NCBI GenBank assembly: GCA_017656145.1
Contig: JACDOI010000007.1
Coordinates: 11,047 to 75,046 of the forward strand
Source of the DNA: Bacillota bacterium
Lineage (GTDB): Bacteria; Bacillota; Limnochordia; Limnochordales; ZCTH02-B6
Length of the DNA: 64,000 nucleotides
Direction of reading: 5' to 3'
Part shown: in pieces, positions 1 to 64,000 of the stretch
How positions within the stretch are numbered: position 1 is the stretch's first letter
How the letters are laid out: each line of letters opens with the position of its first letter
Program-made: the position numbers and the translations under genes
Notes under the pieces: model-generated
The model's database searches: none
The model's input: the letters and a program-made list of their open reading frames with translations, nothing else
Told to the model about the DNA's origin: nothing

Positions 1-1
1 A

Positions 2-646
2 CAAAACCTCGGCACGCTGCTTGGGAAGCTATTGCGCATCGACGTAGACCGAGGCGTTCCGTACGGGATTCCGCCGGACAACCCGTTTGCCGGCCGGCCC
101 GGCGCCCGCGGGGAGATCTGGGCGTATGGGCTGCGCAATCCGTGGAAGTTTTCGTTCGATCGAGCCACGGGCGATCTGTACATCGCCGACGTCGGCCAGA
201 ACTTGTGGGAAGAGATCAACTTCGAACCGGCTGCCCATTCCGGCGGCCGCAACTACGGATGGAATCGGATGGAAGGTGCCCACTGCTACCCTGGGGGAAG
301 CCGCTGCGACACCCGGGGCCTGGTGATGCCTGTGGCAGAATATAGGCACCGGCCCGATATGGGCTGTTCCATCACCGGCGGCTACGTCTACCGGGGCCGG
401 GCCATACCGAAACTGTACGGCTACTACGTGTTCAGCGACTATTGCAGCGGCCGCATTTGGGCCATGTCCACGGCTCCCGCCGCGGCTTACGGGCAAGGCG
501 GCGCGCCCGGCGGCATGTGGCCATACGAGGACCTCGCCCGCACCTCGTTCCGCATCACCGCCTTCGGCGAAGACTTGGCCGGTGAGCTGTACGTGGCCGA
601 TCACTCCGGGCGGGTCTTTCGGCTTTTGCCGACGGCCCAGCGATGA
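2..646 (+). CDS. PQQ-dependent sugar dehydrogenase (soluble glucose/sorbosone dehydrogenase family), 5' end outside window
   Basis: Frame is open from base 2 (QNLGTLLGKLLRIDVD...). GLRNPWKFSFD, DLYIADVGQNLWEEIN and GRNYGWNRMEG are beta-propeller sugar dehydrogenase signatures. Confidence 0.7.
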   Translation, partial: QNLGTLLGKLLRIDVDRGVPYGIPPDNPFAGRPGARGEIWAYGLRNPWKFSFDRATGDLYIADVGQNLWEEINFEPAAHSGGRNYGWNRMEGAHCYPGGSRCDTRGLVMPVAEYRHRPDMGCSITGGYVYRGRAIPKLYGYYVFSDYCSGRIWAMSTAPAAAYGQGGAPGGMWPYEDLARTSFRITAFGEDLAGELYVADHSGRVFRLLPTAQR

Positions 647-693
647 GCCCGAAGCGGTCCGATCAACCCTTCGCTGGCCCGCCGCTCCGCCGT

Positions 694-1983
694 CTAAAAG
701 CTCGCCGAGATCTCGATGGTCAACATGTTGGCCATCGCCTCGGCCTGTTTGAACTCGGCACCGGCGCCCGCGAACACCTGCGACAGCCCGATCGCCAGCG
801 ACATCACCTGATTGATGTCGTAGGTGTAGCGGCCGACAGCGATCACACCGCCGTCGCCCAGGTTGACCAAGGCGAAGCCCTCAAGCTCATGGCCCGGGCG
901 CGGCGAGTAGCGGGCCGTGCCGGCGAAGTACGTTTGCGGAGCCACGTCTTGAAACGGCGGTTTGTAGGGACTGAGCAGCGAGCCGCCTCCATAGTACATC
1001 ACCTGGCCCGAAACCGTGACGCCGCTGGAAAACGTATAGTCGGCCCCGACTACGGCCTCCACATACGCCTCGTTCGACGCTAGGGCGCCGGGATTGTCCA
1101 AAGCGGCCGCCCGATCCGGAACGGTGTAGGAGATTTCGGTCCACACCCCCGCGCCCGCGAGGGTGCCTGCCGTCGCCACGCCGAACTTCTGCACCTTGCG
1201 GTACGCCGCGACGACCTTGTTCGGCACCGGCCCCACCGGACTCGATTCGTACTCCAACCAGGCCGCCGGATAGTCGTCCCACCCGCGAAAGTACGTCACG
1301 TACACATTGTGACCGGCCACAAGCTTCTCGCCCCGGAGGGCGAATTCGAGCTGTGAGCCGTCCGCGGGGACCGGGCTGGGCTCCACCACCGGCAGCGGCC
1401 CGGTTCCCATCGCGGCGCCGACCTCGGATGCCGCCGCGCCCAACATCTCGTGAGCGTCGGATGCCGGGACGTACTTGGCGATCCCCACCGCCGTGACGCT
1501 CGCACCCGATGGAAGGTAATAGGCCCATTGAACCGCGGGTACCGGCGTTCCTGACAGGGCGTCGACCGAAAGAGAGTAGAGCGCCTCAGACAACGGGCGC
1601 GGGGGATTGATCACATTGGTCGGGTTGAATCCGTCCGCGGTTCCCCAGTTGATCACCTGCCGACCAATGCGCAAGTCCGCGGCGTCAAGATAGAGGTCGA
1701 CGTACGCTTCATCGAGCTCCAGCTCCGACGGCAGTCCTTCGGGCCGGTACGTGACGTTGCCGTCCCAGCCGACGTGAATCTTCCCGTCGAATCCCAGCTC
1801 CCGCTCGACATCGATCTCATACGCGAGGCGGTTTCGGGTCACGTCCTCTTCAGTGAACCCGTAGCCCAACTGATACTCGATGGTCCCCCGGATCACCGTC
1901 TCCTGGGCCCCGGCGGCGGGCGACACGCTCAAGACCGAAACGGCAAGCACCATCCCAGAGACAAGGCTAGCACCCGGTCGCAC
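694..1983 (-). CDS. Exported beta-strand-rich protein of unknown function (possible outer-membrane beta-barrel)
   Basis: 429-aa ORF with signal-like N-terminus MRPGASLVSGMVLAVSVLSVSPAAGAQE. C-terminus ...MLTIEISASF ends in Phe like an OMP beta-signal. Lies downstream of the LolA-like and MMPL genes on the same strand. Confidence 0.5.
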   Translation of the reverse strand: MRPGASLVSGMVLAVSVLSVSPAAGAQETVIRGTIEYQLGYGFTEEDVTRNRLAYEIDVERELGFDGKIHVGWDGNVTYRPEGLPSELELDEAYVDLYLDAADLRIGRQVINWGTADGFNPTNVINPPRPLSEALYSLSVDALSGTPVPAVQWAYYLPSGASVTAVGIAKYVPASDAHEMLGAAASEVGAAMGTGPLPVVEPSPVPADGSQLEFALRGEKLVAGHNVYVTYFRGWDDYPAAWLEYESSPVGPVPNKVVAAYRKVQKFGVATAGTLAGAGVWTEISYTVPDRAAALDNPGALASNEAYVEAVVGADYTFSSGVTVSGQVMYYGGGSLLSPYKPPFQDVAPQTYFAGTARYSPRPGHELEGFALVNLGDGGVIAVGRYTYDINQVMSLAIGLSQVFAGAGAEFKQAEAMANMLTIEISASF

Positions 1984-2001
1984 CGCGATTCCCCCTCCCG
2001 G

Positions 2002-2799
2002 TCACCGCCGGAGATACCGCAGCGTAAAGTACTCGTCCGGCACTTCCGCGTCGTCCGTCTCCAGTACCCGGACGATGGTCCGGGTCCCACTGTTTTCACT
2101 GCTCATCGTGATGAGATGCGACTGCCACTCGCCCTTGGCGTTCTGCCGCAAGTCCTCGTTGACCAGCACTTTGTCGAGCGTCCCCCGCTTATTGTAAAAC
2201 TCGACCCGGAGCGGGACGAAGTGGTCTTTCCAGACCCACATCTTCACAAAACCGTACTTGCTGTCCGACTCCCGCGGGGTCAGCCGCAGGACGTACGCTT
2301 CTTTATCCTCGTACGCTTCGTCGGCCAGCCGCTCCGCATCGTAGTCCCTGGTGAACGTCCCGGCGCCGCCGATTTCCTCAAAGGTGAAGTCGGTTCCCAT
2401 AAAGTTGTCTTGGGCAGCGCTCCCCGCGATGCGCCGCTCCCGCCCGAGAGCCGGCAAATACAGCCACATCATCGTCTCCCCGTCGTCCCCATCGATGCTC
2501 AAGAACTTCGTGCCCGCCACATCCGCAGGGGTGAGGTACTCCAGCAGCTGGCTGGCGCCGTTTGCCGTCTCTTTCCGATAGAATTTCAGCCGGTTGGATC
2601 GCTCCTGGCCCCGCTGGTTGATGGTGACAAGTTCAATGGTCGCGCTGCCGCTCTCGAGAAATTCCGTCTTCCCTTCCATCCGATCGAGAATCTCGTCCGC
2701 CGAAAGATCCGCGGCCAGCGACCCGGTCGCCCCTGCCGCTGCGAACGCGAAAGCCGCAATGATGACCTTTGCCCGCATCGCCCTCTGGATTTTGCCCAT
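2002..2799 (-). CDS. LolA-like outer-membrane lipoprotein-sorting family protein
   Basis: Start moved to ATG 2799 (GGAG about 8 nt upstream; MGKIQRAMRAKVIIAAFAFAAAGA signal). Motifs YLTPADVAGTKFL, WLYLPALGRERRI and FMGTDFTFEEI match the LolA_like family pattern. Confidence 0.6.
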   Translation of the reverse strand: MGKIQRAMRAKVIIAAFAFAAAGATGSLAADLSADEILDRMEGKTEFLESGSATIELVTINQRGQERSNRLKFYRKETANGASQLLEYLTPADVAGTKFLSIDGDDGETMMWLYLPALGRERRIAGSAAQDNFMGTDFTFEEIGGAGTFTRDYDAERLADEAYEDKEAYVLRLTPRESDSKYGFVKMWVWKDHFVPLRVEFYNKRGTLDKVLVNEDLRQNAKGEWQSHLITMSSENSGTRTIVRVLETDDAEVPDEYFTLRYLRR

Positions 2800-2896
2800 C
2801 TGTACCACTCCTCTCTCAAGGCGCGCTGCGCTCGAGCTCCAACGGTGCCCATCCGGTCCCGTTCTTTCGCCACGCATCGCGGTTTCCGGCCTCAAA

Positions 2897-5206
2897 CTAC
2901 CCCCTCACCGACTCGGTCTCAAGCTGCTTCCGTCGCACCGCCGCCGGCCGGCCGGCGGCAACGAGCAGCGCCGGCAGCAGGCTCAGCGCGGCAGCGGACG
3001 AGACGCCCATCGTCAACGCGATGAGAAACCCGAACGTGCCCAGCGGCGGAAACGTCGAGAAAAGAAGCACAAGAAATCCGGCAGCGACGGCGGCCGCATT
3101 GAGCAGGACAGCCCGGCCCGTGGTCGACAACGTGCCGGCGACGGCCTCCCGCGGCGGTTTCCCCGTCCGGACTCCTTCTTGATAACGGTTGTAGACGTGG
3201 ATGCTGTAGTCGATGCCGACCCCCACCGCGATGCTGGCCACCAGGGCTGTGACGACGTCGAAGGTCATCCCGGCCCATCCCATGACGCCGAAGTTGACGA
3301 GGATGGTGACAAGGATCGGAACTAGACACAAAAGCCCCGTTGTCAACGATCCCACAAGCAACCATAAGAGCACCAGAACCCCGGCCAGCGATAGCGCCAG
3401 GCTGCGCACCTGCCCTCCCGTGATCATTTCCGCCATCCCGTCAACGAGGTACGGCAACCCGGTCACGGTAACGTCGCCGAACGGCCCTAAGCGAGACTCA
3501 GCCAGCGTTTCGATGCGGCTCAAAACCTCTTTGCGCTCCTTAGACGAGGTGGTCGCGACGGGAACTTCGATCTTGGCCATGCGCTGATCCATCGTGAGAA
3601 ACTGCTCAAGCATCGAATCGCCCGACATCGACAAGAGCAACAAGTATTGGGCCACGGCCGCCCGCGTATCCGGAATGACAGCGAAGGACGGATCATCTTC
3701 GTGCAGCGCCTGCCCGACTTCCTTGACCAGGTCCACCACCGATATGGAGCCCGTCAACTGGGGCATCCCGTCGAGTTCCGCCTGCAACGCTTCCATCGCC
3801 CGCAAAACCTCGGGCTCGAGCACCTCGCCTTCGAGCACGATCTGGACGGTGTCCACGCCGCCGAACTTCTCCTGCACCAGGGAATAGGCTTGCCGGGGCT
3901 CGCTTTCGGCGCGAAAGAAGTTGAGATAGTCGGTATCGACCTCCAGCCGGGCAAGCCCCACCGAGGCGGCCAGCACGAGCGCGCCGGCAATGACGAATAC
4001 GGCCCTCGGCCGGTTGTTGACAAACGCGATCAGCCCCTCCAGAACGCTGCTGCGGGCTTCGGCCGTTCCCGGGCCCGGATGCTTTCCCGGTGCGCGCGGC
4101 GCCTTGCGGGTGAGCGTCAATACGGCCGGAATAAACAAGACCGCGACAAGCAGCGCCACACCTACGCCAAAGCCCATGAAGACGCCGAACTCCCGAATCC
4201 GCACGATGCTCGTGAACGCGTTGGAGACAAAGCCGACCACCGTCGTAAGCCCCGACATGACGACCGCCGCGCCTACGGAGCTCACCGTTTGCTCAGCCGC
4301 CAGGCCGCTGTCGCCTAACCGCCGCCACTCCTCCTCATAGCGGCGAAGGACGTGAATGCCGTAAGCGCTGCCGACGCTGGTGAGGACTACAGGTATGGCG
4401 GAGCCCAGCTGGCTCAGCGACACGCCTAGGTATCCCATGAGCCCCAGGGTCCACACGACGCTGATCGTCACGCCGGCAAACGGGAGGACGACGCCCTCCA
4501 CATTCCTAAAGCTGAAGTACAGCACGGCCAAGATGACCACCAGCACCGGCGGCAAAAGGCGGAGGATGTCCCGGCGCATCGATTCGTTGAGCAACTGGGT
4601 GAGGGCCGGATGGCCGGTCAATCGCACGGTCAAGCCTTGGGATTCCCGGGCCGCGACTTCCCGGATGTCCGCGACAACCGCGTCCCGCTGCTCGGGGCTT
4701 GTGCGGGCGACCTGGACCAAGAGCAAGGTGTGCCGTTGATCGTCGGAGACAAACCGCTCGGCGACCCGTTCGTCGCCCAAGACCCGCTCCCGGAATCGCT
4801 CGACGTCCTCCTCGGTCTCCGGAAGGGCTTCCATAATCGGGGCTACCTCGATTCCCCACGGCGTGCCCCGGACGTTCTCGACGTTGGTGATGCTGCGGAC
4901 GCTGGCCACCCCGGGAACGGATTCCAAAGCGCGCGTCAAGCGGTCCAGCGCCCGGATGACGGGGACCGTGAACAGGTCGTCGGTTGAGACGACCGCCAGA
5001 ACATACTCCGAGCTTCCGAACGTATCGCTTACCTGGTTGAATACGGAAAGCCTCGGGTCATCTTCCGGGAAGAAACTCTGGATGTCGGAGCTGACGCGGA
5101 GCTTGAGAGCACCGTAGGCGAAGACGACGGTGATCAAGGCGATCCCTGCGATGATCCATCCGGGATAACGGCGAACGAGGCGCGCCAGCACGTGCATCTC
5201 ATGCAA
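2897..5206 (-). CDS. MMPL/RND-superfamily membrane exporter
   Basis: 769 aa with two 6-TM bundles separated by large loops, the typical MMPL layout. Stop lies 2 nt from the LolA-like ORF. Confidence 0.8.
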   Translation of the reverse strand: MHEMHVLARLVRRYPGWIIAGIALITVVFAYGALKLRVSSDIQSFFPEDDPRLSVFNQVSDTFGSSEYVLAVVSTDDLFTVPVIRALDRLTRALESVPGVASVRSITNVENVRGTPWGIEVAPIMEALPETEEDVERFRERVLGDERVAERFVSDDQRHTLLLVQVARTSPEQRDAVVADIREVAARESQGLTVRLTGHPALTQLLNESMRRDILRLLPPVLVVILAVLYFSFRNVEGVVLPFAGVTISVVWTLGLMGYLGVSLSQLGSAIPVVLTSVGSAYGIHVLRRYEEEWRRLGDSGLAAEQTVSSVGAAVVMSGLTTVVGFVSNAFTSIVRIREFGVFMGFGVGVALLVAVLFIPAVLTLTRKAPRAPGKHPGPGTAEARSSVLEGLIAFVNNRPRAVFVIAGALVLAASVGLARLEVDTDYLNFFRAESEPRQAYSLVQEKFGGVDTVQIVLEGEVLEPEVLRAMEALQAELDGMPQLTGSISVVDLVKEVGQALHEDDPSFAVIPDTRAAVAQYLLLLSMSGDSMLEQFLTMDQRMAKIEVPVATTSSKERKEVLSRIETLAESRLGPFGDVTVTGLPYLVDGMAEMITGGQVRSLALSLAGVLVLLWLLVGSLTTGLLCLVPILVTILVNFGVMGWAGMTFDVVTALVASIAVGVGIDYSIHVYNRYQEGVRTGKPPREAVAGTLSTTGRAVLLNAAAVAAGFLVLLFSTFPPLGTFGFLIALTMGVSSAAALSLLPALLVAAGRPAAVRRKQLETESVRG

Positions 5207-5311
5207 CTCCCTTACCTATGGGGACCGCGGGCCGGCCGACGGTTCCTCCAACCACCCAAAACACCCACAAAACCGTCAAGACCCAAAAACCGGCCAAAAA
5301 ACGGCGAGCCG

Positions 5312-6016
5312 TCAACCTGCCGCGGGCCATTGCTCAGCCAGTCCGTCGTGGAGAAAGCTCACGAGCATCTCCTTTTCCTGATCCGTCAAGTCGATGACGG
5401 ACTGCAAATAGCAGCCCAACAAACCGATCAACTCCTCACCGAGCCCGTCGCCCATGGACTGAATGGCCATCCCTGCCACGATACCGACGAACACCGTGAG
5501 GCGCATTTCCATTCCGGGCGTCTGCTGCACAAGCCGCCGGACAAGGGCCACCGTTCCCTCGTCGAGGGTGCGCAAGTGCACAAGGAAAAGGCCCATGATG
5601 TACGCGCAGAACGTCACCTGCACGTCGATTTTCCGAATCTCGGCCATGATGCGCTGGGTTGCTCGAGCAGGTTTGAGGTCTTTGAGCTGTTGCAGGAATC
5701 GCAACGCCTCGTCCTTAATTGCGTCCAGTTCATCCTGGCTGGGCACGCCGGTTCTCGCCTGGGCGAAAAGGGCCTCGGCCGCTTTCGTCGGCACGAACAC
5801 GATTTGCGACCGGCCTGCTTCGCCGCGATTGACGGTGTAATCCCGGGTGAGGAGCCCTTGCTCTTCGAGCGCCCGGAGCACGTCGTACGCGGTCCACTTG
5901 CTGACCCCCAGGCGATTGGCCAGGGTGGCGTAATGAACCGGCAGTTGGGTCCTGCGGTACAAGTCTACAACGCTTCGCAGGAACTGCTTGCGCCGTTCGG
6001 TCAGGTGGATGGCCAT
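5312..6016 (-). CDS. Winged-helix transcriptional regulator (family unresolved)
   Basis: Start set at ATG 6016 (MAIHLTERRKQFLRSVVDLYRRTQLPVHYATLANRLGVSKWTAYDVLRALEEQGLL = wHTH). The upstream 137 codons of the track ORF overlap the EamA gene and look non-coding. Confidence 0.5.
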   Translation of the reverse strand: MAIHLTERRKQFLRSVVDLYRRTQLPVHYATLANRLGVSKWTAYDVLRALEEQGLLTRDYTVNRGEAGRSQIVFVPTKAAEALFAQARTGVPSQDELDAIKDEALRFLQQLKDLKPARATQRIMAEIRKIDVQVTFCAYIMGLFLVHLRTLDEGTVALVRRLVQQTPGMEMRLTVFVGIVAGMAIQSMGDGLGEELIGLLGCYLQSVIDLTDQEKEMLVSFLHDGLAEQWPAAG

Positions 6017-6108
6017 CGTCCCCCAAAAGACCCAAGAACTACCTGCATTGTATCCGACGGCCCCGCCGGCGTCAACCATCCCGCTCACATCCCGTCCGGG
6101 AAACCGGC

Positions 6109-7050
6109 TTATCCTGCGGCGATGAGCGCGATGCCGAACAGCGCCAGGACCGCGCCCGCGATCTGGGCCGGGCGCATCATCTCGTTCAGGAAGAACCGAG
6201 CCAATACAATGGTAGGTGCCGGCGCCAGCGCCGCGACGACAGCAGCCAGCGACAGCATGCCTGATTGGGAGGCCAGGATGAATGAGACAGTCGCCAAACT
6301 GTGCAACACGCCGGTGACGCCGGCTGCCGCCCATTCCTGCGCGGCCGCGCTCAGCATCGGCCGAGTGGCGGCGAGCCGGGTCCCAAGCAGGATTCCCGAA
6401 GTGGCCGAAGCCGCCAGCACAGGCCACAGCGCCCCTCCGGAACCGGCCAGATCGAAGAGGAGGAAGGACGTGCCGTACAAAACGCCGGCCAGCAAGCCCT
6501 CGATCAGACCCGGGCGCAACAGTCGCCTGTTGGACCGCTTGGAGCGGCCCGAATCCTCCGTTTCCGTTCGCGACGGAGCGTCCATCTGCGGGCCGCGGTG
6601 GAGCGCGGACATCAAAGGTACACTCAACAGCACGGCAATAGCGCCGGCCATCGCCGGGAGGCTAGGCCGCTCCCCCAGCGCGAGACCGATAGAAAACGGC
6701 ACCACGGCGCTCCACACAGCTGCCATAGTTGCGACGACACCGATTTGCCCTGCGGCCATACCTCGCAAGTAGACGCCGAAGGCCACCGCCATGACCGCAC
6801 CTGCCGCGCTGCCCCATCCGATGGCAGCCGGGGACGGTTTTACCCCCCACGCCGTCACGGCGACAGCGAGAGACGCCACCGCCGCCAATTGGGCGAGAAA
6901 CGCCACCGCCAACGGATGGGCCCGCCGGGAAGCGAACCCGGCGAGGAAGTCGCCTGTCCCGTACGCTAGTGCCGTGACGAGAGCGAAAACTACGGCCAAA
7001 TCTCCTCCCTCCGCCGACCAGCGGTTCCTCTGGAGCCCGGGATTCACCAT
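6109..7050 (-). CDS. EamA/DMT-family transporter
   Basis: 313 aa, about 10 predicted TM helices, internally duplicated EamA-like halves. Confidence 0.7.
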   Translation of the reverse strand: MVNPGLQRNRWSAEGGDLAVVFALVTALAYGTGDFLAGFASRRAHPLAVAFLAQLAAVASLAVAVTAWGVKPSPAAIGWGSAAGAVMAVAFGVYLRGMAAGQIGVVATMAAVWSAVVPFSIGLALGERPSLPAMAGAIAVLLSVPLMSALHRGPQMDAPSRTETEDSGRSKRSNRRLLRPGLIEGLLAGVLYGTSFLLFDLAGSGGALWPVLAASATSGILLGTRLAATRPMLSAAAQEWAAAGVTGVLHSLATVSFILASQSGMLSLAAVVAALAPAPTIVLARFFLNEMMRPAQIAGAVLALFGIALIAAG

Positions 7051-7082
7051 GCGGTTGACGTCCGAGGCGTTCTCAGCTTTCT

Positions 7083-8204
7083 TTACATTTCACCCGCACA
7101 CGCCAATCCCTGTTCCTTGATGTCGGCCAGACGTCCCTGGCCGATGCCGGACACCCGGATGAGCTCGTCAACGGACTCGAACGGCCGTTCCTCGATGATT
7201 CTCCGGGCGAGAGCCGGTCCGATGTGAATGATGCGGACGAGCTCTTCTACGCCGGCCGAGTTCACATCGACCTGACCGGGTGCGCACGAACTCCGGGCCG
7301 CCCCCGGCATAACCCGAACCGGCTTGCCCCTCTCCGGCACGACCTCATAGGCCTTGCCGTCGGAGTAAACCCGGATAGTGCCGTTGACGTCCGTCCCGTA
7401 CACGACGGCGCCGGCCCCGGCCACCCGCCGGAGAGCCTCCTCGTGGGGATGCCCGTACGGGTTGTCGCGGCCTGCTGAATAAACCGCCACTTCCGGTCGC
7501 ACCGCCTCAAGAAACGGCGACGACGACGACGTCCGGGAACCGTGATGTCCCAATTGCAGGACGTGGGCCCGCAACGGGTGCCCCCGGGTGAGCATCTCGG
7601 CCTCGGCCTCGGATTCGGCATCGCCGGTGAACAAGAACACCACGTCCCCGTACGCGATCCGCACGCCAATGGAACCGTTGTTGTAATCCCCGGTCACTTC
7701 GGCAGGATGAACGACTTCCAGCCGGGCGGAGCCGATTTGGAACGTTTCGCCGGCCCGGGGCTCGTGGTACGCGGCGTCGCTGGCCAAGATCGCGTCCAGG
7801 CACCGCTCAAACGTGAGGGACGTGTGGACATCGCCGGAATACCACACCTCCCGGACCGGGAAGCGTTGGATGACCGCAGCACACTGGCCGATGTGGTCTG
7901 CATGCGGATGCGTAAGAATAAACAGGTCGATAGCTCGCACTCCCGCTGCTTCCAGATGGGGCACGACGTCCGCCCGGTCGTGTCGCCCCGCGTCGATCAG
8001 GATGGTGAAATCCGGTCCCGAAAGCAGCGTCGCGTCCCCCTGGCCTACGTCGAAAAACTCAACCAGTAGGCCCGGAGCGCGGCTGCCGGCCGCGGCCGGC
8101 ACAACCTGGACCGCAGCCAAAAGGCCGGCCAGGAACAACGCGCACAGAATCGACGGCCAAACGTCCCGGCGTCCCAAATGAAGGTCTCGCCCGCTGAGTG
8201 GCAA
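7083..8204 (-). CDS. MBL-fold hydrolase (ComEC C-terminal-domain-like) fused to a ComEA-type helix-hairpin-helix DNA-binding tail
   Basis: FFDVGQGDATLL, ILIDAG and FILTHPHADHIG are metallo-beta-lactamase motifs. C-terminus VDVNSAGVEELVRIIHIGPALARRIIEERPFESVDELIRVSGIGQGRL is a tandem HhH. Confidence 0.7.
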   Translation of the reverse strand: MPLSGRDLHLGRRDVWPSILCALFLAGLLAAVQVVPAAAGSRAPGLLVEFFDVGQGDATLLSGPDFTILIDAGRHDRADVVPHLEAAGVRAIDLFILTHPHADHIGQCAAVIQRFPVREVWYSGDVHTSLTFERCLDAILASDAAYHEPRAGETFQIGSARLEVVHPAEVTGDYNNGSIGVRIAYGDVVFLFTGDAESEAEAEMLTRGHPLRAHVLQLGHHGSRTSSSSPFLEAVRPEVAVYSAGRDNPYGHPHEEALRRVAGAGAVVYGTDVNGTIRVYSDGKAYEVVPERGKPVRVMPGAARSSCAPGQVDVNSAGVEELVRIIHIGPALARRIIEERPFESVDELIRVSGIGQGRLADIKEQGLACAGEM

Positions 8205-8295
8205 TTCGTCATCCCGTCCTTGCGTTCATCCTTGCGAAAAACTCGTCCAACTTGCAGTACGCGTCGAGGCAGGACATGGCCGCTCGCTTGCAAAA

Positions 8296-8859
8296 TTGTT
8301 CATTATGAGCAGACAGCATGTTAAACGCGGCGATACTTCCGTGAAAGCGCGCCCTCTGACCGTTCTAGGGTTTGCCTACCTCGTGCGCTCGATCATACTG
8401 GCCGCGCTCTGCACCCCTTTGGCGTTTGCCGCGGCTTCTCACCCCGTCCCGCCCGGCATCAACGAGCCCCGGACAGTAGAGGCGGTGATTGACCGCATCG
8501 TCGACGGCGCGCTTGCAGTCTTTCTTGTAGGCGCCGGCGAATACGAGCTGTCGATCCCCCTTGAGCAGATCGAAGTGCGCGAGGCCGCCGGCGGTGATGG
8601 GTCCACCGCCCTCGCGCCCGGCACCTGGGGCCGGTTGGTGTGGAACTTGACGAGCAACGAGCCGGAGACGGGCTCTTTGGCCGTCGTCTTTTTCCCGGAC
8701 GATACAGCGACCCTCTACGCCCGGGCGCAAGCCGAGACCAAGCTCGTCGCGCTGCGGGCGCGCGAGGTGGCTAGCACCGCCGGCGACCCCGTTGCCTCAG
8801 CTGGGCCAGCTTGGACGCGATGCGGCGGGTGGCTGCCCCCGTCGCCTCATGATCAATGA
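8296..8859 (+). CDS. Membrane-anchored DUF3006-like protein
   Basis: TM anchor followed by VEAVIDRIVDGALAVFLVGAGEYELSIPLEQI, which resembles the neighbouring DUF3006 protein. The 3' 89 nt overlap the convergent gene, so the end is uncertain. Confidence 0.4.
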   Translation: MFIMSRQHVKRGDTSVKARPLTVLGFAYLVRSIILAALCTPLAFAAASHPVPPGINEPRTVEAVIDRIVDGALAVFLVGAGEYELSIPLEQIEVREAAGGDGSTALAPGTWGRLVWNLTSNEPETGSLAVVFFPDDTATLYARAQAETKLVALRAREVASTAGDPVASAGPAWTRCGGWLPPSPHDQ

Positions 8860-9079
8860 TGGCTTCCAGGAGCTTTTCTCCGTCCCAGCGGGTCTTGAGC
8901 CACGTTCCGGCCCTGGCGCCGTCCGGCAGCGCCGCGCTCGGCACGACCCGCTCGGTCTCCTCGGAGCCGACCAGGAGCACCGCCCAGCTCCCATCGACGA
9001 GACGGTCGACCACAGCCGGTTCCCAATCGGACACACTGACCCGTCCTTCCCAGCCAAGCGTCCGCGGCCTTTCGCTCAC
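8771..9079 (-). CDS. DUF3006 domain protein
   Basis: 102 aa. VVDRLVDGSWAVLLVGSEETERVVPSAALPDGARAGTWL fits the DUF3006 pattern. Confidence 0.55.
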   Translation of the reverse strand: MSERPRTLGWEGRVSVSDWEPAVVDRLVDGSWAVLLVGSEETERVVPSAALPDGARAGTWLKTRWDGEKLLEAIIDHEATGAATRRIASKLAQLRQRGRRRC

Positions 9080-9786
9080 CCGCCCAAGTACGCCTTGCGA
9101 ACGGCCTCGTTTTTCAGCAGGCGGTCGGCGCTGTCGCTCAACACGATGCGCCCGGTTTCCATGACATATCCCCGGTGAGCGGTGGCCAGAGCCATATGCG
9201 CGTTTTGTTCCACGAGCAAAATCGTCGTCCCGGCCGCGTTGATCTCGCGGATGACCTGAAAGATGTTCTCGACGATGACCGGTGCAAGGCCCATGGAGGG
9301 CTCATCCAAGAGCAACAGCCGCGGCCGGGCCATTAGAGCCCGGCCAATGGCCAGCATCTGCTGCTCGCCCCCGGAAAGCGTCCCGGCCGCCTGTGTCTTG
9401 CGCTCGGCCAGCCGGGGGAATAAGCGAAACACCCGCTCCATATCTTCTCGGACTCCGGCCGGGTCCCGGCGGGCGAACGCCCCCAGCTCCAAGTTTTCCG
9501 CCACCGACATGAGCGGAAACACCCGCCGGCCCTCGGGTACGTGGGCAACGCCGGCCGCGACGATCTGCTCCGGCGGCATGGAAAACAGGTCCCGGCCTTC
9601 GTAAGTGATGCGCCCATGGGTGGGCCGGATCAGGCCCGAAATGGTGCGCAGGAGGGTGGTTTTGCCGGCGCCGTTGGCCCCGATCAGAGTGACAATCTCT
9701 CCCTGGCGAACTTCCAGGGAAACGCCCTTCAACGCCTCGATGGGGCCGTAGTGCGTCACCACGCCGTCAATGACCAGCACGGGCAC
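9076..9786 (-). CDS. livF: Branched-chain amino acid ABC transporter ATP-binding protein
   Basis: GANGAGKTT, LSGGEQQMLAIGRAL and LLLLDEPSMGLAP. GTG 9786 is preferred as start. Confidence 0.85.
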   Translation of the reverse strand: MPVLVIDGVVTHYGPIEALKGVSLEVRQGEIVTLIGANGAGKTTLLRTISGLIRPTHGRITYEGRDLFSMPPEQIVAAGVAHVPEGRRVFPLMSVAENLELGAFARRDPAGVREDMERVFRLFPRLAERKTQAAGTLSGGEQQMLAIGRALMARPRLLLLDEPSMGLAPVIVENIFQVIREINAAGTTILLVEQNAHMALATAHRGYVMETGRIVLSDSADRLLKNEAVRKAYLGG

Positions 9787-10540
9787 TCGCTCCCAAGTAC
9801 GCGGCGATGACCGCCTCGTGCCGGCGCACCTCATCGGGCGTCCCTTCCGCGATCTTCCGCCCGTGGTCCAGTACGACGATGCGCTCTGAAATTCCCATGA
9901 CCAGGCGCATGTCGTGCTCGATGAGCAGCACAGTGATGTTTCGCTCCTTCAGCCGCCGGATGAGGGCCAGAAGCTCTTCCGTCTCGCTCGCATTCATCCC
10001 GGCCGCGGGTTCGTCGAGCAACAGCAACTTGGGCTCGGCCGCCAGTGCCCGCGCGATCTCCAGCCGCCGCTGCGCTCCATACGGAAGGTTTCGCGCCCGG
10101 GCCCGCTCCATGCCTTTCAAGCCGACAAACTCAAGCAGTTCGGCTGCCCGCTCCCGGGCAGCCCGCTCCTCCCGCCGGGTGGCTGGGCCTTTGAGGATGG
10201 AAGCCAAAAGCCCGCTTTTGAGCCGCGTGTGGGCGCCGACGACCACATTGTCCCCGACGGTCATCTCGCCGAACAAGCGGATGTTTTGGAACGTGCGGGC
10301 CAAACCGAGGGCGGTGATCTCGTGTGCCCTCAGCCCATCGATGGGCCGGCCGCAAAACGTCACCGTCCCCGCGGTGGCCCGATACATCCCGGTCAGCACG
10401 TTGAACACCGTCGTCTTGCCGGCGCCGTTGGGGCCGATGAGGCTCACGATCTCGCCTTCGTCCAGGTGGAAATCGACGTCGTCCACGGCCCGCAAACCGC
10501 CGAACTGCATGGTCAGCCCCCGGACTTCAAGCAGCGCCAT
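9767..10540 (-). CDS. livG: Branched-chain amino acid ABC transporter ATP-binding protein
   Basis: Start at ATG 10540 (MALLEVRGLTMQFGG). GPNGAGKTT, LLLLDEPAAGM and C-terminal VIAAYLG. Confidence 0.85.
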   Translation of the reverse strand: MALLEVRGLTMQFGGLRAVDDVDFHLDEGEIVSLIGPNGAGKTTVFNVLTGMYRATAGTVTFCGRPIDGLRAHEITALGLARTFQNIRLFGEMTVGDNVVVGAHTRLKSGLLASILKGPATRREERAARERAAELLEFVGLKGMERARARNLPYGAQRRLEIARALAAEPKLLLLDEPAAGMNASETEELLALIRRLKERNITVLLIEHDMRLVMGISERIVVLDHGRKIAEGTPDEVRRHEAVIAAYLGASARAGH

Positions 10541-11480
10541 GCCGTTCACCTCGCGGTCCATTCGCCGGCCGGCCGGCCGCCCGGTAACGCCTGAGCCAGA
10601 CCTCAAGCCACCCGTGCTCGGAGCTGGTGCCCAAAAGCCCATTGGGCCTCAGGATCATAACGACCACCAGCAGCGCCCCGTACAACACCATGCGGTGTTC
10701 CGCGACGGCCGGAGCGGCGGTGCGCAATGCCTCCGGGAGCATCGTCATGATCGCTGCGCCCAGCACCGCACCCAACAGATTCCCGAGCCCGCCAAGCACC
10801 ACCATGGCCAGCATCTCGATGGATACCGCAAACCCGAACGACGACGGGTTGAGGTAGCGAAACCAGAATGCGAACAAAGCTCCCGCGATCCCGGCGAACG
10901 CCGCCGCCACCGTAAACGCGGTCACCTTCATCCGGGTAGTCTCGATTCCCATCGCCGCTGCGGCCACCTCGTCCTCGCGGATGGCTATGAGCGCCCGCCC
11001 GATGCGGGAGTGGACGAGGCTCGCCAGCACAAGATAGGTAACAGCGACAACCAGAATCACCAGCGGCAGGTTGGTCTCCCGGGGGATCCCCCGCAAGCCG
11101 AAGGGACCTCCGGTGATGTCCAGGTTGAGCAGCGCGATCCGCACGATCTCCCCAAACCCCAGCGTCGCAATGGCTAGGTAGTCTCCCCGCAAGCGGAGGG
11201 TGGGTAACCCCACAATGATGCCGAACAGCGTAGCCGCCGCAGCGGCCGACGCCACCGCCACCCAAAAGCCCGCCTCGGTCCGAGTGGCGAGAACGCCGGC
11301 AGTGTACGCCCCAATAGCCATAAACGCCGCATGCCCAAGGTGCAGCTGGCCGGTGAACCCGGTGACCAGGTTCAAGCTCAATGCCAGCACGATGTTGATG
11401 CCGATGGTAACGAGAATGCCATAGTAGTACGGGTTGATGAGACTTCGGATGGCCGCGTCCGCCGCATCCAGCATGCCCAT
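10527..11480 (-). CDS. livM: Branched-chain amino acid ABC transporter permease
   Basis: 317-aa polytopic permease containing GQLHLGHAAFMAIGAYT. Overlaps the livG start. Confidence 0.85.
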   Translation of the reverse strand: MGMLDAADAAIRSLINPYYYGILVTIGINIVLALSLNLVTGFTGQLHLGHAAFMAIGAYTAGVLATRTEAGFWVAVASAAAAATLFGIIVGLPTLRLRGDYLAIATLGFGEIVRIALLNLDITGGPFGLRGIPRETNLPLVILVVAVTYLVLASLVHSRIGRALIAIREDEVAAAAMGIETTRMKVTAFTVAAAFAGIAGALFAFWFRYLNPSSFGFAVSIEMLAMVVLGGLGNLLGAVLGAAIMTMLPEALRTAAPAVAEHRMVLYGALLVVVMILRPNGLLGTSSEHGWLEVWLRRYRAAGRPANGPRGERHGAA

Positions 11481-12353
11481 TTACACCTTCTCCGGCGCTG
11501 GTTTGCCCAACAAGCCCGAGGGACGGTACAAAAGCACCAGGATGAGGATGGCGAATGCGATGGCATCCCGCCATTGCGAGCTGAGCAGCGCCACCCCCAG
11601 CACCTCGATCATCCCCAGGACAAGCCCGCCTAGCATCGCCCCGGGGATATGGCCGATCCCGCCGAGCACCGCTGCAACGAACCCTTTGAGGCCCGGCATG
11701 ATACCCATGGTCGGCGTCACCGCGTTGAACAGCATCCCCACCATGACGCCGGCCGCCGCAGCCAGGGCCGACCCGATGGCAAACGTAAACGCGATGGTCC
11801 GATTGACGCTGATGCCCATCAGCGCCGCAGCCTCCCGGTCCTGGGCCACGGCCCGCATGGCTTTGCCCATCTTAGTGCGGGCCACAAGAAACTGAAGACC
11901 CACCATCATGGCTAACGCCACGGCCAGCGTCAACAGGTGCAACGTGTTGGTGCGCAGTCCGCCGATCTCAAACGACACCACCGGAAACGGAGGCAAGAAG
12001 CTGCGGGTCGACGGGCCGAAAATCCAAAGTCCCAGGTTTTGCAGGAAGATGGACATGCCGATGGCGCTGATAAGCACCGCAAGCCGGGAGGAGCGGCGCA
12101 ACGGCCGGTACGCGACAAACTCCACCACGACCCCGACGCAGGCGGCGATGACCATCGCCAGGACGAGCGCCGCAAGAAACGGAAGCTCGGCTGCGGTCAC
12201 CAGGAGCAATCCGGCGAAGGCGCCGGCCATGTAGATCTCGCCGTGGGCGAAATTGATCAGCTGCAGTACGCCGTACACCATGGTGTACCCCAGTGCGATG
12301 AGGGCGTACGTGCTCCCGGTGACTAGTCCGTTGATCAACTGTTGCCAGATCAA
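11481..12353 (-). CDS. livH: Branched-chain amino acid ABC transporter permease
   Basis: TTG 12353 gives LIWQQLINGLVTGSTYALIALGYTMVYGVLQLINFAHGE, about 290 aa as expected. Abuts livM. Confidence 0.85.
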   Translation of the reverse strand: MIWQQLINGLVTGSTYALIALGYTMVYGVLQLINFAHGEIYMAGAFAGLLLVTAAELPFLAALVLAMVIAACVGVVVEFVAYRPLRRSSRLAVLISAIGMSIFLQNLGLWIFGPSTRSFLPPFPVVSFEIGGLRTNTLHLLTLAVALAMMVGLQFLVARTKMGKAMRAVAQDREAAALMGISVNRTIAFTFAIGSALAAAAGVMVGMLFNAVTPTMGIMPGLKGFVAAVLGGIGHIPGAMLGGLVLGMIEVLGVALLSSQWRDAIAFAILILVLLYRPSGLLGKPAPEKV

Positions 12354-12601
12354 GCGCCCACCCCCGCCCTGTCCCCGCAACCGGTTCCGGCTGGAAAAAT
12401 AAGCCCCCGCCAGATGCGCGACGGCGCAAACGAAGGAGAGAGGAGCAGCCCGGCCCAAGCGCCGGTTCCCCTCCCTCCCAGCGGGCATCCACGGGCGCGC
12501 CCGCCTTTGCCAGGGCGCCCCGTCGATTGGAATCCGGTACCGGGTGCGCCCGGCACACGGACGCACCCAAACTCAAGCCCGTCCCGGTACGTCTCGAAAG
12601 C

Positions 12602-13738
12602 CTACCGTTCTTGGGCAAACCGGCCGTTCTCCACCCGAAGGATGTAGAGCGGCTTCACGGCATCGCCATTTTCCGCGAACGACGTCAAGCCGGTCACGCC
12701 CGGGAAGTCCCGGATGGCGGCGATCCCGTCCCGGATCGCTTGCCGATCCGCGCCGACTTCGCTGATCACCTGGATGAGGATGCGAGCCGAGTCGTACGCG
12801 TTGGCCGCGAACATGTCGGGCTTGCTCCCATACGCGGCCTGGTACTTCTGAACGAATTCCTTGGCCAGCTCATCCTCGGTGTCGGCGTAGAAACCGGACG
12901 TGAACAAAGCGCCTTCCACAGCCGGACCGCCCAGCGCAATGAGCTGGGGCGAGTCGAAGCCGTCGGCCCCCATGATGCGGACGTTCAGGCCTTGCAAGGC
13001 CGCCTGCTGGGCGATCTTGGCGGCTTCGGTGTAGTAGCCGGCGATGTACAAGCCGTCCGGGTTCTGAGCGGCGATGTTGGTCACCTGGGCGCTGAAGTTG
13101 CTGTCGCCGTCCAGGTACGACTCGACCGCGACCACCTCGGCGCCAAGCGCCCGAGCCGTCTGCTCAAAGCTGCGCCGCAGGCCGACCCCGTAGTCGTTGT
13201 TGGAATACAGAATGGCCAGCCGCTTCAGGCCCAGCACGGTGACGGCGTACTCGGCCATCTGAGCCGCCTGGACGTCATCGGTGATGACGTTGCGGAACTC
13301 GTATTCGCCGATCTTGGCCACGTCCGGATTCGTGGCCGACGGGGTAATGAAGGGAACGCCCGAATCCTGGGCGATGAGCCCGGCCGTCAACGTCTCGCCG
13401 CTCAGGACGGGACCGACGATGGCCGCTACCTGGTCCAGCTCAATCAGCTTGTTGATCGCGTTGAGTGCCTGAACCTGATCGCCCCGGGTGTCCTCTTTGC
13501 GCAACACGAACCGAACGTTGTACATGCCCGAAGCGTTGGCCTCGTTGATGGCCAGCTCGACGCCGTTCGCCACGCTGGTTCCGTACGTCGCGTAGTCCCC
13601 GGACAACGGTCCCAGCGTTCCGATGACCACCTCGGGCACTTGAGCCAGAGCGGCCATTCCAAAAGCCAGGACGAATAGTCCAACGGCCGCGGCCACAAAT
13701 GATTTCGCCCGCCAATTGCCTAACCGATGCACTGACAC
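12602..13738 (-). CDS. Branched-chain amino acid ABC transporter substrate-binding protein
   Basis: GTG 13738 lies 5 nt after AAGGAGG. Signal-like FVAAAVGLFVLAFGMAALAQ is followed by VIGTLGPLSGDYATYG (type I periplasmic binding fold). Confidence 0.85.
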   Translation of the reverse strand: MSVHRLGNWRAKSFVAAAVGLFVLAFGMAALAQVPEVVIGTLGPLSGDYATYGTSVANGVELAINEANASGMYNVRFVLRKEDTRGDQVQALNAINKLIELDQVAAIVGPVLSGETLTAGLIAQDSGVPFITPSATNPDVAKIGEYEFRNVITDDVQAAQMAEYAVTVLGLKRLAILYSNNDYGVGLRRSFEQTARALGAEVVAVESYLDGDSNFSAQVTNIAAQNPDGLYIAGYYTEAAKIAQQAALQGLNVRIMGADGFDSPQLIALGGPAVEGALFTSGFYADTEDELAKEFVQKYQAAYGSKPDMFAANAYDSARILIQVISEVGADRQAIRDGIAAIRDFPGVTGLTSFAENGDAVKPLYILRVENGRFAQER

Positions 13739-14070
13739 GCCATCCTCCTTTTCGCGACGGGAATTTGGCACCTGTCGGGGCCCCCGGCGCCGACTGAATG
13801 ATATTTCCCTGATGATTCGGCAAGAAAGAAGCTTTCCCTTCTCCACGGGCTCCGCCGCCTGTGCATCTAAGCTGCTTTCCGGGCCTGGGAAATGCTCCCA
13901 GCCGCCCCCCCGAGGCGGTTTCAAGCCCGGCGCGGGACTGCCACAAACCGCGCCAGAGTTCCACAGGCCTCGAGAACAAGAGCCGGAAAGACAGGTCTCG
14001 AGGGGCGGAGGGCGAACATAAGGACAAAGTGATAAAACCAATCGCACTGAGTTCATAGAGGTGATGTCTT

Positions 14071-14640
14071 GTGCAGTACGATGTCGCAGTGGTGGGCGGT
14101 GGGACGGCCGGAGGCAGCGCTGCCGTCTTTTTGGCCAAAGCCGGTCTCAAAACGCTCGTCCTCGACAACGACAAGGGGCAAACCCGCCGGGCCTGGATCG
14201 AAAATCATTACGGCTTTGCCGATGGAATCTCCGGACCGGACCTGGTCGATGCCGGCCAAAAGCAAGCCAAGAAGCTGGGGGCAGATTGGCAGATCGGCCA
14301 GGTGGTCGCCATCGAACGCAAGGACGACGGATTTGTGCTCAATACCGACGACGGACGGAGCTTTGAGGCAAAGCAGGTTGTGCTCGCCACCGGTGCGGCG
14401 ATGGGCTTAGCCGAAGCCCTCAACCTGGAGTTTACCGACGGGCGGGAAACGCGCTACCCGCGAGTCGTCAAGGTGGATGCCGACGGGCGCACCAGCCAGC
14501 CCGGCATCTGGGCTGCGGGAATTCTCGCGGGTGTCAGCGCGCACACCATTATCACCGCCGGGCACGGCGCCCATGTGGCGGTAGGCCTCATCAGCGAGCT
14601 GCAAGGTTCCCGCCACGTTCAGCATGACGTGTTGAAGTAA
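14071..14640 (+). CDS. Small FAD-dependent oxidoreductase (thioredoxin-reductase-like, single dinucleotide-binding domain)
   Basis: YDVAVVGGGTAGGSAAVFLAKAGLKTLVLD (GxGxxG) and C-terminal GIWAAGILAG FAD motif. Confidence 0.6.
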   Translation: MQYDVAVVGGGTAGGSAAVFLAKAGLKTLVLDNDKGQTRRAWIENHYGFADGISGPDLVDAGQKQAKKLGADWQIGQVVAIERKDDGFVLNTDDGRSFEAKQVVLATGAAMGLAEALNLEFTDGRETRYPRVVKVDADGRTSQPGIWAAGILAGVSAHTIITAGHGAHVAVGLISELQGSRHVQHDVLK

Positions 14641-14844
14641 CAAACAGAGAGAGGTTAATGAAAGGCGCGTCGCTGCCCTCGTTTGGCCGCGGCGATGCGC
14701 AAGCTAGATGAAGCGCTTGCCCTTGCCACCCACCGCACGCTGTGCGGTGGGTGGTGCTGTCTGCGGCGGTCGTGCGCGACCCCGGGAAGGAGTGAACGGG
14801 CCAGAAGACGAACTGGGGCGATAGCAAAGGAGCGGACGAATCGC

Positions 14845-15492
14845 TTGGACTTATGGGTTCTGTTCACCACCGCCTTCCTGGTCGGCCTGTCGGGCGCGCT
14901 GGCTCCCGGACCGCTTACGACCATGGCGATCCGAGAGGCTAGCCAGGGCGGATTTTGGCGGGGCTGGTCGGTGGCGCTCGGCCACGCCATTCCCGAAGGC
15001 GTGCTCGTCGGGGGCCTGGCGTTCGGCTTGGGCGAGTGGCTGAGCCGCTCGCCGGTCATCGGCACTCTGTCCCTGGCCGGCGGTGCCTTTCTGCTCTGGA
15101 TGGGCCGCGGGACCCTGGCCGAAGCCCAGCACGCCCGCCTCCCCGCGGCGAATCGGGGGGACGAACGGGCCGCCGGCAATTCCATTTTGGCCGGGGTAGG
15201 TACGACGCTGTCCAACCCGTACTGGTTTCTGTGGTGGGCCACAATCGGATCGGGCTACGTTGCCCTGTCGCAAGCGGGCGGGTGGCTTGCGGTGATTGTC
15301 TTTTTCTGCGGCCACATTTTAGCTGATATCGGTTGGCTGGGCCTTGTCGCCGGCGTCACCGCTTCGGGCCGGCGATTCGCCGGCGACGGCATCTATCGCG
15401 GCGTTCTAGCGGTCCTCGGCGTTTTCTTGCTGGGCTTCGGCGTCTACTTCCTCTGGACGGGCTGGGGATTCCTGACGGGCCGCTCGGCATAG
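14845..15492 (+). CDS. LysE-family amino acid exporter
   Basis: TTG 14845 gives LDLWVLFTTAFLVGLSGALAPGPLTTMAI. About 215 aa with 5-6 TM helices. Confidence 0.7.
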   Translation: MDLWVLFTTAFLVGLSGALAPGPLTTMAIREASQGGFWRGWSVALGHAIPEGVLVGGLAFGLGEWLSRSPVIGTLSLAGGAFLLWMGRGTLAEAQHARLPAANRGDERAAGNSILAGVGTTLSNPYWFLWWATIGSGYVALSQAGGWLAVIVFFCGHILADIGWLGLVAGVTASGRRFAGDGIYRGVLAVLGVFLLGFGVYFLWTGWGFLTGRSA

Positions 15493-15744
15493 AGCCGGAT
15501 CTCTCACGCCATTCCTCAACACATCAAGCTAGGCAAAAGATCGCGATGGACCAAACCGCGGCGGCTTGCGGTCACCTGCGAGTTGATCGTCACCGGCCCC
15601 GCCGGCGGCAACGCTGCGCGCTGGCAGAAGAGCAGGCGGACCGGAAGGCGCAGGTTGACAGCGGGAACCAACAGCGCGATAATATCGGTAACTCCTATCG
15701 GAATTTACGACTTTGGTGCTCCTGAAACTACCGGACGTTTCGGG

Positions 15745-16383
15745 GTGAGAACGGTGCGGAACTTCGCCGAGCTGTTTGACGCGTGGGCACCTACCTACGA
15801 CGAGTTCGTGGCTCGCCGCGAAGCCGAAGTGTTTGAAGACTACGAGGCAATTTTGTCCGCGGTCGCCGGAAAAGTGCAGGGACGCCCGGGGGATTGGGTG
15901 CTCGATGTGGGAACCGGCACCGGAAACCTAGCCGGCCGGCTCAGGGCCGCGGGCTACAACGTCATCGGCGTCGATCCCAGCCGAGAAATGCGCCGCCGGG
16001 CGCGGGCCAAGTTTCCCCACGTTCCGGTGGTGGAGGGTAGCTTCCTGCGGCTGCCCGTCGGCGATGCCAGCGTGCGAGCCGTCGTCAGCTCGTACGCCTT
16101 CCACCATCTGACAGACACCGAGAAAGACGAGGCCATTGCCGAATCTTTGCGGGTGCTGGTGCCCGGCGGCCGCATCGTCATCGCCGACGTTGCCTTTGCC
16201 AGCCAGGCCGCTCGCGACGAAACGATCAAAGCGTTGCGGACGGCGGGACGACATGAGTTTGCGGACGAGTTGGAAGCCGAGTATTACGCCTGCGTCCCCC
16301 AGCTGGTCGAATTGTTCCGGGCACACGGTCGCCGCGCCGAAGTCCAGCAGCTCACCCGCTGGGTCTGGCTGGTGGCGGCGTGA
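15745..16383 (+). CDS. Class I SAM-dependent methyltransferase
   Basis: VLDVGTGTGNLAGRL (motif I) and PGGRIVIADV. Start is GTG 15745 or 15754; upstream codons of the track ORF look non-coding. Confidence 0.75.
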   Translation: MRTVRNFAELFDAWAPTYDEFVARREAEVFEDYEAILSAVAGKVQGRPGDWVLDVGTGTGNLAGRLRAAGYNVIGVDPSREMRRRARAKFPHVPVVEGSFLRLPVGDASVRAVVSSYAFHHLTDTEKDEAIAESLRVLVPGGRIVIADVAFASQAARDETIKALRTAGRHEFADELEAEYYACVPQLVELFRAHGRRAEVQQLTRWVWLVAA

Positions 16384-16408
16384 CCTTTTCCTCTTCCTCC
16401 TTTTCCTA

Positions 16409-16467
16409 TTGACAAGGAGTCAGCCCAGGCATTACCATATGCGCGTCATTAGGTTGTCCTAAGTTTA
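16409..16467 (+). promoter_or_regulatory. Putative sigma-A-type promoter plus palindromic operator upstream of the iron-siderophore-type binding protein
   Basis: TTGACA at 16409-16414, an 18-nt spacer, then TACCAT at 16433-16438. TTAGG-N4-CCTAA lies inside TTAGGTTGTCCTAAGTTTA (16449-16467), a 13/19 hand match to the IdeR/DtxR iron-box consensus. Confidence 0.35.
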
Positions 16468-16489
16468 TGACCGCGCCGCCCCTATACCG

Positions 16490-17551
16490 GTGGGCGGGCG
16501 TCACCGCGGGGAGGAGACCATCACGTTGGTACACGACCGAGCCCATCGCGCAAAGGGTCGTTCGGCAACGCTCGGCTCCAGGGCAACCCTTCTGGCCCTG
16601 GCCTTCAGCCTCGTTCTCGTTCCCGGTCTGGTTTCAGCCCAGCCGTATCCGGTCGCCATTGAGCACAAGTACGGGACGCTTGTCCTTCATGAGCGCCCCC
16701 GCCGGGTGGTGACCATCGGGTTCAGCGAGCAGGATCCGGTGCTGGCTTTAGGCACGGTTCCAGTCGCCATCCGCTACTGGTTCGGCCCGGAGGCCGGCTG
16801 GCCGTGGGCGAAGGACCGTTTGGGCTCCGCCCAGCCCGAGGTGCTGCACATGCCCTTCGGCGAGCTGGACATGGAGCGCATTGCATCCCTCCGCCCGGAC
16901 CTGATCGTCGCTACCCATTCCGGGATCAACAAAGAGGAGTACGACATCCTCAGTCGCATCGCCCCGACGCTGGCCCAGTCCGCGGCGTTTCCCGACTTCG
17001 GCATGCCGTGGGAAGAGCAAACCCTGTTCATCGGGCGGGCGCTGGGCAAGGAGCAGGAGGCCAAAGGGCTCATCGCCCAAGTGGAAGAAGCCATCGCCGA
17101 TGCCCGGCGGGCCCATCAGCAGTTTGGCCGGGCGACCATCGCCTGGATCTCCCCGGCGGAAGGCCAGGGACAGTATTGGGCGGTGGGACCGAACACACCT
17201 CCCATGCGGTTTCTCGCCGCGCTGGGCTTTCGCCTGCCCGATCAGTTGGCTCAGGTGATCGGAACCCGGGATTCGGCTCCCATAAGCGCGGAGCAACTGC
17301 ACCTGGCAGACGCCGACGTAATCATCTTCCAAGTCGACTCGGATGCCGAGAAGGAGGCTTTCCTTGGCGACCCGATCTTCTCGCGCCTCGCTGCGGTTCG
17401 GCAAAAGCGCCTCGTCCTTTTCGTCGGGCTCGACGACCCCGTTTACGGGGCGCTGAGCTACAGCACCGTCTTGAGCTTGCCCTACGCGCTGGAACACCTG
17501 GTGCCGCGCCTCGCGGACGCGCTGGCCGGCCGGGGTGAACCTTCGCACTGA
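16490..17551 (+). CDS. ABC transporter substrate-binding protein, iron-siderophore/cobalamin (class III PBP) type
   Basis: RRVVTIGFSEQDPVLALGTVPVAI and LRPDLIVATHSG. The exact start is uncertain. Confidence 0.7.
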   Translation: MGGRHRGEETITLVHDRAHRAKGRSATLGSRATLLALAFSLVLVPGLVSAQPYPVAIEHKYGTLVLHERPRRVVTIGFSEQDPVLALGTVPVAIRYWFGPEAGWPWAKDRLGSAQPEVLHMPFGELDMERIASLRPDLIVATHSGINKEEYDILSRIAPTLAQSAAFPDFGMPWEEQTLFIGRALGKEQEAKGLIAQVEEAIADARRAHQQFGRATIAWISPAEGQGQYWAVGPNTPPMRFLAALGFRLPDQLAQVIGTRDSAPISAEQLHLADADVIIFQVDSDAEKEAFLGDPIFSRLAAVRQKRLVLFVGLDDPVYGALSYSTVLSLPYALEHLVPRLADALAGRGEPSH

Positions 17552-17652
17552 CACGGTGTGCGCCTGCTGGTGCGGCACATTAGCGGCGGCTGACCGCGGC
17601 CAAAATCGCCCGACGGCCCGCCGCAATCAGAGGACTTTGGGAGCTGTACGAG

Positions 17653-18423
17653 TTGTTCTACGGCGACTGGGACGGGACGGACCGCCGCCCGCACGTTCCG
17701 TTTCCCGCGGGACTGGCGGCGGTCCGCATCGAACGCCGCGCCAACCGGTTCACCGTGGAAGCCCGGACGGCGCCGTCGGACCCCCGGGCGGTCCGTTGCG
17801 GCTCCGCTCGTCCGACCCCGCTCCGCCTGCACCTTCCCAATTCCGGGCGCATGCGGGAACTGCTCGTGCCGGGAACCCTGGGACTGGCATCCGTGGAACG
17901 GCGAAGCGGGCGGCGCACCGACGGCACGCTCCTGCTCGTGCGGTACCGGGGCCGTTGGGTCTCGGTGGACGCCCACATGCCCAACCGCCTCATGAGCCGC
18001 TGCCTCGAAACCGGTTACCTTCCGCCGTTTCGGCATTATCGCTCGTGGCGCTCCGAGGTGCGATGGGGCCGGGGACGGGTAGATTTCCTCCTTGACGGCC
18101 AACCGCCGTGCCTTGTGGAAACCAAGTCGTGCAATCTGGTGGAGAACGGCCTCGCGTTGTTTCCCGACGCTCCCACCGGGCGGGGCACCCGCCACCTTTC
18201 GGAGCTAGCCCAGGCCGTCCGGGACGGGTACCGGGCGGCCGTCGTCTGGTTCGTTCAGCGGGACGATGCCCGTTCCCTGGCGGCCCATCGCGACGCGGAT
18301 CCCGCCTTTGCCGATGCCCTGGCCCTAGCCCGAGCCTGCGGCGTGGAGGCCTACGCCTACCGGTGCCAGGTGCGGCCGGAGGGCGTTACGGTGCTCGACG
18401 AAATCCCGGTCCTATCCGACTGA
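17653..18423 (+). CDS. sfsA: Sugar fermentation stimulation protein A (SfsA nuclease family)
   Basis: RANRFTVEA, LHLPNSGRMRELLVPG, VDAHMPNRL, RVDFLL, LVETKSCNL and FPDAPTGRGTRHL. Confidence 0.85.
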   Translation: MFYGDWDGTDRRPHVPFPAGLAAVRIERRANRFTVEARTAPSDPRAVRCGSARPTPLRLHLPNSGRMRELLVPGTLGLASVERRSGRRTDGTLLLVRYRGRWVSVDAHMPNRLMSRCLETGYLPPFRHYRSWRSEVRWGRGRVDFLLDGQPPCLVETKSCNLVENGLALFPDAPTGRGTRHLSELAQAVRDGYRAAVVWFVQRDDARSLAAHRDADPAFADALALARACGVEAYAYRCQVRPEGVTVLDEIPVLSD

Positions 18424-18626
18424 ACCGCGGCGGTCCGAAACAAAGTCTCCCGGGCAAGTGCGCCTCAGCCGGCCCTGCCCTGCCGGCTGAAGCGTCTCCG
18501 CCTCCCCGGGAGGATCGCCGGGTCCGGAACAGAAGTATCGCTTGAAGGGTGCCCGCTAGCGGCCTCAAACGGCCACGGGCCCAACTTCTCGCGCGCGGCG
18601 GGATGGACACAGGCGGGTGATGTGGT

Positions 18627-19313
18627 ATGCGAAACGGTCTTGCGGCCAACAGACGGTTGCGGCGCACCATCGTCGCGGCCCTCGTCCTGGCCGCGCTTTT
18701 GGCGGGAGGCCAGTGGTTTTGGACGGGCCCGGAAGCCGCTGCGGACCGGACGCAGGCGGCCTCCTACTACGACCAATTCCCCGTACAGGGAACCACCATA
18801 GGAAATCCCGACGCGCCCGTAAGCGTTGAGGAGTACTTCGATTTTCAATGCCCTCACTGCCAGACCGCTTCCGAGCAAGTAGTCAAACGGCTTCTCGACG
18901 AATACGTGGCGGAAGGCTCGGTGTCGTTTACCTACCGGTTCTTCCCGATCCTCGGCCCCGAGTCGGTGATGGCCGCCCGGGCCGGGTACTGCGCCGCGGA
19001 CATGGGGGCGTTTTGGCCGTACCAGGACGTGCTCTTCGAGAAAAAGGGCACTGGAAACCGGGGCACCTACAGCCGGGACAACCTCATCGCCTACGCGCGG
19101 CAGGTAGGGCTCGACTCCAGCGAGTTTGGAGCGTGCCTCGACGGCGACGCCTCGCTGCAACATGTCCAGCAGGCGTATGATCGTGCAATCCGCATGGGCC
19201 TTCAGGGCACTCCGACGTTCGTCGTCAACGGCCGGGTGCTGACGCTTACGGCATGGGAGGATGTGTTCCGCGCCGTCGACCGCGCGCTGGAAGCCGCATC
19301 TAAAGCACCTTGA
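18627..19313 (+). CDS. DsbA-family thiol:disulfide oxidoreductase, membrane-anchored
   Basis: N-terminal TM helix and FDFQCPHCQ (CxxC) in a thioredoxin fold. Confidence 0.75.
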   Translation: MRNGLAANRRLRRTIVAALVLAALLAGGQWFWTGPEAAADRTQAASYYDQFPVQGTTIGNPDAPVSVEEYFDFQCPHCQTASEQVVKRLLDEYVAEGSVSFTYRFFPILGPESVMAARAGYCAADMGAFWPYQDVLFEKKGTGNRGTYSRDNLIAYARQVGLDSSEFGACLDGDASLQHVQQAYDRAIRMGLQGTPTFVVNGRVLTLTAWEDVFRAVDRALEAASKAP

Positions 19314-19785
19314 TCACAAAGGCCGCGGTCATGCCGGCGGCGACGGCCAGCTTCACCGCCATGGAGCCCAAGGTGCCCACAAGACCGCCCCATCCCGCCC
19401 GGACCGAATCGGGCAGCGACCGGCCGGCCAAAAGCTCCCCCGCGAGAGCGCCGAGAAACGGCCCGATCAACAGTCCCAGCGGCAAAAAGAACAGGCCCGC
19501 GAGCGCGCCGATGACCGCTCCCCATGACCCGCCCTTCCCCGCCCCGTACCGGCGGGCGCCCCATGCCCGGGCCAGATGATCCGCGACTTCCGAAGCGACC
19601 ACCACCGCGAAGGACATGCCGAGAAAGGTCGCGTCCACCCGTTCGAACCCTTCTACAAGACCGAACAGGAACATCGTCAGCCAAATCAGGGGAATCCCCG
19701 GCAACATCGGCAAAACCGTGCCCAAGACTCCCGCAGCCATCGCGACCAGGGCAACCGCAAAGGCAATCCATGCCGCAATTCCCAC
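19300..19785 (-). CDS. DUF456 membrane protein
   Basis: GTG 19785 lies 8 nt after GGAGG. GTVLPMLPGIPLIWLTMFLFGLVEGF is typical of DUF456. Confidence 0.6.
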   Translation of the reverse strand: MGIAAWIAFAVALVAMAAGVLGTVLPMLPGIPLIWLTMFLFGLVEGFERVDATFLGMSFAVVVASEVADHLARAWGARRYGAGKGGSWGAVIGALAGLFFLPLGLLIGPFLGALAGELLAGRSLPDSVRAGWGGLVGTLGSMAVKLAVAAGMTAAFVIKVL

Positions 19786-20034
19786 GCCCGGAACCTCCAC
19801 CGTCCGATGGGGCGCATGCCGGTTGGGGCCGAGCCCCCCCGGGATGCACCGTCTTCCTTTCACATTTCCGCTTGGGGGCCGTTCTCCTTCTCCCAACGAT
19901 CGGGGTGCGAACACGACCGCAGCCGGAGAATACCGCCCGGCCGCTGGAACCGCTTGGTGGCTCGCGCACGCTTTGGTGCGGCCGGAGGCACGCCGCCATT
20001 GGTGCCCCCCCGACGCCCACGCCGCGGTCGGTGC

Positions 20035-21072
20035 TCAACGCCACGGCCGCAGGAAAGACAACAGCATGAGCCCGCCCACCAGGCCCATCAGCGGATAAAC
20101 GGTGCCCACCACTTCGGCAAAGGGGAACAAGCCTCCGACAAAGGCCGCAGCGCCGCCGCCGATCACCGCCGCCCGAAACCGGGGCCCGCTTTCCTCCCCC
20201 AGGCGGGCTGCAAACCCGAACAGCACGGCGACGGCTGTGGTGTACACTTCCGCCAGGAGCAGCGCGCTGTAGGCCAGCGGAACCCAAGGCGGAAGCCCGC
20301 GGGCTGCATAAAGCATCGGGATGTCAAACCGGCTCGCCTCCGGCATGTGCGCCGCGACGGCAAGGTGAATCGCCCCCGCGCCAAGCCCGAGGCCGATGCC
20401 GCCCAACGCCCCGCCCCAAGCCAGCGCGGCGCGATCCCGGGCCTCGGCGCCCAGCGGCCCCAGCACCGGCACGGCCAGAACCATGTTGTACGCCACGTAC
20501 AGCGCGCCCGCCAGCCACCAAGGTTCGACGGGCGCCAGTTGCGGCCGTCCTTCCCAGGCAAGGGCGGCGGCGATTCCCGGGCCATCGCTCAGGGAGTAGG
20601 CGCTAATGGCCAACACCGACCCAATCAAAAGCGGGGCGACGAACGCGATGGCCCGAATGACCCCCCGCAGTCCCGTCAGCACCGTGGCGGCGCTCAGCGC
20701 CGTCATCAGCGCAGCACCCAGCCAGCGGGGCCAGCCGTACTGCTCCAGCATCGTGGCAGCCGCGCCCGAGGCCATGGCGGCCGCGGTGGCGAGCAGGAAC
20801 AAGGTTAACACCCAATCTACGATCGGAGCAACCCGCGGGCCGAACGCCCAATGGACCAGCGGCCTGTGGGAACCCGCGTTGAGTTTTCGGCCGAGCCAAA
20901 GGACCCGGACGCCGAAGCCGGAAAAAAGCAGCACGGCCAAAATTAGCCCTGCCGAACCGGCCGGCCCGAAAGCAGTGAAAAACTGCAGCGTCTCCTGCCC
21001 GGAGGCAAATCCCGCTCCGACCACGGTGCCGGCATACGCAGCCGCAATGCGCCACGCCCCCTGCCTCGCCAT
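20035..21072 (-). CDS. YkvI-family membrane protein (putative transporter)
   Basis: ATG 21072 gives MARQGAWRIAAAYAGTVVGAGFASGQETLQFFTAFG. About 345 aa, polytopic. Confidence 0.6.
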   Translation of the reverse strand: MARQGAWRIAAAYAGTVVGAGFASGQETLQFFTAFGPAGSAGLILAVLLFSGFGVRVLWLGRKLNAGSHRPLVHWAFGPRVAPIVDWVLTLFLLATAAAMASGAAATMLEQYGWPRWLGAALMTALSAATVLTGLRGVIRAIAFVAPLLIGSVLAISAYSLSDGPGIAAALAWEGRPQLAPVEPWWLAGALYVAYNMVLAVPVLGPLGAEARDRAALAWGGALGGIGLGLGAGAIHLAVAAHMPEASRFDIPMLYAARGLPPWVPLAYSALLLAEVYTTAVAVLFGFAARLGEESGPRFRAAVIGGGAAAFVGGLFPFAEVVGTVYPLMGLVGGLMLLSFLRPWR

Positions 21073-21526
21073 GTCCCGCCCGCCTCCCGTGTGGGGTGCG
21101 TCAGGCGTCGCCGCATCCGAATCCCCGGCATCTCTTTTGCCGGCGACCGCCTCGCACAAGACCCCAGCCGATTTTCTCCTCCTTGAACCCCTGCTCCCGC
21201 TCACCGCCCGCGTCCCGGTGGTTGCAACGGTGCGGGATGACCCGGGCGTGTCCCGGGTGACATGGGCCGGCGCCGGGGAATACCATGGCACAACCGGGAA
21301 TCGATTCCTATTCCCTCCTGCCGCAGAGGGCCAGCCCACCGGCCAAAGGCCCCGCGGGATCAAGAAAGGAGCGTTGAGCGTGAGCCGCATCAAGCGGCGG
21401 CTGGTGCTTTCCCGCACCCCCGGGGAACCCGACGTCAAGATTCACCGCCGGAAAACGACTCTACCGGCGACGACATCCCCGGCGCGGCCGCCATCCTCGT
21501 CACCTCCGGCGGCCCCGACCATCTCG

Positions 21527-21898
21527 ATGCCGGGCGGGCGCCGTTTAGAACTGCGAGGCGTCCGAACGACGGGTCTTTTTCCAGTGCCGGGCGACGCCCA
21601 GATCCAGCTGGCGGTCTTCATCAGCAGTTTTTCCGACGCCGACGAGACCGCGGCCGTCACGGTCCGGCGACTGTGCAATGGGGAGCTGGCAACCGTCTTT
21701 TTCCGCTCCCTCACCGTCCCCGCCCGGGGCGTGCAGCAGGTCGCCGTCGACGGCCTGGCCGGCGAAACCGTCGCGGTGGAAGTGGCTCTCGCTTCCGACC
21801 GGCAGGTTCCGAGCGCGGCGGTAACTCAGTATTTCCCGGCCGACGGGGCCATCGTCACCTTGGTGTACAAATCACCCGGCGACTTCGTCCCGGTCTAA
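21527..21898 (+). CDS. Hypothetical small protein (paralogue of the next gene)
   Basis: ATG 21527. The 124-aa product shares an overall pattern with the 21939-22388 product (TTG[LM]FPV ... V.V....P.D ... DF[VI].V). Confidence 0.35.
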   Translation: MPGGRRLELRGVRTTGLFPVPGDAQIQLAVFISSFSDADETAAVTVRRLCNGELATVFFRSLTVPARGVQQVAVDGLAGETVAVEVALASDRQVPSAAVTQYFPADGAIVTLVYKSPGDFVPV

Positions 21899-21938
21899 AC
21901 CGCGTGAATTCGCTTGGTCCAAACCGCGTGAAGGAGAG

Positions 21939-22388
21939 ATGATCGTGCCTGTCACGCTGACCACTGGCATGTTCCCCGTTGCACAACTTCCCGCCGCGCA
22001 GGTCGTTTCCGTACGCATCTTTCTGGGCAACCTGGAAAACCGGCCCCGCCAGGGTACCGTGGAAGTGTCCCGCATGGTCGACGGCAACAAGCAGCACCTG
22101 CGCGCAGAGGAGGTGGAAGTGCCCGGCGACAGCGTGATCGCCATCGAGCTGCCCAGCGAAGACGTCGAAGGCCGTACCATCGAAGTTACGGTGACGGTGC
22201 CGACCGACGGGTTTGCCGTCGGGGCCCTGCCGCTGGTTCCGGGTCTTGCGGTCATCTCTTTCTTCACGGGAGAGGCAACGACCTCGATTCTCCAGTGGAT
22301 TTCATCGGACGATTTCATCCAGGTGGGCCAGCCTCAGGAAGTCCCCGCGGTCGCCGGTGCGGGCGGTCTGAAAGTCGGAAACCCTTAG
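21939..22388 (+). CDS. Hypothetical small protein
   Basis: 149-aa ORF, beta-rich. No family recognised. Confidence 0.45.
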   Translation: MIVPVTLTTGMFPVAQLPAAQVVSVRIFLGNLENRPRQGTVEVSRMVDGNKQHLRAEEVEVPGDSVIAIELPSEDVEGRTIEVTVTVPTDGFAVGALPLVPGLAVISFFTGEATTSILQWISSDDFIQVGQPQEVPAVAGAGGLKVGNP

Positions 22389-22569
22389 CTCGACGCTTGC
22401 AGCGCCGAGCGCTCTGCATTCGGGTGCAAATAGGGACGTTCGTCCTGACGTTCGACCCATCCGCTCTCGAGGTGCTCGTGCTATCGTTATAGAACCGGTA
22501 TGCGGACAGAAACCGACCGGAACAAAACAACCATTTTTAAACAATTTTTCGCACAAGGAGGATGGGGTC

Positions 22570-23328
22570 GTGAGACTGGCCGGAAAGGTTGCCGTTGTAA
22601 CCGGTGCCGCTTCTGGGATGGGCGAACAAATCGCCCGGCTGTTCGCCAAGGAAGGCGCCAAAGTGGTTGTCGCGGACATCGACGGGGACGGGGCTGCAAA
22701 AGTCGCCCAAGCCATCGCGGCAGACGGCGGGTCGGCCGTCGCGGTGACCGTCAACGTGGCGATCGAAGAAGACGTACAGCGCATGATCGATACGGCGCTC
22801 AATGAGTTCGGGGCCCTCGACATCCTCGTCAACAACGCTGGAATCATGGACAACATGGTACCGGTACACGAACTCACCGACGAGCTGTGGGACCGGGTCA
22901 TCGCCGTCAACGCGACCGGCCCCATGCGGGCGATGCGAAAAGCGCTGCCCATATTCCTGGAAAAAGGAAAGGGCAACATCATCAACATCGCTTCCATCGG
23001 AGGACTGAACGGTTCCCGCGCCGGTGCGGCGTACACCGCGTCGAAGCACGCAGTTGTCGGCCTCACCAAGAACGTCGGGTTCCAATACGCCGCAGCGGGA
23101 ATCCGCTGCAACGCCATCGCGCCCGGTGCGGTGGCGACCAACATCGCGTCCACCATGAAAGAACCGTCCAAGTTCGGCTCCGAGAAAGCGGGAATGGGAA
23201 TGTCCCTGAACCCGCGCGTCGGCAACCCCGAGGAGATCGCTCAGGTGGCCCTGTTCCTCGCTTCGGACGAATCCAGCTTCGTCAACGGGGCCGTGTTCGT
23301 AGTCGACGGAGGATGGACCGCGTACTGA
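22570..23328 (+). CDS. Short-chain dehydrogenase/reductase (FabG-like)
   Basis: VTGAASGMG, NNAGI and YTASKHAVVGLTK. Confidence 0.85.
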   Translation: MRLAGKVAVVTGAASGMGEQIARLFAKEGAKVVVADIDGDGAAKVAQAIAADGGSAVAVTVNVAIEEDVQRMIDTALNEFGALDILVNNAGIMDNMVPVHELTDELWDRVIAVNATGPMRAMRKALPIFLEKGKGNIINIASIGGLNGSRAGAAYTASKHAVVGLTKNVGFQYAAAGIRCNAIAPGAVATNIASTMKEPSKFGSEKAGMGMSLNPRVGNPEEIAQVALFLASDESSFVNGAVFVVDGGWTAY

Positions 23329-23364
23329 TCGCAGACGACCACAACCGTTCATTTGCCGGCACCC

Positions 23365-23404
23365 AAAGCCGAGCGCCCAAGGGAAACCTTGGGCGTTCGG
23401 CTTT
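23365..23404. terminator. Bidirectional intrinsic terminator between the SDR and cotF-like genes
   Basis: An 18-bp stem AAAGCCGAGCGCCCAAGG / CCTTGGGCGTTCGGCTTT (one G-T pair) with a GAAA loop. An A-run and a T-run form the outer arms. Confidence 0.7.
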
Positions 23405-23413
23405 GCGGGATCC

Positions 23414-23770
23414 TTACTGCGACATGGGACCTTTCGCCCATGAGGGATGCCCCTGGCCGCTCCCCGGAACGGCCGCCGTGCCGTACGTGTGACTTTGGGC
23501 GTACAGTTGCTGCTGCGCTTGACTGAAGTTGTGTTGCGCCTGCTGAACTTGTTGGGGGCTGATGGGCTGGGGGTTATACCAGCCGCGCTGTTGCATGGCC
23601 TGGAAGATCTGCAACCGCGTTTGCTGTTCTTCCGCGCTCAAATTCATCAGGACCTGGAGCAGCTGCGGATCGTCCGTATGGTCCGCGCATGCCAAGTAGT
23701 CGTGGGCGAGCCGCTTCTGACTGACCAGGCAATCCGTCAGAATCTCCTTGTCGGTCAGCATTTGGGTCAT
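23414..23770 (-). CDS. Spore coat protein, CotF-like
   Basis: MTQMLTDKEILTDCLVSQKRLAHDYLACADHTDDPQLLQVL matches the Coat_F pattern. Confidence 0.7.
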   Translation of the reverse strand: MTQMLTDKEILTDCLVSQKRLAHDYLACADHTDDPQLLQVLMNLSAEEQQTRLQIFQAMQQRGWYNPQPISPQQVQQAQHNFSQAQQQLYAQSHTYGTAAVPGSGQGHPSWAKGPMSQ

Positions 23771-23795
23771 CGGCTGATCCCTCCCCTTCCATCGG

Positions 23796-24077
23796 CTAAA
23801 ACCATTGGCTCGGCGCGTTGGTTCCCGCCATGGGCTGCGGCTGGGCTGCGGCCATCGGCGGGGCCGTGCCTTGCCGGTTCAGCTGCTGCAGCAAAGTGTT
23901 GAAGTGGTGCTCGTGCCGTTGGGCCATCGACTGCAACATCTGCTTCAGTTGCGGATCCTGGCACTGTTGGGCGTAAGCCCGCAACTTCTTGACCTGCAAT
24001 TCTTCCGCGTGCAAAAGGTCATCGAGGAACAAGAACTCCCGCTGTGTGAACGCCATCGTCATCACCACCTTCGCCAT
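23796..24077 (-). CDS. Spore coat protein, CotF-like
   Basis: FTQREFLFLDDLLHAEELQVKKLRAYAQQCQDPQLKQML. Start is ambiguous (ATG 24077, 24062 or 24056; GGTGG lies before 24056). Confidence 0.6.
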   Translation of the reverse strand: MAKVVMTMAFTQREFLFLDDLLHAEELQVKKLRAYAQQCQDPQLKQMLQSMAQRHEHHFNTLLQQLNRQGTAPPMAAAQPQPMAGTNAPSQWF

Positions 24078-24433
24078 ATCCGGGATTGTCGACCACTCGT
24101 AGGGTGTCCTTCCCGAGGGCCGCGCATGCGGGAGAATCCACAGCCGCGGCAACGCGGTGCCGCCCGGACGGCACCGCCCCCAGGGATGGAGCTTTCCGGT
24201 CGATCAAATATCTCGCCGGTTTCGCCACGGCCCTTGCAAAAACTACTCAGATTAGGTATGCTGCTAATGCTCTTACCGCTTAAGAGAATGATTTTCGGGG
24301 GTTCCGTCATCAGCGCCGCATCGAAGCGAGGTGAAACGGGGTGAACTTTCTCTTGTTCCTGCTGTTGTTTACGGCCGGATGCGGCTGGCTCGACGGACGC
24401 GCGCGAAAGGACACTTGATAGGAGGAGTTCCAG

Positions 24434-25003
24434 ATGTTTGCCGGGCATTTCGGAGTGGCAGCGGCAGCAAGAGGCAAGGTTCCGGAGGTGCCCCTGTGGG
24501 CCCTCGTGATCAGCGTACAGCTGTTGGATATAGTGTTCGTCCCGCTCCTTTTGTTGGGCGTGGAATCCATTGAACCCATCAACGGCGGTGGGTACGGTCG
24601 GAACGTGATTCACGCCCCGTATACGCACTCCCTGGCGGGAGCGGTCTTGATATCCGTCGCGGTCGCCCTTGTCGCGTGGCGCCGGTGGGGACGGCGCGGC
24701 GGGTTCGCGTTGGGGACCCTCACCCTCAGCCACTGGTTGCTGGACCTCATCGTGCATCGCGGGGATATGGCCGTCATGTTCGGCCCGTCCGGGCAAGTCC
24801 GCCTCGGACTGGGCCTGTGGGAAAACGCCTTCGCCAGCGCAACCCTGGAAGCGTCGGTCATCACCGCGGGGTTCCTCATGTACCGGCGGTTCATCTTGAC
24901 AAACCTGCCAAGAAACCGGCGAAACTGGGGGCTGGCCGCGACGGCAGCCATGGCCGTCTGCTTAATCCTGGCGCTGGTCACCGACGTGTTGGGCATCTCG
25001 TAA
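24434..25003 (+). CDS. Membrane-bound metal-dependent hydrolase-like protein (YdjM/DUF457-like)
   Basis: 189 aa with 5 TM helices. His-rich motifs HAPYTHSLAG and SHWLLDLIVHRGD. Confidence 0.45.
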   Translation: MFAGHFGVAAAARGKVPEVPLWALVISVQLLDIVFVPLLLLGVESIEPINGGGYGRNVIHAPYTHSLAGAVLISVAVALVAWRRWGRRGGFALGTLTLSHWLLDLIVHRGDMAVMFGPSGQVRLGLGLWENAFASATLEASVITAGFLMYRRFILTNLPRNRRNWGLAATAAMAVCLILALVTDVLGIS

Positions 25004-25126
25004 CCCGGCCCTACCCTGCTCGCAGCAGGACACGGCCCGTTGCTGGAAGAACCCGTCCCGTCCATGGAGCATGCCGTCACCCAAGCGAAAGCCCGGCTCG
25101 GTCCACAGGTAAGAAGGGGTGGTAAC

Positions 25127-25816
25127 ATGTCGCCCAGGAAAGGTCTTGATTTGCCGGTCATCTTGCAGACAGCCGCGGCCATCGCCGATGACGCAGGGTT
25201 TGATGCGGTCACCGTCGCCGCCATCGCGGAGCGACTGGGCGTCCGGCCCCCGTCGCTGTACAACCACGTGTCGGGCTTGGCCGATCTCCAGAAGAAGCTG
25301 GCCGTCTACGGCCTGGAACGGTTGCTCGAGGCACTGACCGATGCGGTGGTGGGCCGCTCCGGGGACGACGCGATCCGCAGCATGGGCGGCGCTTACCTTG
25401 GCTTCGCCCGGCGACACCGGGGCTTGTACGAAGCCACGATCCGAGCGATGGATATGCGGGATCCCGCCGTCCAGCGGTCCGCGGACGCTATCGTCGGCCT
25501 GGTTGCGCGGGTGTTGGGTTTCTACGGACTACACCGCGATGAGGCGATCCATGCCGTGCGCGGGCTACGCAGCATCTTGCACGGCTTTGCCTCCTTGGAA
25601 CGCAATGGGCAGTTCGGCCTGCCCCTGGAAGCGGACACCAGTTTCCAGATCCTGTTGGATATCTTCCTGGCAGGACTCAACGCCCGCATCGCCCGCGAGA
25701 AACCGGATCGGGCCGAGACCGGGGTCCTGTCATCTCAAGCAAAGGACGGCTCACAGGCAGAACACCCCTTGACACATCAAAGAGATATGATTTATCATCA
25801 CATCAATTTATTTTGA
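25127..25816 (+). CDS. TetR/AcrR-family transcriptional regulator
   Basis: ATG 25127 gives MSPRKGLDLPVILQTAAAIADDAGFDAVTVAAIAERLGVRPPSLYNHVSGL. Confidence 0.8.
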   Translation: MSPRKGLDLPVILQTAAAIADDAGFDAVTVAAIAERLGVRPPSLYNHVSGLADLQKKLAVYGLERLLEALTDAVVGRSGDDAIRSMGGAYLGFARRHRGLYEATIRAMDMRDPAVQRSADAIVGLVARVLGFYGLHRDEAIHAVRGLRSILHGFASLERNGQFGLPLEADTSFQILLDIFLAGLNARIAREKPDRAETGVLSSQAKDGSQAEHPLTHQRDMIYHHINLF

Positions 25817-25818
25817 TG
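25769..25818 (+). promoter_or_regulatory. Putative arsR-arsM promoter with overlapping repeat operator
   Basis: TTGACA at 25769-25774, an 18-nt spacer, then TATCAT at 25793-25798. ACATCAA occurs twice (25774-25780, 25800-25806) with inverted TTTGATG at 25812-25818. All of this lies inside the 3' end of the TetR gene. Confidence 0.4.
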
Positions 25819-25822
25819 GGAG

Positions 25823-26317
25823 GTGCCGGCGATGCCGGCGGGGGTGACGCAATCACCAGAGCGGATCGCCCAAGCGTCGGGCCGGGATTCCCGACCGGCC
25901 GCGCCGGCGGTGAATGGAAACGTCGATCCCATCGTCCGGCTGGGCCGGGCGTTGGCCGACCCGGTAAGAGTTCGCATGCTGATGCTCGTGGCCAGCGGGC
26001 GCCAGTGTTGCTCCGATCTCAGAACCAATGCGCCCGCCGGGACGGGCAAGGATGGCTTGTGCGTATGCGAGCTCGCCGAACATTTCGGCCTCGGCCAATC
26101 CCGTGTGTCCTACCACGTGAAACGGCTAAAGGACGCGGGACTGCTGAAGGAAAGCCGGCGCGGCAAATGGTCCTTCTACTCGCTCGATCGGGACGCGCTT
26201 TGGCAGCTGTTGAGACACATCGAGGATACGCTTCAGGTGGGGACCGGTGGGCCAAAGCAGCCACCGCGCATTGTCGGAAACGGAGGTGAGCGCGCATGTT
26301 GCGGCGTGAAGAGCTGA
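25823..26317 (+). CDS. arsR: ArsR/SmtB-family metalloregulator
   Basis: LADPVRVRMLMLVASG and CVCELAEHFGLGQSRVSYHVKRLKDAGLL. Confidence 0.8.
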   Translation: MPAMPAGVTQSPERIAQASGRDSRPAAPAVNGNVDPIVRLGRALADPVRVRMLMLVASGRQCCSDLRTNAPAGTGKDGLCVCELAEHFGLGQSRVSYHVKRLKDAGLLKESRRGKWSFYSLDRDALWQLLRHIEDTLQVGTGGPKQPPRIVGNGGERACCGVKS

Positions 26318-27090
26318 AGCGGGCAGTGCAGGAAAGGTACGGAGAGGCGGCTCGGTCGGTCCGAACCGGTTCTTCGGGATGCTGCCAGCCCGGCGGCGCG
26401 GAATCCGCTCTGGACGCATGGGCGAGGGGAACCTACGATCCGCAGGAGCTGAGCCAGCTGCCCCAGTCGGCGGTTGCGGCATCGCTCGGGTGTGCCAATC
26501 CGGTAGCCCTCGCCCAGCCCGCGCCGGGTGAGGTCGTGCTCGATCTGGGCAGCGGAGGCGGAATTGACGTGCTGCTCACCGCCCGCCGGGTGGGGCCGGC
26601 GGGCAAGGTGTACGGGCTGGACATGACCGATGAAATGCTGGAGCTGGCCCGGGAAAACCAGCGCAAGGCGGGCGTGGAAAATGTGGAGTTCCTCAAAGGG
26701 GACATCGAACACATTCCCCTGCCGGACAATCATGTCGATTTGATCATCAGCAACTGCGTCATCAACCTGGCGTCCGATAAAGCCCGGGTGTTCAAAGAAG
26801 CGTTCCGGGTCCTCAAGCCCGGGGGCAGGCTGGCGGTGGCGGATATGGTGTATACGGGTTCCGGGCGGCGCCCGCCGGTGGATCCGGATCGCGGCTTGGA
26901 CTCCTGGTCCGCCTGCGTGGCCGGGGCGTTGCACCGGGACGAGTACGACGCAGAGTTGCGCCGGGCCGGTTTCGAGAACGTAGAGATCGAGATTGCCTAC
27001 GAAGTGCCCCAAGACAGCGGCTGCGAACCGGCGCCCGGCGCGGGCAACATGCGGCTGGCCAGCGCCCTGATCCGGGCTCGGCGGCCGTAG
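26296..27090 (+). CDS. arsM: Arsenite S-adenosylmethionine methyltransferase
   Basis: GCCQPG, LGCANPVALA, VLDLGSGGGIDV, DLIISNCVINL and LKPGGRLAVADMV. Overlaps the arsR stop. Confidence 0.75.
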   Translation: MLRREELKRAVQERYGEAARSVRTGSSGCCQPGGAESALDAWARGTYDPQELSQLPQSAVAASLGCANPVALAQPAPGEVVLDLGSGGGIDVLLTARRVGPAGKVYGLDMTDEMLELARENQRKAGVENVEFLKGDIEHIPLPDNHVDLIISNCVINLASDKARVFKEAFRVLKPGGRLAVADMVYTGSGRRPPVDPDRGLDSWSACVAGALHRDEYDAELRRAGFENVEIEIAYEVPQDSGCEPAPGAGNMRLASALIRARRP

Positions 27091-27220
27091 GGCCTACCAT
27101 ATTCAAAAGCAACTGGCGTTTCTTTCATGGCACCTGGCAGTTATGGCCCTCGTCAAAACCGAACCTTGCCGGAAAGCCGGTCCGCGGCTGTGCGAGAAGA
27201 CAGCTAGCCGGGCGTCGCCG

Positions 27221-28693
27221 TCAGCCGCGCAAGCGTTCCACGAGTCGCCCGTACGCCTCGTCCCACGAGCTTCGGTCACCGGGCACGTATTCCTCCAGGG
27301 CAAAAGAACGGCGCACGGCGGCGCGCGCATCGGCCAAGTCGGCGAACAGTCCCTTGGCCATGGCCTGCACCAGCACATTGCCGGCTGCGGTGGCTTCGGC
27401 GGGTCCAGCCAGCACCACCCTGCCCGTAGCGTCGGCGGTAAACTGGTTGAGCAGGCGATTTTGCGATCCGCCTCCGACGACATGCACGGCCCGGATGGAC
27501 CGGCCCGTCGCCCGCTCGATGCCTTCCACCACATAACGGTACTTGAGCGCCAAGCTCTCCAGGATGCAGCGGACCATCTCGCCCGGAGAGGCCGGTTCGG
27601 GCTGGCCCGTTTCCCGGGCGTACGAGCGAATCTTTTCAGGCATGTCGCCGGGGGAGAGGAATCGCCGGTCGTCGGGATCGATGACGGTGCGAAACGGCTC
27701 GGCCGCCGCGGCCAGGCGCGCCAGCTCCGGATAGGACATGTCGTTCCCCATGCTCGCCCACGTGCGGCGGCACTCCTGCAACAGCCACAAGCCCATGACG
27801 TTTTTCAGCAGCCGGAAAGTGCCGCGGACACCGCCCTCGTTGGTCAGACCGAACGCGAAGGCGGCCGGGGTGATCACGGGCTCATCCACTTCAATCCCCA
27901 ACAAGGACCATGTTCCGGAGCTGAGATAGCACCAGTCGTGCCCACCTGCCGGCACCGCCGCGACGGCGGAGCCCGTGTCGTGCACAGCCGGCAAAATGAC
28001 GTCCACCGGTCCTGCCCCCGTGCGCTCGGCGAGATCTGCGTGCAGCCGCCCGAGCACGGTGCCCGGTTCGACCACGGCCGGCATGAGCCGGCGCGGCAGC
28101 CCAAAGGTTTCAAACAGGCGATCCGCCCACGTGCGAGAGCGCGGGTTCACAAGCTGGGTCGTTGTCGCATTGGTAAACTCGGCGGCCTGCTCGCCGGTTA
28201 ACAAGAAGGCGATGTACTCCCCCATCATCAGGAGCGAGCGGGCCAATTCCAGCCGGGACGGGACCGCGCGCGTTTCGGCGATGAGCTGATAAAGCGTGTT
28301 GAACGGCAGGAATTGAATGCCGGTCTCCGCGTAGATCTCCTCCGCGGGCATCGTTGCAAAGGCGCGCTCCATTATCCCGGCCGTACGGCTGTCTCGGTAG
28401 TGGTACGGCGGGCCCAGGAGGACGTTGCCCGGGCCGAGCAGGACGTAGTCCACCGCCCACGTGTCGATCCCGATGCCCCGAAGGCCGTCACCGCTGGCCG
28501 CCTTGCTGATGGCCTCCACAACGCCGCTGTACAAGTCGAACACGTTCCAGTGCAAATGCCCGAAAAGCCAAATCGGGCGGTTGGGAAACCGGTGCACCTC
28601 CTCGATGCGAATGCGGCCGCCCTCCACCGTTCCGACGATTCCTCGACCGCTCTCCGCGCCGATGTCAATGGCCAGAAACCGCTCTCCCCTCAC
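27221..28693 (-). CDS. rhaB: Rhamnulokinase
   Basis: FGGY-family kinase. FLAIDIGAESGRGIVG and HRFPNRPIWLFGHLHWNV are the rhamnulokinase N-terminal pattern. Confidence 0.85.
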   Translation of the reverse strand: MRGERFLAIDIGAESGRGIVGTVEGGRIRIEEVHRFPNRPIWLFGHLHWNVFDLYSGVVEAISKAASGDGLRGIGIDTWAVDYVLLGPGNVLLGPPYHYRDSRTAGIMERAFATMPAEEIYAETGIQFLPFNTLYQLIAETRAVPSRLELARSLLMMGEYIAFLLTGEQAAEFTNATTTQLVNPRSRTWADRLFETFGLPRRLMPAVVEPGTVLGRLHADLAERTGAGPVDVILPAVHDTGSAVAAVPAGGHDWCYLSSGTWSLLGIEVDEPVITPAAFAFGLTNEGGVRGTFRLLKNVMGLWLLQECRRTWASMGNDMSYPELARLAAAAEPFRTVIDPDDRRFLSPGDMPEKIRSYARETGQPEPASPGEMVRCILESLALKYRYVVEGIERATGRSIRAVHVVGGGSQNRLLNQFTADATGRVVLAGPAEATAAGNVLVQAMAKGLFADLADARAAVRRSFALEEYVPGDRSSWDEAYGRLVERLRG

Positions 28694-28711
28694 CGTACCG
28701 CCCCCCGGGCC

Positions 28712-29968
28712 TCAAGAGCCCCATCCTTGCCCGGCGACGCCCCGGGCCAGAATCCGTTGCGGGTAGTCGCTCTCCAAGTACGCGGCCAGCGGATCCGGGT
28801 CCAACCCCCGTTCGGCGCGGATGTGGGCCAGCAAAGGCCGCACGTCGGTCTCAAACGCGTCCTGCAGGATGGCCTCTGCGGCCAAAACATCCCCGCTTTC
28901 TTGGGCCGCCCGCAGCCTGTTCCAGTCGATCAGCAGCGCCTTGGCGAAGTAGCGCTGCACGTTGGTGACCGACCGGATCATCGCCGGGATTTTGGGCTCG
29001 ATGTTGTGACTCTGGTCGATCATGTAAGCCACCGCGGCTGCTGTCGAACGGGTTGCCGGGTCGGCCAGCCCGGCCACCATTTCCTTCAAAATGAGAAAGA
29101 GCTGGTACGGATCGATGGTGCCGACGATGACGTCGTCGTCCGCGTACTTCCGGTCGTTGAAGTGAAACCCGCCCAGCTTGCCCTCATCCAGCAGGGTGGC
29201 CACGATCTGCTCGATGTTGGTGGCCTGGGGATGGTGCCCGGTATCGATGAGCACCTGAGCCTTGGGACCGAGACGGTTGGCCAACAAGTACGCGGTCCCC
29301 CAGTCGGGGATGTCGGTGTGGTAAAAGGCCGGCTCGAAAAACTTGTACTCGATCAAGAGCCGCATCCCGGAGGGCATGGCCGCGACCACTTCTTCCAAAG
29401 CTTCAAGGAGCCGGTGCTTGCGCCGCCGGAAGTCGCCCTGGCCGGGATAATTGGTCCCGTCGGCCAGCCACAAGCTGATAATGGACGATCCGACCTCCTT
29501 GGCGATGTCGACGCATTCGAGCATGCGGCCTACCGCCTGGCGGCGCACTTTAGGATCCGGATGGCACAGGCTGCCCAGCTTGTACGCGTCGTCCTGAAAC
29601 AAGTTGGGATTGACGGCCCCGATGCGCACCCCCAGGCTCTCCGCGTGCCGGCGGAGCTTGCCGTAATCGTCCACCCGGTCCCAGGGGATGTGGATGGCCA
29701 CCGACGGGGCGGCTCCGGTGAACCGGTGCACGCAGGCCGCGTCCTCGATCTTCTCGAAGGGATTCCTGGCCACTCCAGCCTGCTTGAACACCTTGAACCG
29801 GGTGCCCGAATCTCCGTATCCCCAGGACGGCGTCTCGATCTCCAGCGCCCACAGCGCGGCCTTGACGGTCTCGAGATCGACGCCCCGGTCTTCCTGGCGC
29901 CGGGCCCACTCGGGATAAGCGTTCAGATGCGCCCGCTCGCTCACGTCCGCCCGCCTCCTTTTCGCCAT
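28712..29968 (-). CDS. rhaI: L-rhamnose isomerase (TIM-barrel, non-RhaA type)
   Basis: 418 aa containing LEIETPSWGYGDSGTRFKVF. Xylose-isomerase-like barrel, placed between rhaB and rhaEW. Confidence 0.75.
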   Translation of the reverse strand: MAKRRRADVSERAHLNAYPEWARRQEDRGVDLETVKAALWALEIETPSWGYGDSGTRFKVFKQAGVARNPFEKIEDAACVHRFTGAAPSVAIHIPWDRVDDYGKLRRHAESLGVRIGAVNPNLFQDDAYKLGSLCHPDPKVRRQAVGRMLECVDIAKEVGSSIISLWLADGTNYPGQGDFRRRKHRLLEALEEVVAAMPSGMRLLIEYKFFEPAFYHTDIPDWGTAYLLANRLGPKAQVLIDTGHHPQATNIEQIVATLLDEGKLGGFHFNDRKYADDDVIVGTIDPYQLFLILKEMVAGLADPATRSTAAAVAYMIDQSHNIEPKIPAMIRSVTNVQRYFAKALLIDWNRLRAAQESGDVLAAEAILQDAFETDVRPLLAHIRAERGLDPDPLAAYLESDYPQRILARGVAGQGWGS

Positions 29969-32076
29969 CAGCGCATGTACGCCGCTTGGACGCCGCCGTC
30001 CACCGTCAGCGTGCAGCCGGTGGTCTTGGCCGACCGGTCCGAAGCGAAGAACAGGATGGCCTGGGCAACGTCGTCGGGGTATACGTTCACCCGCAAGGCC
30101 GTCCGCCGGCGGTAGTACTCATCCAGCTCTTCCGGGGCAATGCCGTAGGCGGCCGCCCGCTCCTCGCGCCAGCGACCGGACCAGATCCCCGAACCGGCCA
30201 GGACCGCGTCAGGCGCCACGCAGTTGACCCGGATCCCGTCGGGCCCCAGCTCTTCTGCGAGCGATCGGGCCAGGTGCAATTCGGCCGCCTTCGCGGCGTT
30301 GTAGGCGGCCGCGTGCTTGCTGGCTACCACCGCGTTCTTGGAAGTGACGAACACGATAGAACCCCCGATGCCCTGTCTCTTCATGCAGCGCACCGCCTCG
30401 CGCGATGCCAGGAAATACCCGGTGGACAGCAGCCGGAACAGCCGCTCCCAATCAGAGAGGGTGGTATCCTCCAGGCGCCCGGCCATGGCGGTGCCGGCGT
30501 TGGAGACGAGGATATCCACGCCCCCGTAGGCAAGCACGGCCTCATCGTACCCGGCAGCGACCATGGTTTCATCGGTCACATCCATCTGCACCGCAAGCGC
30601 CCGCTCCTGGTCCACCGTACTGTTGATGGCGGCGGCCACCTGGCGGGCGGCCTCAACGTTGATGTCGGCAACGACCACGTGGGCCCCGGCCTGCGCCAGC
30701 AGCTCCGCCGTGGCCCGCCCGATGCCGCTGCCCGCCCCGGTGATGAGCGCGACCCGCCGCGACAATTCCCGCTCGGGAGGCGCGAGGGTCAGCTTGTAGC
30801 GCTCCAGCGGCCAGTACTCCACGTCACAGGCCTCCTGGGGCGTCATCGACACATAACGGCCGAGAACCGATGCCCCGTCCATGACCGCGACGGCGCGGTG
30901 AAACAGGCCCGCCGTGTTGCGGGCGGTCGCCTTGTCCTTGCCCGTGGCGATCATGCCGAGGCCGGGAATCAGAATGACGCGGGGGTACGGGTCGTCGGTG
31001 GCCTCGCCGCTCTCGCGGCGATTTTGCCGGACGTATTCCCGGTACTCGGCGGCGTACCGATCGACTCCCTGCCTAAGCCGCGCCTCAAGCACCTCGACGC
31101 TCTCTTGGGCAGGATCGAAATCGACGAACAAGGGTACATACTTGGTGTGGACAAGGTGGTCCGGACACGCGGCGCCCGTCAAGGCCAGCTCGCGCGCATC
31201 GCGGCCGTTGACGAAAGTGAGGATCTCCTCAGAGTCGTCGTAATGCAGGATCATCCGCTTTTCGCGGCTGACGAGCCCCCGCACCAGCGGCAGCACCTGC
31301 CGCGCCAGCCGCCGGCGAGCATCCGAAGACAAGCCCGGAAACCGCAAGCCGCCAAAGGCGGCCCGGCCCTGGGCCCGTTTTTCAATGAACGCCCCGGCCT
31401 CGTTGATGATCTCGATGGTCGAGCGGTAGCACTCCTCCGCGGTGTTTCCCCACGTGACCAGGCCATGCTTGCCGAGGAAAACCGCCTGTAGCCCCGGGTT
31501 GTTGCGCACCGCCAGCCCCACCTGCTTGGCCAGGTCAAAGCCGGGACGGATGTAGGGAATCCACGCGGCCCGGTTGCCGAAGACTTCCTCCATGAGCCGC
31601 TTTCCGTCATCGGTGGTGCAAAAGGCGATGATGCTGTCCGGATGCGTATGATCGACGTAATCGTACGGTATGAAGGCGTGCAGAAGCGTCTCGATGGACT
31701 GCCGCGGCATACCCGGGTGCAGCACGCATCGGGACAAGTACTCGACCATTTCCTCATCGGACACGGCGTCCCGTTCCATGAGCGGCAACACGTCATCGAG
31801 GCGCAGCCCGACGAAGTCCTTGCGGGACGCGGCGGCCAGGTCGGAGCCGCTGCCTTTGACCCACAGGACCCGTTGCGGGCGCCCGGTAGGCCCAGGCTGC
31901 GTGCACTTGGTGGACGTGTTGCCGCCTTTCCAGTTGCACACCCGCCGGTCCGCACCCAACAGCCGGGAGCGGTACACGAGCATGTCCAGCTCGTCGACTT
32001 GCCGGCGGGCCTCGTTTTCGTCCCACAGGTCCGGCACGCGAAAAGATCTTGTCGGTTGCAGCTGTTCAGACCTCAT
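29968..32076 (-). CDS. rhaEW: Bifunctional rhamnulose-1-phosphate aldolase / lactaldehyde dehydrogenase (aldolase-SDR fusion)
   Basis: ATG 32076 (AAGGAAG upstream). N-terminal class II aldolase-like half and C-terminal SDR half (ITGAGSGIGRATA, YNAAKAAELH). Confidence 0.8.
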   Translation of the reverse strand: MRSEQLQPTRSFRVPDLWDENEARRQVDELDMLVYRSRLLGADRRVCNWKGGNTSTKCTQPGPTGRPQRVLWVKGSGSDLAAASRKDFVGLRLDDVLPLMERDAVSDEEMVEYLSRCVLHPGMPRQSIETLLHAFIPYDYVDHTHPDSIIAFCTTDDGKRLMEEVFGNRAAWIPYIRPGFDLAKQVGLAVRNNPGLQAVFLGKHGLVTWGNTAEECYRSTIEIINEAGAFIEKRAQGRAAFGGLRFPGLSSDARRRLARQVLPLVRGLVSREKRMILHYDDSEEILTFVNGRDARELALTGAACPDHLVHTKYVPLFVDFDPAQESVEVLEARLRQGVDRYAAEYREYVRQNRRESGEATDDPYPRVILIPGLGMIATGKDKATARNTAGLFHRAVAVMDGASVLGRYVSMTPQEACDVEYWPLERYKLTLAPPERELSRRVALITGAGSGIGRATAELLAQAGAHVVVADINVEAARQVAAAINSTVDQERALAVQMDVTDETMVAAGYDEAVLAYGGVDILVSNAGTAMAGRLEDTTLSDWERLFRLLSTGYFLASREAVRCMKRQGIGGSIVFVTSKNAVVASKHAAAYNAAKAAELHLARSLAEELGPDGIRVNCVAPDAVLAGSGIWSGRWREERAAAYGIAPEELDEYYRRRTALRVNVYPDDVAQAILFFASDRSAKTTGCTLTVDGGVQAAYMR

Positions 32077-32167
32077 TCCCGACACTTCCTTATCGGCACC
32101 CGAGGCCGGCCTCGACCCGGCGCACGGGTATCGTGTTGGTGCTGGTCTTTCGTCCGGTGCGGCCCAT

Positions 32168-32971
32168 TTAAACCGAACGGCCGTCCAAGGACGCGGCTTC
32201 CTCGGGCACGGGGACCACGTGAACCTCCACGCCGAGATCGCGGATGGCATCCGCATCGGCGGGGTCGACGCCGCTGTCGGTGACGATGCGGTGCACCGAT
32301 TGAATGGGGCCGATCAAGGCGAAGCCCACATACCCCCACTTGGAGGAATCGACGGCGGCGATCACCTCGTTGGCGGCGCCTATCATCAGCCGTTTCATTT
32401 CCACCTCCAGCTCGTTGGAATCGGTGAGTCCCCGCTCGATGTGCAGCCCGCGGCAGGAGATGATGGCTTTGTCCACGTGGTACTCCCGCAGAGCCCGCTC
32501 GGCGTGGGGGCCGACAAACGACAGCGAGGTGGTGCGCAACGTCCCGCCCGTGCACATGACCGTGAACTTCTGCTCACCCCGCAGCTCATTGACAATCGCC
32601 AAAGAATTGGTCAGGATAGTCAGCCCCTGCCTGCGGCGCAGGGCCCGGGCCACGTACAACGCGGTGCTGGAGGCGTCCAGCAAGATGGTTTCCCGGTCGC
32701 CGACCAGATCGGCCAGCACAGCCGCGATGGCCATCTTTTCCGCACGCTGGGCGGCCGCCCGTCCCTGATACGGCGACTCGTAGGATATGCCCCGAGGGCC
32801 CACCGCGCCGCCGTACGTCCGCTCCAGCACGCCTTGCTTCTCCAGGGCCTCGAGGTCGCGACGAACGGTTTCTTCCGTCACGCCGAACAGGCGGCTCAGA
32901 TCGGCCACGCGGACGCTGCCGTACGATTCGATCATGCGGGTGATTTGCGCTCGCCGTTCGGGTGCCAGCAT
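32168..32971 (-). CDS. DeoR-family transcriptional regulator (probable rhamnose regulator)
   Basis: ATG 32971 gives MLAPERRAQITRMIESYGSVRVADLSRLFGVTEETVRRDLEALEKQGVL, followed by a DeoR C-terminal sensor domain. Confidence 0.75.
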   Translation of the reverse strand: MLAPERRAQITRMIESYGSVRVADLSRLFGVTEETVRRDLEALEKQGVLERTYGGAVGPRGISYESPYQGRAAAQRAEKMAIAAVLADLVGDRETILLDASSTALYVARALRRRQGLTILTNSLAIVNELRGEQKFTVMCTGGTLRTTSLSFVGPHAERALREYHVDKAIISCRGLHIERGLTDSNELEVEMKRLMIGAANEVIAAVDSSKWGYVGFALIGPIQSVHRIVTDSGVDPADADAIRDLGVEVHVVPVPEEAASLDGRSV

Positions 32972-32976
32972 CGCCG

Positions 32977-33291
32977 TTACTCCATGTAGAACGCTTCCTG
33001 AAGAAATTCGACCCGCGGCCGTCCCCGCTCGTCGGTCTCCATGAGCGGGCCCGTAAGGGACCACCATCTCTCCATGACCGGTTCCCGGGCAAGCCGCTCC
33101 AGGCTCCCGTGGGGGTCGTCCGCCTCAAAGTACGCGAACAGCGTCAGCCCATGCCGGTAAATGGAATAGTTGCGGATGCCCGCCCGCCGGTGGGCGGCCA
33201 GCACCTCCTCGTCGATGTCCCGGTGAAGCCGCAAGTACTCGTCAACAGCCGATTCGTGCTTGAGACGCATCACAAAACCGACCCGCGCCAT
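32977..33291 (-). CDS. rhaM: L-rhamnose mutarotase
   Basis: 104 aa: MARVGFVMRLK...YLRLHRD...NYSIYRHGLTLFAYFE. Confidence 0.85.
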   Translation of the reverse strand: MARVGFVMRLKHESAVDEYLRLHRDIDEEVLAAHRRAGIRNYSIYRHGLTLFAYFEADDPHGSLERLAREPVMERWWSLTGPLMETDERGRPRVEFLQEAFYME

Positions 33292-33357
33292 GGGACACCT
33301 CCTCCCGGCCGACGCGTCGTTACGGGCGGGCCCGAGCCGGGCCCGCCCTCTGCCGCG

Positions 33358-34356
33358 TCAGAAGTCGTAGTTGTCGATGTTCTCCGCGGTAAACGTGGTG
33401 AGCGATCCAGCGATGACGACGTTGTTTTCCAGGAACGTCCGCTCGCCCAGCTTGCCCGCAGAGTACGTCTTGCCCGGAGCAGGCTCAAAACCATGGCGAA
33501 TCGCATCCACAAGATACACTGCCGCATAGCCCATTTCGGACGGATCCCACAGCTGGAACGCAGTCACCGTACCGTTTTTGATGTAACGCCGCATTTGATT
33601 GGGCAGCCCAAGTCCCGTCAGCTGCACCCGGTCGGCCGCGTTGTTGGTCTCAAGCGCCTGCGCGGCCGCAGCGATGCCGACGGTGGTCGGCGAGATGATG
33701 CCGCGCAAGTTCGGGTACGCGGCCAAAAGCGCCTCCGTTTCCCGGTAGCTCTTTTGGGGCTCGTCGTCGCCGTACGCGATGCGCACCAGCTGCATGCGGG
33801 CGTACTCGGGCTTCGCAAGTTCCTGGCCCATGCCCTCGATCCAGAAGTTCTGGTTAGGAGCGGTGGTGGTGGCGCTCAAGATCGCTATCTCGCCTTCGTA
33901 GTCTATCAAGCGAGCCAACAGTTTGACCTGCTCCTGGCCGATGGTGCTGAAGTCGACGGGCTGGATGTAGGCCTGCCGGGCGTCAGCGGCTGCGTCCGCG
34001 TCGACTGTGATGACGACGATGCCCCGGTTCATGGCCGCCCGCAGCGCTGGCGCCACGGTGTTGACGTCGTTGGCCGAAATGATGATCGCATCGACCTGCT
34101 GGGCCACCTGCTGCTGGATAAACGGGATTTGGGACGTGGGGTCCGCCGCCGGTGGGCCGATGTAGACGGAGCTGTAGCCCAGTTCCTCGGCAGCCTGCTC
34201 TACCCCGGAATACACCGCGTCGAAGAATGGATTGCCGAGGTTTTTGGGGATGAAGGCCACCCGAGCTTCCTGTGCAGCGGCCAGCGCGGTGATCGCCACG
34301 AGCATAACCGCCGCCAGCGCCAACATCCGCTCCATCCGTTCGTGCACCCGTCGCAT
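33358..34356 (-). CDS. rhaS: Rhamnose ABC transporter substrate-binding protein
   Basis: ATG 34356 lies 8 nt after AAGGAGG. Signal peptide, then RVAFIPKNLGNPFFDAVYSGVEQAAEELG. Confidence 0.8.
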   Translation of the reverse strand: MRRVHERMERMLALAAVMLVAITALAAAQEARVAFIPKNLGNPFFDAVYSGVEQAAEELGYSSVYIGPPAADPTSQIPFIQQQVAQQVDAIIISANDVNTVAPALRAAMNRGIVVITVDADAAADARQAYIQPVDFSTIGQEQVKLLARLIDYEGEIAILSATTTAPNQNFWIEGMGQELAKPEYARMQLVRIAYGDDEPQKSYRETEALLAAYPNLRGIISPTTVGIAAAAQALETNNAADRVQLTGLGLPNQMRRYIKNGTVTAFQLWDPSEMGYAAVYLVDAIRHGFEPAPGKTYSAGKLGERTFLENNVVIAGSLTTFTAENIDNYDF

Positions 34357-34392
34357 CTTCTTGACCTCCTTTGTCAACCGGATCACCTGGTT

Positions 34393-35424
34393 TCAACGGG
34401 CTGACACTTCCGCCTTGCTTGCTTGCAGCTCACCCCCTTTTCGCACAGCCGCCCGCCGGCGCCGGGCTTGCCAAGCGCGCCCGGTCTCCGGCCCCAAGAT
34501 GGCCAAAATGAGCAACAAACCGATGACGACACTCTGATTTTGGGGCAGGACGTTGGCCAGCCCCATGCCGTAGCGCAGCGTGCCGATGACAAACAGCGCC
34601 AGTACCGTGCCGGTGATAGTCCCTCGACCGCCGAAGATGCTGGTGCCTCCAAGCACCACCGTGGTAATGACGTCGAGTTCGAGCCCGCTGGCCATGTCCC
34701 AGCGGGCGCTGGCGAAGCGGGACGTCATCATAAGGCCCGCCATCCCGCTCATCAATCCGGACAGGGTAAACACCGCCACCTGCAGCCGATCGACGGCTAT
34801 CCCGGAAAACCGGCACGCTTCGGCGTTGTTGCCCACCGCGTACACGAGCCGCCCGAAGGTGGTGCGGTGCAGCAGCAGGAAGAATCCTACGGCAAAGGCA
34901 GCAAAGATAACGAGGGGCAAGGGCACAGGCGTGCCCGGAATGTAGCGAAAATCGATGCTGACAAACCAAGCCGGAAACCCGTAGGCGGACCGGTCCCCCA
35001 GAAGTATCTGGCCGATGCCCCGGTACAAAGCCATGGTCCCCAGCGTCACGACAAGCGCCGGGAGACGAAAAGCGACCGCGAGCCAACCATTGATCATCCC
35101 CAAAACCGCCGCGAGGGCCAAAGCCGCGGGGATCGCCAGTGCCAACGACACCCCGTTTTCGCTGAGCAAACCGAAGACGACGCCCACCAGCGCCAAAATG
35201 GAGGCCACCGACAGGTCGATCTGGCCCATGATGATGACCAGCGTCATGGCCAAGGCCATCAACCCCAGCTCCATAAACTGGGATGTCATATCGAACAGCG
35301 TCGTCACTCTCAGGAAATACGGCGACAGCCACGCGCTGAAGGCCAGGCTCGCGGCGAAAAGGGCCACCAGCAACAACTCGGGACCGCTCTGGACCGCCAG
35401 TTCCCGCAGCCGCTCCCTAGACAC
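34393..35424 (-). CDS. rhaQ: Sugar (rhamnose) ABC transporter permease
   Basis: Polytopic permease. GTG 35424 overlaps the upstream permease stop by 8 nt; ATG 35469 is the alternative start. Confidence 0.7.
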   Translation of the reverse strand: MSRERLRELAVQSGPELLLVALFAASLAFSAWLSPYFLRVTTLFDMTSQFMELGLMALAMTLVIIMGQIDLSVASILALVGVVFGLLSENGVSLALAIPAALALAAVLGMINGWLAVAFRLPALVVTLGTMALYRGIGQILLGDRSAYGFPAWFVSIDFRYIPGTPVPLPLVIFAAFAVGFFLLLHRTTFGRLVYAVGNNAEACRFSGIAVDRLQVAVFTLSGLMSGMAGLMMTSRFASARWDMASGLELDVITTVVLGGTSIFGGRGTITGTVLALFVIGTLRYGMGLANVLPQNQSVVIGLLLILAILGPETGRAWQARRRRAAVRKGGELQASKAEVSAR

Positions 35425-36469
35425 GGCGGGCCCCCTCCTTGAACGAGTGCTGCCGGATGAGCGAATCAACAGCTACTGCCGCGAGGATGATCGCGCCCTC
35501 GATGGCTCGCTGCCAAAAGCCCGATACTCCCGACACCGCCAGGGCATTGGCGATAGTGCCCAGCAAAAGCGCTCCGAGAAACGTGCCGGGAACGCCGCCC
35601 CGGCCGCCCAGGATGCTGGTGCCCCCGATCACCGTTGCAGCCACTGCCTGCAGTTCGAACGCCACGCCGGCTGAGGCCGGATTCACCGTGGCAAAGCGGG
35701 CCGCGTACAGCACCCCGGCCAGTCCGGCAAGAGCTCCGGAGATGAGGTACGTCAAAAACACGATCCGGCCGGCCTGAACGCCGCGCATGCGGGCGGCATC
35801 GGGGTTGCTGCCGATCGCGTACATGGCCCGGCCGGTGCGGGTGTAGCGCAAGAGCAACCATCCCAGCGCCGCGATGACGAACGCCATCACCACCATCACG
35901 GGAACGCCCAGCGCCCCCGGGCGGGCGATGGCCACAAGCTGCAGCGGGATATCCTGCGGATTGACTTGCTGTCCCCCGCTGTGAATGAAGACGAGTCCCC
36001 GGTAGACGGTCAGCGTGCCCAGGGTAGCGATGACGGCCGGTACCCGCCCCCACGCGACTAGAGCCCCGTTTACGGCCCCAAGGATCAGGCCTAACCCCGT
36101 ACCCAAGAGGAGGATGCCGGTCACCGGCATGGCCGGGTGGTCTTTCAGCAGAAAACCGACCGCGATCCCCGACAAACCCAACACGGAGCCCACCGACAGA
36201 TCGATATTGCGAGTCAGAACGACCATGGTCTGCCCGGTGGCCACGATGAGCAACAGCGAAATGTCGAGCATGATCCGTTGCAGGTTAGCGGCGGTGGCAA
36301 AGTGGGGCGAGCGCACCGCCGTCACCGCTGCCAGGAGCACGACCGCCAAAAGCAGGCCCACATCGCGAAAGCGGGCCGCGCCGCGACCTCTTGTGGGGAT
36401 GGTGCCCGCCATGGCCCGCACCAGCGTTTCCGCGGAAGGGCCGGGCGCCTGCGGGTCGCCGGTCCTCAC
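35417..36469 (-). CDS. rhaP: Sugar (rhamnose) ABC transporter permease
   Basis: Polytopic permease. GTGA start/stop overlap with the ATPase gene at 36466-36469. Confidence 0.7.
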   Translation of the reverse strand: MRTGDPQAPGPSAETLVRAMAGTIPTRGRGAARFRDVGLLLAVVLLAAVTAVRSPHFATAANLQRIMLDISLLLIVATGQTMVVLTRNIDLSVGSVLGLSGIAVGFLLKDHPAMPVTGILLLGTGLGLILGAVNGALVAWGRVPAVIATLGTLTVYRGLVFIHSGGQQVNPQDIPLQLVAIARPGALGVPVMVVMAFVIAALGWLLLRYTRTGRAMYAIGSNPDAARMRGVQAGRIVFLTYLISGALAGLAGVLYAARFATVNPASAGVAFELQAVAATVIGGTSILGGRGGVPGTFLGALLLGTIANALAVSGVSGFWQRAIEGAIILAAVAVDSLIRQHSFKEGARRV

Positions 36470-38001
36470 AGCGCCTTCCTCCCTCCGGCCGTGGGGCCCG
36501 TGCCGACCGCCAGGCGCATGATGGATTCCTCAGTCGCCTCATCCCGGGAAAGCTCGCCGGCGACTTGTCCGGCCCGCATCACGATGACCCGGTCGGCCAA
36601 GGCCAGCACCTCGGGCAAGTCGGACGAGATCACGAGCACCGCCATGCCCTGAGCGGCCAGGTCGACGATGAGGCGGTGAATTTCCGCCTTGGCTCCCACG
36701 TCGACCCCGCGGGTGGGTTCGTCGAGGATCAGCACCTTCGGGCGAGCGATCAGAAACTTGCCCACCAGGACCTTCTGTTGGTTGCCGCCGGATAGGTTTT
36801 GCACCGCGGAGTTGACCGAAGGCGTCTTGACCTGCAGGCGCTCCACCTGCCGCCGCGCCAGTTCCTGTTCCCGGCGCCGGTCAAGCCAGCCGCCCCGGGA
36901 CAGTTCGCCCAGGATGGTCAGGGTCATGTTTTGGGCCACCGTCAACGCCTGGATCAGCCCCTGGTGCTGCCGGTCTTCGGGCAGATAGGCCAGCCCCGCC
37001 CGCAACGCCTCCCTCGGGGAGCGGAAGCGCACTGCTTGGCCGTTCAGTTTCACGGTGCCGCGCTCGAACGAATCGATACCGAACAGGGCCCGGGCCACCT
37101 CAGTGCGCCCGGCACCCACCAAGCCCGCCATCGCCACGATCTCCCCGCGCCGCACGGACAACGACACTCCCCGGAACCGCCCGGGCGCCGTCAGGTCCTC
37201 TACTTCCAGGGCAACCTCCCCCGGTTGGACGTGCGGGCGTTCCGGAGAGCGGCCCAACTCCCGTCCCACCATCCGTTTGACCACTTCATCCCGGCTGAGC
37301 TCGCCGGCGGCCCACGTGCCCACTTTGGCTCCGTCCCGCATGACGGTGATCCGGTCCGCGATGGCGAAGACCTCTTCCAGCCGGTGGTTGACAAAGACTA
37401 CCGATGCCCCGCGCGCCTTCAGGTCCCGGATGATGGCAAACAGGCGATCCACTTCCCGCGGGGTGAGGGACGCGGTCGGTTCATCCATCAGCACAAACCT
37501 GGCCCGGTGCGAAAGGGCGGTCGCGATTTCGACCAGCTGCTGCTCCGCGACGGACAGCTCGCCCACCGGGCGGGCCGGGTCGATGCGGGCGCCGATGGAT
37601 TCCATCAAAGCCGCCGCCCGGGACAGCATCGTGCGCCAGCGCACCATCGGTAGGCGCGCCGTCACCGGGTGACGGCCCATGAAGATGTTTTCCGCGACGG
37701 TGAGATCGGGAAAGAGCGTAGGCTCCTGAAAGATCAGCGAGATGCCCAAAGACCGGGCTACCGTTGGGCTGGTGACGGCTACCGCGTTTCCGTCGACGAT
37801 GACCTCGCCCGCGTCGGGCTGGTGCACCCCGGCCAATAGCTTCAGAAGGGTGGACTTGCCCGCCCCGTTCTCTCCCACGATCGCGTGCACCTCGGCCGGC
37901 CGGAGATCGATGTCCACATCCCGGACTACCGGTGGCCCGCCGAAGGATTTGGTCAGACCGCGCGTGCGCAAGCCCTCCGTTGTGCGCCCGTCGTGTGCCA
38001 A
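36466..38001 (-). CDS. rhaT: Sugar (rhamnose) ABC transporter ATP-binding protein, duplicated ATPase
   Basis: Two ABC cassettes (GENGAGKST; LSVAEQQLVEIA; LSGGNQQKVLVG). TTG 38001 lies 6 nt after GGAGGGG. Confidence 0.85.
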   Translation of the reverse strand: MAHDGRTTEGLRTRGLTKSFGGPPVVRDVDIDLRPAEVHAIVGENGAGKSTLLKLLAGVHQPDAGEVIVDGNAVAVTSPTVARSLGISLIFQEPTLFPDLTVAENIFMGRHPVTARLPMVRWRTMLSRAAALMESIGARIDPARPVGELSVAEQQLVEIATALSHRARFVLMDEPTASLTPREVDRLFAIIRDLKARGASVVFVNHRLEEVFAIADRITVMRDGAKVGTWAAGELSRDEVVKRMVGRELGRSPERPHVQPGEVALEVEDLTAPGRFRGVSLSVRRGEIVAMAGLVGAGRTEVARALFGIDSFERGTVKLNGQAVRFRSPREALRAGLAYLPEDRQHQGLIQALTVAQNMTLTILGELSRGGWLDRRREQELARRQVERLQVKTPSVNSAVQNLSGGNQQKVLVGKFLIARPKVLILDEPTRGVDVGAKAEIHRLIVDLAAQGMAVLVISSDLPEVLALADRVIVMRAGQVAGELSRDEATEESIMRLAVGTGPTAGGRKAL

Positions 38002-38276
38002 GACGGCCCCTCCGCTTTATCGGTGTTTGGGGCGTCCCGCCCCGATCCGCAAAAGACTCCGCATCCCGCTGCCGGCGAGAGTCGACGGTCCATCCGTTCA
38101 GAGACCAAACATTGCGGCAGGCAGGAGTTCCAGAGTGATCTCGATAATACTCCGTCATATTCCCGGTTCCTTCCGGTTGTGCGTAATTTTATGTTGTGTA
38201 TGCGTTGTTTTGTGTGGGTTTGTTTTGTCTTGTGGTTCGTTCTCGATTCCAAATGGAAGGGAGACCGGCAACCGCC

Positions 38277-39026
38277 GTGCGAGTATCGCTGTTCATCACA
38301 TGCCTGATCGATGCGTTTTACCCTGAGGTCGGCCGGAGCGCGGTGCGAATTCTCGAACGGCTGGGGATGCAGGTCGACTTCCCCGCCCGCCAGACGTGCT
38401 GCGGACAGCCGGCGTTCAACAGCGGTTTCCGGGAGGAAGCCCGCATCGCGGCCGTGAGCCTGCTCGACGCATTCAAGGACAGCGAGTACGTCGTTGGGCC
38501 CTCGGGATCGTGCGTGTCGATGGTTCGCCATTACCTTCCGCAGCTGTTCGCGGGCACTCCCCGGGAGCAAGAGGCGAAAGACCTCGCAGCCCGCACGTAC
38601 GAGTTGTGTGAATTCCTGGTGCGGGTGCTCCAGGTAGTCGATGTCGGCGCCCGGATGCCCGCAAGGGTCACTTACCACTCGTCCTGCCACGGCGCCCGGG
38701 GCCTTGGCGTTCGCGACGAACCGTTGACGCTGTTGCGCCACGTGCGGGATCTGGAGCTCGTGGACTTGCCCTATGCTGAAGACTGCTGCGGCTTTGGCGG
38801 CACGTTCGCGGTCAAGTTCGCGGAGCTTTCCGCGGAGATGGGCCGGGCCAAGGCGAAGCAGGTGGCCGCCACAGGCGCCCAGCTTCTCACCGGCATCGAC
38901 ATGTCGTGTCTGATGCACCTGGGCGGGCTTCTGCGCCGCCAGGGCTCGCCCGTGCGAGTCATGCACGTCGCGGAAATTCTTGATCGGGGCGCCGCCGGCC
39001 GCTTCACAAGGGGGCGAAGCGCATGA
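38277..39026 (+). CDS. lutA: L-lactate utilisation protein A (Fe-S oxidoreductase, CCG domains)
   Basis: GTG 38277 gives VRVSLFITCLIDAFYPEVG, aligning with the MKVSLFVTCL start of LutA. Contains TCCGQPAFNSG and DCCGFGGTF. Confidence 0.85.
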   Translation: MRVSLFITCLIDAFYPEVGRSAVRILERLGMQVDFPARQTCCGQPAFNSGFREEARIAAVSLLDAFKDSEYVVGPSGSCVSMVRHYLPQLFAGTPREQEAKDLAARTYELCEFLVRVLQVVDVGARMPARVTYHSSCHGARGLGVRDEPLTLLRHVRDLELVDLPYAEDCCGFGGTFAVKFAELSAEMGRAKAKQVAATGAQLLTGIDMSCLMHLGGLLRRQGSPVRVMHVAEILDRGAAGRFTRGRSA

Positions 39027-40537
39027 CAGCCAGCGCGGGCAGCATGTACGAACGGGCCGCCGCGGCGGTGCGGGACTCCCGCCTCGGGGAGGCGGTGCGC
39101 CGGACGACTGACAGCCTCCGGACCGGACGCCGCCGGGCCGTCCGCAACATGGACGACTTTGAGGCGCTGCGGGAACACGCCCGCCGGATTCGCGCCCACA
39201 CCGTCGACCATTTGGACTACTACCTGGCCCAGCTGGCCGGGCGGGTACGGGAAGCGGGTGGGCACGTTTTCTTCGCGCGCACCGCGCGGGATGCGATAGA
39301 TTACGTCTTGGAGGTGGCCCAGCGCCACCGCGTCCGGACCGTCGTCAAGTCCAAGTCGATGATCTCCGAAGAACTGGAGCTCAACGCCTACCTGGCAAAG
39401 CGGGGAATCCGGGCGGTGGAGACGGATCTTGGCGAGTACATCGTCCAGCTAGGCGGCGACAGACCGGCGCATCTGATCACCCCCGCCCTCCACAAAAGCC
39501 GGGCCGAAATCGTCCGGCTGTTTGAACAGGAGGCGGGGCATCCCCTGTCACCCGATACCCAATCTCTGACCGCCTTTGCCCGCGCCCGGTTGCGGCAGGA
39601 GTTTCTGCGTGCCGACATGGGCATTACAGGATGCAACTTTGCCGTGGCGGAAACCGGATCCATCTGCCTCGTCACCAATGAGGGCAACGGGCGCATGGTG
39701 ACCTCCCTGCCCCGGGTGCAGGTTACCCTGATGGGCATGGAGCGCATTGTGCCAACCTTGGACGATCTGGACGTCATGCTGGAACTGTTGGCCCGCAGCG
39801 CGACCGGGCAAAAGCTGACCGTCTACACCAATCTCATCACCGGCCCCCGTCGGCCCGGCGAAACCGACGGCCCGGAAGAGTTGCACCTGGTCATCGTCGA
39901 CAACGGGCGCTCTCACCTGTTGGGAAGCGAATTCCAAGAAGCGCTCCACTGCATCCGCTGCGGCGCATGCCAAAACGTGTGCCCGGTCTACCGGCACATC
40001 GGCGGCCACGCCTACGGATGGGTGTACGGGGGTCCTATCGGGGCTGTCATCACACCTCTGCTGCGTGGGGTACCCGAGTGGGGCCAATTGGCCGAAGCCT
40101 CAAGCCTTTGTGCCGCCTGCACCGAGGTGTGTCCCGTCAAGATCCCCTTGCACGACATGCTCATCGGCTTGCGGCACCGAGTGCGAGAGCAAGGCCGCGC
40201 CCCGCTTTTGTACCGGGCGCTGTTCCGGCTCTGGGCAAATGCTGTCGCGGATTCGCGCCGCTTCGGCCTGGCCTTGCGGCTTTGGCGCATTTTGCAACGT
40301 CCCTTCGTCCGCGACAACTATTGGCGCTGGGCTCCCCCGCCCTTGTCGCGCTGGCTTGCCGAGCGCGATCTGCCGGCGGTGGCGCCCCGCTCTTTCCGCG
40401 AGTGGTGGCAGACTCGGGAGGCAGGCAGCCCGGACAGTCCTTCCTCAAACCGGCCCGTCAGGTCTTCGCATGCGACAGGGACACAGCATCCGGGCGCCGG
40501 TTGCAAAAGCCCCCACGGAGGAGAGATGCATGAGTGA
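39023..40537 (+). CDS. lutB: L-lactate utilisation protein B (4Fe-4S, LUD domain)
   Basis: CIRCGACQNVCPV and CAACTEVCPV. ATGA overlap with lutA. Confidence 0.85.
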   Translation: MTASAGSMYERAAAAVRDSRLGEAVRRTTDSLRTGRRRAVRNMDDFEALREHARRIRAHTVDHLDYYLAQLAGRVREAGGHVFFARTARDAIDYVLEVAQRHRVRTVVKSKSMISEELELNAYLAKRGIRAVETDLGEYIVQLGGDRPAHLITPALHKSRAEIVRLFEQEAGHPLSPDTQSLTAFARARLRQEFLRADMGITGCNFAVAETGSICLVTNEGNGRMVTSLPRVQVTLMGMERIVPTLDDLDVMLELLARSATGQKLTVYTNLITGPRRPGETDGPEELHLVIVDNGRSHLLGSEFQEALHCIRCGACQNVCPVYRHIGGHAYGWVYGGPIGAVITPLLRGVPEWGQLAEASSLCAACTEVCPVKIPLHDMLIGLRHRVREQGRAPLLYRALFRLWANAVADSRRFGLALRLWRILQRPFVRDNYWRWAPPPLSRWLAERDLPAVAPRSFREWWQTREAGSPDSPSSNRPVRSSHATGTQHPGAGCKSPHGGEMHE

Positions 40538-41328
40538 GCAGCCACGGTGTTCCTTCCCGCAAGGTTCCCCAGGACCAAGAGGCGTTTCTTGCCCATCTCC
40601 GGTCCCGCCTCACCTCGGTTGAAAAGGCGCCCCATCCGGGGCGGTGGCGAGGGCGGGATTACGACGACCCGCCGGCCGCCCCGCCGGGCGTCGAGCCGGC
40701 AGCCGGCGAAACCGATCGGCTCATCGACCGTTTTTCCCGTGAACTTTCTGCCGTCGGCGGCAAGGCAACGCTTGTCAGCAACCCAGAGGATCTCAAGATC
40801 TTCCTGCAGGCGCTGACCGGATCCCGAAATGTCCGAACCGCCGTGCGGGACTCGCACCCATGGTGGTTCGATCCTTCCTGCTCGCTCGACGCTCGGCTCC
40901 CGGAGCGGCATGCCCGCACCGGGTGGCTGCAGGCGCTGGAAGATTGCGGGCTTGAGGTGGTCGCGGCTGATGCAAGCCGGGACACCGTCGCCGCCGCGGA
41001 CATAGGCATCACCTGGGCCGACTGGGGCATCGCGGAGACGGGCAGCCTCGTGCTGCTTTCCGGCGAGGGGCGCTCCCGGGTGGCCAGCCTCCTGCCCCCG
41101 GTCCACGTGGCGCTCTTGCCGGCCCATCGCATCGCGGCCACCCGCGCTCAGGTCTTTGCCCGCCTGCGGGAACATTTCCCGCCCCCGGCCTGGCCGGCCA
41201 ACGCCGTCCTCGTCACCGGGCCCAGCCGGACCGCGGACATCGAAAACGACCTATCCATCGGCGTCCACGGTCCGGCCGAAGTGCACGTTCTCATCGTTTC
41301 GCCGCCAGGCGTTGCGGAAAACGATTGA
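40534..41328 (+). CDS. lutC: L-lactate utilisation protein C (LUD domain)
   Basis: GTGA overlap with lutB. ITWADWGIAETGSLVL and HVALLPAHRI. Confidence 0.8.
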   Translation: MSSHGVPSRKVPQDQEAFLAHLRSRLTSVEKAPHPGRWRGRDYDDPPAAPPGVEPAAGETDRLIDRFSRELSAVGGKATLVSNPEDLKIFLQALTGSRNVRTAVRDSHPWWFDPSCSLDARLPERHARTGWLQALEDCGLEVVAADASRDTVAAADIGITWADWGIAETGSLVLLSGEGRSRVASLLPPVHVALLPAHRIAATRAQVFARLREHFPPPAWPANAVLVTGPSRTADIENDLSIGVHGPAEVHVLIVSPPGVAEND

Positions 41329-41340
41329 CGGCGTTGCCGC

Positions 41341-43341
41341 TCACCGGACCGGCGACGTTGCCCCGGGGGCCGGCAGATCGGGTCTCAACCGTTGCCAGAT
41401 GATGACGAGGGCCAGCAGCGCGATGCCGGCCGCGTCGCTCCACGCCGCCGAGTACGTCAGCAGCAGGCCTCCGCCGATCAAGGCGACGCGCTCCCACAAG
41501 GCGGTCGGCCGCAAGAGCCACCCGCCAAGCCCCGTCGCCAGCGCGATCACCCCGAGCACCGAGGTGCCGACGGCCAAGATGACCTGCAACGGCTCGCCGA
41601 CCAACAGGAGCGCCACGCCCGACGGATTCAGGCTGAACATGAACGGAACGATGAACGCCGGCAAAGCGTACCGCCACGTCGTCCACATGATGCGGTACGG
41701 ATTGCCGCCTGTAATGGCCGACACCGCAAAGCACGCCAGCGCCGTCGGCGGCGAAACCTCCGAAAGCACCGAGTAGTAGAAAATGAACATGTGCGCGGCG
41801 ACCTCCGGCACCCCGATTTGGACAAGGGCCGGCGCAACGATGACCGCCGCGACGATATACGACGCGGTGATGGGCAGCGCAAGGCCCAGGATGAGCAAAA
41901 CGACCGCGGCGAACACGAGCGTCAGGAACAAGTTGCCGCCGGCCATGCCGATAATGATCGACGAGAACTTCAAGCCCAGGCCGGTCAAGTTGACCACGCC
42001 GACGATAATCCCGGCGACGGCCGTCGTCGCGACTACCGAGAGCACCGCCCGGGCGCCGGCATCGAAGGCATCGAGCAACCGCCGGGGACGAAGGGCCGTC
42101 TCGGGCCGGATGAAGCTGACCGCGACGGCCAGCGCCATGGACCAGATCACGGCGTACGCGGCCGTGTATCCCATCATCAAAAAGACAACGATGGCAAACA
42201 GCGACGTGAGGTGAAACCCGTAGCGGCGGACAAGCTCACCCACCGGCGGAGCGGCGATTTCAACCCGGCGCGTGCCGAGCCTGGCGGAGTCGACTTCGAT
42301 GGTGATCAAGATGCACAGATAATACAGGATCGTCGGCACGAGGACGTACCGGATCACCTCGAGATACGACACCTGCAAGATCTCCGCGATGATGAACGAG
42401 GCCGCGCCCATGATGGGCGGTGAGATGACTGCCCCAATGCCGCCGGCGGAAAGGATCGCGCCTGCGGTGATCGGGGTGTAGCCGGCCTGGCGCAACATGG
42501 GCCAGGTAACAGCACCCAGCGTCACCGCGGTCGCGACACCGCTTCCCGACGGTCCGCCGAGCAGAAACGATCCGATGGTGACCGCCCTGCCCGCGCCCGA
42601 TCGGCGCCCGCCGGTCAGCGCGAGGGAGAGGTCCACGAAAAACTTGCCCGCTCCGGACGCGTCGAGGATCGCTCCGTAGATGGTGAACAAAATGATGAAC
42701 GATGCCGAAACGCCCAGCGGAACCCCGAAGATGCCCTCGGTGGAAAGGTAGAGTTGCCCGACCAAACGGCTCAGGCTGTAGCCGCGATGCTGCCACAGGC
42801 CCGGCAAGTGCGGTCCCAAAAAAGCGTAGGCGATAAACGCAAGGGCGATGAGGGGAAGAAAGATCCCTGTCGTCCGCCGCGACGCTTCAAGCACGAGCAC
42901 CAGCGCAACAACGCCCCAAAGCAGATCCGTGTCGCTTGGCCGAACGATGCGGTAGGCCACTTCCTGAAAATTCAGCACCATGTATCCCAAGGCGACTACA
43001 CTGGCGATAGCCAACACGGCATCCCACACGGGCAAGCGCGTCCGTTTGGCGCGACCTGTCCCCGGATACAGGAGGAAGATGAGCAGCAAGCCCAACCCCA
43101 GGTGCACGGCCCGCAGCTGCTGGGCCGGAATGTACGCGAGGGCGGCCCACAGGTGAAACACCGCCATGAGCACCGCGATGCTCCACACGATCCAGCGCAG
43201 CGCGCCCTGAAATCGCCGGGTCGCGCCTTCGTACTCTTCGATCAGCTCCTCGACTTGCCGCTCGTCCAATTGTTCTCCGTTGGGCTCGGGGCCTTTGTTG
43301 AACCCTTCGTTAACGTCGCTGCGATCGCGGGAACCGGACAC
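41341..43341 (-). CDS. TRAP transporter fused permease (TAXI type)
   Basis: 666-aa polytopic protein. N-terminal EELIEEYEGATRRFQG is typical of the fused 4TM/12TM permease. Confidence 0.85.
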   Translation of the reverse strand: MSGSRDRSDVNEGFNKGPEPNGEQLDERQVEELIEEYEGATRRFQGALRWIVWSIAVLMAVFHLWAALAYIPAQQLRAVHLGLGLLLIFLLYPGTGRAKRTRLPVWDAVLAIASVVALGYMVLNFQEVAYRIVRPSDTDLLWGVVALVLVLEASRRTTGIFLPLIALAFIAYAFLGPHLPGLWQHRGYSLSRLVGQLYLSTEGIFGVPLGVSASFIILFTIYGAILDASGAGKFFVDLSLALTGGRRSGAGRAVTIGSFLLGGPSGSGVATAVTLGAVTWPMLRQAGYTPITAGAILSAGGIGAVISPPIMGAASFIIAEILQVSYLEVIRYVLVPTILYYLCILITIEVDSARLGTRRVEIAAPPVGELVRRYGFHLTSLFAIVVFLMMGYTAAYAVIWSMALAVAVSFIRPETALRPRRLLDAFDAGARAVLSVVATTAVAGIIVGVVNLTGLGLKFSSIIIGMAGGNLFLTLVFAAVVLLILGLALPITASYIVAAVIVAPALVQIGVPEVAAHMFIFYYSVLSEVSPPTALACFAVSAITGGNPYRIMWTTWRYALPAFIVPFMFSLNPSGVALLLVGEPLQVILAVGTSVLGVIALATGLGGWLLRPTALWERVALIGGGLLLTYSAAWSDAAGIALLALVIIWQRLRPDLPAPGATSPVR

Positions 43342-43862
43342 GTAGACAGCACATCCTTCCCCGGCAAGGTTTGCCGCAACACGCTATACAGCCACCGGGC
43401 CGATGGAACCCGTCTCCACCCAAGCTCAACGACGTCGCCCAAAGCGGCCAGCGATACGCAGTGCCCGCCTACGACGAGGCTGCGCCGCCCCAGCGCCGTA
43501 GCGCGCATTCGGACCGGAGCACGGACAATTGGATCCCCGGCGGGCACGAGCCGGTAGCGGCCTCCCGACGCCTCCAAGCGACCGTGCGGAAAAGCATAGT
43601 AGCCGTCAATGCGCTCGGTCGTGGAGATCACCTCGACCAGGGCGAATCCGCCGGGCGCAATGCGCAACCTCTCCTCTACCGGCGCCCCAAAGATCGAATG
43701 GAGATAGCGGACTCCGAACGACGCCCCCGGCAACAGCGGCGCCTCATACAAGGGAACCGCCGGCCCGTCGGAACGCTGCCCGGAAACGACTTGCAAAACC
43801 GGCAGAGGCCAAAGGCTTACGGCGAGGAGCGCCATGGCGAAGAGCCCGTGGCGTCTCCTCAT
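43242..43862 (-). CDS. DUF1850 domain protein
   Basis: ATG 43862. Lies between the TAXI binding protein and the permease, as is usual for DUF1850. The ORF tail overlaps the permease start by 100 nt. Confidence 0.65.
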   Translation of the reverse strand: MRRRHGLFAMALLAVSLWPLPVLQVVSGQRSDGPAVPLYEAPLLPGASFGVRYLHSIFGAPVEERLRIAPGGFALVEVISTTERIDGYYAFPHGRLEASGGRYRLVPAGDPIVRAPVRMRATALGRRSLVVGGHCVSLAALGDVVELGWRRVPSARWLYSVLRQTLPGKDVLSTCPVPAIAATLTKGSTKAPSPTENNWTSGKSRS

Positions 43863-43942
43863 CGCAAAAGAATGTCGCAAGCCCTTCACCAACCGCATGC
43901 ACCGGTGCTGCGGGGTTTTGGGCCGGGCTACGTCCAAAAGGG

Positions 43943-44935
43943 TTACTCGCCCGGCCAGACGCCCATTTCTTTGTAGTACCGGATCGCCCCCGGATGATAC
44001 GGAGCGACCTGCGAGGTGGGCGCCCCCTCCAACGTGATCAGCTGGGCCGAGGGGTGGACTGCGTCCAGCTCGCTTTTGTGCTCAAATATCGCGCGCACGA
44101 TCCGGTAGGCCAGTTCCTCGTCCATGTCGGCGTGGACGACGAGCATGTTGGGCACCGCCACCGTCGGCGTGTCTTCCTTCACATCGCCGGAATAAAAGCC
44201 CGCCCGGAACGTGGCCACCGAATAAAACGGCCCGTGCTCGGCAATCAACTGCTCGACGATCTCGCCCATGGGAACGATGAAAATGTCGAAGCGGGGCGAG
44301 TTGGCCACGTCCGAAACGGCGCCGGTGGGATATCCGCCCGACCAGAAGAACGCGTCGATGCGCCCGTCCCGCAGCGCGTCGGCCGACTCGGCCGCACCGA
44401 GCAGTTCCCGGCGAATGTCCCGGTCCGGGTCGAGCCCGTATGCCCGAAGAATCCGAAGGGCCGTCACTTCGGTGCCGCTGCCGGGCGAACCGGTGGAGAC
44501 CCGCTTCCCCTTGAGATCTGTAACGCTCCGGATGCCCGAATCCGCGGTTGTGACCAGGTGGTTGAAGTTGGGATAGATGGCAGCCAGGGCCCGAAGCGGT
44601 ATGGGACCCGTCGTGCCGGCGAACGGGCCCTCGCCTCTGACCGCCAGATACACGGTGTCGGACAGGGCGAAGGCAATGTCGGCCTCCTTGGATTCGATAA
44701 GGTAAATGTTGTCGACCGATGCCGAGGTCACTTCAGCCACCGCGTTCACATCGGGCAGATGGCGGGTTAACAGCTCGGCCAGCCCGCCGCCGACCACGTA
44801 GTACACGCCGCCGGTCCCCCCGGTAACAACGCTCAGTTGGACCTGCTGCGCCGCTGCCACCGGGCCGAAAACGACCGTAACTGCGAGGACGAGCAGCGCA
44901 AGAAGGGTCAGGCGAATTTTCGGCAACGTTCTCAC
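43943..44935 (-). CDS. TAXI-family TRAP transporter solute-binding protein
   Basis: Signal peptide followed by LSVVTGGTGGVYYVVGGGLAELL. Confidence 0.85.
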   Translation of the reverse strand: MRTLPKIRLTLLALLVLAVTVVFGPVAAAQQVQLSVVTGGTGGVYYVVGGGLAELLTRHLPDVNAVAEVTSASVDNIYLIESKEADIAFALSDTVYLAVRGEGPFAGTTGPIPLRALAAIYPNFNHLVTTADSGIRSVTDLKGKRVSTGSPGSGTEVTALRILRAYGLDPDRDIRRELLGAAESADALRDGRIDAFFWSGGYPTGAVSDVANSPRFDIFIVPMGEIVEQLIAEHGPFYSVATFRAGFYSGDVKEDTPTVAVPNMLVVHADMDEELAYRIVRAIFEHKSELDAVHPSAQLITLEGAPTSQVAPYHPGAIRYYKEMGVWPGE

Positions 44936-45043
44936 CTCGTTTCACGGGGATTGTTTGCCGAACAGTCCCGCAACCGGCGGATTCGGACCGATGATGCAGG
45001 CCACCACCGGCGTTCATCCTTACATGTCGCGATTCGGCCATCG

Positions 45044-45071
45044 TTTTGATAACTCCTGCAGCTTATCAAAA
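45044..45071. promoter_or_regulatory. Perfect 9-bp inverted repeat, candidate operator of the TAXI-TRAP operon
   Basis: TTTTGATAA-N10-TTATCAAAA in an AT-rich stretch about 110 nt upstream of the TAXI gene start. Confidence 0.35.
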
Positions 45072-45200
45072 TATTATCCTGCTATGTAACACTTCTTTCT
45101 CGGCCGTGCCGACGAGCTTGCGCTTTAAAATTGCGCAGCGTTGCGAATCAAAAACAGACCACCGCGGCTTTGCAAGGGCCTGCTGCGCGACAGAAAGACG

Positions 45201-45611
45201 TTAAACGTTCGCGCCCCGTTCCCGCTCTCGCAGAGCGGCTCGACGCACCGTCAACTTCGCGATTCTCGCATCCCCGGTCCCGGTTTGATCGCTAAAACGG
45301 AGGCGCACGTAGTCGACCGTCCAGCCTTTCTCAGGGTCGTAAAGCGTCGCCCGGCACCGTTCGACCACCAAGAGGGCGGCTTCGACCATTGCGGGACTGC
45401 CGGTCCGTAGCCGGCGGGACATCCGGCTATCAAACAGAATAAGAGCGTTATTGGCATCCAAGTAACACCATGCGACGGGATGTGGCCTTTCCGGAATGGC
45501 TCGAATTCTTCCCGGTGCTTTTCTCTCGATCTTGTCGGGCTGGGCCATGAGCGGCGCCACATATGCGTGGGACACTCCCTGGCTCGGCCTTTTCGCCTGG
45601 GTCCCGGCCAT
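45201..45611 (-). CDS. Hypothetical protein
   Basis: 136-aa ORF, no family recognised. Its 5' part overlaps the predicted lnt start, so its extent and reality are uncertain. Confidence 0.3.
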   Translation of the reverse strand: MAGTQAKRPSQGVSHAYVAPLMAQPDKIERKAPGRIRAIPERPHPVAWCYLDANNALILFDSRMSRRLRTGSPAMVEAALLVVERCRATLYDPEKGWTVDYVRLRFSDQTGTGDARIAKLTVRRAALRERERGANV

Positions 45612-46971
45612 CGTCGCCCAGCACGCAATCTGGCCCCGCGCGCTGCAAGGCGTGGCGATGGGACTAGCATGGTTTAGCTACTTGGGCATCAATCTCGTGC
45701 CGAAACTCATGCCCGAAATCGGATTGTGGGTGTGGGCCCTTCCCGCCGCGGTCGGGATTGTGTCCGCGATCCTCGAGCAGCAGACGGTGACCAGGGCGCA
45801 GTCCGATGATTACCGCTCGTTTTGGTGGCAAACCGCCTTCGCCTACACGGCCGTGGAAATGGGCCGCTCCTTCATTCCCGGCGTTGCGACGTGGGCCGCC
45901 GTCGGCTACAGTGTGATCGCCTCGCCCGGATGGAGCCTTGCCGCAAGTTGGATCGGCATCTTCGGGTTGTCCTTGGGTGTTTGGGCCAGCAACTTCGCCT
46001 TGGCGCATCTATTGCTCATCGCCTATCGAAGGGCTCCGTGGCACCGCTCCACGGGAATGGCCGCCGTCCTTGTCGTCGCGATAGCCTTCGGCTTGCTCTT
46101 GGTACCGAGCTCCGCACCGCCCGCTGACCGGCCGACCCTGCGGGTCGCCGCCATTCAGCCGGGGTTTGACTTGTATGAAGGGGAGTGGAACACTCGCCGG
46201 CTCGCGGGCGATGACATGAGCCTCTCCCGGGATCTGATGTCCCTCGGTTTCACGTACTCAAGAGAAGCCGTCGCGCAAGGCGCACGCCTCATCGTCTGGC
46301 CCGAGGGCTTTCTGCGGGTCATCCCCCAAGACCACCCTGAATTTAAGGACAAACTGGAGAACTTTGCCCGGGAAACGGGTGTAACCCTGGCGGTCGGGTA
46401 CGCGGTGGAAACGCCGGCGGGCCGGCGCAACGAGGTAGCCATGATCACGCCTGAAGCCGATTGGTTGATTACGGGCAAAGCCCACCCCGTCCCATGGGCC
46501 GAAACGGGAAGCGTGACTCGGGGCCAAGTGGCGAGCCTCGCCCTCGATGGGTACCGTGTCGGCTCCATGATCTGTTTCGACGCGGACTATACGGATACGA
46601 CCCGGGCAAGAGCACGGGAAGGTGCACGCCTGCTCGCGGCGCCGGCTCACGATTGGCCCGCGATCGGGCGGGCGCGCGCGGTTCACTTGCGGGCGAGGGC
46701 TGCGGAAAACCGCCTCCCCATCGTGATGGCGGATTGGATGGTCGGCTCTGCGGCCGTGGATGCTCGCGGCCGCATCATCGCGCACATGCCCTTCTACGAG
46801 AAATCGCCAGGTGTCATGATTGTCGACGTACCCGTGGGCGACGGAGGCGTCACGCCTTACGCTAACGCCGGCGACATCGCGGGTTGGCTGAGTATCTGCG
46901 CCACAATCTTTTTCTTGCTGCGCAGCGGGAGGGCACAAAGGAGACGGCCACGGCCTCAGACTCCGTCCTAG
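45496..46971 (+). CDS. lnt: Apolipoprotein N-acyltransferase
   Basis: N-terminal multi-TM region plus a C-N hydrolase domain. Triad context: LIVWPEGFL (Glu), GKAHPVPWAE (Lys), MICFDADY (Cys). Start could be 45496 or 45547. Confidence 0.7.
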   Translation: MARILPGAFLSILSGWAMSGATYAWDTPWLGLFAWVPAIVAQHAIWPRALQGVAMGLAWFSYLGINLVPKLMPEIGLWVWALPAAVGIVSAILEQQTVTRAQSDDYRSFWWQTAFAYTAVEMGRSFIPGVATWAAVGYSVIASPGWSLAASWIGIFGLSLGVWASNFALAHLLLIAYRRAPWHRSTGMAAVLVVAIAFGLLLVPSSAPPADRPTLRVAAIQPGFDLYEGEWNTRRLAGDDMSLSRDLMSLGFTYSREAVAQGARLIVWPEGFLRVIPQDHPEFKDKLENFARETGVTLAVGYAVETPAGRRNEVAMITPEADWLITGKAHPVPWAETGSVTRGQVASLALDGYRVGSMICFDADYTDTTRARAREGARLLAAPAHDWPAIGRARAVHLRARAAENRLPIVMADWMVGSAAVDARGRIIAHMPFYEKSPGVMIVDVPVGDGGVTPYANAGDIAGWLSICATIFFLLRSGRAQRRRPRPQTPS

Positions 46972-47082
46972 GTTCGTCCCGCGCTATCGGGCGCCATCGA
47001 AATCCAACAAGATCACGCGCTTTCCTGCTGGGATGCCATGATCGTACGCAGCGCTCAACGTCTTAGGTGCAGTGTGCTGCTC

Positions 47083-47468
47083 TCAGAAGACCTGAACCAT
47101 GGCCAACAGTACGGTACCGTCACCGTAAGAAACCCATTCATCATCAGTCAAGAACCGAAGAGCTCCCCCTGAGGGAATTGAATGGCAGCGCTGCAAGCCT
47201 GTATGGGTCAAAACGGATCGACCGTGACCAAGCCCGGCTTGCCGTAGTGCGCAGCATAACTGATTTGCAGCATCGCCCGACCGACAATCGGGACGTCGTT
47301 GCCTACTCCGGTGCGGAGCTCGCTCTTCAATGCTTCCGGCGACCGACGAAGCCGTTACCCACATCGGCAGAGGTGTAGTTGCTGGGACGTGCCGATAAAT
47401 TGGGCAATGGCGCGCACGGGCAGGTGCTGACCCCATCGCAGCCGAAGGCTCTTCTTGAGCCTGCGCAT
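47083..47468 (-). pseudogene. Possible IS-type (IS3/IS481-like) transposase N-terminal HTH remnant
   Basis: ATG 47468 lies 7 nt after AAGGAGG and gives MRRLKKSLRLRWGQHLPVRAIAQFIGTS, then a stop at 47355. A shifted frame continues ...TTPLPMWVTAS...HRSRQRRP. No DDE domain follows. Assignment is weak. Confidence 0.3.
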
Positions 47469-47870
47469 GGATAGCCTCCTTCGGGAAAAGTGACTCAAGG
47501 GGATAGATCACAGATGTTGAAGGCGCGACGCCGCTTTCTCTCCGATTCCATCAGCGACAAGGCCCTCAGACAGTTTGCCCGGGGCGTTTGTCTTTTGCAT
47601 CCGATACCCGTCGAAGTCCATATGCGCGGTGTCGACTACATATACTGGGCTATCCTCGGTGGCAAATGGCGCGGGGATCCCGCGGCCCTTCGAAAACACT
47701 TCCCCGACCCGCTCGCCTTAGTTGCGCCCATGCGGGCTGCGCGCTCGGTAATGGAACCCCTGTTCGCACCCGCCAAGCCGCCGGCCCAACCCTCGGAAGC
47801 CGAAAAGCCAAGCCCTGTGATCGTCACGCTCTTGTCTGTGCCGGGGTTAGCGTCGTCAAACCGGGCATCG

Positions 47871-48032
47871 GCCCAAATCCCTCATAGGTAGGCTCGAAAC
47901 GCTGTTCCGAGTGCACGTCAAGAGCAACAAAAAAAGGTTTCCATCCCTCATAGGTAGGCTCGAAACGGACGGCGAGCTGCACGTGACGCTCATCCGACCT
48001 ATGTTTCCATCCCTCATAGGTAGGCTCGAAAC
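47871..48032 (-). CRISPR. CRISPR array 1: 3 repeats, 2 spacers
   Basis: Repeat GTTTCCATCCCTCATAGGTAGGCTCGAAAC at 47937-47966 and 48003-48032. Degenerate outer copy GCCCAAATCCCTC... at 47871-47900. Both spacers are 36 bp. Strand is inferred from the degenerate repeat at the left end and the minus-strand repeat ending ATGGAAAC. Confidence 0.9.
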
Positions 48033-48217
48033 CAACCGAAAGCCCATGATGACGCCGTTTTTTCAGATCGGGTGCAACGCCCAGCACGTGCATCCAGAGA
48101 AGGACCCGATGCCCTCTCGTTCCCTTTATGACAGCGTTTGTCGCTTCTTGCAAGCTGTTGTCGACCCCCCGGGGCTTTTGCACGACCGGGGGTCGACAGC
48201 GCGGCTCAGAGCATCAG
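48033..48217 (-). promoter_or_regulatory. Array-flanking conserved region, copy 1 (putative leader)
   Basis: About three-quarters identical by eye to 51445-51627. Minus-strand promoter-like TTGCAA (48148-48153), 17 nt, CATAAA (48125-48130). GC hairpin at 48160-48197. Confidence 0.45.
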
Positions 48218-48486
48218 GTGGCCTGCGACTTCGGTACCCTATGTCGACCGCGCCACTGCACAGCGTGAGGAGGCCAACACCCTGGCCCTTGCCGAGCCGG
48301 CCAAAATTTGTTGATTCATCTTATCCTGTTCATCCCCCTTCCACCATTTGCAGGTTGTCTACCGGTTGCGCACCTGCGGGGAGATTTGGCCATACGGTCT
48401 CCCAATGCAAGCGCCACCATCGGCCATCGCGCTAGCGGTGCAAAACCGTCGTCGTTATGGCATAATCACCCCCGGAGGTGTCTGAG

Positions 48487-49533
48487 TTGTCACCAGCCCG
48501 CGATGACGCAGCGTCAGCCGCGCCCACTGAGTCCCAAGTATTTGACCTGATCATCGTTGGAGGCGGCCCGTGTGGACTAGCATGCGCGGTCGCCGCTCGC
48601 CGGCATGGGTTGTCCCATCTGATACTAGAGAAGGGGCCCTTTCTCAACACGTTGGTGCGCTTCCCGGAAACAATGAGCTTTTTCAGCTCGGCGGAACGGC
48701 TGGAAATTGGCGGCATCCCGTTTGCTCTGCCGCACTTGCGGCCGACCCGGGCCGAGGGTATCGCGTACTTTCACAAGGTCGCCCAGCGCGAGCAAGTCAA
48801 TCTCCACACCTATGAGCCCGTCACGGAGGTCACCGGCCGTTTCGGGGATTTCACCGTAACGACACTGGATCGCACGGGCCGCAGGCGGTTCTATCGCAGC
48901 CGCGCAGTCGTGATGGCCACCGGGTACTATGACAACCCCAACTTACTGGGCGTTCCGGGGGAAGAGCTGGACCACGTACTGCACCATTACGATCAACCGT
49001 ACCGGTATTTCCGCCAGCGGGTCGTCGTCATCGGCGCGGGCAACTCGGCAGCCCAGGTGGCCCTGGAGCTGTTCCGACACGGCGCCCACGTAACCCTCGT
49101 CCATCGCGGTCCGTCTATTTCTGACCACGTGAAGCCGTGGATCCGGCCTGATCTGGAAGCCCGCCTGCGAAACAACGAAATCCCGGCATACTTCGACACC
49201 GTGGTGGAACGCATCGAACGGGACCGGGTGCATCTAGTGCAAAAAGGCGACAGGCGATTTACTTTGCCGGCCGACTTTGTGCTGGCGATGACCGGGTACC
49301 GGGCCGACCATTCGCAGCTGGTAAAGCTCGGCGTGAACATCGATCCCGTCTCCGGCGCGCCCGTCTACGATCCGGATACGATGGAAACCAATGTGCCCGG
49401 ACTGTACTTGGCCGGCGTCATCGCCGGGGGCCACGAAGCGAACATCTTGATGATCGAAAACGGTCGGTTTCACGGTCCGAAAATCGCAGCGCATCTGGCC
49501 CGCAGGTTGTCAAGAAGAAGCTCAAAGCCTTGA
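48487..49533 (+). CDS. ypdA: YpdA-family FAD-dependent pyridine-nucleotide disulfide oxidoreductase (bacillithiol-system reductase family)
   Basis: FDLIIVGGGPCGLACA, ILEKGPFLNTLVRFPETMSFFSSAERLEIGG, VVVIGAGNSAAQ. TTG 48487 lies 8 nt after GGAGG; GTG 48478 is the alternative start. Confidence 0.8.
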   Translation: MSPARDDAASAAPTESQVFDLIIVGGGPCGLACAVAARRHGLSHLILEKGPFLNTLVRFPETMSFFSSAERLEIGGIPFALPHLRPTRAEGIAYFHKVAQREQVNLHTYEPVTEVTGRFGDFTVTTLDRTGRRRFYRSRAVVMATGYYDNPNLLGVPGEELDHVLHHYDQPYRYFRQRVVVIGAGNSAAQVALELFRHGAHVTLVHRGPSISDHVKPWIRPDLEARLRNNEIPAYFDTVVERIERDRVHLVQKGDRRFTLPADFVLAMTGYRADHSQLVKLGVNIDPVSGAPVYDPDTMETNVPGLYLAGVIAGGHEANILMIENGRFHGPKIAAHLARRLSRRSSKP

Positions 49534-49535
49534 AC

Positions 49536-49580
49536 GACCGGCCCTTGCAGAAGCTGCTCGGCTGCCGCCGGTCCTTGTTT
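49536..49580 (+). terminator. Possible intrinsic terminator after ypdA
   Basis: GACCGGC (49536-49542) pairs with GCCGGTC (49567-49573), with an inner GCAG/CTGC stem, followed by CTTGTTT. Confidence 0.35.
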
Positions 49581-49696
49581 GAGGGGATGGGCGTACCCGC
49601 GCCCGCCCCTGGCCAGTCTGTGTTCCCAACTACCCGTTGGTAGCCACGCAGCCTTAGAAGCTGCTCAACGCTTGTCCAACGCGCCCGCTTCATTTC

Positions 49697-50650
49697 TCAC
49701 CACGTCAGCGGACACAAGGAGCAGAGGTGCCTGGTGTCCCTGCCATATACCTGAGACTCAGACGATTCTTCCCGAACGGGCACTTGGGTCGGTGCAATGC
49801 TTGGGAAGGATGCCGATCTTGCCAGCGATTCCCGTGGAGCGCTCTGCTCTACCTCTGCCGAGACCTCGGCACGCTGTTGTCCGGCCTGCGACAGGATGCT
49901 TTCCGTTCCTGCCGTCGCTTCAGCAGCGGGTTTCGACCCCAGGCCTTCAGGAGCCTCAAGCGTTATTTGAGAAAGTTCCGGGCGAAAGCTCCTATTGATT
50001 AAGCTTGCTATACCTCCCGTCAGATGCGGAGAAAATAATTCCGAAATAAGAGCCCGAGGTTCTTCCTTCCAATCCCAGTCCGGCGGTGCGAAGCCAACCA
50101 CCAAGGCAAGGGCGACGGCCGTCGCACCGATGAGTCTGAAACCTTTCGTTGTTAAGGACCGAGCCCGACCTGTATGCCGCTCGGTACTCGAACCAATTGA
50201 GACAGTCAAAGTCCGCCGCGGTGCCGGTGTTTCAAATGGCCATCCGCCGCGCAGCCATTGAATCAACGCTCTACGATCGTACAAATAAACGCGTTTTCGG
50301 GCGAGCTCCCTTGCCCGTTTGGTAAAAGAAGAGTTTGTGATGACTCAGGCCTGGTCTGCTTCATAATACGACTGCGCCATGAAAACCTCTCGAACGGCCT
50401 GATTACCAACGGGTGTCCTTGACCGTTTCGCTTGCACAGCTATGCGCAGGCCGCGAACCGAGAGGATGAGGTCGGCTCCCTGATCTCCTCCCCTTTTCAG
50501 ACCAACATGCTCAACGTCAAAACCTTCTTCTTCGAACCGTTGTGCCAACCAAGCTTCGAATTCATGGCCTTCCATTGCGTAGATTTGTGAAAGCAACGAG
50601 TTGGGTGATGCAGCTGCCGTCGTTTTCGAGCGTGTCCGGCGAGGCACCAA
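49697..50650 (-). pseudogene. Mrr-type restriction endonuclease domain + TM + C-terminal domain protein, interrupted by an in-frame TGA
   Basis: ORFs 50345-50650 and 49697-50284 are in the same frame. Reading across TGA 50345-50347 gives ...AVQAKRSRTPVGNQAVREVFMAQSYYEADQA*VITNSSFTKRARELARKRVYLYDRRALIQWL, a contiguous Mrr_cat-like domain. Confidence 0.65.
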
Positions 50651-51011
50651 TATCAGGATTCACGCGATTAACGAACTGATCATGAACAATCAATATTCCA
50701 ATACTCTCTGACCGATAGTTCGCGAATCATCAATACAATAGCGAACCAAAGTGCGCGTAGCCGGACGTACAACACACGCGATCACGCCTCTCAGGCCCGC
50801 GTGTCCTCACGCGCCTAGTAGCTCACCTGGTAGCCCAAGAGTGTCTAGTGCTGCACGGCAAGTGCAGGGACAACCGCTATGAATCATCCCCTGCCCCATA
50901 ACAGCCAGCTCCTGCGAACTTGAGCTGCTCCGCGAGAAGGGGACTACGCTCGAAGCAAACGAATTCCGTGCACTAGGCTCTGGCAGATTACTTTCATCCC
51001 CGGCCGTGGGT

Positions 51012-51444
51012 CTTTCCATCCCCCATAGGTAGGCTCGAAACTGCATGAAATCGTGCTCGAAAGCCGGCCGTTTGTCGAGTTTCCATCCCTCATAGGTAGG
51101 CTCGAAACACTGTCTCTGGTGGTGGGCTCTGGATTACGCTCCCGAGTTTCCATCCCTCATAGGTAGGCTCGAAACCAAACGCAGATGAGAAGCCTGTTTC
51201 TGAGAATCCGACGTTTCCATCCCTCATAGGTAGGCTCGAAACTGCGCTGGATTTGGTGCCGGGTCGGCTCATGGGTGAGGTTTCCATCCCTCATAGGTAG
51301 GCTCGAAACCGGCCGAGGTTGTCGTCGAGGAGTGGGAGGCGCAGCTTGGTTTCCATCCCTCATAGGTAGGCTCGAAACCCGGACACTCGGCGATGATGCG
51401 CTTGATGGGGGCGGGTTTCCATCCCTCATAGGTAGGCTCGAAAC
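51012..51444 (-). CRISPR. CRISPR array 2: 7 repeats, 6 spacers
   Basis: Identical 30-bp repeats start at 51079, 51146, 51213, 51280, 51349 and 51415. The outer copy 51012-51041 has 2 mismatches. Spacers are 37, 37, 37, 37, 39 and 36 bp. Confidence 0.95.
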
Positions 51445-51627
51445 CAACCGAAAGCCTATGATGACGGCCTTTCTCCGATCGGGTGCGATACCCGGAACAT
51501 GCACCCCGGGAAGGGCTTGATGCCCTCTCGTTCCCTATATGATAGCCTTTGTCGCTTCTCGCGATCTGTTGTCGATCCCCCGGGGTTTTTGCCTCACCGG
51601 GGGTCGACGACGCGATTCAGAGCACAG
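51445..51627 (-). promoter_or_regulatory. Array-flanking conserved region, copy 2 (putative leader)
   Basis: Begins CAACCGAAAGCC like copy 1. Hairpin at 51571-51608. The -10-like CATATA (51536-51541) is kept, but the -35 position reads TCGCGA. Confidence 0.45.
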
Positions 51628-51715
51628 ATGGATATGAAGAGAGCCGGCTGCTAGTCATCGATTCATCTTCTCCCGCTCATCCCCCTTCCCCCATTTGCGG
51701 GTCGTCGTTCTTGCG

Positions 51716-51799
51716 CTGGAGAAGGTTCCGCTTCTCAATACACTGGTGCACTTCCCAGGGCGACCTCGTGCTGCCATGACCGGGTATCGAGCCGACCAC
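51716..51799 (+). pseudogene. Internally deleted remnant of a second ypdA copy
   Basis: CTGGAGAAGGTTCCGCTTCTCAATACACTGGTGCACTTCCCAG (LEKVPLLNTLVHFP) parallels ypdA codons for LEKGPFLNTLVRFP. It then jumps directly to AMTGYRADH, which in ypdA lies about 210 codons further on. Confidence 0.55.
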
Positions 51800-53108
51800 C
51801 GGCACATCGCCGAGGGGAGATTGAGATTTTCAGCGTTCGCGGAGCTTTGTACGCTAGGTAGGTTTGCGAAGGGCAATCATCCGAACGCCTCGATCAATTT
51901 CTCGATCGGAAGGGCCATCAGCCGGCGCTGCTCATCCAAGACTCATTCATAGTCCGACACCTGTCCGTTAAGCGGGATCAGGGGAATACAGTTCTCCTCG
52001 AAGTTTCGCCGGAGGTGGAGCAAAATATCCCGCACGGTGATGTGGTGGAAAGCAACCCACCGTCGCCAAGGCGGATTTGGGCTGCTTTGTAAGCGATGCA
52101 ATAAGGACTCATCGAGGAGAGGACTTGTCCATCTGTTGGGGCAACATGCCCGTCCAGAAGCTCTAAGGTAATTCACTCTCAATCACAGCCTCCACGCAAG
52201 TATGGACGAAGCCGCCTAGATACACCTCAAGAGCAAACAGGCCGCTGATATCGTCAATCCAGGCCAGTTTTTTGGCAATGGTGGGTTTGTGCACCTCGAA
52301 GCGCGTGCCCGGGAGCTCAGCGGGCGCGCCAGGGTATTTCCAACCTTTTCCCTGCGCTCCAAGCCCCGCTCCCAGGGACACTCGTGTACCAGGTTAGGGT
52401 TTCGGCAGCAATGTTCGTTCTCCTCATAATCCGCGCCCACTGCGACGCCCTCCGGTCATAGAGGGCATGACAAGCGTTCCCCGGGCTTGATGGCCTCAAC
52501 CAAAGCGCCAATCACTTCCCTGATTCCGCCTTTAACGGGGTGAATTGACCGACCAGTTGGCCTCGATCCACATGCGCCGCGCCGCAACCCTCCCTATTGA
52601 AAAGTTACACCACGATAACCCTTTGCGGACATGCATTCACGCTCAATACCAATCTCCTGGGTGAGACGGTCTGCACATGTTCCTCGCCATTCCAGTGCGT
52701 GACCGTCAATTTGACGGCTCAAGAACGGCGCGCTTGCTCACGGATGGTTCTCTGCCAGCTGTGCTTACTTCATAGGTACGGATACTAGCAGTTGGCATGT
52801 GACAGCCGTGCTATAGATGGCATTCGATTTTGAAGGATGCGTTAACTTTCTATCGAATAATTGGCTGAGCTCCGGCCACTCTGCGGTGGCGTCGACAGAC
52901 CACGAGAGTGGATAGCGTCTAAGAGCGGCAAGGTGCCTCGTACAACAACGGCGCCTTGAGCCCTTCCGACACGTTATGCGCGCTTCGTTCTCAGTACGGT
53001 TCGCTGTCGTCCACCTTTATGCCGGTATGTCGGGCAACGGTCCCTGGCCCACCAGGAAGGGCGCGGTACATTGCCATTGCCATTTCGTGCGACCGGGAGG
53101 CGTGACGG

Positions 53109-54104
53109 TTGCAAGAACGCGTCTACACGCTGACCGCTTTGACGGACATTTGGACAGGCTCGATTTCTTTGAGAGAAGACAAGAAGGGCGGCAGTGGGCA
53201 GGATTCAGTTCAGATTGTCCCTGACCGCCTTGTCACCACGGGTCTGCTCGGCTCTATCCGATGGTGGTTCGAAGTCCTCGTGCGCGGACTGGGTGGCGCG
53301 CCCTGCGGTCTGGATGATGAACCGGATACGAGGAAAGAACCTGATGAACCCGGTCATCACTGCGTTGTTTGCGAGCTGTTCGGCTGCACCGGCTGGGCGC
53401 GCAAGTTCCGCTTCGATGTCCTCGCGGAGGACGGGAAGGCACAACAGAACCAGATTACAAAGGATAATCCCTTCCGCATCCGGTTCACACCTTTACGACC
53501 AGTCCGTGATGAAGAGTGGGCACTCCTCGACCTGACCCTGCGGTTGATCGCCGATTACGGCGCGATCGGGGGCAAGACAAGTCTGAAGCCGAGTGGCGCA
53601 AAGAACCCAAAGCGTTACTTCCGTCCTCGCAACTTCGGTTTCGTACGCATCAAACATCGACCAAGCGTGCCAAGGCTGACTGAATACAGGCTCCGGGCGT
53701 ACGTAACCGACCCCCGATGGAGGTACCCCAAACAAGAAGGCTTCTCCTGGGCTTCGCTTGACCACGTTTGGTGTGTGAAGGCACGCTATCACGCGCGCCA
53801 GGATAGGACGAAAAGTACCTTCAATCGAGTGACCGAGCAGCCCGAGAAAGAATGGCGTTCAAGCCATGGTGACTCTCGTTTGGCCAGACGGGAGACTGGT
53901 TCAGAGGGTGATCGTGAACGTAAGAATGTCTTCAGCTTTAAGGAACCACAAGCACAACGGAGCTTCGGGTTTGTTCGGCATCCGAGGGAATTCGAGGCGA
54001 CACAGCAACTCTTGAGAGAGGTATGGAAAGACCTCAGAACCGATGACTTTCTCACCGGCGACGCCATCATCCGCAAGCTTTTCGATGAGGGTGGAAACGA
54101 ATGA
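53109..54104 (+). CDS. cmr1: Type III RAMP subunit, Cmr1-like (Cas7 group)
   Basis: TTG 53109 lies 8 nt after GGGAGG. GLLGSIRWWFEVLVRG (Cmr1-type GxxRxWFR), HHCVVCELFGCTGWARKFRF, and glycine-rich YGAIGGKTSLKPSG. Confidence 0.75.
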   Translation: MQERVYTLTALTDIWTGSISLREDKKGGSGQDSVQIVPDRLVTTGLLGSIRWWFEVLVRGLGGAPCGLDDEPDTRKEPDEPGHHCVVCELFGCTGWARKFRFDVLAEDGKAQQNQITKDNPFRIRFTPLRPVRDEEWALLDLTLRLIADYGAIGGKTSLKPSGAKNPKRYFRPRNFGFVRIKHRPSVPRLTEYRLRAYVTDPRWRYPKQEGFSWASLDHVWCVKARYHARQDRTKSTFNRVTEQPEKEWRSSHGDSRLARRETGSEGDRERKNVFSFKEPQAQRSFGFVRHPREFEATQQLLREVWKDLRTDDFLTGDAIIRKLFDEGGNE

Positions 54105-55063
54105 CTTACGACTTCTACAGCCATCTAGACAGCCGTGTTGACTCTCTGGCTCAAGAATGGCTACCAGAGGGTTTCATTGGATTTGCTAGTGGGTTCGTAG
54201 ACCTGTGCACTGTGGCGTCGGCCCGCGGAAATAGAGACAAGTCTGTGCAGGGGCGCAACAAGTCCAAAGACGGAGCTCGTGATATATACGTGCTCCGCAC
54301 GCTGCAACATATGCGAAAGCTGCGCGGACACCTGCCTGGATGGTTTACGGATTTGTTCGATGTCGAACCGCTCGCCCTCCATCCCGGCTGGCTGACGATC
54401 GACGTTTCGTTCACGCTCCAGACGCCTTGGTACTCCAAAGACGATCGGCCGTTCCATGTGCTTCACAACCCCGTGCGGAAAGAACGTCTTTTCGGCATTC
54501 CTTTCATGTCCGCAGCGAGCTGGAAGGGGTTGCTCCGCTGGTCGATGCAGATGACCCAGGGGTTGATCGGCCCTGAACCCATTGAAGACCGTCAAACGCG
54601 CGAGGTGGCTGCAGCAACGGTGCATCACCTCTTCGGCAACGAGAAAGGCGAAGACGAGCTTTTCCAAGCCGGTGCGCTTCGCTGCTACCCAACTTGGTTT
54701 TCGGCAATCGACTTCGAAGTCATCAATCCCCACAGTCGAAAGACGCGAGCCGGGACGAACCCCATTTACTACGAAGTTGTTCCGGCGAACACGAACGGTA
54801 GGTTACGTCTTCTGTATGCGCCGTTTCCCCGCCAAGCGGAGCACGACGGCGTCGATCCGATCTTCGCCTTGACGACCCTGTTCCACGCGATCGAAAGGCT
54901 CCTCACCCGCTACGGCTTCTCCGCGAAACGGACGGCCGGATGGGGGCTTGCGGAGGTCAACGGCTGGAAGGTCTCCGGTCACGGTGGCACAGAGTGCGGA
55001 ACGCGGGAACAGGTTACCTCGGCCCTGAAGCAGCTTCTTCGAGGAAGAAGGGACGCGCGGTGA
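54101..55063 (+). CDS. cmr6: Type III RAMP subunit, Cmr6-like (Cas7 group)
   Basis: GIPFMSAASWKGLLRW, HLFGNEKGEDELFQAGALRCYPTWF, and C-terminal YGFSAKRTAGWGLAEV G-rich loop. ATGA overlap with cmr1. Confidence 0.7.
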   Translation: MTYDFYSHLDSRVDSLAQEWLPEGFIGFASGFVDLCTVASARGNRDKSVQGRNKSKDGARDIYVLRTLQHMRKLRGHLPGWFTDLFDVEPLALHPGWLTIDVSFTLQTPWYSKDDRPFHVLHNPVRKERLFGIPFMSAASWKGLLRWSMQMTQGLIGPEPIEDRQTREVAAATVHHLFGNEKGEDELFQAGALRCYPTWFSAIDFEVINPHSRKTRAGTNPIYYEVVPANTNGRLRLLYAPFPRQAEHDGVDPIFALTTLFHAIERLLTRYGFSAKRTAGWGLAEVNGWKVSGHGGTECGTREQVTSALKQLLRGRRDAR

Positions 55064-58000
55064 ATGCGACTGGCAAGGACTTGGCGGAAAAGCTCAAGAG
55101 CTCACGAGCGCTGTTGCTCGCCTGCGAAACCATCGGCTGGCTCCATCAGACCGGGAAAGCCCACCCGGATTTCTTGCTCTCGCAAGGACGCGCTGGCGTC
55201 AAGTACACCCCGGAGGATTGGCATAAACAACTCGTCCCTGGCTGGAGCGATCGCCTCCGGTGGGTCAAAGAACGAACGGGAAAGAATGACATCGAATGGC
55301 CTGCTTCCCTAGAGGATTTTCTCTATAAATACAACAAGGCGGGAAGCGAGGATCTCGTCGGTTGCCTCCAAGCTGGCCACGCCATGGCTTCGGGGATCGA
55401 GAAGAGCAACTTCAGTGACAAGGCTTCAGAGTACCTGAAGCAGGACGCAACGCACATGTGGCTCACCAGCGCCTACGGCCGTCCCATGCGCAACCTCCTG
55501 GCCGATCCTCCCGAAGTACTTCGATCCGGCGGATGGGAAACGTTGCTCCAACGCATCGGCGCGCTCCTCGATCGATTAGAGAAGCTGGGCACCGAACGGC
55601 AGGGCGATGTGTATGAGTGGTGGAAATGGCGAGAAGACGCGATTGGCCAAGGCGGTTGGCTACGGCGCGCCTTTGAAGCCACTGTAGCGGATACACGATT
55701 GCCCAACAACGACGTCACCCTCTGGGATCAATCCTACGTCGCAGGCGCGCTTTTCAAGTCCGCCGTCGCGGGGCTGGTCTTGCTCGGTAAACCGCCGAAC
55801 GGTGCATGGGAAAAGCTCAAAACTAAGACCCGGTGGCGAGTGCTGACCGTCGGCTTCGGCACTGAGCACTATCAAGAACGGGCGGTGCGCATCGTCGACT
55901 GGACCGGTGCTGCGCAACAGATCGAAGCCTTCTTTGAAGACGTGCGGCGCTTGATCGAGGTCGAACTCGCGGTAGGTTCGCTCGTATATCGTGACGACCA
56001 AGTTCTAGCCTTCACCTTCCCGGGGCTGCGCTCCGACGACCAAGACCCTGGCCAAAAGAGCTTAGGGACTCACGCGGCCGAAGAGCTTCTCGAGTGGATC
56101 AAGAATCACGTCGACGAGCTAGCACAGCAGCGCTTGCTAGAAACACCGCCGTGGTGCTCGCTTTCTGAATCGACCCGTTCGTTCATCCCCATGGCGAATC
56201 AGGTCGCCGAAGCACGAAAAAAGCTAACCGTCCCCCTGCACCGCCCGTGGACGATCTCGGAAAAAGACGACAAGGAAGACAACAAAAGGAAACGAGGCGA
56301 CGTCTGCCCGGTCTGCCAGGTGCGCTTCAACGGAGGGGCCGGCGGTAAGGAAACCAGCCCGAAGCAACGACCGTGTCGCGTCTGTGGGGAGCGTCGCGAG
56401 AAGCGCTTAAAGGCTTGGTTGACGGAAGGTAAGGATACGATCTGGATTAGCGAGCTGGCCGACGACAACGACCGCGTCGCGCTGCTCACTTTCCGTTTCG
56501 ACCTCGGTCCCTGGCTCGACGGCTCCCGCACCGACTCATTAAGGACCCAATGCATCGCCGCGTGGCGCCGGCACAATCCGTCCGTGAATAATAATAAAGA
56601 TAATCCCATCGACTTAGACGACCCTACGGAAAGCTTGATGCAACACGTCAGGTCCGTCGTTCACAACCCGCGTAAGGTGACGTCCGTCAAACGGGCTGGA
56701 AATCTCGACGACGCCATCATGGCGTCACTCAATCAGGGGTTCTCCTATGACCAAGACCTCAGTGACTTCTACCACAGGATGGTCGAGGATCGCGCCGACG
56801 CTCCCCCACGTTGGGACGCGGTGAAGCACGATCCCGGACGCGCCGCCCATTGGCTTGTCCACCAAATCTTTCGGAAAAACCCGTCGCCTGGAAGAGTTTA
56901 CCGATTCTGGCGGACGGCAGAGGCTTTCTTCGACGAGCTGCTTCCCGTCTTCCGCGAAGCGGCGGCCGCCCATCAAAACCGCTGGCGGACTCGCCGGCTG
57001 CTCCTTGTTCCGGACAAGGCGAGTCAGGGCGGTTGGCAAGATCACGAGACCTACGCGACCCGGTGGAACGACGCGCCGCTTGAACTGCTTTATTGCGCGG
57101 AAAGCGAGAGCTTCCTTACCATCTGCAACCTGGCGCGCATCCTCCGTCCCGAAGAACAACCCCGGGAAAGGTTGAAAGGACTCCGTTTAGAGCTCGAGAG
57201 CGACAAAGGCGATCGGAGTACCCTAACGATTGGTAAAGTCTCCGTCCCCTCGAATCTGGGCTCCTATTCCCCGCTCATTGTTCTCGACCGCCGCCCTGAG
57301 CGCTTTCGAGTGCTCGTCCCGCTTCAAGCCGCGCCTGCCTGCATCGACGCGGCACTCAAGAAATGGCGCGACGAGTTCGCACCGGTGTGGGATCGCATGC
57401 CGCTTCGCTTCGGCGTGGTGGCCTTTTCCCGAATGACGCCCTTCCAGGCGGTCATCGAAGCGGCCCGGAATCTGGAAGACGCCCTCTCCGGTCCGGCGGA
57501 GGAAACGTGGAGTGTAATGGATTGTCAGGTGCGTAATGGCATCGCCGCGCTTCTCTTGATGCGGCGTGATGGAACCCGTGAGATCGTCACCGTTCCCACG
57601 GTGCTCCCCGATGGACGCGTCGACGAGCACTACCCTTATGTGGCCGTAACGAACCCGAGGCATCTGAGGAAGCGGGATTTCACCGTACCGCCCAGTGATA
57701 AGCGAGCGAAACAGACCTATCGGCACGTCCTCGACCTCACGCCCGGGGACGAGATTCTGGTTGCGCCGAGCCGTTTCGCCACCATGTTCTTGGCGAGTAC
57801 GGCAGACCGTTTCCACCCTGTCGATGTTCGTTATGTCTCCGAATGGGACAGAATGCGTGAGATTTGGCATCTTTTGTGCCGCACGGCGCCAAGCGTGACG
57901 TCGTTGCACACCCTTTGGTCGGCACTGGCTGACGTACGGGCGCGGTGGGAAGACCTGAAGCCACGACCGTCAGACCCACCGCCCTGGGCCTCATTGGTCC

Positions 58001-58137
58001 GATCCGTGCTCGCCGACACCTTGGGTGTTCGTCCGTCAGAGCTCGAAGTGCTCGTGGAAGCGGCCGTCTTCGGCATCTTGGAAAAGACCCTCGACTGGCA
58101 TCTGCGAATTCTCAAGCTGGAGGAATCGCCGTCATGA
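55060..58137 (+). CDS. cas10: Cas10/Cmr2-like large subunit with degenerate HD and cyclase motifs
   Basis: GTG 55060 (GTGA overlap) gives 1025 aa. LLLACETIGWLHQTGK in place of LLHDIGK; ADTRLPNNDVTLWDQS (Cmr2 DTRxP motif); CPVC-x19-CRVC zinc finger; PLRFGVVAFSRMTPFQAVIEAARNLEDA (post-GGDD strand-helix). No GGDD. Confidence 0.8.
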   Translation: MNATGKDLAEKLKSSRALLLACETIGWLHQTGKAHPDFLLSQGRAGVKYTPEDWHKQLVPGWSDRLRWVKERTGKNDIEWPASLEDFLYKYNKAGSEDLVGCLQAGHAMASGIEKSNFSDKASEYLKQDATHMWLTSAYGRPMRNLLADPPEVLRSGGWETLLQRIGALLDRLEKLGTERQGDVYEWWKWREDAIGQGGWLRRAFEATVADTRLPNNDVTLWDQSYVAGALFKSAVAGLVLLGKPPNGAWEKLKTKTRWRVLTVGFGTEHYQERAVRIVDWTGAAQQIEAFFEDVRRLIEVELAVGSLVYRDDQVLAFTFPGLRSDDQDPGQKSLGTHAAEELLEWIKNHVDELAQQRLLETPPWCSLSESTRSFIPMANQVAEARKKLTVPLHRPWTISEKDDKEDNKRKRGDVCPVCQVRFNGGAGGKETSPKQRPCRVCGERREKRLKAWLTEGKDTIWISELADDNDRVALLTFRFDLGPWLDGSRTDSLRTQCIAAWRRHNPSVNNNKDNPIDLDDPTESLMQHVRSVVHNPRKVTSVKRAGNLDDAIMASLNQGFSYDQDLSDFYHRMVEDRADAPPRWDAVKHDPGRAAHWLVHQIFRKNPSPGRVYRFWRTAEAFFDELLPVFREAAAAHQNRWRTRRLLLVPDKASQGGWQDHETYATRWNDAPLELLYCAESESFLTICNLARILRPEEQPRERLKGLRLELESDKGDRSTLTIGKVSVPSNLGSYSPLIVLDRRPERFRVLVPLQAAPACIDAALKKWRDEFAPVWDRMPLRFGVVAFSRMTPFQAVIEAARNLEDALSGPAEETWSVMDCQVRNGIAALLLMRRDGTREIVTVPTVLPDGRVDEHYPYVAVTNPRHLRKRDFTVPPSDKRAKQTYRHVLDLTPGDEILVAPSRFATMFLASTADRFHPVDVRYVSEWDRMREIWHLLCRTAPSVTSLHTLWSALADVRARWEDLKPRPSDPPPWASLVRSVLADTLGVRPSELEVLVEAAVFGILEKTLDWHLRILKLEESPS

Positions 58138-59144
58138 CCATTAGCCGAGTACAGAAGAGCTTCGTGTGTTACCGCCACCTCGGAATCGCTGTAGACCCCA
58201 TTCACGTCGGAACAGGCGGAACGCGCCTTGGGCGTGTGGACAACACGATCGTACGGGATCCTGCCACCAAGATTCCGAAGATCCCGGGTTCGAGCCTCGC
58301 AGGCGCGCTCCGAGCCTACGTCGCGATGGCCCAAGAGAATACACGCGATCCAAGTCAGCGAGAGAAGCCCTACTACCCGGATTGCGCGGGCCAAGGGCAG
58401 CCGCGCTCGGGTGGTTCGGATGGGCACTGCGGACAGCGTAACTGCCCGGTGTGCACCGTCTTTGGGTTCGCCCGCAGCAGTGGTGGCTCAAGCGGTTTCG
58501 CGGGTCTTGCGGCCTTCAGCGACATGCACCTTCTCCTCTTCCCTGTTCCGACGCGCGAGGGCCCGATGTGGATCACCTCGCCGAGTGCGCTCCAGCTCGC
58601 CGGAGCGGACGAAAGAATCGAAGAGGTCATCAAAGACGAGCACCGGGTCTACCGCCCAAAGGGCGGGGCAGGCTGCGTGAACCTGGGTTGGCTGATGCTT
58701 GAAGTTGAAGCGCTCGAAGTCGAGCTCGACGGCGCGTTGGACGGCGTTCCAGAGAACATTCGCAAACGCGTGGCGCTGGTCTCGGACAAGCTGTTCAGCC
58801 ACATCGTCAACAGCAACCTGGAGACCCGCACATCCGTCGCCATCGATGCCTCAACCGGCGCCGCACAGGACGGCGCCCTCTTCACCTACGAGGCCTTGCC
58901 GAGAGGCTCGGTGCTCCAGTGGGAGGTCACTTGCCGCTTCCCGGGGCATTTCAGCATCGACAACCAACCCCTTCAGGCAGTCCAGACGCCCGACGATGTC
59001 CACAACGTCGTAAAGAAAGGCTACCCCTACCTCGAAGCTCTCGGCATCGGCGGCATGACCACGCGAGGGATGGGCCGGCTGAGAGTGCTCGGTAATTCAG
59101 GCAGCGACGCCTACGCAGACGGGGCCCAGGGGGGTGAGGCATGA
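58134..59144 (+). CDS. cmr4: Type III backbone RAMP, Cmr4-like (Cas7)
   Basis: DPIHVGTGGTRLGRVDNTIVRDPATKIPKIPGSSLAGALRAY, CPVCTVFGF, C-terminal LGIGGMTTRGMGRL. ATGA overlap with cas10. Confidence 0.85.
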   Translation: MTISRVQKSFVCYRHLGIAVDPIHVGTGGTRLGRVDNTIVRDPATKIPKIPGSSLAGALRAYVAMAQENTRDPSQREKPYYPDCAGQGQPRSGGSDGHCGQRNCPVCTVFGFARSSGGSSGFAGLAAFSDMHLLLFPVPTREGPMWITSPSALQLAGADERIEEVIKDEHRVYRPKGGAGCVNLGWLMLEVEALEVELDGALDGVPENIRKRVALVSDKLFSHIVNSNLETRTSVAIDASTGAAQDGALFTYEALPRGSVLQWEVTCRFPGHFSIDNQPLQAVQTPDDVHNVVKKGYPYLEALGIGGMTTRGMGRLRVLGNSGSDAYADGAQGGEA

Positions 59145-59503
59145 TGCAAAACCTTGACATTCAATGCGCAACGTTGGCGGAAGAGTTGGGCCAGGGTGCG
59201 GACAAAGCACGCAAAAGCCTGTTGACGGATGGCCTCGGCGTTCTCCAAGACCAGGGGCTTTACGCCTTCTTCCTATTTCTGAAGGCAAGCACGAGGGGCA
59301 ACCCCCGAGCGGTAAGCGACGCTTGCGCGTCCTTTCTGAGGAAACACGGACTCTTGCCTGACTCGCAGGACGTGTTCGACGGATTGAAGACCCTTTGCAG
59401 CCAAATGGACGATCTCCTTTTCGCCCGTGAACTCCTGTTGCACGCGCTAGCCTACGCCCGTTACCATGCCCAGGTCAGTCAAGAAGGGGAGGCTCACCGG
59501 TGA
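59141..59503 (+). CDS. cmr5: Small subunit, Cmr5/Cas11-like
   Basis: 120 aa, predicted all-helical. Sits between cmr4 and cmr3 with 4-nt overlaps on both sides. Assigned by size and position only. Confidence 0.55.
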   Translation: MMQNLDIQCATLAEELGQGADKARKSLLTDGLGVLQDQGLYAFFLFLKASTRGNPRAVSDACASFLRKHGLLPDSQDVFDGLKTLCSQMDDLLFARELLLHALAYARYHAQVSQEGEAHR

Positions 59504-60429
59504 GCTGGCAACTATTTCGATGGGCGTGGCGACTTGAAGCCCCCGTGTTCGTGGGCGCACCGCCTGCGGGCTCTCTCAACCGCTGCCGTCTTTACATCCC
59601 GGCGAGGGCGGTTTGGGGCGCGCTCACCGCGGAGCGGGCACGGCTTGACCTCGGCATGAGCAACCGAGGCCTTGCCGCGTACCAAGACGTTGGAGAGGAG
59701 CTACGGCGCCACTTTCGCTTCACCTATCTCTACCCTGCCGAGCGCGTGGGCGAAGCGTGGCGGGCATGGCTGCCGACCTATGAGCCCCGACTCGGCCTTT
59801 GTTGGCAGCGCGAGGACCGATCCGCGGACGCGCCGGTTCCAGATCGCGTGTTCCGCTGTCGCCTGCTCCACACAAGGCCCGCAACCGCGATCGATCCCAA
59901 AAGCGATTCTGCCGCGTCGGGCTCATTGCGAGAGACCGAGTGTCTTGAGACGCGCTGGCGCGATGAACGAGGAGAGGACGCCGGGCCGGTGGCATTGGTC
60001 GGATACGTGTTTGCGAAGGAGTCGGCGGGAACGCCTTCACCCGGAATCGACCGTTTAACGCCGATTCGAAGGCTTTTCCTCGGCGGTGACACCCGCTACG
60101 GCTTAGGGCGCGTCAGCCGAAAAGCGCCAGACAGCGTGAATCCTGTGGACCGCGTCTTCGGGTGCCGCGTGGAGTTGGATGGAGAGGAGCCCGTAGTGCA
60201 TTCGAAGATCGCGCTCGCGCATGCGCTGGCAGAAGCCCAGATGTCCGGAGCGCTTGAGGTTGTAAGCGGTTGGGACTTTGGCCAGCAAACGACGTTGGAC
60301 AAGAAAGGGGCACCACTGTGGAGACCAGGATCACATGTCCGGGCATTCAACGGAAAGGGGCGGTTTCGAATCGATCCATGCGGGATTTGGCACCTTGAGG
60401 CTCCCGATCATTCCGCCGAGGCGCGCTAG
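59500..60429 (+). CDS. cmr3: Cas5-group RAMP, Cmr3-like
   Basis: GTG 59500 (GTGA overlap). RLEAPVFVGAPPAGSLNRCRLYIPARAVWGALTAE and LFLGGDTRYGLGRV G-rich loop. Confidence 0.65.
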   Translation: MSWQLFRWAWRLEAPVFVGAPPAGSLNRCRLYIPARAVWGALTAERARLDLGMSNRGLAAYQDVGEELRRHFRFTYLYPAERVGEAWRAWLPTYEPRLGLCWQREDRSADAPVPDRVFRCRLLHTRPATAIDPKSDSAASGSLRETECLETRWRDERGEDAGPVALVGYVFAKESAGTPSPGIDRLTPIRRLFLGGDTRYGLGRVSRKAPDSVNPVDRVFGCRVELDGEEPVVHSKIALAHALAEAQMSGALEVVSGWDFGQQTTLDKKGAPLWRPGSHVRAFNGKGRFRIDPCGIWHLEAPDHSAEAR

Positions 60430-60496
60430 GGAGTGCTGACCCAATGATCAGGTAGCGTCTTCGTTACCTCTGCAGATGGCGTGCGTGATCTCGGCA

Positions 60497-61052
60497 TCAC
60501 TGGATAAGTTGCCCCGAGGGGAAATACGCCCATTCACCTGCAAAGCTGCCGAGGTCGCGGGAGCTCCTGCCGCATCCCAGGGTCCCGACAAACGGTGTAT
60601 ACTGTGCTGTAAACCGTAATGGGCGAAAGCGTGCGCACGACCGCGACCGGCTCATAAGGGGTGTCCGCTCAACTTCTACGGCCTCCAGCCGGAACTGCGC
60701 TGGCCCGAAGCGGATGAGGGGGCCTGTGGACCACGCTGGCCGCAAACAAATCCACGAAGGATACCAAAGGGGACGTCACAACCAGCCCGGTAAACCGGAT
60801 CAGGTTCCTCCTCACCTCGCCTCGGGCCAGGAGCCGGGAGAAAGTGAACATCCACAGCGAACGCTTGCCATCCAGGATGCCGCGAGCGTGTACCCATCCG
60901 GCCAGGTCGCCGTTGAGGTGGCGGTAGATAAACCCTTGGATTAGGCTGTTGTATTGCACGGGTAATACCGCTTCTTCGGCTGCTGGCCGAAGGCGAAGCC
61001 GTAGTCGTACTGGATCCTCCGTTACGTCCTGGTACCGGAACTTGCCCAGCAT
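60497..61052 (-). pseudogene. cas6: cas6 remnant (multiple frame changes, 3'-truncated)
   Basis: Frame 1 (61052-60669): VRLRLRLRPAAEEAVLPVQYNSLIQGFIYRHL...WMFTFSRLL, a Cas6 N-terminus. Frame 2 continues GPLIRFGPAQFRLEAVEVE. Frame 3 (60668-60534) holds VAVVRTLSPITVYST. There is no room for a C-terminal G-rich loop before the cmr3 stop. Confidence 0.65.
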
Positions 61053-61118
61053 CCGATGATGCTGCCGATTGAAACCATTATTATCTCAACGGCGAAAACG
61101 CCCATGGGCTTTCCCTTG

Positions 61119-62533
61119 TTATACCGCATGGATCCCATCTCGGTCTTGAGCTTCCGGCTCCTCGGCGTCGGCGAACGAGCCTGTGAGGTCTACCACACCG
61201 CACCCCTTCGGATCCCAGCGCACCTTCGTGCCGTAAGGCTTGGAAAGCTCCGCGAGATGCCTGATGATGGCCTCAGCCCTCTCCGGACCGGCGAGCGACG
61301 GCCTGCCCCGGGCGGGACGAGACAATTGAAACCCGAGCTCGACAGGATACAGTTCGATCTTTGTCAAATGCCCGTCATCCCATGTGCACAGCGCCACGAC
61401 AGATTCCCAATACCGGCGCTCTGACGGAAACCCGCGGGTGTCATTCTTGCTGCGGGCATCGAAGAGATCGGCGACGGTCGCTTCCGGGCCCAAACCGAGG
61501 CGTTCGTAGAAGTCCGCGGGTTGATGACGAACGGTTTCATTTTGGAAGATGAAGTTGCCGAGACTGTAGAAGATGGGGGCTCCCTTGTAAATCTCTATAC
61601 CCCGCAGCACATGAGGTCCGTGGCCGATTACCGCATGGGCGCCTTCATCGATACACGCCCTTGCCACGGTCTCGATGAATTCAGCCGCTCGTTCCAGATC
61701 GGAACCCTTTGCCTCATGGGCATGAATGCTGACAAACACCCAATCCGCCTGCCGACGCGCCTCTCGGATGGCTCGGAGATTTCCCTCCAGGTCGCCCGCA
61801 TGGGGTGTCGTCACCACCTTGGGCGTCTCGCCTACCACGAAGCGCCGGCCTAGAAACGTTATCGTTCCTTCGGGGTCCGGCTTTCGGAATCCCAGACGGA
61901 TCCTGAGCCGATGTTCCGCGCCCAGATCGAGCTCCTCGTCGAGCTTTTGCAGGAACTGAAACTGATCCGGTGTCACCTGGATAGTGGTCTCGTATCGCTG
62001 GGGGTTCAGACCCGGTCTACCCTGAAGGTCGGGACGGCTGTTTCCCGCCCGGTTGAATTCATTGAACGTGGAGCACATCGCTACCAACCCGACGCGGCCA
62101 GCATCAAGTTCCAGGTATGCCGGACGGCGGGCCTCCGCCAGATTGCGGCCGACCCCGGCATGAACGGCCCGGCCTCCTCCAGCGTCTTCATGGTGGCGAA
62201 CAGCCCGCCCTCGCCCCAGTCGAGGGTGTGGTTGTTAGCCCAAGCGTAAAGGTTAAAGGACATCCACTGAAGTTCTCGGAAAATCGAGGGATGGGCGCAC
62301 ACCCACGTGCCGCCGCTCTCCGCCTGAGGGTATCCTTCGAACTTGTGAAAGAGCATCTCCATGTTGGTAAACCGCACGTCCGCGCCCAAAAGAATCTCCC
62401 TAAGGCGCAGAAACGCCGGTTCGGTAAAGCAAGACAGCCGCTGCGTGATCAGGCTGTCCCCTGTCGCCGCCAAAACCAGCCTTCCCCGCCGCGGATGGAC
62501 CATAGGCGTAAACCTCCCGGTGCTGCTACCCAT
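61119..62533 (-). pseudogene. CapA-family (PGA_cap metallophosphatase-like) gene with a frameshift
   Basis: Upstream ORF: [10 protein letters not shown]...NLYAWANNHTLDWGEGGLFATMKTLEEAGP. A frame change at about 62166 restores VHAGVGRNLAEARRPAYLELDAGRVGLVA and joins the downstream ORF (HAVIGHGPHVLRGIEIYKGAPIFYSLGNFIFQ). Confidence 0.65.
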
Positions 62534-62648
62534 CGCTTTCTGCCAACCACATCTCCGTACTCAGCAGGGACAAAAGGGCCTACCAGGCCAGCAATGTGGG
62601 CCATGTCGACGAACAACACGGCGCCTACCTCGTCACAGATGGCCCGCC

Positions 62649-64000
62649 TCCTTTGCAGGCATCCACGCCAGCCGCCTCGGACAACGCGGGCTGGATGCCG
62701 TCATGGAGAGCATCCGTGCGTGTTACGCCTCCCTGTGGACCCCCCGGGCCGTCGCGTATCGCCGCCGCTTCAACCTGCGGGACGACGAAGTGTTGTGCGC
62801 TGTCGTTCTGTGTCGCATGGTAGGCGCCTGCGACGACCCCACCCGGCAACCCCAGGCGGCGGGCGTCGCGTTCTCTTGCGATCCCCGGACCGGGCGAGCC
62901 GACGTCGTCACCATCGGCGGCGTGCGGGGTCTGGGCCAAGCCGTGGTCGACGGCAGCGGCAACCCCGAGGAGATCGTCGTCCAAGTCGGCTGGGATTTCC
63001 AGGTGCTGGAGCGGCGCGAGGGAACCGATCGGGTGCTCACCGACGAGCAAGCCATTCGCCTCGCCCACCTGGTACAGCGGGTGCATTGGGCGCTCGGCGA
63101 CGGGCAAGACCCGCAAGATGTGGAATGGGCGTTCGACGGATCGTCCTTTTGGCTCCTTCAAGCGCGTCCGGTAACCCGCGTGCCCCGCTACACCTTTCCG
63201 GGGGCCGGGCAACTTCCCACCGTCTGGTCCAACGGAAACCTCAAAGACGCCCTGCCCGGCGTCCTCTCTCCCCTCGGGTGGAGCATCTCCGCGTGGATGA
63301 TCCGGCACAACCTCTTCGCGCCCCACCGGGCCGCGGGGTACGCTGTCCCTTCGGGTCTAGAGGCGGTCCGCCGCTTCGCCGGCCGGGCGTATTTCGACCT
63401 CACTTCCCTTCTTTGGGCGTTCTACGACGGCCTGGCCATGACGGCCGGCGAGTTTAACCGGAGCCTGGGCGGCCATCAGCCGGAGCTTCCCGTTCCCGAG
63501 CCCGATCCTCTCAAAGGCCCGCACGCCCGCCGCCGCACCCGCGCCCGCCTCAAGCTTTTGCGGGCCGTCTTGCGCGCGGACAAGCGCCTCCCCGCCGAGG
63601 TCCAAGCCCGCCTTGACGCCGTGAAGCGCCACCGCGGCGTCGATTTCGCGGCCGAGTCGCTGGAACAGTTGCGGCAGAGACTGCAAGACCAGATGGAGCA
63701 AGCGTACCAATTTGGACCCCTCAGCATGCTGGCCAACAGCTCAGCGGGCCTTTGGCATGATCTCCTGGAAAAAGTGCTGCTCAAGGTCGCTCCCGGGCAA
63801 GCCGCCGCCCTCGCCTCGCAACTGGTGGCGGGAGCGGGAAACGTCGTCAGCGCGGAGCACGGCTACCGCCTTTTCAACCTGGCGGCCAAAGCGGCCGGCG
63901 ATGCCGAAGCCCGGACGCTGCTCGCATCGGAACCCTTGGATGCGTCCGCGTGGCGGCGGCTTTCCGCCGATTCAGCGTTCCGCCGGGAACTGGAGCAATT
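62649..64000 (+). CDS. PEP/pyruvate-binding (PPDK_N / rifampin-phosphotransferase-like) protein, 3' end outside window, N-terminal ATP-grasp part apparently missing
   Basis: Frame 3 is open to the window end and absent from the ORF track. SFAGIH...[90 protein letters not shown]. Only about 45 codons are available upstream before the divergent capA-like gene. Confidence 0.6.

Follow-up and report, generated by a model that had tools for sequence, protein, structure and literature searches.

Six consecutive plus-strand genes at 53109-60429 of the window, the 64-kb stretch of DNA that was analysed, constitute a type III-C CRISPR-Cas effector module, an assignment supported by III-C profile typing and by the gene order of related loci. 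Their products are very probably the subunits of a III-C (Cmr-like) complex that would draw its guides from adjacent arrays, and only Cmr4-type RNA cleavage is predicted for it. Judged from its sequence, the large subunit is missing both of the usual Cas10 catalytic motifs. The operon itself is not new: its proteins, MBO8141203-208, are in GenBank, where three of the six already carry CRISPR names, and the subtype is known. The source is given in GenBank only as a Bacillota MAG.

Operon layout and subtype

The operon extends without interruption over 7.3 kb as six intact ORFs, each with a single terminal stop, and the boundaries assigned to them in the initial annotation are correct. The plus-strand genes cmr1 (53109..54104, 331 aa, TTG start preceded by a GGGAGG ribosome-binding site) and cmr6 (54101..55063, 320 aa, ATG start) encode Cas7-group RAMP proteins. 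They are followed on the same strand by cas10 of the Csx11/Cas10c type (55060..58137, 1025 aa, GTG start), by cmr4 for the backbone Cas7 RNase subunit (58134..59144, 336 aa, ATG start), by cmr5 for the helical Cas11 small subunit (59141..59503, 120 aa, ATG start), and by cmr3 for a Cas5-group subunit (59500..60429, 309 aa, GTG start). The peptides first quoted for the module, GSIRWWFEVL, SWKGLLRW and LFG...GALRC, are found in the translations, and the 4-nt start/stop overlaps claimed for all five junctions (ATGA, GTGA, ATGA, ATGA and GTGA) lie exactly where they had been placed.

The longest ORFs of cas10 and cmr4 begin further upstream, at 54940 and 57945. The overlapping starts of these two genes agree with the GenBank protein lengths and with the point at which the N-termini of homologues align, and a separate gene call on a Logan contig gave the same 4-nt overlaps. 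Among related loci the sequence permits a 4-nt overlap at junctions 1 to 5 in 53/66, 53/76, 33/65, 27/62 and 50/62 cases, respectively, and eight loci besides the window operon have all five. The overlaps are not a product of chance, yet they are a habit of the family and not special to this locus.

Profile typing might have placed the genes in another subtype or failed to recognise their families. It recognised all six, with III-C-specific models for Cas10c and Cmr5, and so upheld the original inference of a III-C-like module. Cas10c matches PADLOC PDLC01314 (Cas10c, CAS-III-C; effector_LS) over residues 10-1019 with an E value of 4.7e-120, and scores 297.8 bits against the NCBIfam Csx11 equivalog TIGR02682 (cut-off 248.95). 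Cmr5 covers the entire PADLOC profile PDLC01471 ('CAS-III-C; effector_SS', 2.3e-26). Neither Cmr5 nor Cmr3 has a match in Pfam or NCBIfam; Cmr3 is recognised by PADLOC PDLC00979 (1.5e-71) and PDLC01478 (III-B/III-C, effector_G5; 5.1e-66). Cmr6, a hypothetical protein in GenBank, matches PDLC00988 (Cmr6, 1.9e-62) and PDLC01535 (III-B/III-C, 1.3e-61). Cmr1, which GenBank names as such (MBO8141203), is found by NCBIfam TIGR01894 (44.6 bits, cut-off 28.65), Pfam RAMPs (3e-16) and the PADLOC Cmr1 model for III-B/III-C (5.5e-9), and Cmr4 by NCBIfam TIGR02580 (110.4 bits, cut-off 87) and PADLOC Cmr4 (5.9e-48). The PGAP label 'type III-B CRISPR module RAMP protein' stands on two of the proteins, Cmr1 and Cmr4.

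The order cmr1-cmr6-cas10-cmr4-cmr5-cmr3, on which the first typing had leaned, recurs in all 53 complete related loci, drawn from many bacterial phyla. We take it to be also the full order of MTH328-MTH323 in Methanothermobacter thermautotrophicus; III-B loci are ordered cmr1-cas10-cmr3-cmr4-cmr5-cmr6. MTH328-MTH323 is the III-C reference locus (PMC8036902), and the window order is consistent with the description of MTH326 as an inactivated Cas10 and of MTH323 as a Cas5-group protein (PMC3150331).

The subtype had been called rare and experimentally almost uncharacterised. It is rare relative to III-A and III-B only, the Csx11 profile matching 1,163 clusters at 50% identity. The second description fits: no solved III-C structure was found by profile search of the PDB or by Foldseek, and the literature searched contained neither an experimental III-C paper nor measurements of expression or activity, whether of this locus or of another III-C system. 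Two papers that use the term 'type III-C' concern CBASS (PMC12676376) and CoCoNuT subtypes (PMC11090510), not CRISPR.

Catalytic motifs and predicted activity

Because a PDB profile search with the Cas10c alignment returned no match at E values up to 1, the large subunit was compared by fold. Its AlphaFold2 model (pLDDT 85.4, pTM 0.86) has as top Foldseek matches full-length Cmr2 (6s8e_K) and Csm1 (6ifn_A), at E values of 1e-7. The Cas10 fold is present in this model, with an HD-like N-terminal domain, a zinc finger, two palm domains and a helical C-terminal domain. The cysteines of the CxxC...CxxC zinc finger (C416, C419, C439 and C442) are conserved.

The sequence at the palm hairpin is IVLDRRPERFRVL (LDRRPERFRV), where the clade consensus is L-D/E-x-S-P-x-R-F-R. 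GGDD occurs at this hairpin in none of 180 sequences; stray GGDD-like strings in 23 of 180 relatives lie at unrelated positions. The cyclase site of the window Cas10c is thus inactivated, in agreement with a survey in which III-C loci have neither cyclase active sites nor known ancillary effectors, and an HD domain in only half of cases (PMC11229360).

The HD dyad and its accompanying Asp/His metal ligands are also missing from the N-terminal domain. H29-Q30 occupies the HD position, where 179 of 180 clade members have H-M. The associated motifs are H107..S111..E114-K115 and D223-Q224, where the HD-bearing branch of Csx11 instead reads D..DSG.DKG and WDHS. The residues that replace the HD site (E23, H29, K33, Q104, H107, E114, K115, D223 and Q224) show no variation among 180 sequences; across the superfamily they covary as a set. 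Since they are invariant throughout the clade, it is possible that the HD-like domain has some other activity rather than none.

With GGDD missing, no cyclic oligoadenylate is to be expected from the large subunit, and with the HD dyad missing as well, neither of the usual Cas10 outputs is expected. Sequence-specific RNA cleavage is then the sole catalytic output that can be predicted. Cmr4 carries the motif GRVDNTIVRDP with D36, and at least 90% of 58 homologues share the pattern GRVDxxIVRDP. By homology with the solved III-A and III-B complexes, Cmr3 (Cas5) and Cas10c would bind the 8-nt repeat-derived tag of the crRNA, copies of Cmr4 would form a backbone along the guide, capped by Cmr6 and Cmr1, and copies of Cmr5 would form the minor filament. 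A complementary transcript would be bound and then cut at 6-nt intervals by the conserved D36 of Cmr4. The tight start/stop overlaps may keep the synthesis of the subunits coupled. Guide-directed RNA binding and cleavage by the complex is thus a prediction, for which the adjacent arrays and the Cmr4 aspartate motif are indirect signs.

Arrays, neighbourhood and the question of decay

The two arrays that would supply the guides have 30-nt repeats and lie 1.7 kb and 5.1 kb upstream of the operon. Array 2 (51012..51444, no strand assigned) has seven repeats (GTTTCCATCCCTCATAGGTAGGCTCGAAAC, plus strand) and six spacers of 36-39 nt; array 1 (47871..48032, no strand assigned) has three repeats and two spacers. 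The repeats match Rfam CRISPR-DR2 (RF01315) with 40 bits at a gathering score of 37. When all eight spacers were concatenated and searched against 50,697 phage records, no match was found. Against IMG/VR, 22-nt cores gave no match for seven of the eight spacers, and spacer 8 alone matched. The rightmost spacer of array 2 (51379-51414) aligns with two viral contigs of IMG/VR at 32/36 and 31/36 positions, with a contiguous match of 29 nt.

The evidence on the direction of array transcription is divided. The leftmost repeat is degenerate in both arrays (2 mismatches in array 2, 5 in array 1), and the right flank of array 2 (51445..51706, no strand assigned), which contains a GC-rich inverted repeat, is about 80% identical by blastn to 48033-48221 and 48313-48359 beside array 1. 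Both features favour transcription from the minus strand, with the conserved flank then a putative leader. Transcription from the plus strand would be required for the protospacer match to pair with phage mRNA. Rfam orients the repeat on the plus strand, which was not counted as evidence of direction, and a promoter and terminator scan of 47.6-53.3 kb gave counts at shuffle level and was uninformative for orientation.

It is possible, if rather doubtful, that the module is a decaying relic from a lower-GC island, which has lost Cas6 and any adaptation genes and provides no immunity, its ORFs being intact because the loss is recent. Immediately downstream of the operon and convergent with cmr3 is a Cas6b-like cas6 pseudogene (60594..61010, minus strand), which matches PADLOC Cas6b (2.1e-17) over profile positions 2-92 of 235 only. 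The tblastn alignment of three complete Cas6 proteins, taken from related III-C loci, runs through an in-frame stop near 60666-60668 and breaks off near residue 150 of some 258, so that about 100 C-terminal residues, and with them the G-rich loop region, are missing. The adjoining Mrr_cat gene is a fragment and the PGA_cap gene is split; the initial remark that surrounding genes are broken is therefore accurate. The same reading draws on the interval 51.7-53.1 kb, which has no ORF longer than 85 aa, on a GC content of 0.55-0.60 across 50-62 kb as compared with about 0.65 elsewhere, and on the tiny arrays. No cas1 or cas2 is present in the 64-kb window, where tblastn with Cas1, Cas3 and Cas6 of related loci recovered the cas6 pseudogene alone, and the surroundings of the operon contain no gene for a CARF protein or another ancillary effector. 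The broken cas6, the lack of cas1 and cas2 in the window and the short arrays likewise count against the proposed function.

Substitutions in the subunits themselves bear on the same question. These were counted at conserved columns in place of a dN/dS estimate, since the nearest homologues have about 64% protein identity and synonymous sites would be saturated. Of the 178 Cas10c columns with 97% conservation or more, the window protein departs from the family at 5; M30Q and H414D, which are among these, are unique among 180 sequences at otherwise invariant positions. In Cmr1, 5 of the 53 columns of this kind are changed, which ranks it second of 54, with five unusual substitutions in the conserved C-terminal motif WLAG..ESKKVFSFK..RTFGF. 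Because both proteins exceed most relatives in changes at near-invariant positions, the earlier argument that the intact module is under selection is not established, and the deviations could represent early decay. H414D adjoins the zinc finger of Cas10c.

Several features weigh against a relic. Six ORFs remain unbroken over the whole length of the operon with every coupled junction kept; conserved columns of Cmr6, Cmr3 and Cmr5 are not changed unusually often; and both the catalytic motif of Cmr4 and the zinc finger of Cas10c have been retained. Type III modules often use Cas6 and adaptation genes encoded elsewhere (PMC8036902), and only part of this genome is visible. Most related III-C loci also have no nearby cas6 or array, an array within 10 kb being found in only 5 of 80. 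We prefer a guide-directed III-C complex. With only a cas6 pseudogene beside the operon, its crRNAs would have to be processed by a Cas6 from another part of the genome.

Possible partners and comparison with known systems

A second alternative, which we consider improbable, is that III-C complexes of this clade are not nucleases acting alone but RNA-guided sensors, whose output comes from a restriction-like partner, mostly the DUF499-centred Hma system of helicase, methylase and ATPase, or from a repurposed HD-like pocket. The partner would have been lost from the window or never present, and the window copy would be an Hma-free, array-attached variant, which is just as hard to credit. In about a quarter of related loci, genes for HmaA, HmaB or HmaC lie directly against the module or surround it in the same orientation, often with overlapping gene ends; these are 18 of 80 loci in all, and 15 of the 60 that have 3 kb of flank or more. 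In two relatives among the closest examined, with Cas10 about 62% identical, the order is hmaB-cmr1-cmr6-cas10-cmr4-cmr5-cmr3-hmaC with overlapping junctions, and the invariant, covarying residues that replace the HD site also speak for such a role. However, numerous unrelated defence genes are known to lie within Hma systems (bioRxiv 10.1101/2024.01.29.577857), so that a module found inside one does not have to cooperate with it, and other relatives adjoin type I-G cas genes or stand alone. The window contains neither an Hma gene nor a remnant of one: in tblastn, HmaB and HmaC of the closest relatives gave noise only. The proposal draws on sequence and gene context, and no report of a III-C/Hma link was found in the literature searched.

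Mislabelled III-B identity, with cyclic oligoadenylate signalling like that of Pyrococcus or Thermus Cmr, would accord with the PGAP names on Cmr1 and Cmr4, RAMP profiles common to both subtypes and a III-B Cmr2 as best structural match, but is effectively refuted by profile typing, the large subunit matching Csx11/Cas10c models and no Cmr2 profile. In addition, its own profile finds no PDB Cas10 by sequence, GGDD is missing, the gene order is not that of III-B, and no CARF or ancillary effector gene is nearby.

As a III-C effector, the locus is of modest value, a further bacterial example of a classified subtype that has neither published biochemistry nor a solved structure. It does offer a clonable test case, being a compact, intact and fully coupled six-gene operon with adjacent arrays. 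The wider question is how type III defence operates with a Cas10 capable of neither signalling nor DNA cleavage. Two testable handles on it, at the level of the family and not of this window, are the substitution of the HD motif, invariant across the clade, and the frequent embedding in Hma operons.

The module shares with the III-C reference subtype the six families and their order, the Csx11-type Cas10, the inactivated cyclase palm and the III-C Cmr5 profile, and it is without the HD dyad, as are about half of III-C systems (PMC11229360). It differs from the reference locus, which was compared by description, in its host, a bacterial Bacillota MAG rather than a methanogen. The cas6 pseudogene and two short arrays beside it, HQ in place of the clade HM, and H414D set it apart as well. 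The Hma/DUF499-centred BREX-related systems (PADLOC HmaABC; PMC8565338, PMC12839542) are the commonest recurrent non-cas neighbours of the III-C clade elsewhere; missing from the window, they form a different class of defence system that is not known to be connected functionally with III-C.

III-B Cmr complexes (Pyrococcus furiosus PF1130-PF1124; Sulfolobus islandicus Cmr-beta, PDB 6s8e) have in common with the module the Cmr1, Cmr3, Cmr4, Cmr5, Cmr6 and Cas10 families and the Cmr4 catalytic aspartate motif, and the predicted fold of the window Cas10 superposes on Cmr2. The module differs from them in gene order and in having no GGDD, hence no cyclic oligoadenylate signalling, no HD dyad and no CARF effector gene nearby, and its Cas10 sequence has diverged too far for a profile to reach any PDB Cas10. 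III-F and III-E are further type III variants without cyclase signalling. Subtype III-F resembles the window module in having a Cas10 without cyclase motifs and no associated ancillary effectors (PMC11229360), but III-F generally retains the HD nuclease, which the window clade does not have. In III-E, as is predicted here, RNA cleavage by Cas7-type subunits is the main activity; there it is carried by a single fused protein without Cas10, whereas the window operon encodes six separate subunits.

Composition and subtype of the effector module

Each of the six plus-strand ORFs in the window that make up the module at 53109–60429 (cmr1, cmr6, cas10, cmr4, cmr5, and cmr3) runs to a single terminal stop, and the tetranucleotides at successive junctions are ATGA, GTGA, ATGA, ATGA, and GTGA. 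The operon described in the initial annotation, in which every junction was said to be a 4-nt start/stop overlap, is borne out in its ORF positions, its five junctions, and its quoted peptide signatures. Longer ORFs are possible for cas10 and cmr4, from 54940 and 57945, respectively; the overlapping starts are those used in GenBank and, independently, in the gene call for a Logan contig of this sequence, and the N-termini of homologues align there too. A Cas10c profile scan limited to one genome per species yielded 80 related loci from Acidobacteriota, Chloroflexota, Myxococcota, Planctomycetota, Thermodesulfobacteriota, Bacillota, and other phyla. Depending on the junction, a 4-nt overlap is possible in 44–80% of cases across these loci, eight of which also have all five. 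The overlaps do not set this locus apart: translational coupling is habitual in the family.

Profile typing of the module is unambiguous. The products, in gene order, match the PADLOC models for Cmr1 (5.5e-9), Cmr6 (1.9e-62), Cas10c “CAS-III-C” (4.7e-120), Cmr4 (5.9e-48), Cmr5 “CAS-III-C” (2.3e-26), and Cmr3 (1.5e-71). The large subunit scores over the curated NCBIfam cut-off as a Csx11 equivalog, as Cmr1 and Cmr4 do over theirs; Pfam detects the generic RAMP domain alone, in three of the proteins. The order cmr1-cmr6-cas10-cmr4-cmr5-cmr3 is found in all 53 complete loci among the 80. In the III-C reference locus, MTH328–MTH323 (PMC8036902), MTH326 is an inactivated Cas10 and MTH323 a Cas5-group protein (PMC3150331), assignments that are consistent with this order. 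Profile typing, a large subunit of the Csx11/Cas10c type, and a gene order common to related loci all support the earlier reading of the operon as III-C-like.

No PDB chain was matched by the Cas10c sequence profile, in keeping with the extreme divergence ascribed to III-C Cas10 in the literature (PMC6013697). AlphaFold2 models the protein with confidence (pLDDT 85.4, pTM 0.86), and the closest folds are those of full-length Cas10 chains from a III-B and a III-A complex (6s8e_K and 6ifn_A, E ~1e-7); none of the fold matches is a solved III-C structure. The identity of the subunits is shown by profiles and predicted fold, and assembly and activity of the complex are inferred by homology.

The exact six proteins are already in GenBank (MBO8141203–MBO8141208, from a “Firmicutes/Bacillota bacterium” MAG), named in order Cmr1, hypothetical, Csx11, Cmr4, hypothetical, and hypothetical. 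The Csx11/Cas10c family is large, with at least 655 clusters at 90% identity among the candidates scored; at the 50% level, a profile search retrieved 1,163 clusters with E ≤ 1e-3 and 694 with E ≤ 1e-30. No experimental work on CRISPR type III-C was found in the literature searched.

Catalytic sites of Cmr4 and Cas10c

Cmr4 retains the motif GRVDNTIVRDP, in which Asp36, shared by 90% or more of 58 homologues, aligns with the catalytic Asp26 of Pyrococcus furiosus Cmr4. In Cas10c the hairpin at the position of the GGDD of active cyclases reads LDRRPERFRV, and GGDD was found there in no member of the clade (180 sequences). The position of the N-terminal HD dyad is occupied by His29-Gln30, where 179 of the 180 clade sequences have His-Met. 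The zinc-finger cysteines are conserved.

Across the wider Csx11 superfamily, sampled by 112 full-length representatives (handles P0128–P0275 among them), there are two branches, distinguished by motif sets that covary. The canonical HD state, LLHDxGK / CDxxDSGxDKG / WDHS, is seen in ~46 representatives, and a replaced state, WLHMxGK / AHGxxSGxEKG / WDQS, in ~60; the Cas10c of the window belongs to the WLHMxGK-type branch (residues 20–36, 101–116, and 209–227). This split matches the published statement that an HD domain is recognizable in half of III-C systems and a cyclase site in none (PMC11229360). The replacing residues Glu23, His29, Lys33, Gln104, His107, Glu114, Lys115, Asp223, and Gln224 are invariant, so the HD-like domain is constrained rather than decaying. 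By homology, the mechanism is most likely that of a crRNA-guided complex that would cleave RNA through Cmr4, with a Cas10c predicted to lack both cyclase and HD activity.

Integrity of the locus and orientation of its arrays

It had been proposed that the module, being intact, is under selection. The ORFs are indeed intact; selection does not follow, because intactness alone is weak evidence and both Cas10c and Cmr1 differ from their relatives at columns conserved to 97% or more in the alignment. Cas10c deviates at 5 of 178 such columns (M30Q, E211D, E272Q, G279V, and H414D) and ranks 17th of 180 relatives, among which it is alone in having M30Q and H414D. Cmr1 deviates at 5 of 53 columns (W257R, G260R, S271R, K273N, and T285S), ranking 2nd of 54, and its changes cluster in one near-invariant motif, WLAG..ESKKVFSFK..RTFGF (residues 257–285). 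Cmr4 is unremarkable, with one deviation in 78 columns (V231T), as are Cmr6, Cmr3, and Cmr5, with none.

A Cas6b-like pseudogene (60594–61010, minus strand) lies directly downstream of cmr3, in convergent orientation. It covers profile positions 2–92 of 235 alone and contains an in-frame stop near 60666–60668; homology to the full-length Cas6 of related III-C loci ends at about residue 150, the C-terminal ~100 residues being gone. Intact homologues are found directly upstream of cmr1 in three related loci (L062, L066, and L078). No cas1, cas2, cas3, or further cas6 was found in the window. Together with the dead cas6, the deviations in Cas10c and Cmr1 may reflect erosion at an early stage or drift particular to the lineage. 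The nearest relatives share only ~64% identity. Activity of the module in this genome is uncertain.

Other genes nearby include a 101-residue fragment of an Mrr_cat restriction endonuclease (50345–50650, minus strand) and a PGA_cap (CapA-like) gene (61119–62533, minus strand) split into two ORFs with a 7-nt overlap, the same split being present in an independent Logan assembly. A 1.4-kb stretch at 51700–53108 holds no credible genes (no ORF longer than 85 residues), and an intact, housekeeping-type pyridine-nucleotide disulphide oxidoreductase gene (48478–49533) lies between the two CRISPR arrays. GC content is 0.55–0.60 over ~50–62 kb (50001–62000), versus 0.64–0.68 (about 0.65) in the remainder of the window, a compositional island consistent with horizontal acquisition.

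Both arrays are upstream of the operon, array 1 (47871–48032) with three 30-nt repeats and array 2 (51012–51444) with seven, and the repeats reach the gathering score of Rfam CRISPR-DR2. In favour of a minus-strand reading, the leftmost repeat is degenerate in each array. The right flanks (48033–48359 and 51445–51706) share segments of ~190 nt and 47 nt that are 80% conserved, and the adjoining spacers are different; a conserved flank beside differing spacers typically marks the leader side of an array. Degenerate left repeats and conserved right flanks suggest a right-hand leader, with the arrays transcribed from the minus strand, against the direction of the effector operon. In its minus-strand form the repeat, GTTTCGAGCCTACCTATGAGGGATGGAAAC, would yield the 8-nt 5′ crRNA tag AUGGAAAC, which resembles the AUUGAAA[C/G] tags known from Cas6b-type repeats; the plus strand would give CUCGAAAC.

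The Rfam orientation of the repeat and the protospacer of spacer 8 (51379–51414) point instead to the plus strand. This rightmost spacer of array 2 is the sole spacer for which a protospacer was found, in two IMG/VR viral contigs from metagenome 3300009854 (32/36 matches, 29 of them contiguous, and 31/36; sites at 699–734 of L083 and 2238–2273 of L084). The match lies on the antisense strand inside a P-loop kinase-like gene (motif GPRGTGKTT...APIKRIIAEAP), so that pairing with that mRNA requires plus-strand transcription of the array. Since one spacer is weak evidence, we leave the orientation open, with a lean to the minus strand.

Both flanks also contain a GC-rich inverted repeat (48157–48197 and 51570–51608), GTCGAyCCCCCGGGG ... 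CCGGGGGTCGAC, with a loop of ~10–13 nt, which might serve as a terminator or be bound by a protein.

Hma genes and other neighbours of related modules

When the flanking ORFs of the 80 related loci were clustered, the recurrent non-cas neighbours proved to be an SNF2-type helicase with a NOV_C domain, a DUF1156 methyltransferase, and a DUF499 ATPase, identified by PADLOC as the Hma defence proteins HmaA (1.4e-173), HmaB (2e-99), and HmaC (2.5e-91). In 18 of the 80 loci (L002, L004, L006, L008, L009, L010, L016, L022, L023, L028, L032, L036, L039, L040, L044, L050, L059, and L072), and in 15 of the 60 whose flanks extend to 3 kb or more, Hma genes on the same strand adjoin or surround the III-C module; the ends of Hma and module genes often overlap. 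In the close relatives L085–L087 the module is directly upstream of hmaC; L085 and L086, two of the closest relatives examined (~62% Cas10 identity), display the order hmaB-cmr1-cmr6-cas10-cmr4-cmr5-cmr3-hmaC with overlapping junctions. In L089 Hma genes lie ~3.5 kb upstream. There is no Hma gene or remnant in the window.

Small gene pairs resembling nucleotidyltransferase and HEPN proteins recur beside III-C and Hma genes (L008, L018, L027, L039, L048, L059, and L069), and are located between hmaB and hmaC in L008 and L059.

Other related loci adjoin type I-G genes and Cas4-Cas1/Cas2. In the complete genome of Methylacidimicrobium sp. AP8 (L088, LR797830.1), which may allow tests of III-C function, the module has a divergent type I-G effector/Cas3 cluster on one side and Cas4-Cas1/Cas2 on the other. 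Among the 80 loci, eight are near Cas3 and seven near Cas1, and arrays lie within 10 kb of only five.

Embedded defence genes are a known feature of Hma (bioRxiv 10.1101/2024.01.29.577857). We found type III-C mentioned neither in that study nor in the PADLOC paper nor in a 2026 analysis of DUF499-centred systems, and the literature searched yielded no report of a III-C/Hma link. The questions raised sit with the clade rather than with the window: what role a Cas10 inactive at both sites, its HD pocket replaced by an invariant residue set, may play, and why the III-C module is so frequently placed inside Hma. The locus itself is a further member of a known subtype, partly annotated before.

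Follow-up and report, generated by a model that had tools for sequence, protein, structure and literature searches.

We propose, with a probability of roughly 0.6, that the CRISPR locus in the 64-kb stretch of DNA analysed here (the window) is a standard subtype III-C operon whose large subunit, a Cas10c, neither synthesises cyclic oligoadenylate (cOA) nor carries a canonical HD DNase, and whose output would be RNA cleavage. An earlier note on this DNA had framed the Cas10 as having lost both of its catalytic centres. Both sites are indeed non-canonical, but the word "lost" is misplaced for this protein, as the cyclase is absent family-wide and the HD Asp is Met across the whole clade to which it belongs. 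Loss of both sites in III-C Cas10 is already documented in published censuses; III-C has been described as having no cyclase sites and no known effectors, with an HD in half of its members (PMC11229360), and its polymerase as inactivated (PMC8730458; PMC12669027). The locus adds one more member to a clade and is no new kind of system.

Gene content of the locus

The effector genes follow the canonical order cmr1-cmr6-cas10-cmr4-cmr5-cmr3, and two CRISPR arrays adjoin them; Makarova is said to have given the III-C module order, in 2015, as cas7(cmr1)-cas7(cmr6)-cas10-cas7(cmr4)-cas11(cmr5)-cas5(cmr3).

47877..48032, plus strand: small CRISPR array with repeat GTTTCCATCCCTCATAGGTAGGCTCGAAAC (2 full repeats and a 5'-truncated copy; repeat orientation ambiguous)
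51012..51444, plus strand: CRISPR array of 7 repeats, with the 30-nt repeat GTTTCCATCCCTCATAGGTAGGCTCGAAAC (0 matches expected by chance)
53109..54104, plus strand: cmr1-like RAMP (Cas7-group) subunit (TIGR01894 E=1.7e-11; Pfam RAMPs E=3e-16)
54101..55063, plus strand: cmr6-like RAMP subunit (PADLOC Cmr6 E=1.9e-62)
55060..58137, plus strand: cas10 of subtype III-C (csx11), 1025 aa; its GTG start overlaps the cmr6 stop
58134..59144, plus strand: cmr4 (Cas7 backbone RNase), 336 aa (TIGR02580 109.5 bits, cutoff 87)
59141..59503, plus strand: cmr5 (Cas11 small subunit) of the III-C type (PADLOC Cmr5 CAS-III-C E=2.3e-26)
59500..60429, plus strand: cmr3 (Cas5) (PADLOC Cmr3 E=1.5e-71)
60669..61052, minus strand: cas6 fragment (PADLOC Cas6b E=2e-17, profile positions 2-92 of 235)

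Spacers in the array at 51012..51444 are 36-39 nt long, and its first repeat copy carries 2 mismatches. None of the six effector ORFs is disrupted; their start and stop codons overlap (are coupled), and the 3-kb cas10 is uninterrupted. The same six core genes are kept in 66-77 of 80 related loci, and when a partner gene was sought across these 80 loci none beyond the core six occurred in more than 10. The cas6 ORF, also viewed in three frames, matches the Cas6 profile over its N-terminal ~90 residues only and is probably truncated or frameshifted. Profiles of Cas1, Cas2 and Cas4 gave no match among the window ORFs of at least 110 aa, a limit above the size of a Cas2 ORF. Since III-C loci usually have neither arrays nor adaptation modules of their own (PMC12669027), the missing cas1 and cas2 are normal here. 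Type I-G genes (Cas3g, Cas5/6g, Cas1/Cas4 fusions) adjoin at most 6 of the 80 related loci.

The large subunit is a member of the Csx11 family

The Cas10 at 55060-58137 is an ordinary representative of the Csx11 family (subtype III-C). Profile HMM searches, which the earlier note had called for, matched both TIGR02682 (cas_csx11; 297.8 bits against a curated cutoff of 248.95, E=2e-88, aa 203-986) and, over the full length, the PADLOC Cas10c profile PDLC01314 for the CAS-III-C large subunit (E=4.7e-120, aa 10-1019). A deposited protein annotated as Csx11 is 100% identical to it, and the identical protein is also encoded in an independent Logan assembly, which rules out a single-assembly error as the source of the Gln30 described below. 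When the AF2 model (pLDDT 85.5, pTM 0.87) was compared with the PDB by Foldseek, Csm1 or Cmr2 chains made up 50 of 50 among the matches listed, the best being 6ifn_A (E=6.4e-9, TM 0.42/0.56).

With canonical Cas10 (Csm1 of III-A, Cmr2 of III-B) the protein shares the overall fold as well as a C4 zinc finger, the palm-2 hairpin-helix-strand and the HD-like motifs L-H-x-x-G-K, aSG.[DE][KR] and D-V-[ST]-L-[WY]-D, a similarity in sequence that is found by profile-profile alignment only. It differs from canonical Cas10 at 4 of 7 HD-site positions, in the replacement of GGDD by RPER and in an extra beta domain of ~100 aa (aa 815-912). The zinc-finger Cys are essentially invariant across 120 representatives of the family. 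The sites within the protein are as follows.

55060..55674, plus strand: HD-like domain at the N-terminus (aa 1-205), wholly helical, its site remodelled and non-canonical (by hhalign to the TthCsm1 HD region and secondary structure of the AF2 model)
55144..55149, plus strand: H29-Q30 (CAT CAG), the HD-dyad position, in LLLACETIGWLHQTGK; Asp to Gln
55330..55332, plus strand: Y91, where the Cas10 HD site has its second conserved His
55378..55401, plus strand: H107...E114-K115 (GHAMASGIEK), the Cas10 'aD..aSg.[DE][RK]' motif; Asp to His
55726..55731, plus strand: D223-Q224 in NDVTLWDQS, the D-H of Cas10 'SLYDH'; His to Gln
56305..56385, plus strand: C4 zinc finger CPVC-x19-CRVC, aa 416-442 (Cys kept in 118-120 of 120 representatives)
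56500..56508, plus strand: D481-L-G483, following strand 472-480; presumed site of the palm-2 beta-1 'D-x-D'
57292..57303, plus strand: R745-P746-E747-R748, turn of the hairpin at the GGDD position (from hhalign to TthCmr2, hairpin strands and PF22335)

The HD site is substituted, and conserved in its substituted form

A 120-sequence Csx11 profile was aligned by hhalign with T. thermophilus HB8 Csm1 and with T. thermophilus Cmr2. Against Csm1 (E=2.8e-5), H29/Q30 pair with H15/D16 and D223/Q224 stand opposite the D-H of LYDH, and H29-Q30 also aligns with the H-D of 57 Csx11 representatives. The replacement of the HD Asp by Gln30 in LLLACETIGWLHQTGK, with His29 kept, is thereby confirmed. Each string that the earlier note quoted stands at the coordinates it gave, among them the Cmr2-type motif ADTRLPNNDVTLWDQS (aa 210-225) and the CPVC-x19-CRVC zinc finger (aa 416-442). 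Of the site residues beyond the dyad (Y91, H107, E114, D223, Q224) only E114 and D223 are canonical, and over the whole site 4 of 7 positions are not (D30Q, H91Y, D107H, H224Q). The single 'HD' dipeptide of the protein, at aa 590-591, lies outside the N-terminal domain.

The clade in which the HD Asp has become Met (the Met clade) spans more than 100 species genomes and many phyla. Of 120 close homologs 118 have H-M at the dyad, as do 53 of 54 Cas10 ORFs of readable length from related loci, the 54th being cut at its N-terminus. Gln30 and Tyr91 are private to the Cas10 studied here, the clade having Met and His at these positions; His91 occurs in 33 of 36 Met-clade representatives versus 36 of 57 of the HD type. 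At the other site positions the Met clade is at least as uniform (H29 36/36, M30 34/36, H107 36/36, E114 35/36, Q224 35/36), and the mean pairwise identity of its N-terminal domain is 0.317 versus 0.287 in HD-bearing relatives. The signature H29-M30 / H91-H107-E114 / D223-Q224 is carried by about a quarter of all Csx11 representatives. Across the family the N-terminal site comes in discrete, conserved types, namely a full HD set, an HD dyad with other ligands changed, H-M / H-H-E / Q, and H-L variants; a truly degenerate type, FN/IL..ED.Q, is found in 3 representatives. A census that counts the HD dyad alone therefore probably overestimates the number of functional nucleases. Judged from this conservation, the former HD site of the Met clade (H-M / H-H-E / D-Q) is remodelled and nearly invariant, not decayed, and its near-invariant substituted residues suggest that the site still does something.

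The GGDD slot holds a different hairpin turn throughout the family

Against Cmr2 (E=2.4e-4), aa 750-804 aligned with Cmr2 384-441, and RPER falls opposite GGDD 379-382 when this register is extended leftwards, outside the aligned block. By secondary structure in the AF2 model, strands 740-745 and 748-754 form a hairpin around RPER, and the Pfam palm-2 family PF22335 matches the same region in relatives of this Cas10. The slot reads [S/E]-P-x-x in 120 of 120 Csx11 family representatives. This register agrees with the earlier assignment of RPER (745-748), in LIVLDRRPERFRVLVP (aa 739-754), as the replacement of GGDD; the strand-helix that follows the slot is retained, with PLRFGVVAFSRMTPFQAVIEAARNLEDA at aa 781-808, and a string search of the whole 1025-aa protein likewise returned no GGDD or GGDE. 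The statement that ALLTFRFDLGPW (aa 474-485) contains no D-x-D holds for this Cas10, which has D481-L-G483, but not for most of its close relatives, where the clade consensus is D-x-[E/D]; the equivalence of this spot to D-x-D is one of position and secondary structure only, the segment having no significant alignment. Profile alignment, which had been named as one way to overturn the claim of two altered centres, places Gln at the HD Asp and R-P-E-R at GGDD, with no functional pair.

Cmr4 and the predicted output of the complex

Cmr4 keeps the Asp at its catalytic position (Asp36, nt 58239-58241, motif GRVD36NTIVRD), as do 69 of 71 clade members, and we take this residue of the N-terminal G-x-V-D-N motif to be the equivalent of Pfu Cmr4 D26. 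The same protein has a Cys/His-rich insertion at aa 84-107. A PADLOC scan of the whole 64-kb window found no CARF, SAVED or Csm6/Csx1 genes, in agreement with the earlier note and with what is published for III-C (PMC11229360); two 'Csa3' profile matches were rejected as CARF genes, covering only the HTH part and lying ~30 kb away.

We envisage that the six subunits Cmr1, Cmr6, Cas10c/Csx11, Cmr4, Cmr5 and Cmr3 would form an effector complex guided by crRNAs from the two adjoining arrays. Because the GGDD hairpin is replaced and the HD Asp substituted, this complex is predicted to make no cOA and to have no canonical HD DNase, its Cas10c serving mainly as a structural large subunit, while the Cmr4 backbone would cut complementary RNA at Asp36 under crRNA guidance. 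Since Cmr4 retains its catalytic Asp and CARF and SAVED genes are absent, crRNA-guided RNA cleavage is the only predictable activity, a point on which we and the earlier note concur. We infer that DNase and cyclase activity are absent and that RNA cleavage or binding would be the defence output. Plasmid immunity in the III-B system of P. furiosus is conferred redundantly by two activities, the DNase of Cas10 and Csx1 activated by cOA (PMC7192623); Cmr4 cleavage alone may be insufficient for protection by a complex with neither DNase nor cOA signalling. Defence that uses neither Cas10 signalling nor DNA cutting is an acknowledged question for type III (PMC7192623), for which the Met clade offers a natural test case, either RNA cleavage alone being sufficient or the domain having a new role. 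In the literature that was searched there was no experimental characterisation of a III-C complex.

Alternative explanations

It is possible, if rather unlikely, that in the Met clade the N-terminal domain has kept a working but remodelled site, H-D / H-D-D / D-H having become H-M / H-H-E / D-Q; an equally tentative part of the same reading is that it would act as a different metal centre or by a different nuclease chemistry, as a ligand sensor or as a dock for a partner acting in trans. If true, the re-tooled domain would supply the immune output that is missing in III-C complexes with neither cyclase nor HD. The changes are coordinated and near-invariant at four former ligand positions among representatives that are ~30% identical, relatives with an HD conserve the domain no better, the truly degenerate state of the family (FN/IL..ED.Q) looks different, and RNA cleavage alone was not among the activities conferring immunity in P. 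furiosus (PMC7192623). However, HD phosphohydrolases have a central bridging Asp that this site no longer possesses, no partner gene is conserved across the 80 loci, and the conservation could equally reflect structural contacts inside the complex; moreover, the Cas10 studied here has lost two signature residues of its own clade (M30Q, H91Y), and this speaks against their being strictly necessary.

We consider it improbable that the locus is a remnant, in decay or without a role in defence, whose private substitutions arose under relaxed selection, even though cas6 is only a fragment, the arrays are short and cas1, cas2 and cas4 were not found among the window ORFs of at least 110 aa. Among 357 positions with 90% conservation or more, the Cas10 deviates at 24 and the median member at 9, the former count being inflated because this protein, as the query, is the outgroup of the homolog set; it also differs at the near-invariant M30, H414, R775 and G448. 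Against decay stand the six intact effector ORFs with coupled start and stop codons, the intact Asp36 of Cmr4 and zinc-finger Cys, and the usual absence of arrays and adaptation modules in III-C (PMC12669027). There is similarly little chance that the complex works together with a host nuclease or another CRISPR system from elsewhere in the genome, such as a type I system lending Cas6, Cas1-2 and possibly Cas3. As cas6 is truncated, crRNA processing must come from elsewhere, and type I-G genes do adjoin a few related loci, but at most 6 of 80; no such system lies in the 64-kb window, and shared arrays or Cas6 alone would give no DNA-degrading output.

Comparison with other type III systems

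Read as a standard III-C operon, the locus shares with that subtype (MTH326-like; Csx11, TIGR02682) the family HMM, the gene order, a Cas10 that has diverged strongly and has another sequence in place of GGDD, and a lack of genes for cOA sensors. There is no essential difference; the locus belongs to the half that has no HD dyad and carries the private Gln30 and Tyr91. Subtypes III-F, III-G and III-H resemble Csx11 systems in having an inactivated cyclase and no cOA-dependent ancillary genes, but their gene content and Cas10 families differ from those of the locus, and III-F, unlike the locus, generally keeps its HD nuclease (PMC11229360). III-E (Cas7-11 / gRAMP) is a single fused protein with no Cas10 and recruits a caspase-like protease partner, whereas no such partner was seen at the locus. 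Nevertheless, III-E likewise has neither cOA signalling nor an HD DNase, and it cleaves RNA under crRNA guidance through Cas7-type sites, as is predicted for the locus described here.

Identity of the large subunit and its operon

The 1025-aa window protein scores 297.8 bits against NCBIfam TIGR02682 (cas_csx11; cutoff 248.95), matches the PADLOC profile 'Cas10c, CAS-III-C large subunit' over aa 10-1019 (E=4.7e-120) and is 100% identical to the NCBI entry 'MAG: CRISPR-associated protein Csx11 [Firmicutes bacterium]'. These profile-HMM searches, proposed in the earlier note, identify it as the Cas10 of subtype III-C, whose very divergent Cas10 has been defined as Csx11 (PMC3973734). An alternative, longer in-frame ATG lies at 54940, and the 1025-aa form is the one used both in the deposited protein and in the independent Logan assembly.

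Features of the III-C region (window positions)
47877-48032: CRISPR array upstream of the operon, repeat GTTTCCATCCCTCATAGGTAGGCTCGAAAC
51012-51444: CRISPR array upstream of the operon, repeat GTTTCCATCCCTCATAGGTAGGCTCGAAAC
53109-54104: cmr1, flanking cas10
54101-55063: cmr6, flanking cas10
55060-58137, + strand: cas10 (csx11), 1025 aa on translation; begins at a GTG overlapping the upstream stop codon
58134-59144: cmr4, flanking cas10
59141-59503: cmr5, III-C-type, flanking cas10
59500-60429: cmr3, flanking cas10
60669-61052, - strand: cas6 fragment, extending towards 60340; profile positions 2-92 of 235

The order cmr1-cmr6-cas10-cmr4-cmr5-cmr3 is the canonical III-C arrangement, and the locus is a member of this known subtype, already annotated so in public databases. 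Cmr4 keeps the Asp at its catalytic position (GRVD36N), a residue shared by 69 of 71 clade members. A check of the array spacers found no self-targets within the window.

Mapping of the two active-site slots

Because HMMER cannot bridge Csx11 to canonical Cas10, we compared a family profile by hhalign with the annotated Cas10 sequences of the T. thermophilus HB8 plasmid pTT27. An alignment of close homologs gave a marginal match to TthCsm1 (E=0.12), so a more diverse profile was needed; family representatives clustered at 50% identity gave 999 matches at E<=1e-3, and 120 full-length Csx11 representatives were aligned. With this profile the N-terminal region matched Csm1 over 180 columns (E=2.8e-5).

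Residues paired by hhalign (window protein; T. thermophilus Csm1)
L-H29-Q30-T-G-K; L-H15-D16-V-G-K
Y91; H70 of RHHE
G-H107-AMASGI-E114-K115; A-D-TY-ASK-E-R
D223-Q224; D-H of SLYDH

The palm-2 region matched T. thermophilus Cmr2 (E=2.4e-4), with aa 750-804 paired with Cmr2 384-441; R745-P-E-R748 falls on the Cmr2 GGDD (379-382) by leftward extension of the register, the alignment itself starting at R750. In a confident AlphaFold2 model built from 70 homologs (pLDDT 85.5, pTM 0.87), aa 745-748 form the turn of a beta-hairpin whose strands are 740-745 and 748-754 and which leads into a long helix, and Pfam PF22335 ('Cas10/Cmr2 second palm domain') scores above cutoff on the same segment in distant Csx11 relatives. 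Taken together, the hhalign mapping, the hairpin and PF22335 bear out the hand alignment of the earlier note at both sites, with Q30 on the HD aspartate and RPER on GGDD. At the presumed place of the D-x-D, D481-L-G483 follows strand 472-480, an assignment made by position alone. Translation of 55060-58137 also returned every string quoted in that note at its residue and nucleotide positions, including the H29-Q30 codons CAT CAG; GGDD and GGDE occur nowhere in the protein, and its sole HD dipeptide (aa 590-591) is not in the N-terminal domain.

All 50 PDB matches that Foldseek lists for the model are Csm1 or Cmr2 chains, hence Cas10 proteins, headed by 6ifn_A (E=6.4e-9). Sequence searches of PDB chains with the window protein or a 70-sequence profile found no Cas10, since the Csx11 family is too diverged for HMMER, and we found neither a solved structure of a III-C complex nor, in the literature searched, a paper characterising one. 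Palm-2 is separated from the C-terminal helical domain by an all-beta domain of ~100 aa (aa 815-912; 57499-57795). Modelled on its own (aa 806-930, pLDDT 77), this beta-rich insert gave nothing below E=0.067 in Foldseek against the PDB, with vague small beta-barrel/Mop-like resemblances only, and a hidden enzymatic domain was dropped as a lead for want of a significant match.

Both substitutions belong to the family or clade

Every one of the 120 representatives has [S/E]-P-x-x in the GGDD slot, with P746 in 118 of them, and replacement of GGDD is a published III-C hallmark (PMC8730458; PMC12669027; PMC11229360). The dyad at the HD position is more varied.

Dyad at the HD position (120 Csx11 representatives)
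H-D: 57
H-M: 34
H-L: 11
H-N: 6
H-Q: 2
other or missing dyad: remaining representatives

This tally agrees with the recognisable HD reported for half of III-C systems (PMC11229360). Of the 120 closest homologs (at least 50% identity), 118 have Met at position 30, and the window protein alone has Gln. We further read 54 Cas10 ORFs from related loci, sampled at one genome per GTDB species, and from Logan contig L001: 52 carry H-M (12 of them retrieved through a pattern unrelated to that motif), one is cut N-terminally and one, the window protein itself, carries H-Q. The relatives were found in 108 genomes (again one per GTDB species) of Acidobacteriota, Chloroflexota, Thermodesulfobacteriota, Planctomycetota, Bacillota, Spirochaetes and other phyla. 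Cultured hosts of Met-clade orthologs include Syntrophorhabdus aromaticivorans, Desulfacinum infernum, Lujinxingia vulgaris and Anaerolinea thermolimosa (loci L026, L038, L035 and L075). Gln30, private to the window protein, is a minor departure from the Met shared across the clade. The earlier claim that this Cas10 had lost both catalytic centres holds in that both sites are substituted, but neither loss is private to it; since both are documented at family level, the cyclase for the whole subtype and the HD for about half, the finding as stated was already known.

Sensors and partner genes

As the earlier note had observed, the window holds no CARF, SAVED or Csm6/Csx1 gene (PADLOC scan, 56 non-cas ORFs). 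Two ORFs ~23-30 kb away (25823-26314 and 32168-33064) match 'Csa3 / CARF' through the HTH portion of the profile only and were rejected as CARF genes. When all ORFs of 80 related loci were clustered, the six effector genes were present in 66-77 loci, and no conserved partner emerged, non-core clusters occurring in at most 10 loci. The commonest non-core neighbours are Hma methylase/ATPase, type I-G Cas3g with Cas5/6g, Cas1/Cas4 and WYL proteins, and a nucleotidyltransferase-like protein is also found. In 6-10 of the 80 loci, L008, L010, L020 and L022 among them, III-C operons have as neighbours the defence genes HmaB methylase and HmaC ATPase and the nucleotidyltransferase-like gene, which is accompanied by a small ORF; this probably reflects defence-island co-location.

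Proposed activity of the complex

We favour, at a probability of roughly 60%, an effector that acts through RNA cleavage. The Cmr-like six-subunit complex would bind transcripts complementary to its own crRNA and Cmr4 would cut them, with Cas10c serving as a structural large subunit lacking cOA synthesis and a canonical HD DNase. What we observe directly is to which family the protein belongs, which residues it carries and which genes surround it; that DNase and cyclase activities are missing and that RNA cleavage suffices we infer. Against that sufficiency count the finding that plasmid immunity in P. furiosus relies on redundant Cas10 DNase and cOA-activated Csx1, and the remark of the same authors that it is not known by what means systems of subtypes III-C to III-F bring about immunity (PMC7192623).

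The main rival to RNA cleavage alone is that the remodelled N-terminal site keeps a new function, which we regard as possible though rather unlikely. Read at positions 29-30 / 91-107-114 / 224, the Csx11 family falls into discrete site types.

N-terminal site types (representatives)
HD.HDD.H, canonical at every position: ~37
HD.xH[E/D].W, dyad kept with other ligands changed: ~20
HM.HHE.Q: ~32
HL.HH[D/E].[Y/A/Q]: ~11
degenerate signature: a few

In the Met group, H29 is found in 36/36, M30 in 34/36, H91 in 33/36, H107 in 36/36, E114 in 35/36 and Q224 in 35/36, among sequences sharing only ~30% identity with one another. Mean pairwise identity of the N-terminal domain is 0.317 in this group against 0.287 in the HD group; it is as well conserved here as there, so the clade maintains the domain and is not letting it decay. 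We found no description of the H-M / H-H-E / Q signature, which is worth a biochemical test and is a property of the clade, not of the window locus. The window protein reads HQ.YHE.Q and has lost two signature residues. Of 357 positions with at least 90% conservation, it also departs at 24, against 9 for the median member; some of this excess is expected, since the query is an outgroup to the homologs gathered with it.

Such departures bear on a decaying locus, as does the cas6 fragment, beyond which Cas6-like sequence goes on in another reading frame, suggesting a frameshift or truncation; with the Cmr4 Asp kept, we think decay improbable. We give similarly low odds to a complex that depends, in trans, on a second system. 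With cas6 only a remnant, the Cas6 that processes the crRNA must be encoded elsewhere, and no match to Cas1, Cas2 or Cas4 is listed among window ORFs of at least 110 aa, a size that a Cas2-sized gene would escape; III-C loci typically come without arrays and adaptation genes (PMC12669027).

Further observations

In ~20 of the 120 representatives, including P0155, P0177, P0181, P0184, P0221, P0235 and P0248, the dyad is kept with position 91 variable, D107 replaced by H and H224 by W; judged from these residues, HD-dyad counts alone may overestimate functional III-C HD nucleases. Cmr4 carries a Cys/His-rich insertion (aa 84-107, 58383-58454; C84...H98-C99...C104-x-x-C107), present in 67 of the 71 clade members, that looks like a zinc-binding knuckle.

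Third-position GC is 0.54-0.70 in the cas operon and its neighbours (47000-64000) compared with 0.75-0.84 in the housekeeping genes upstream (1-46000), consistent with a horizontally acquired island. The ~1.6 kb between array and cmr1 (51450-53100) contain no ORF of at least 110 aa (longest 85 aa) and may hold degraded genes or a leader/promoter. A PGA_cap / MslH-like (lasso-peptide epimerase-like) gene at 61119-62533 (- strand) seems to be divided between two adjacent ORFs (322 and 150 aa). Finally, a III-C-like locus (L002) on T. thermophilus HB5018 plasmid pHB5018b (NZ_AP024271.1: 5215-24096), interrupted by IS3 and ISTth8 transposases, encodes a Cmr4 52% identical to that of the window and has two separate 'hypothetical protein' ORFs where cas10 would sit, flanked by a RAMP gene and cmr4.
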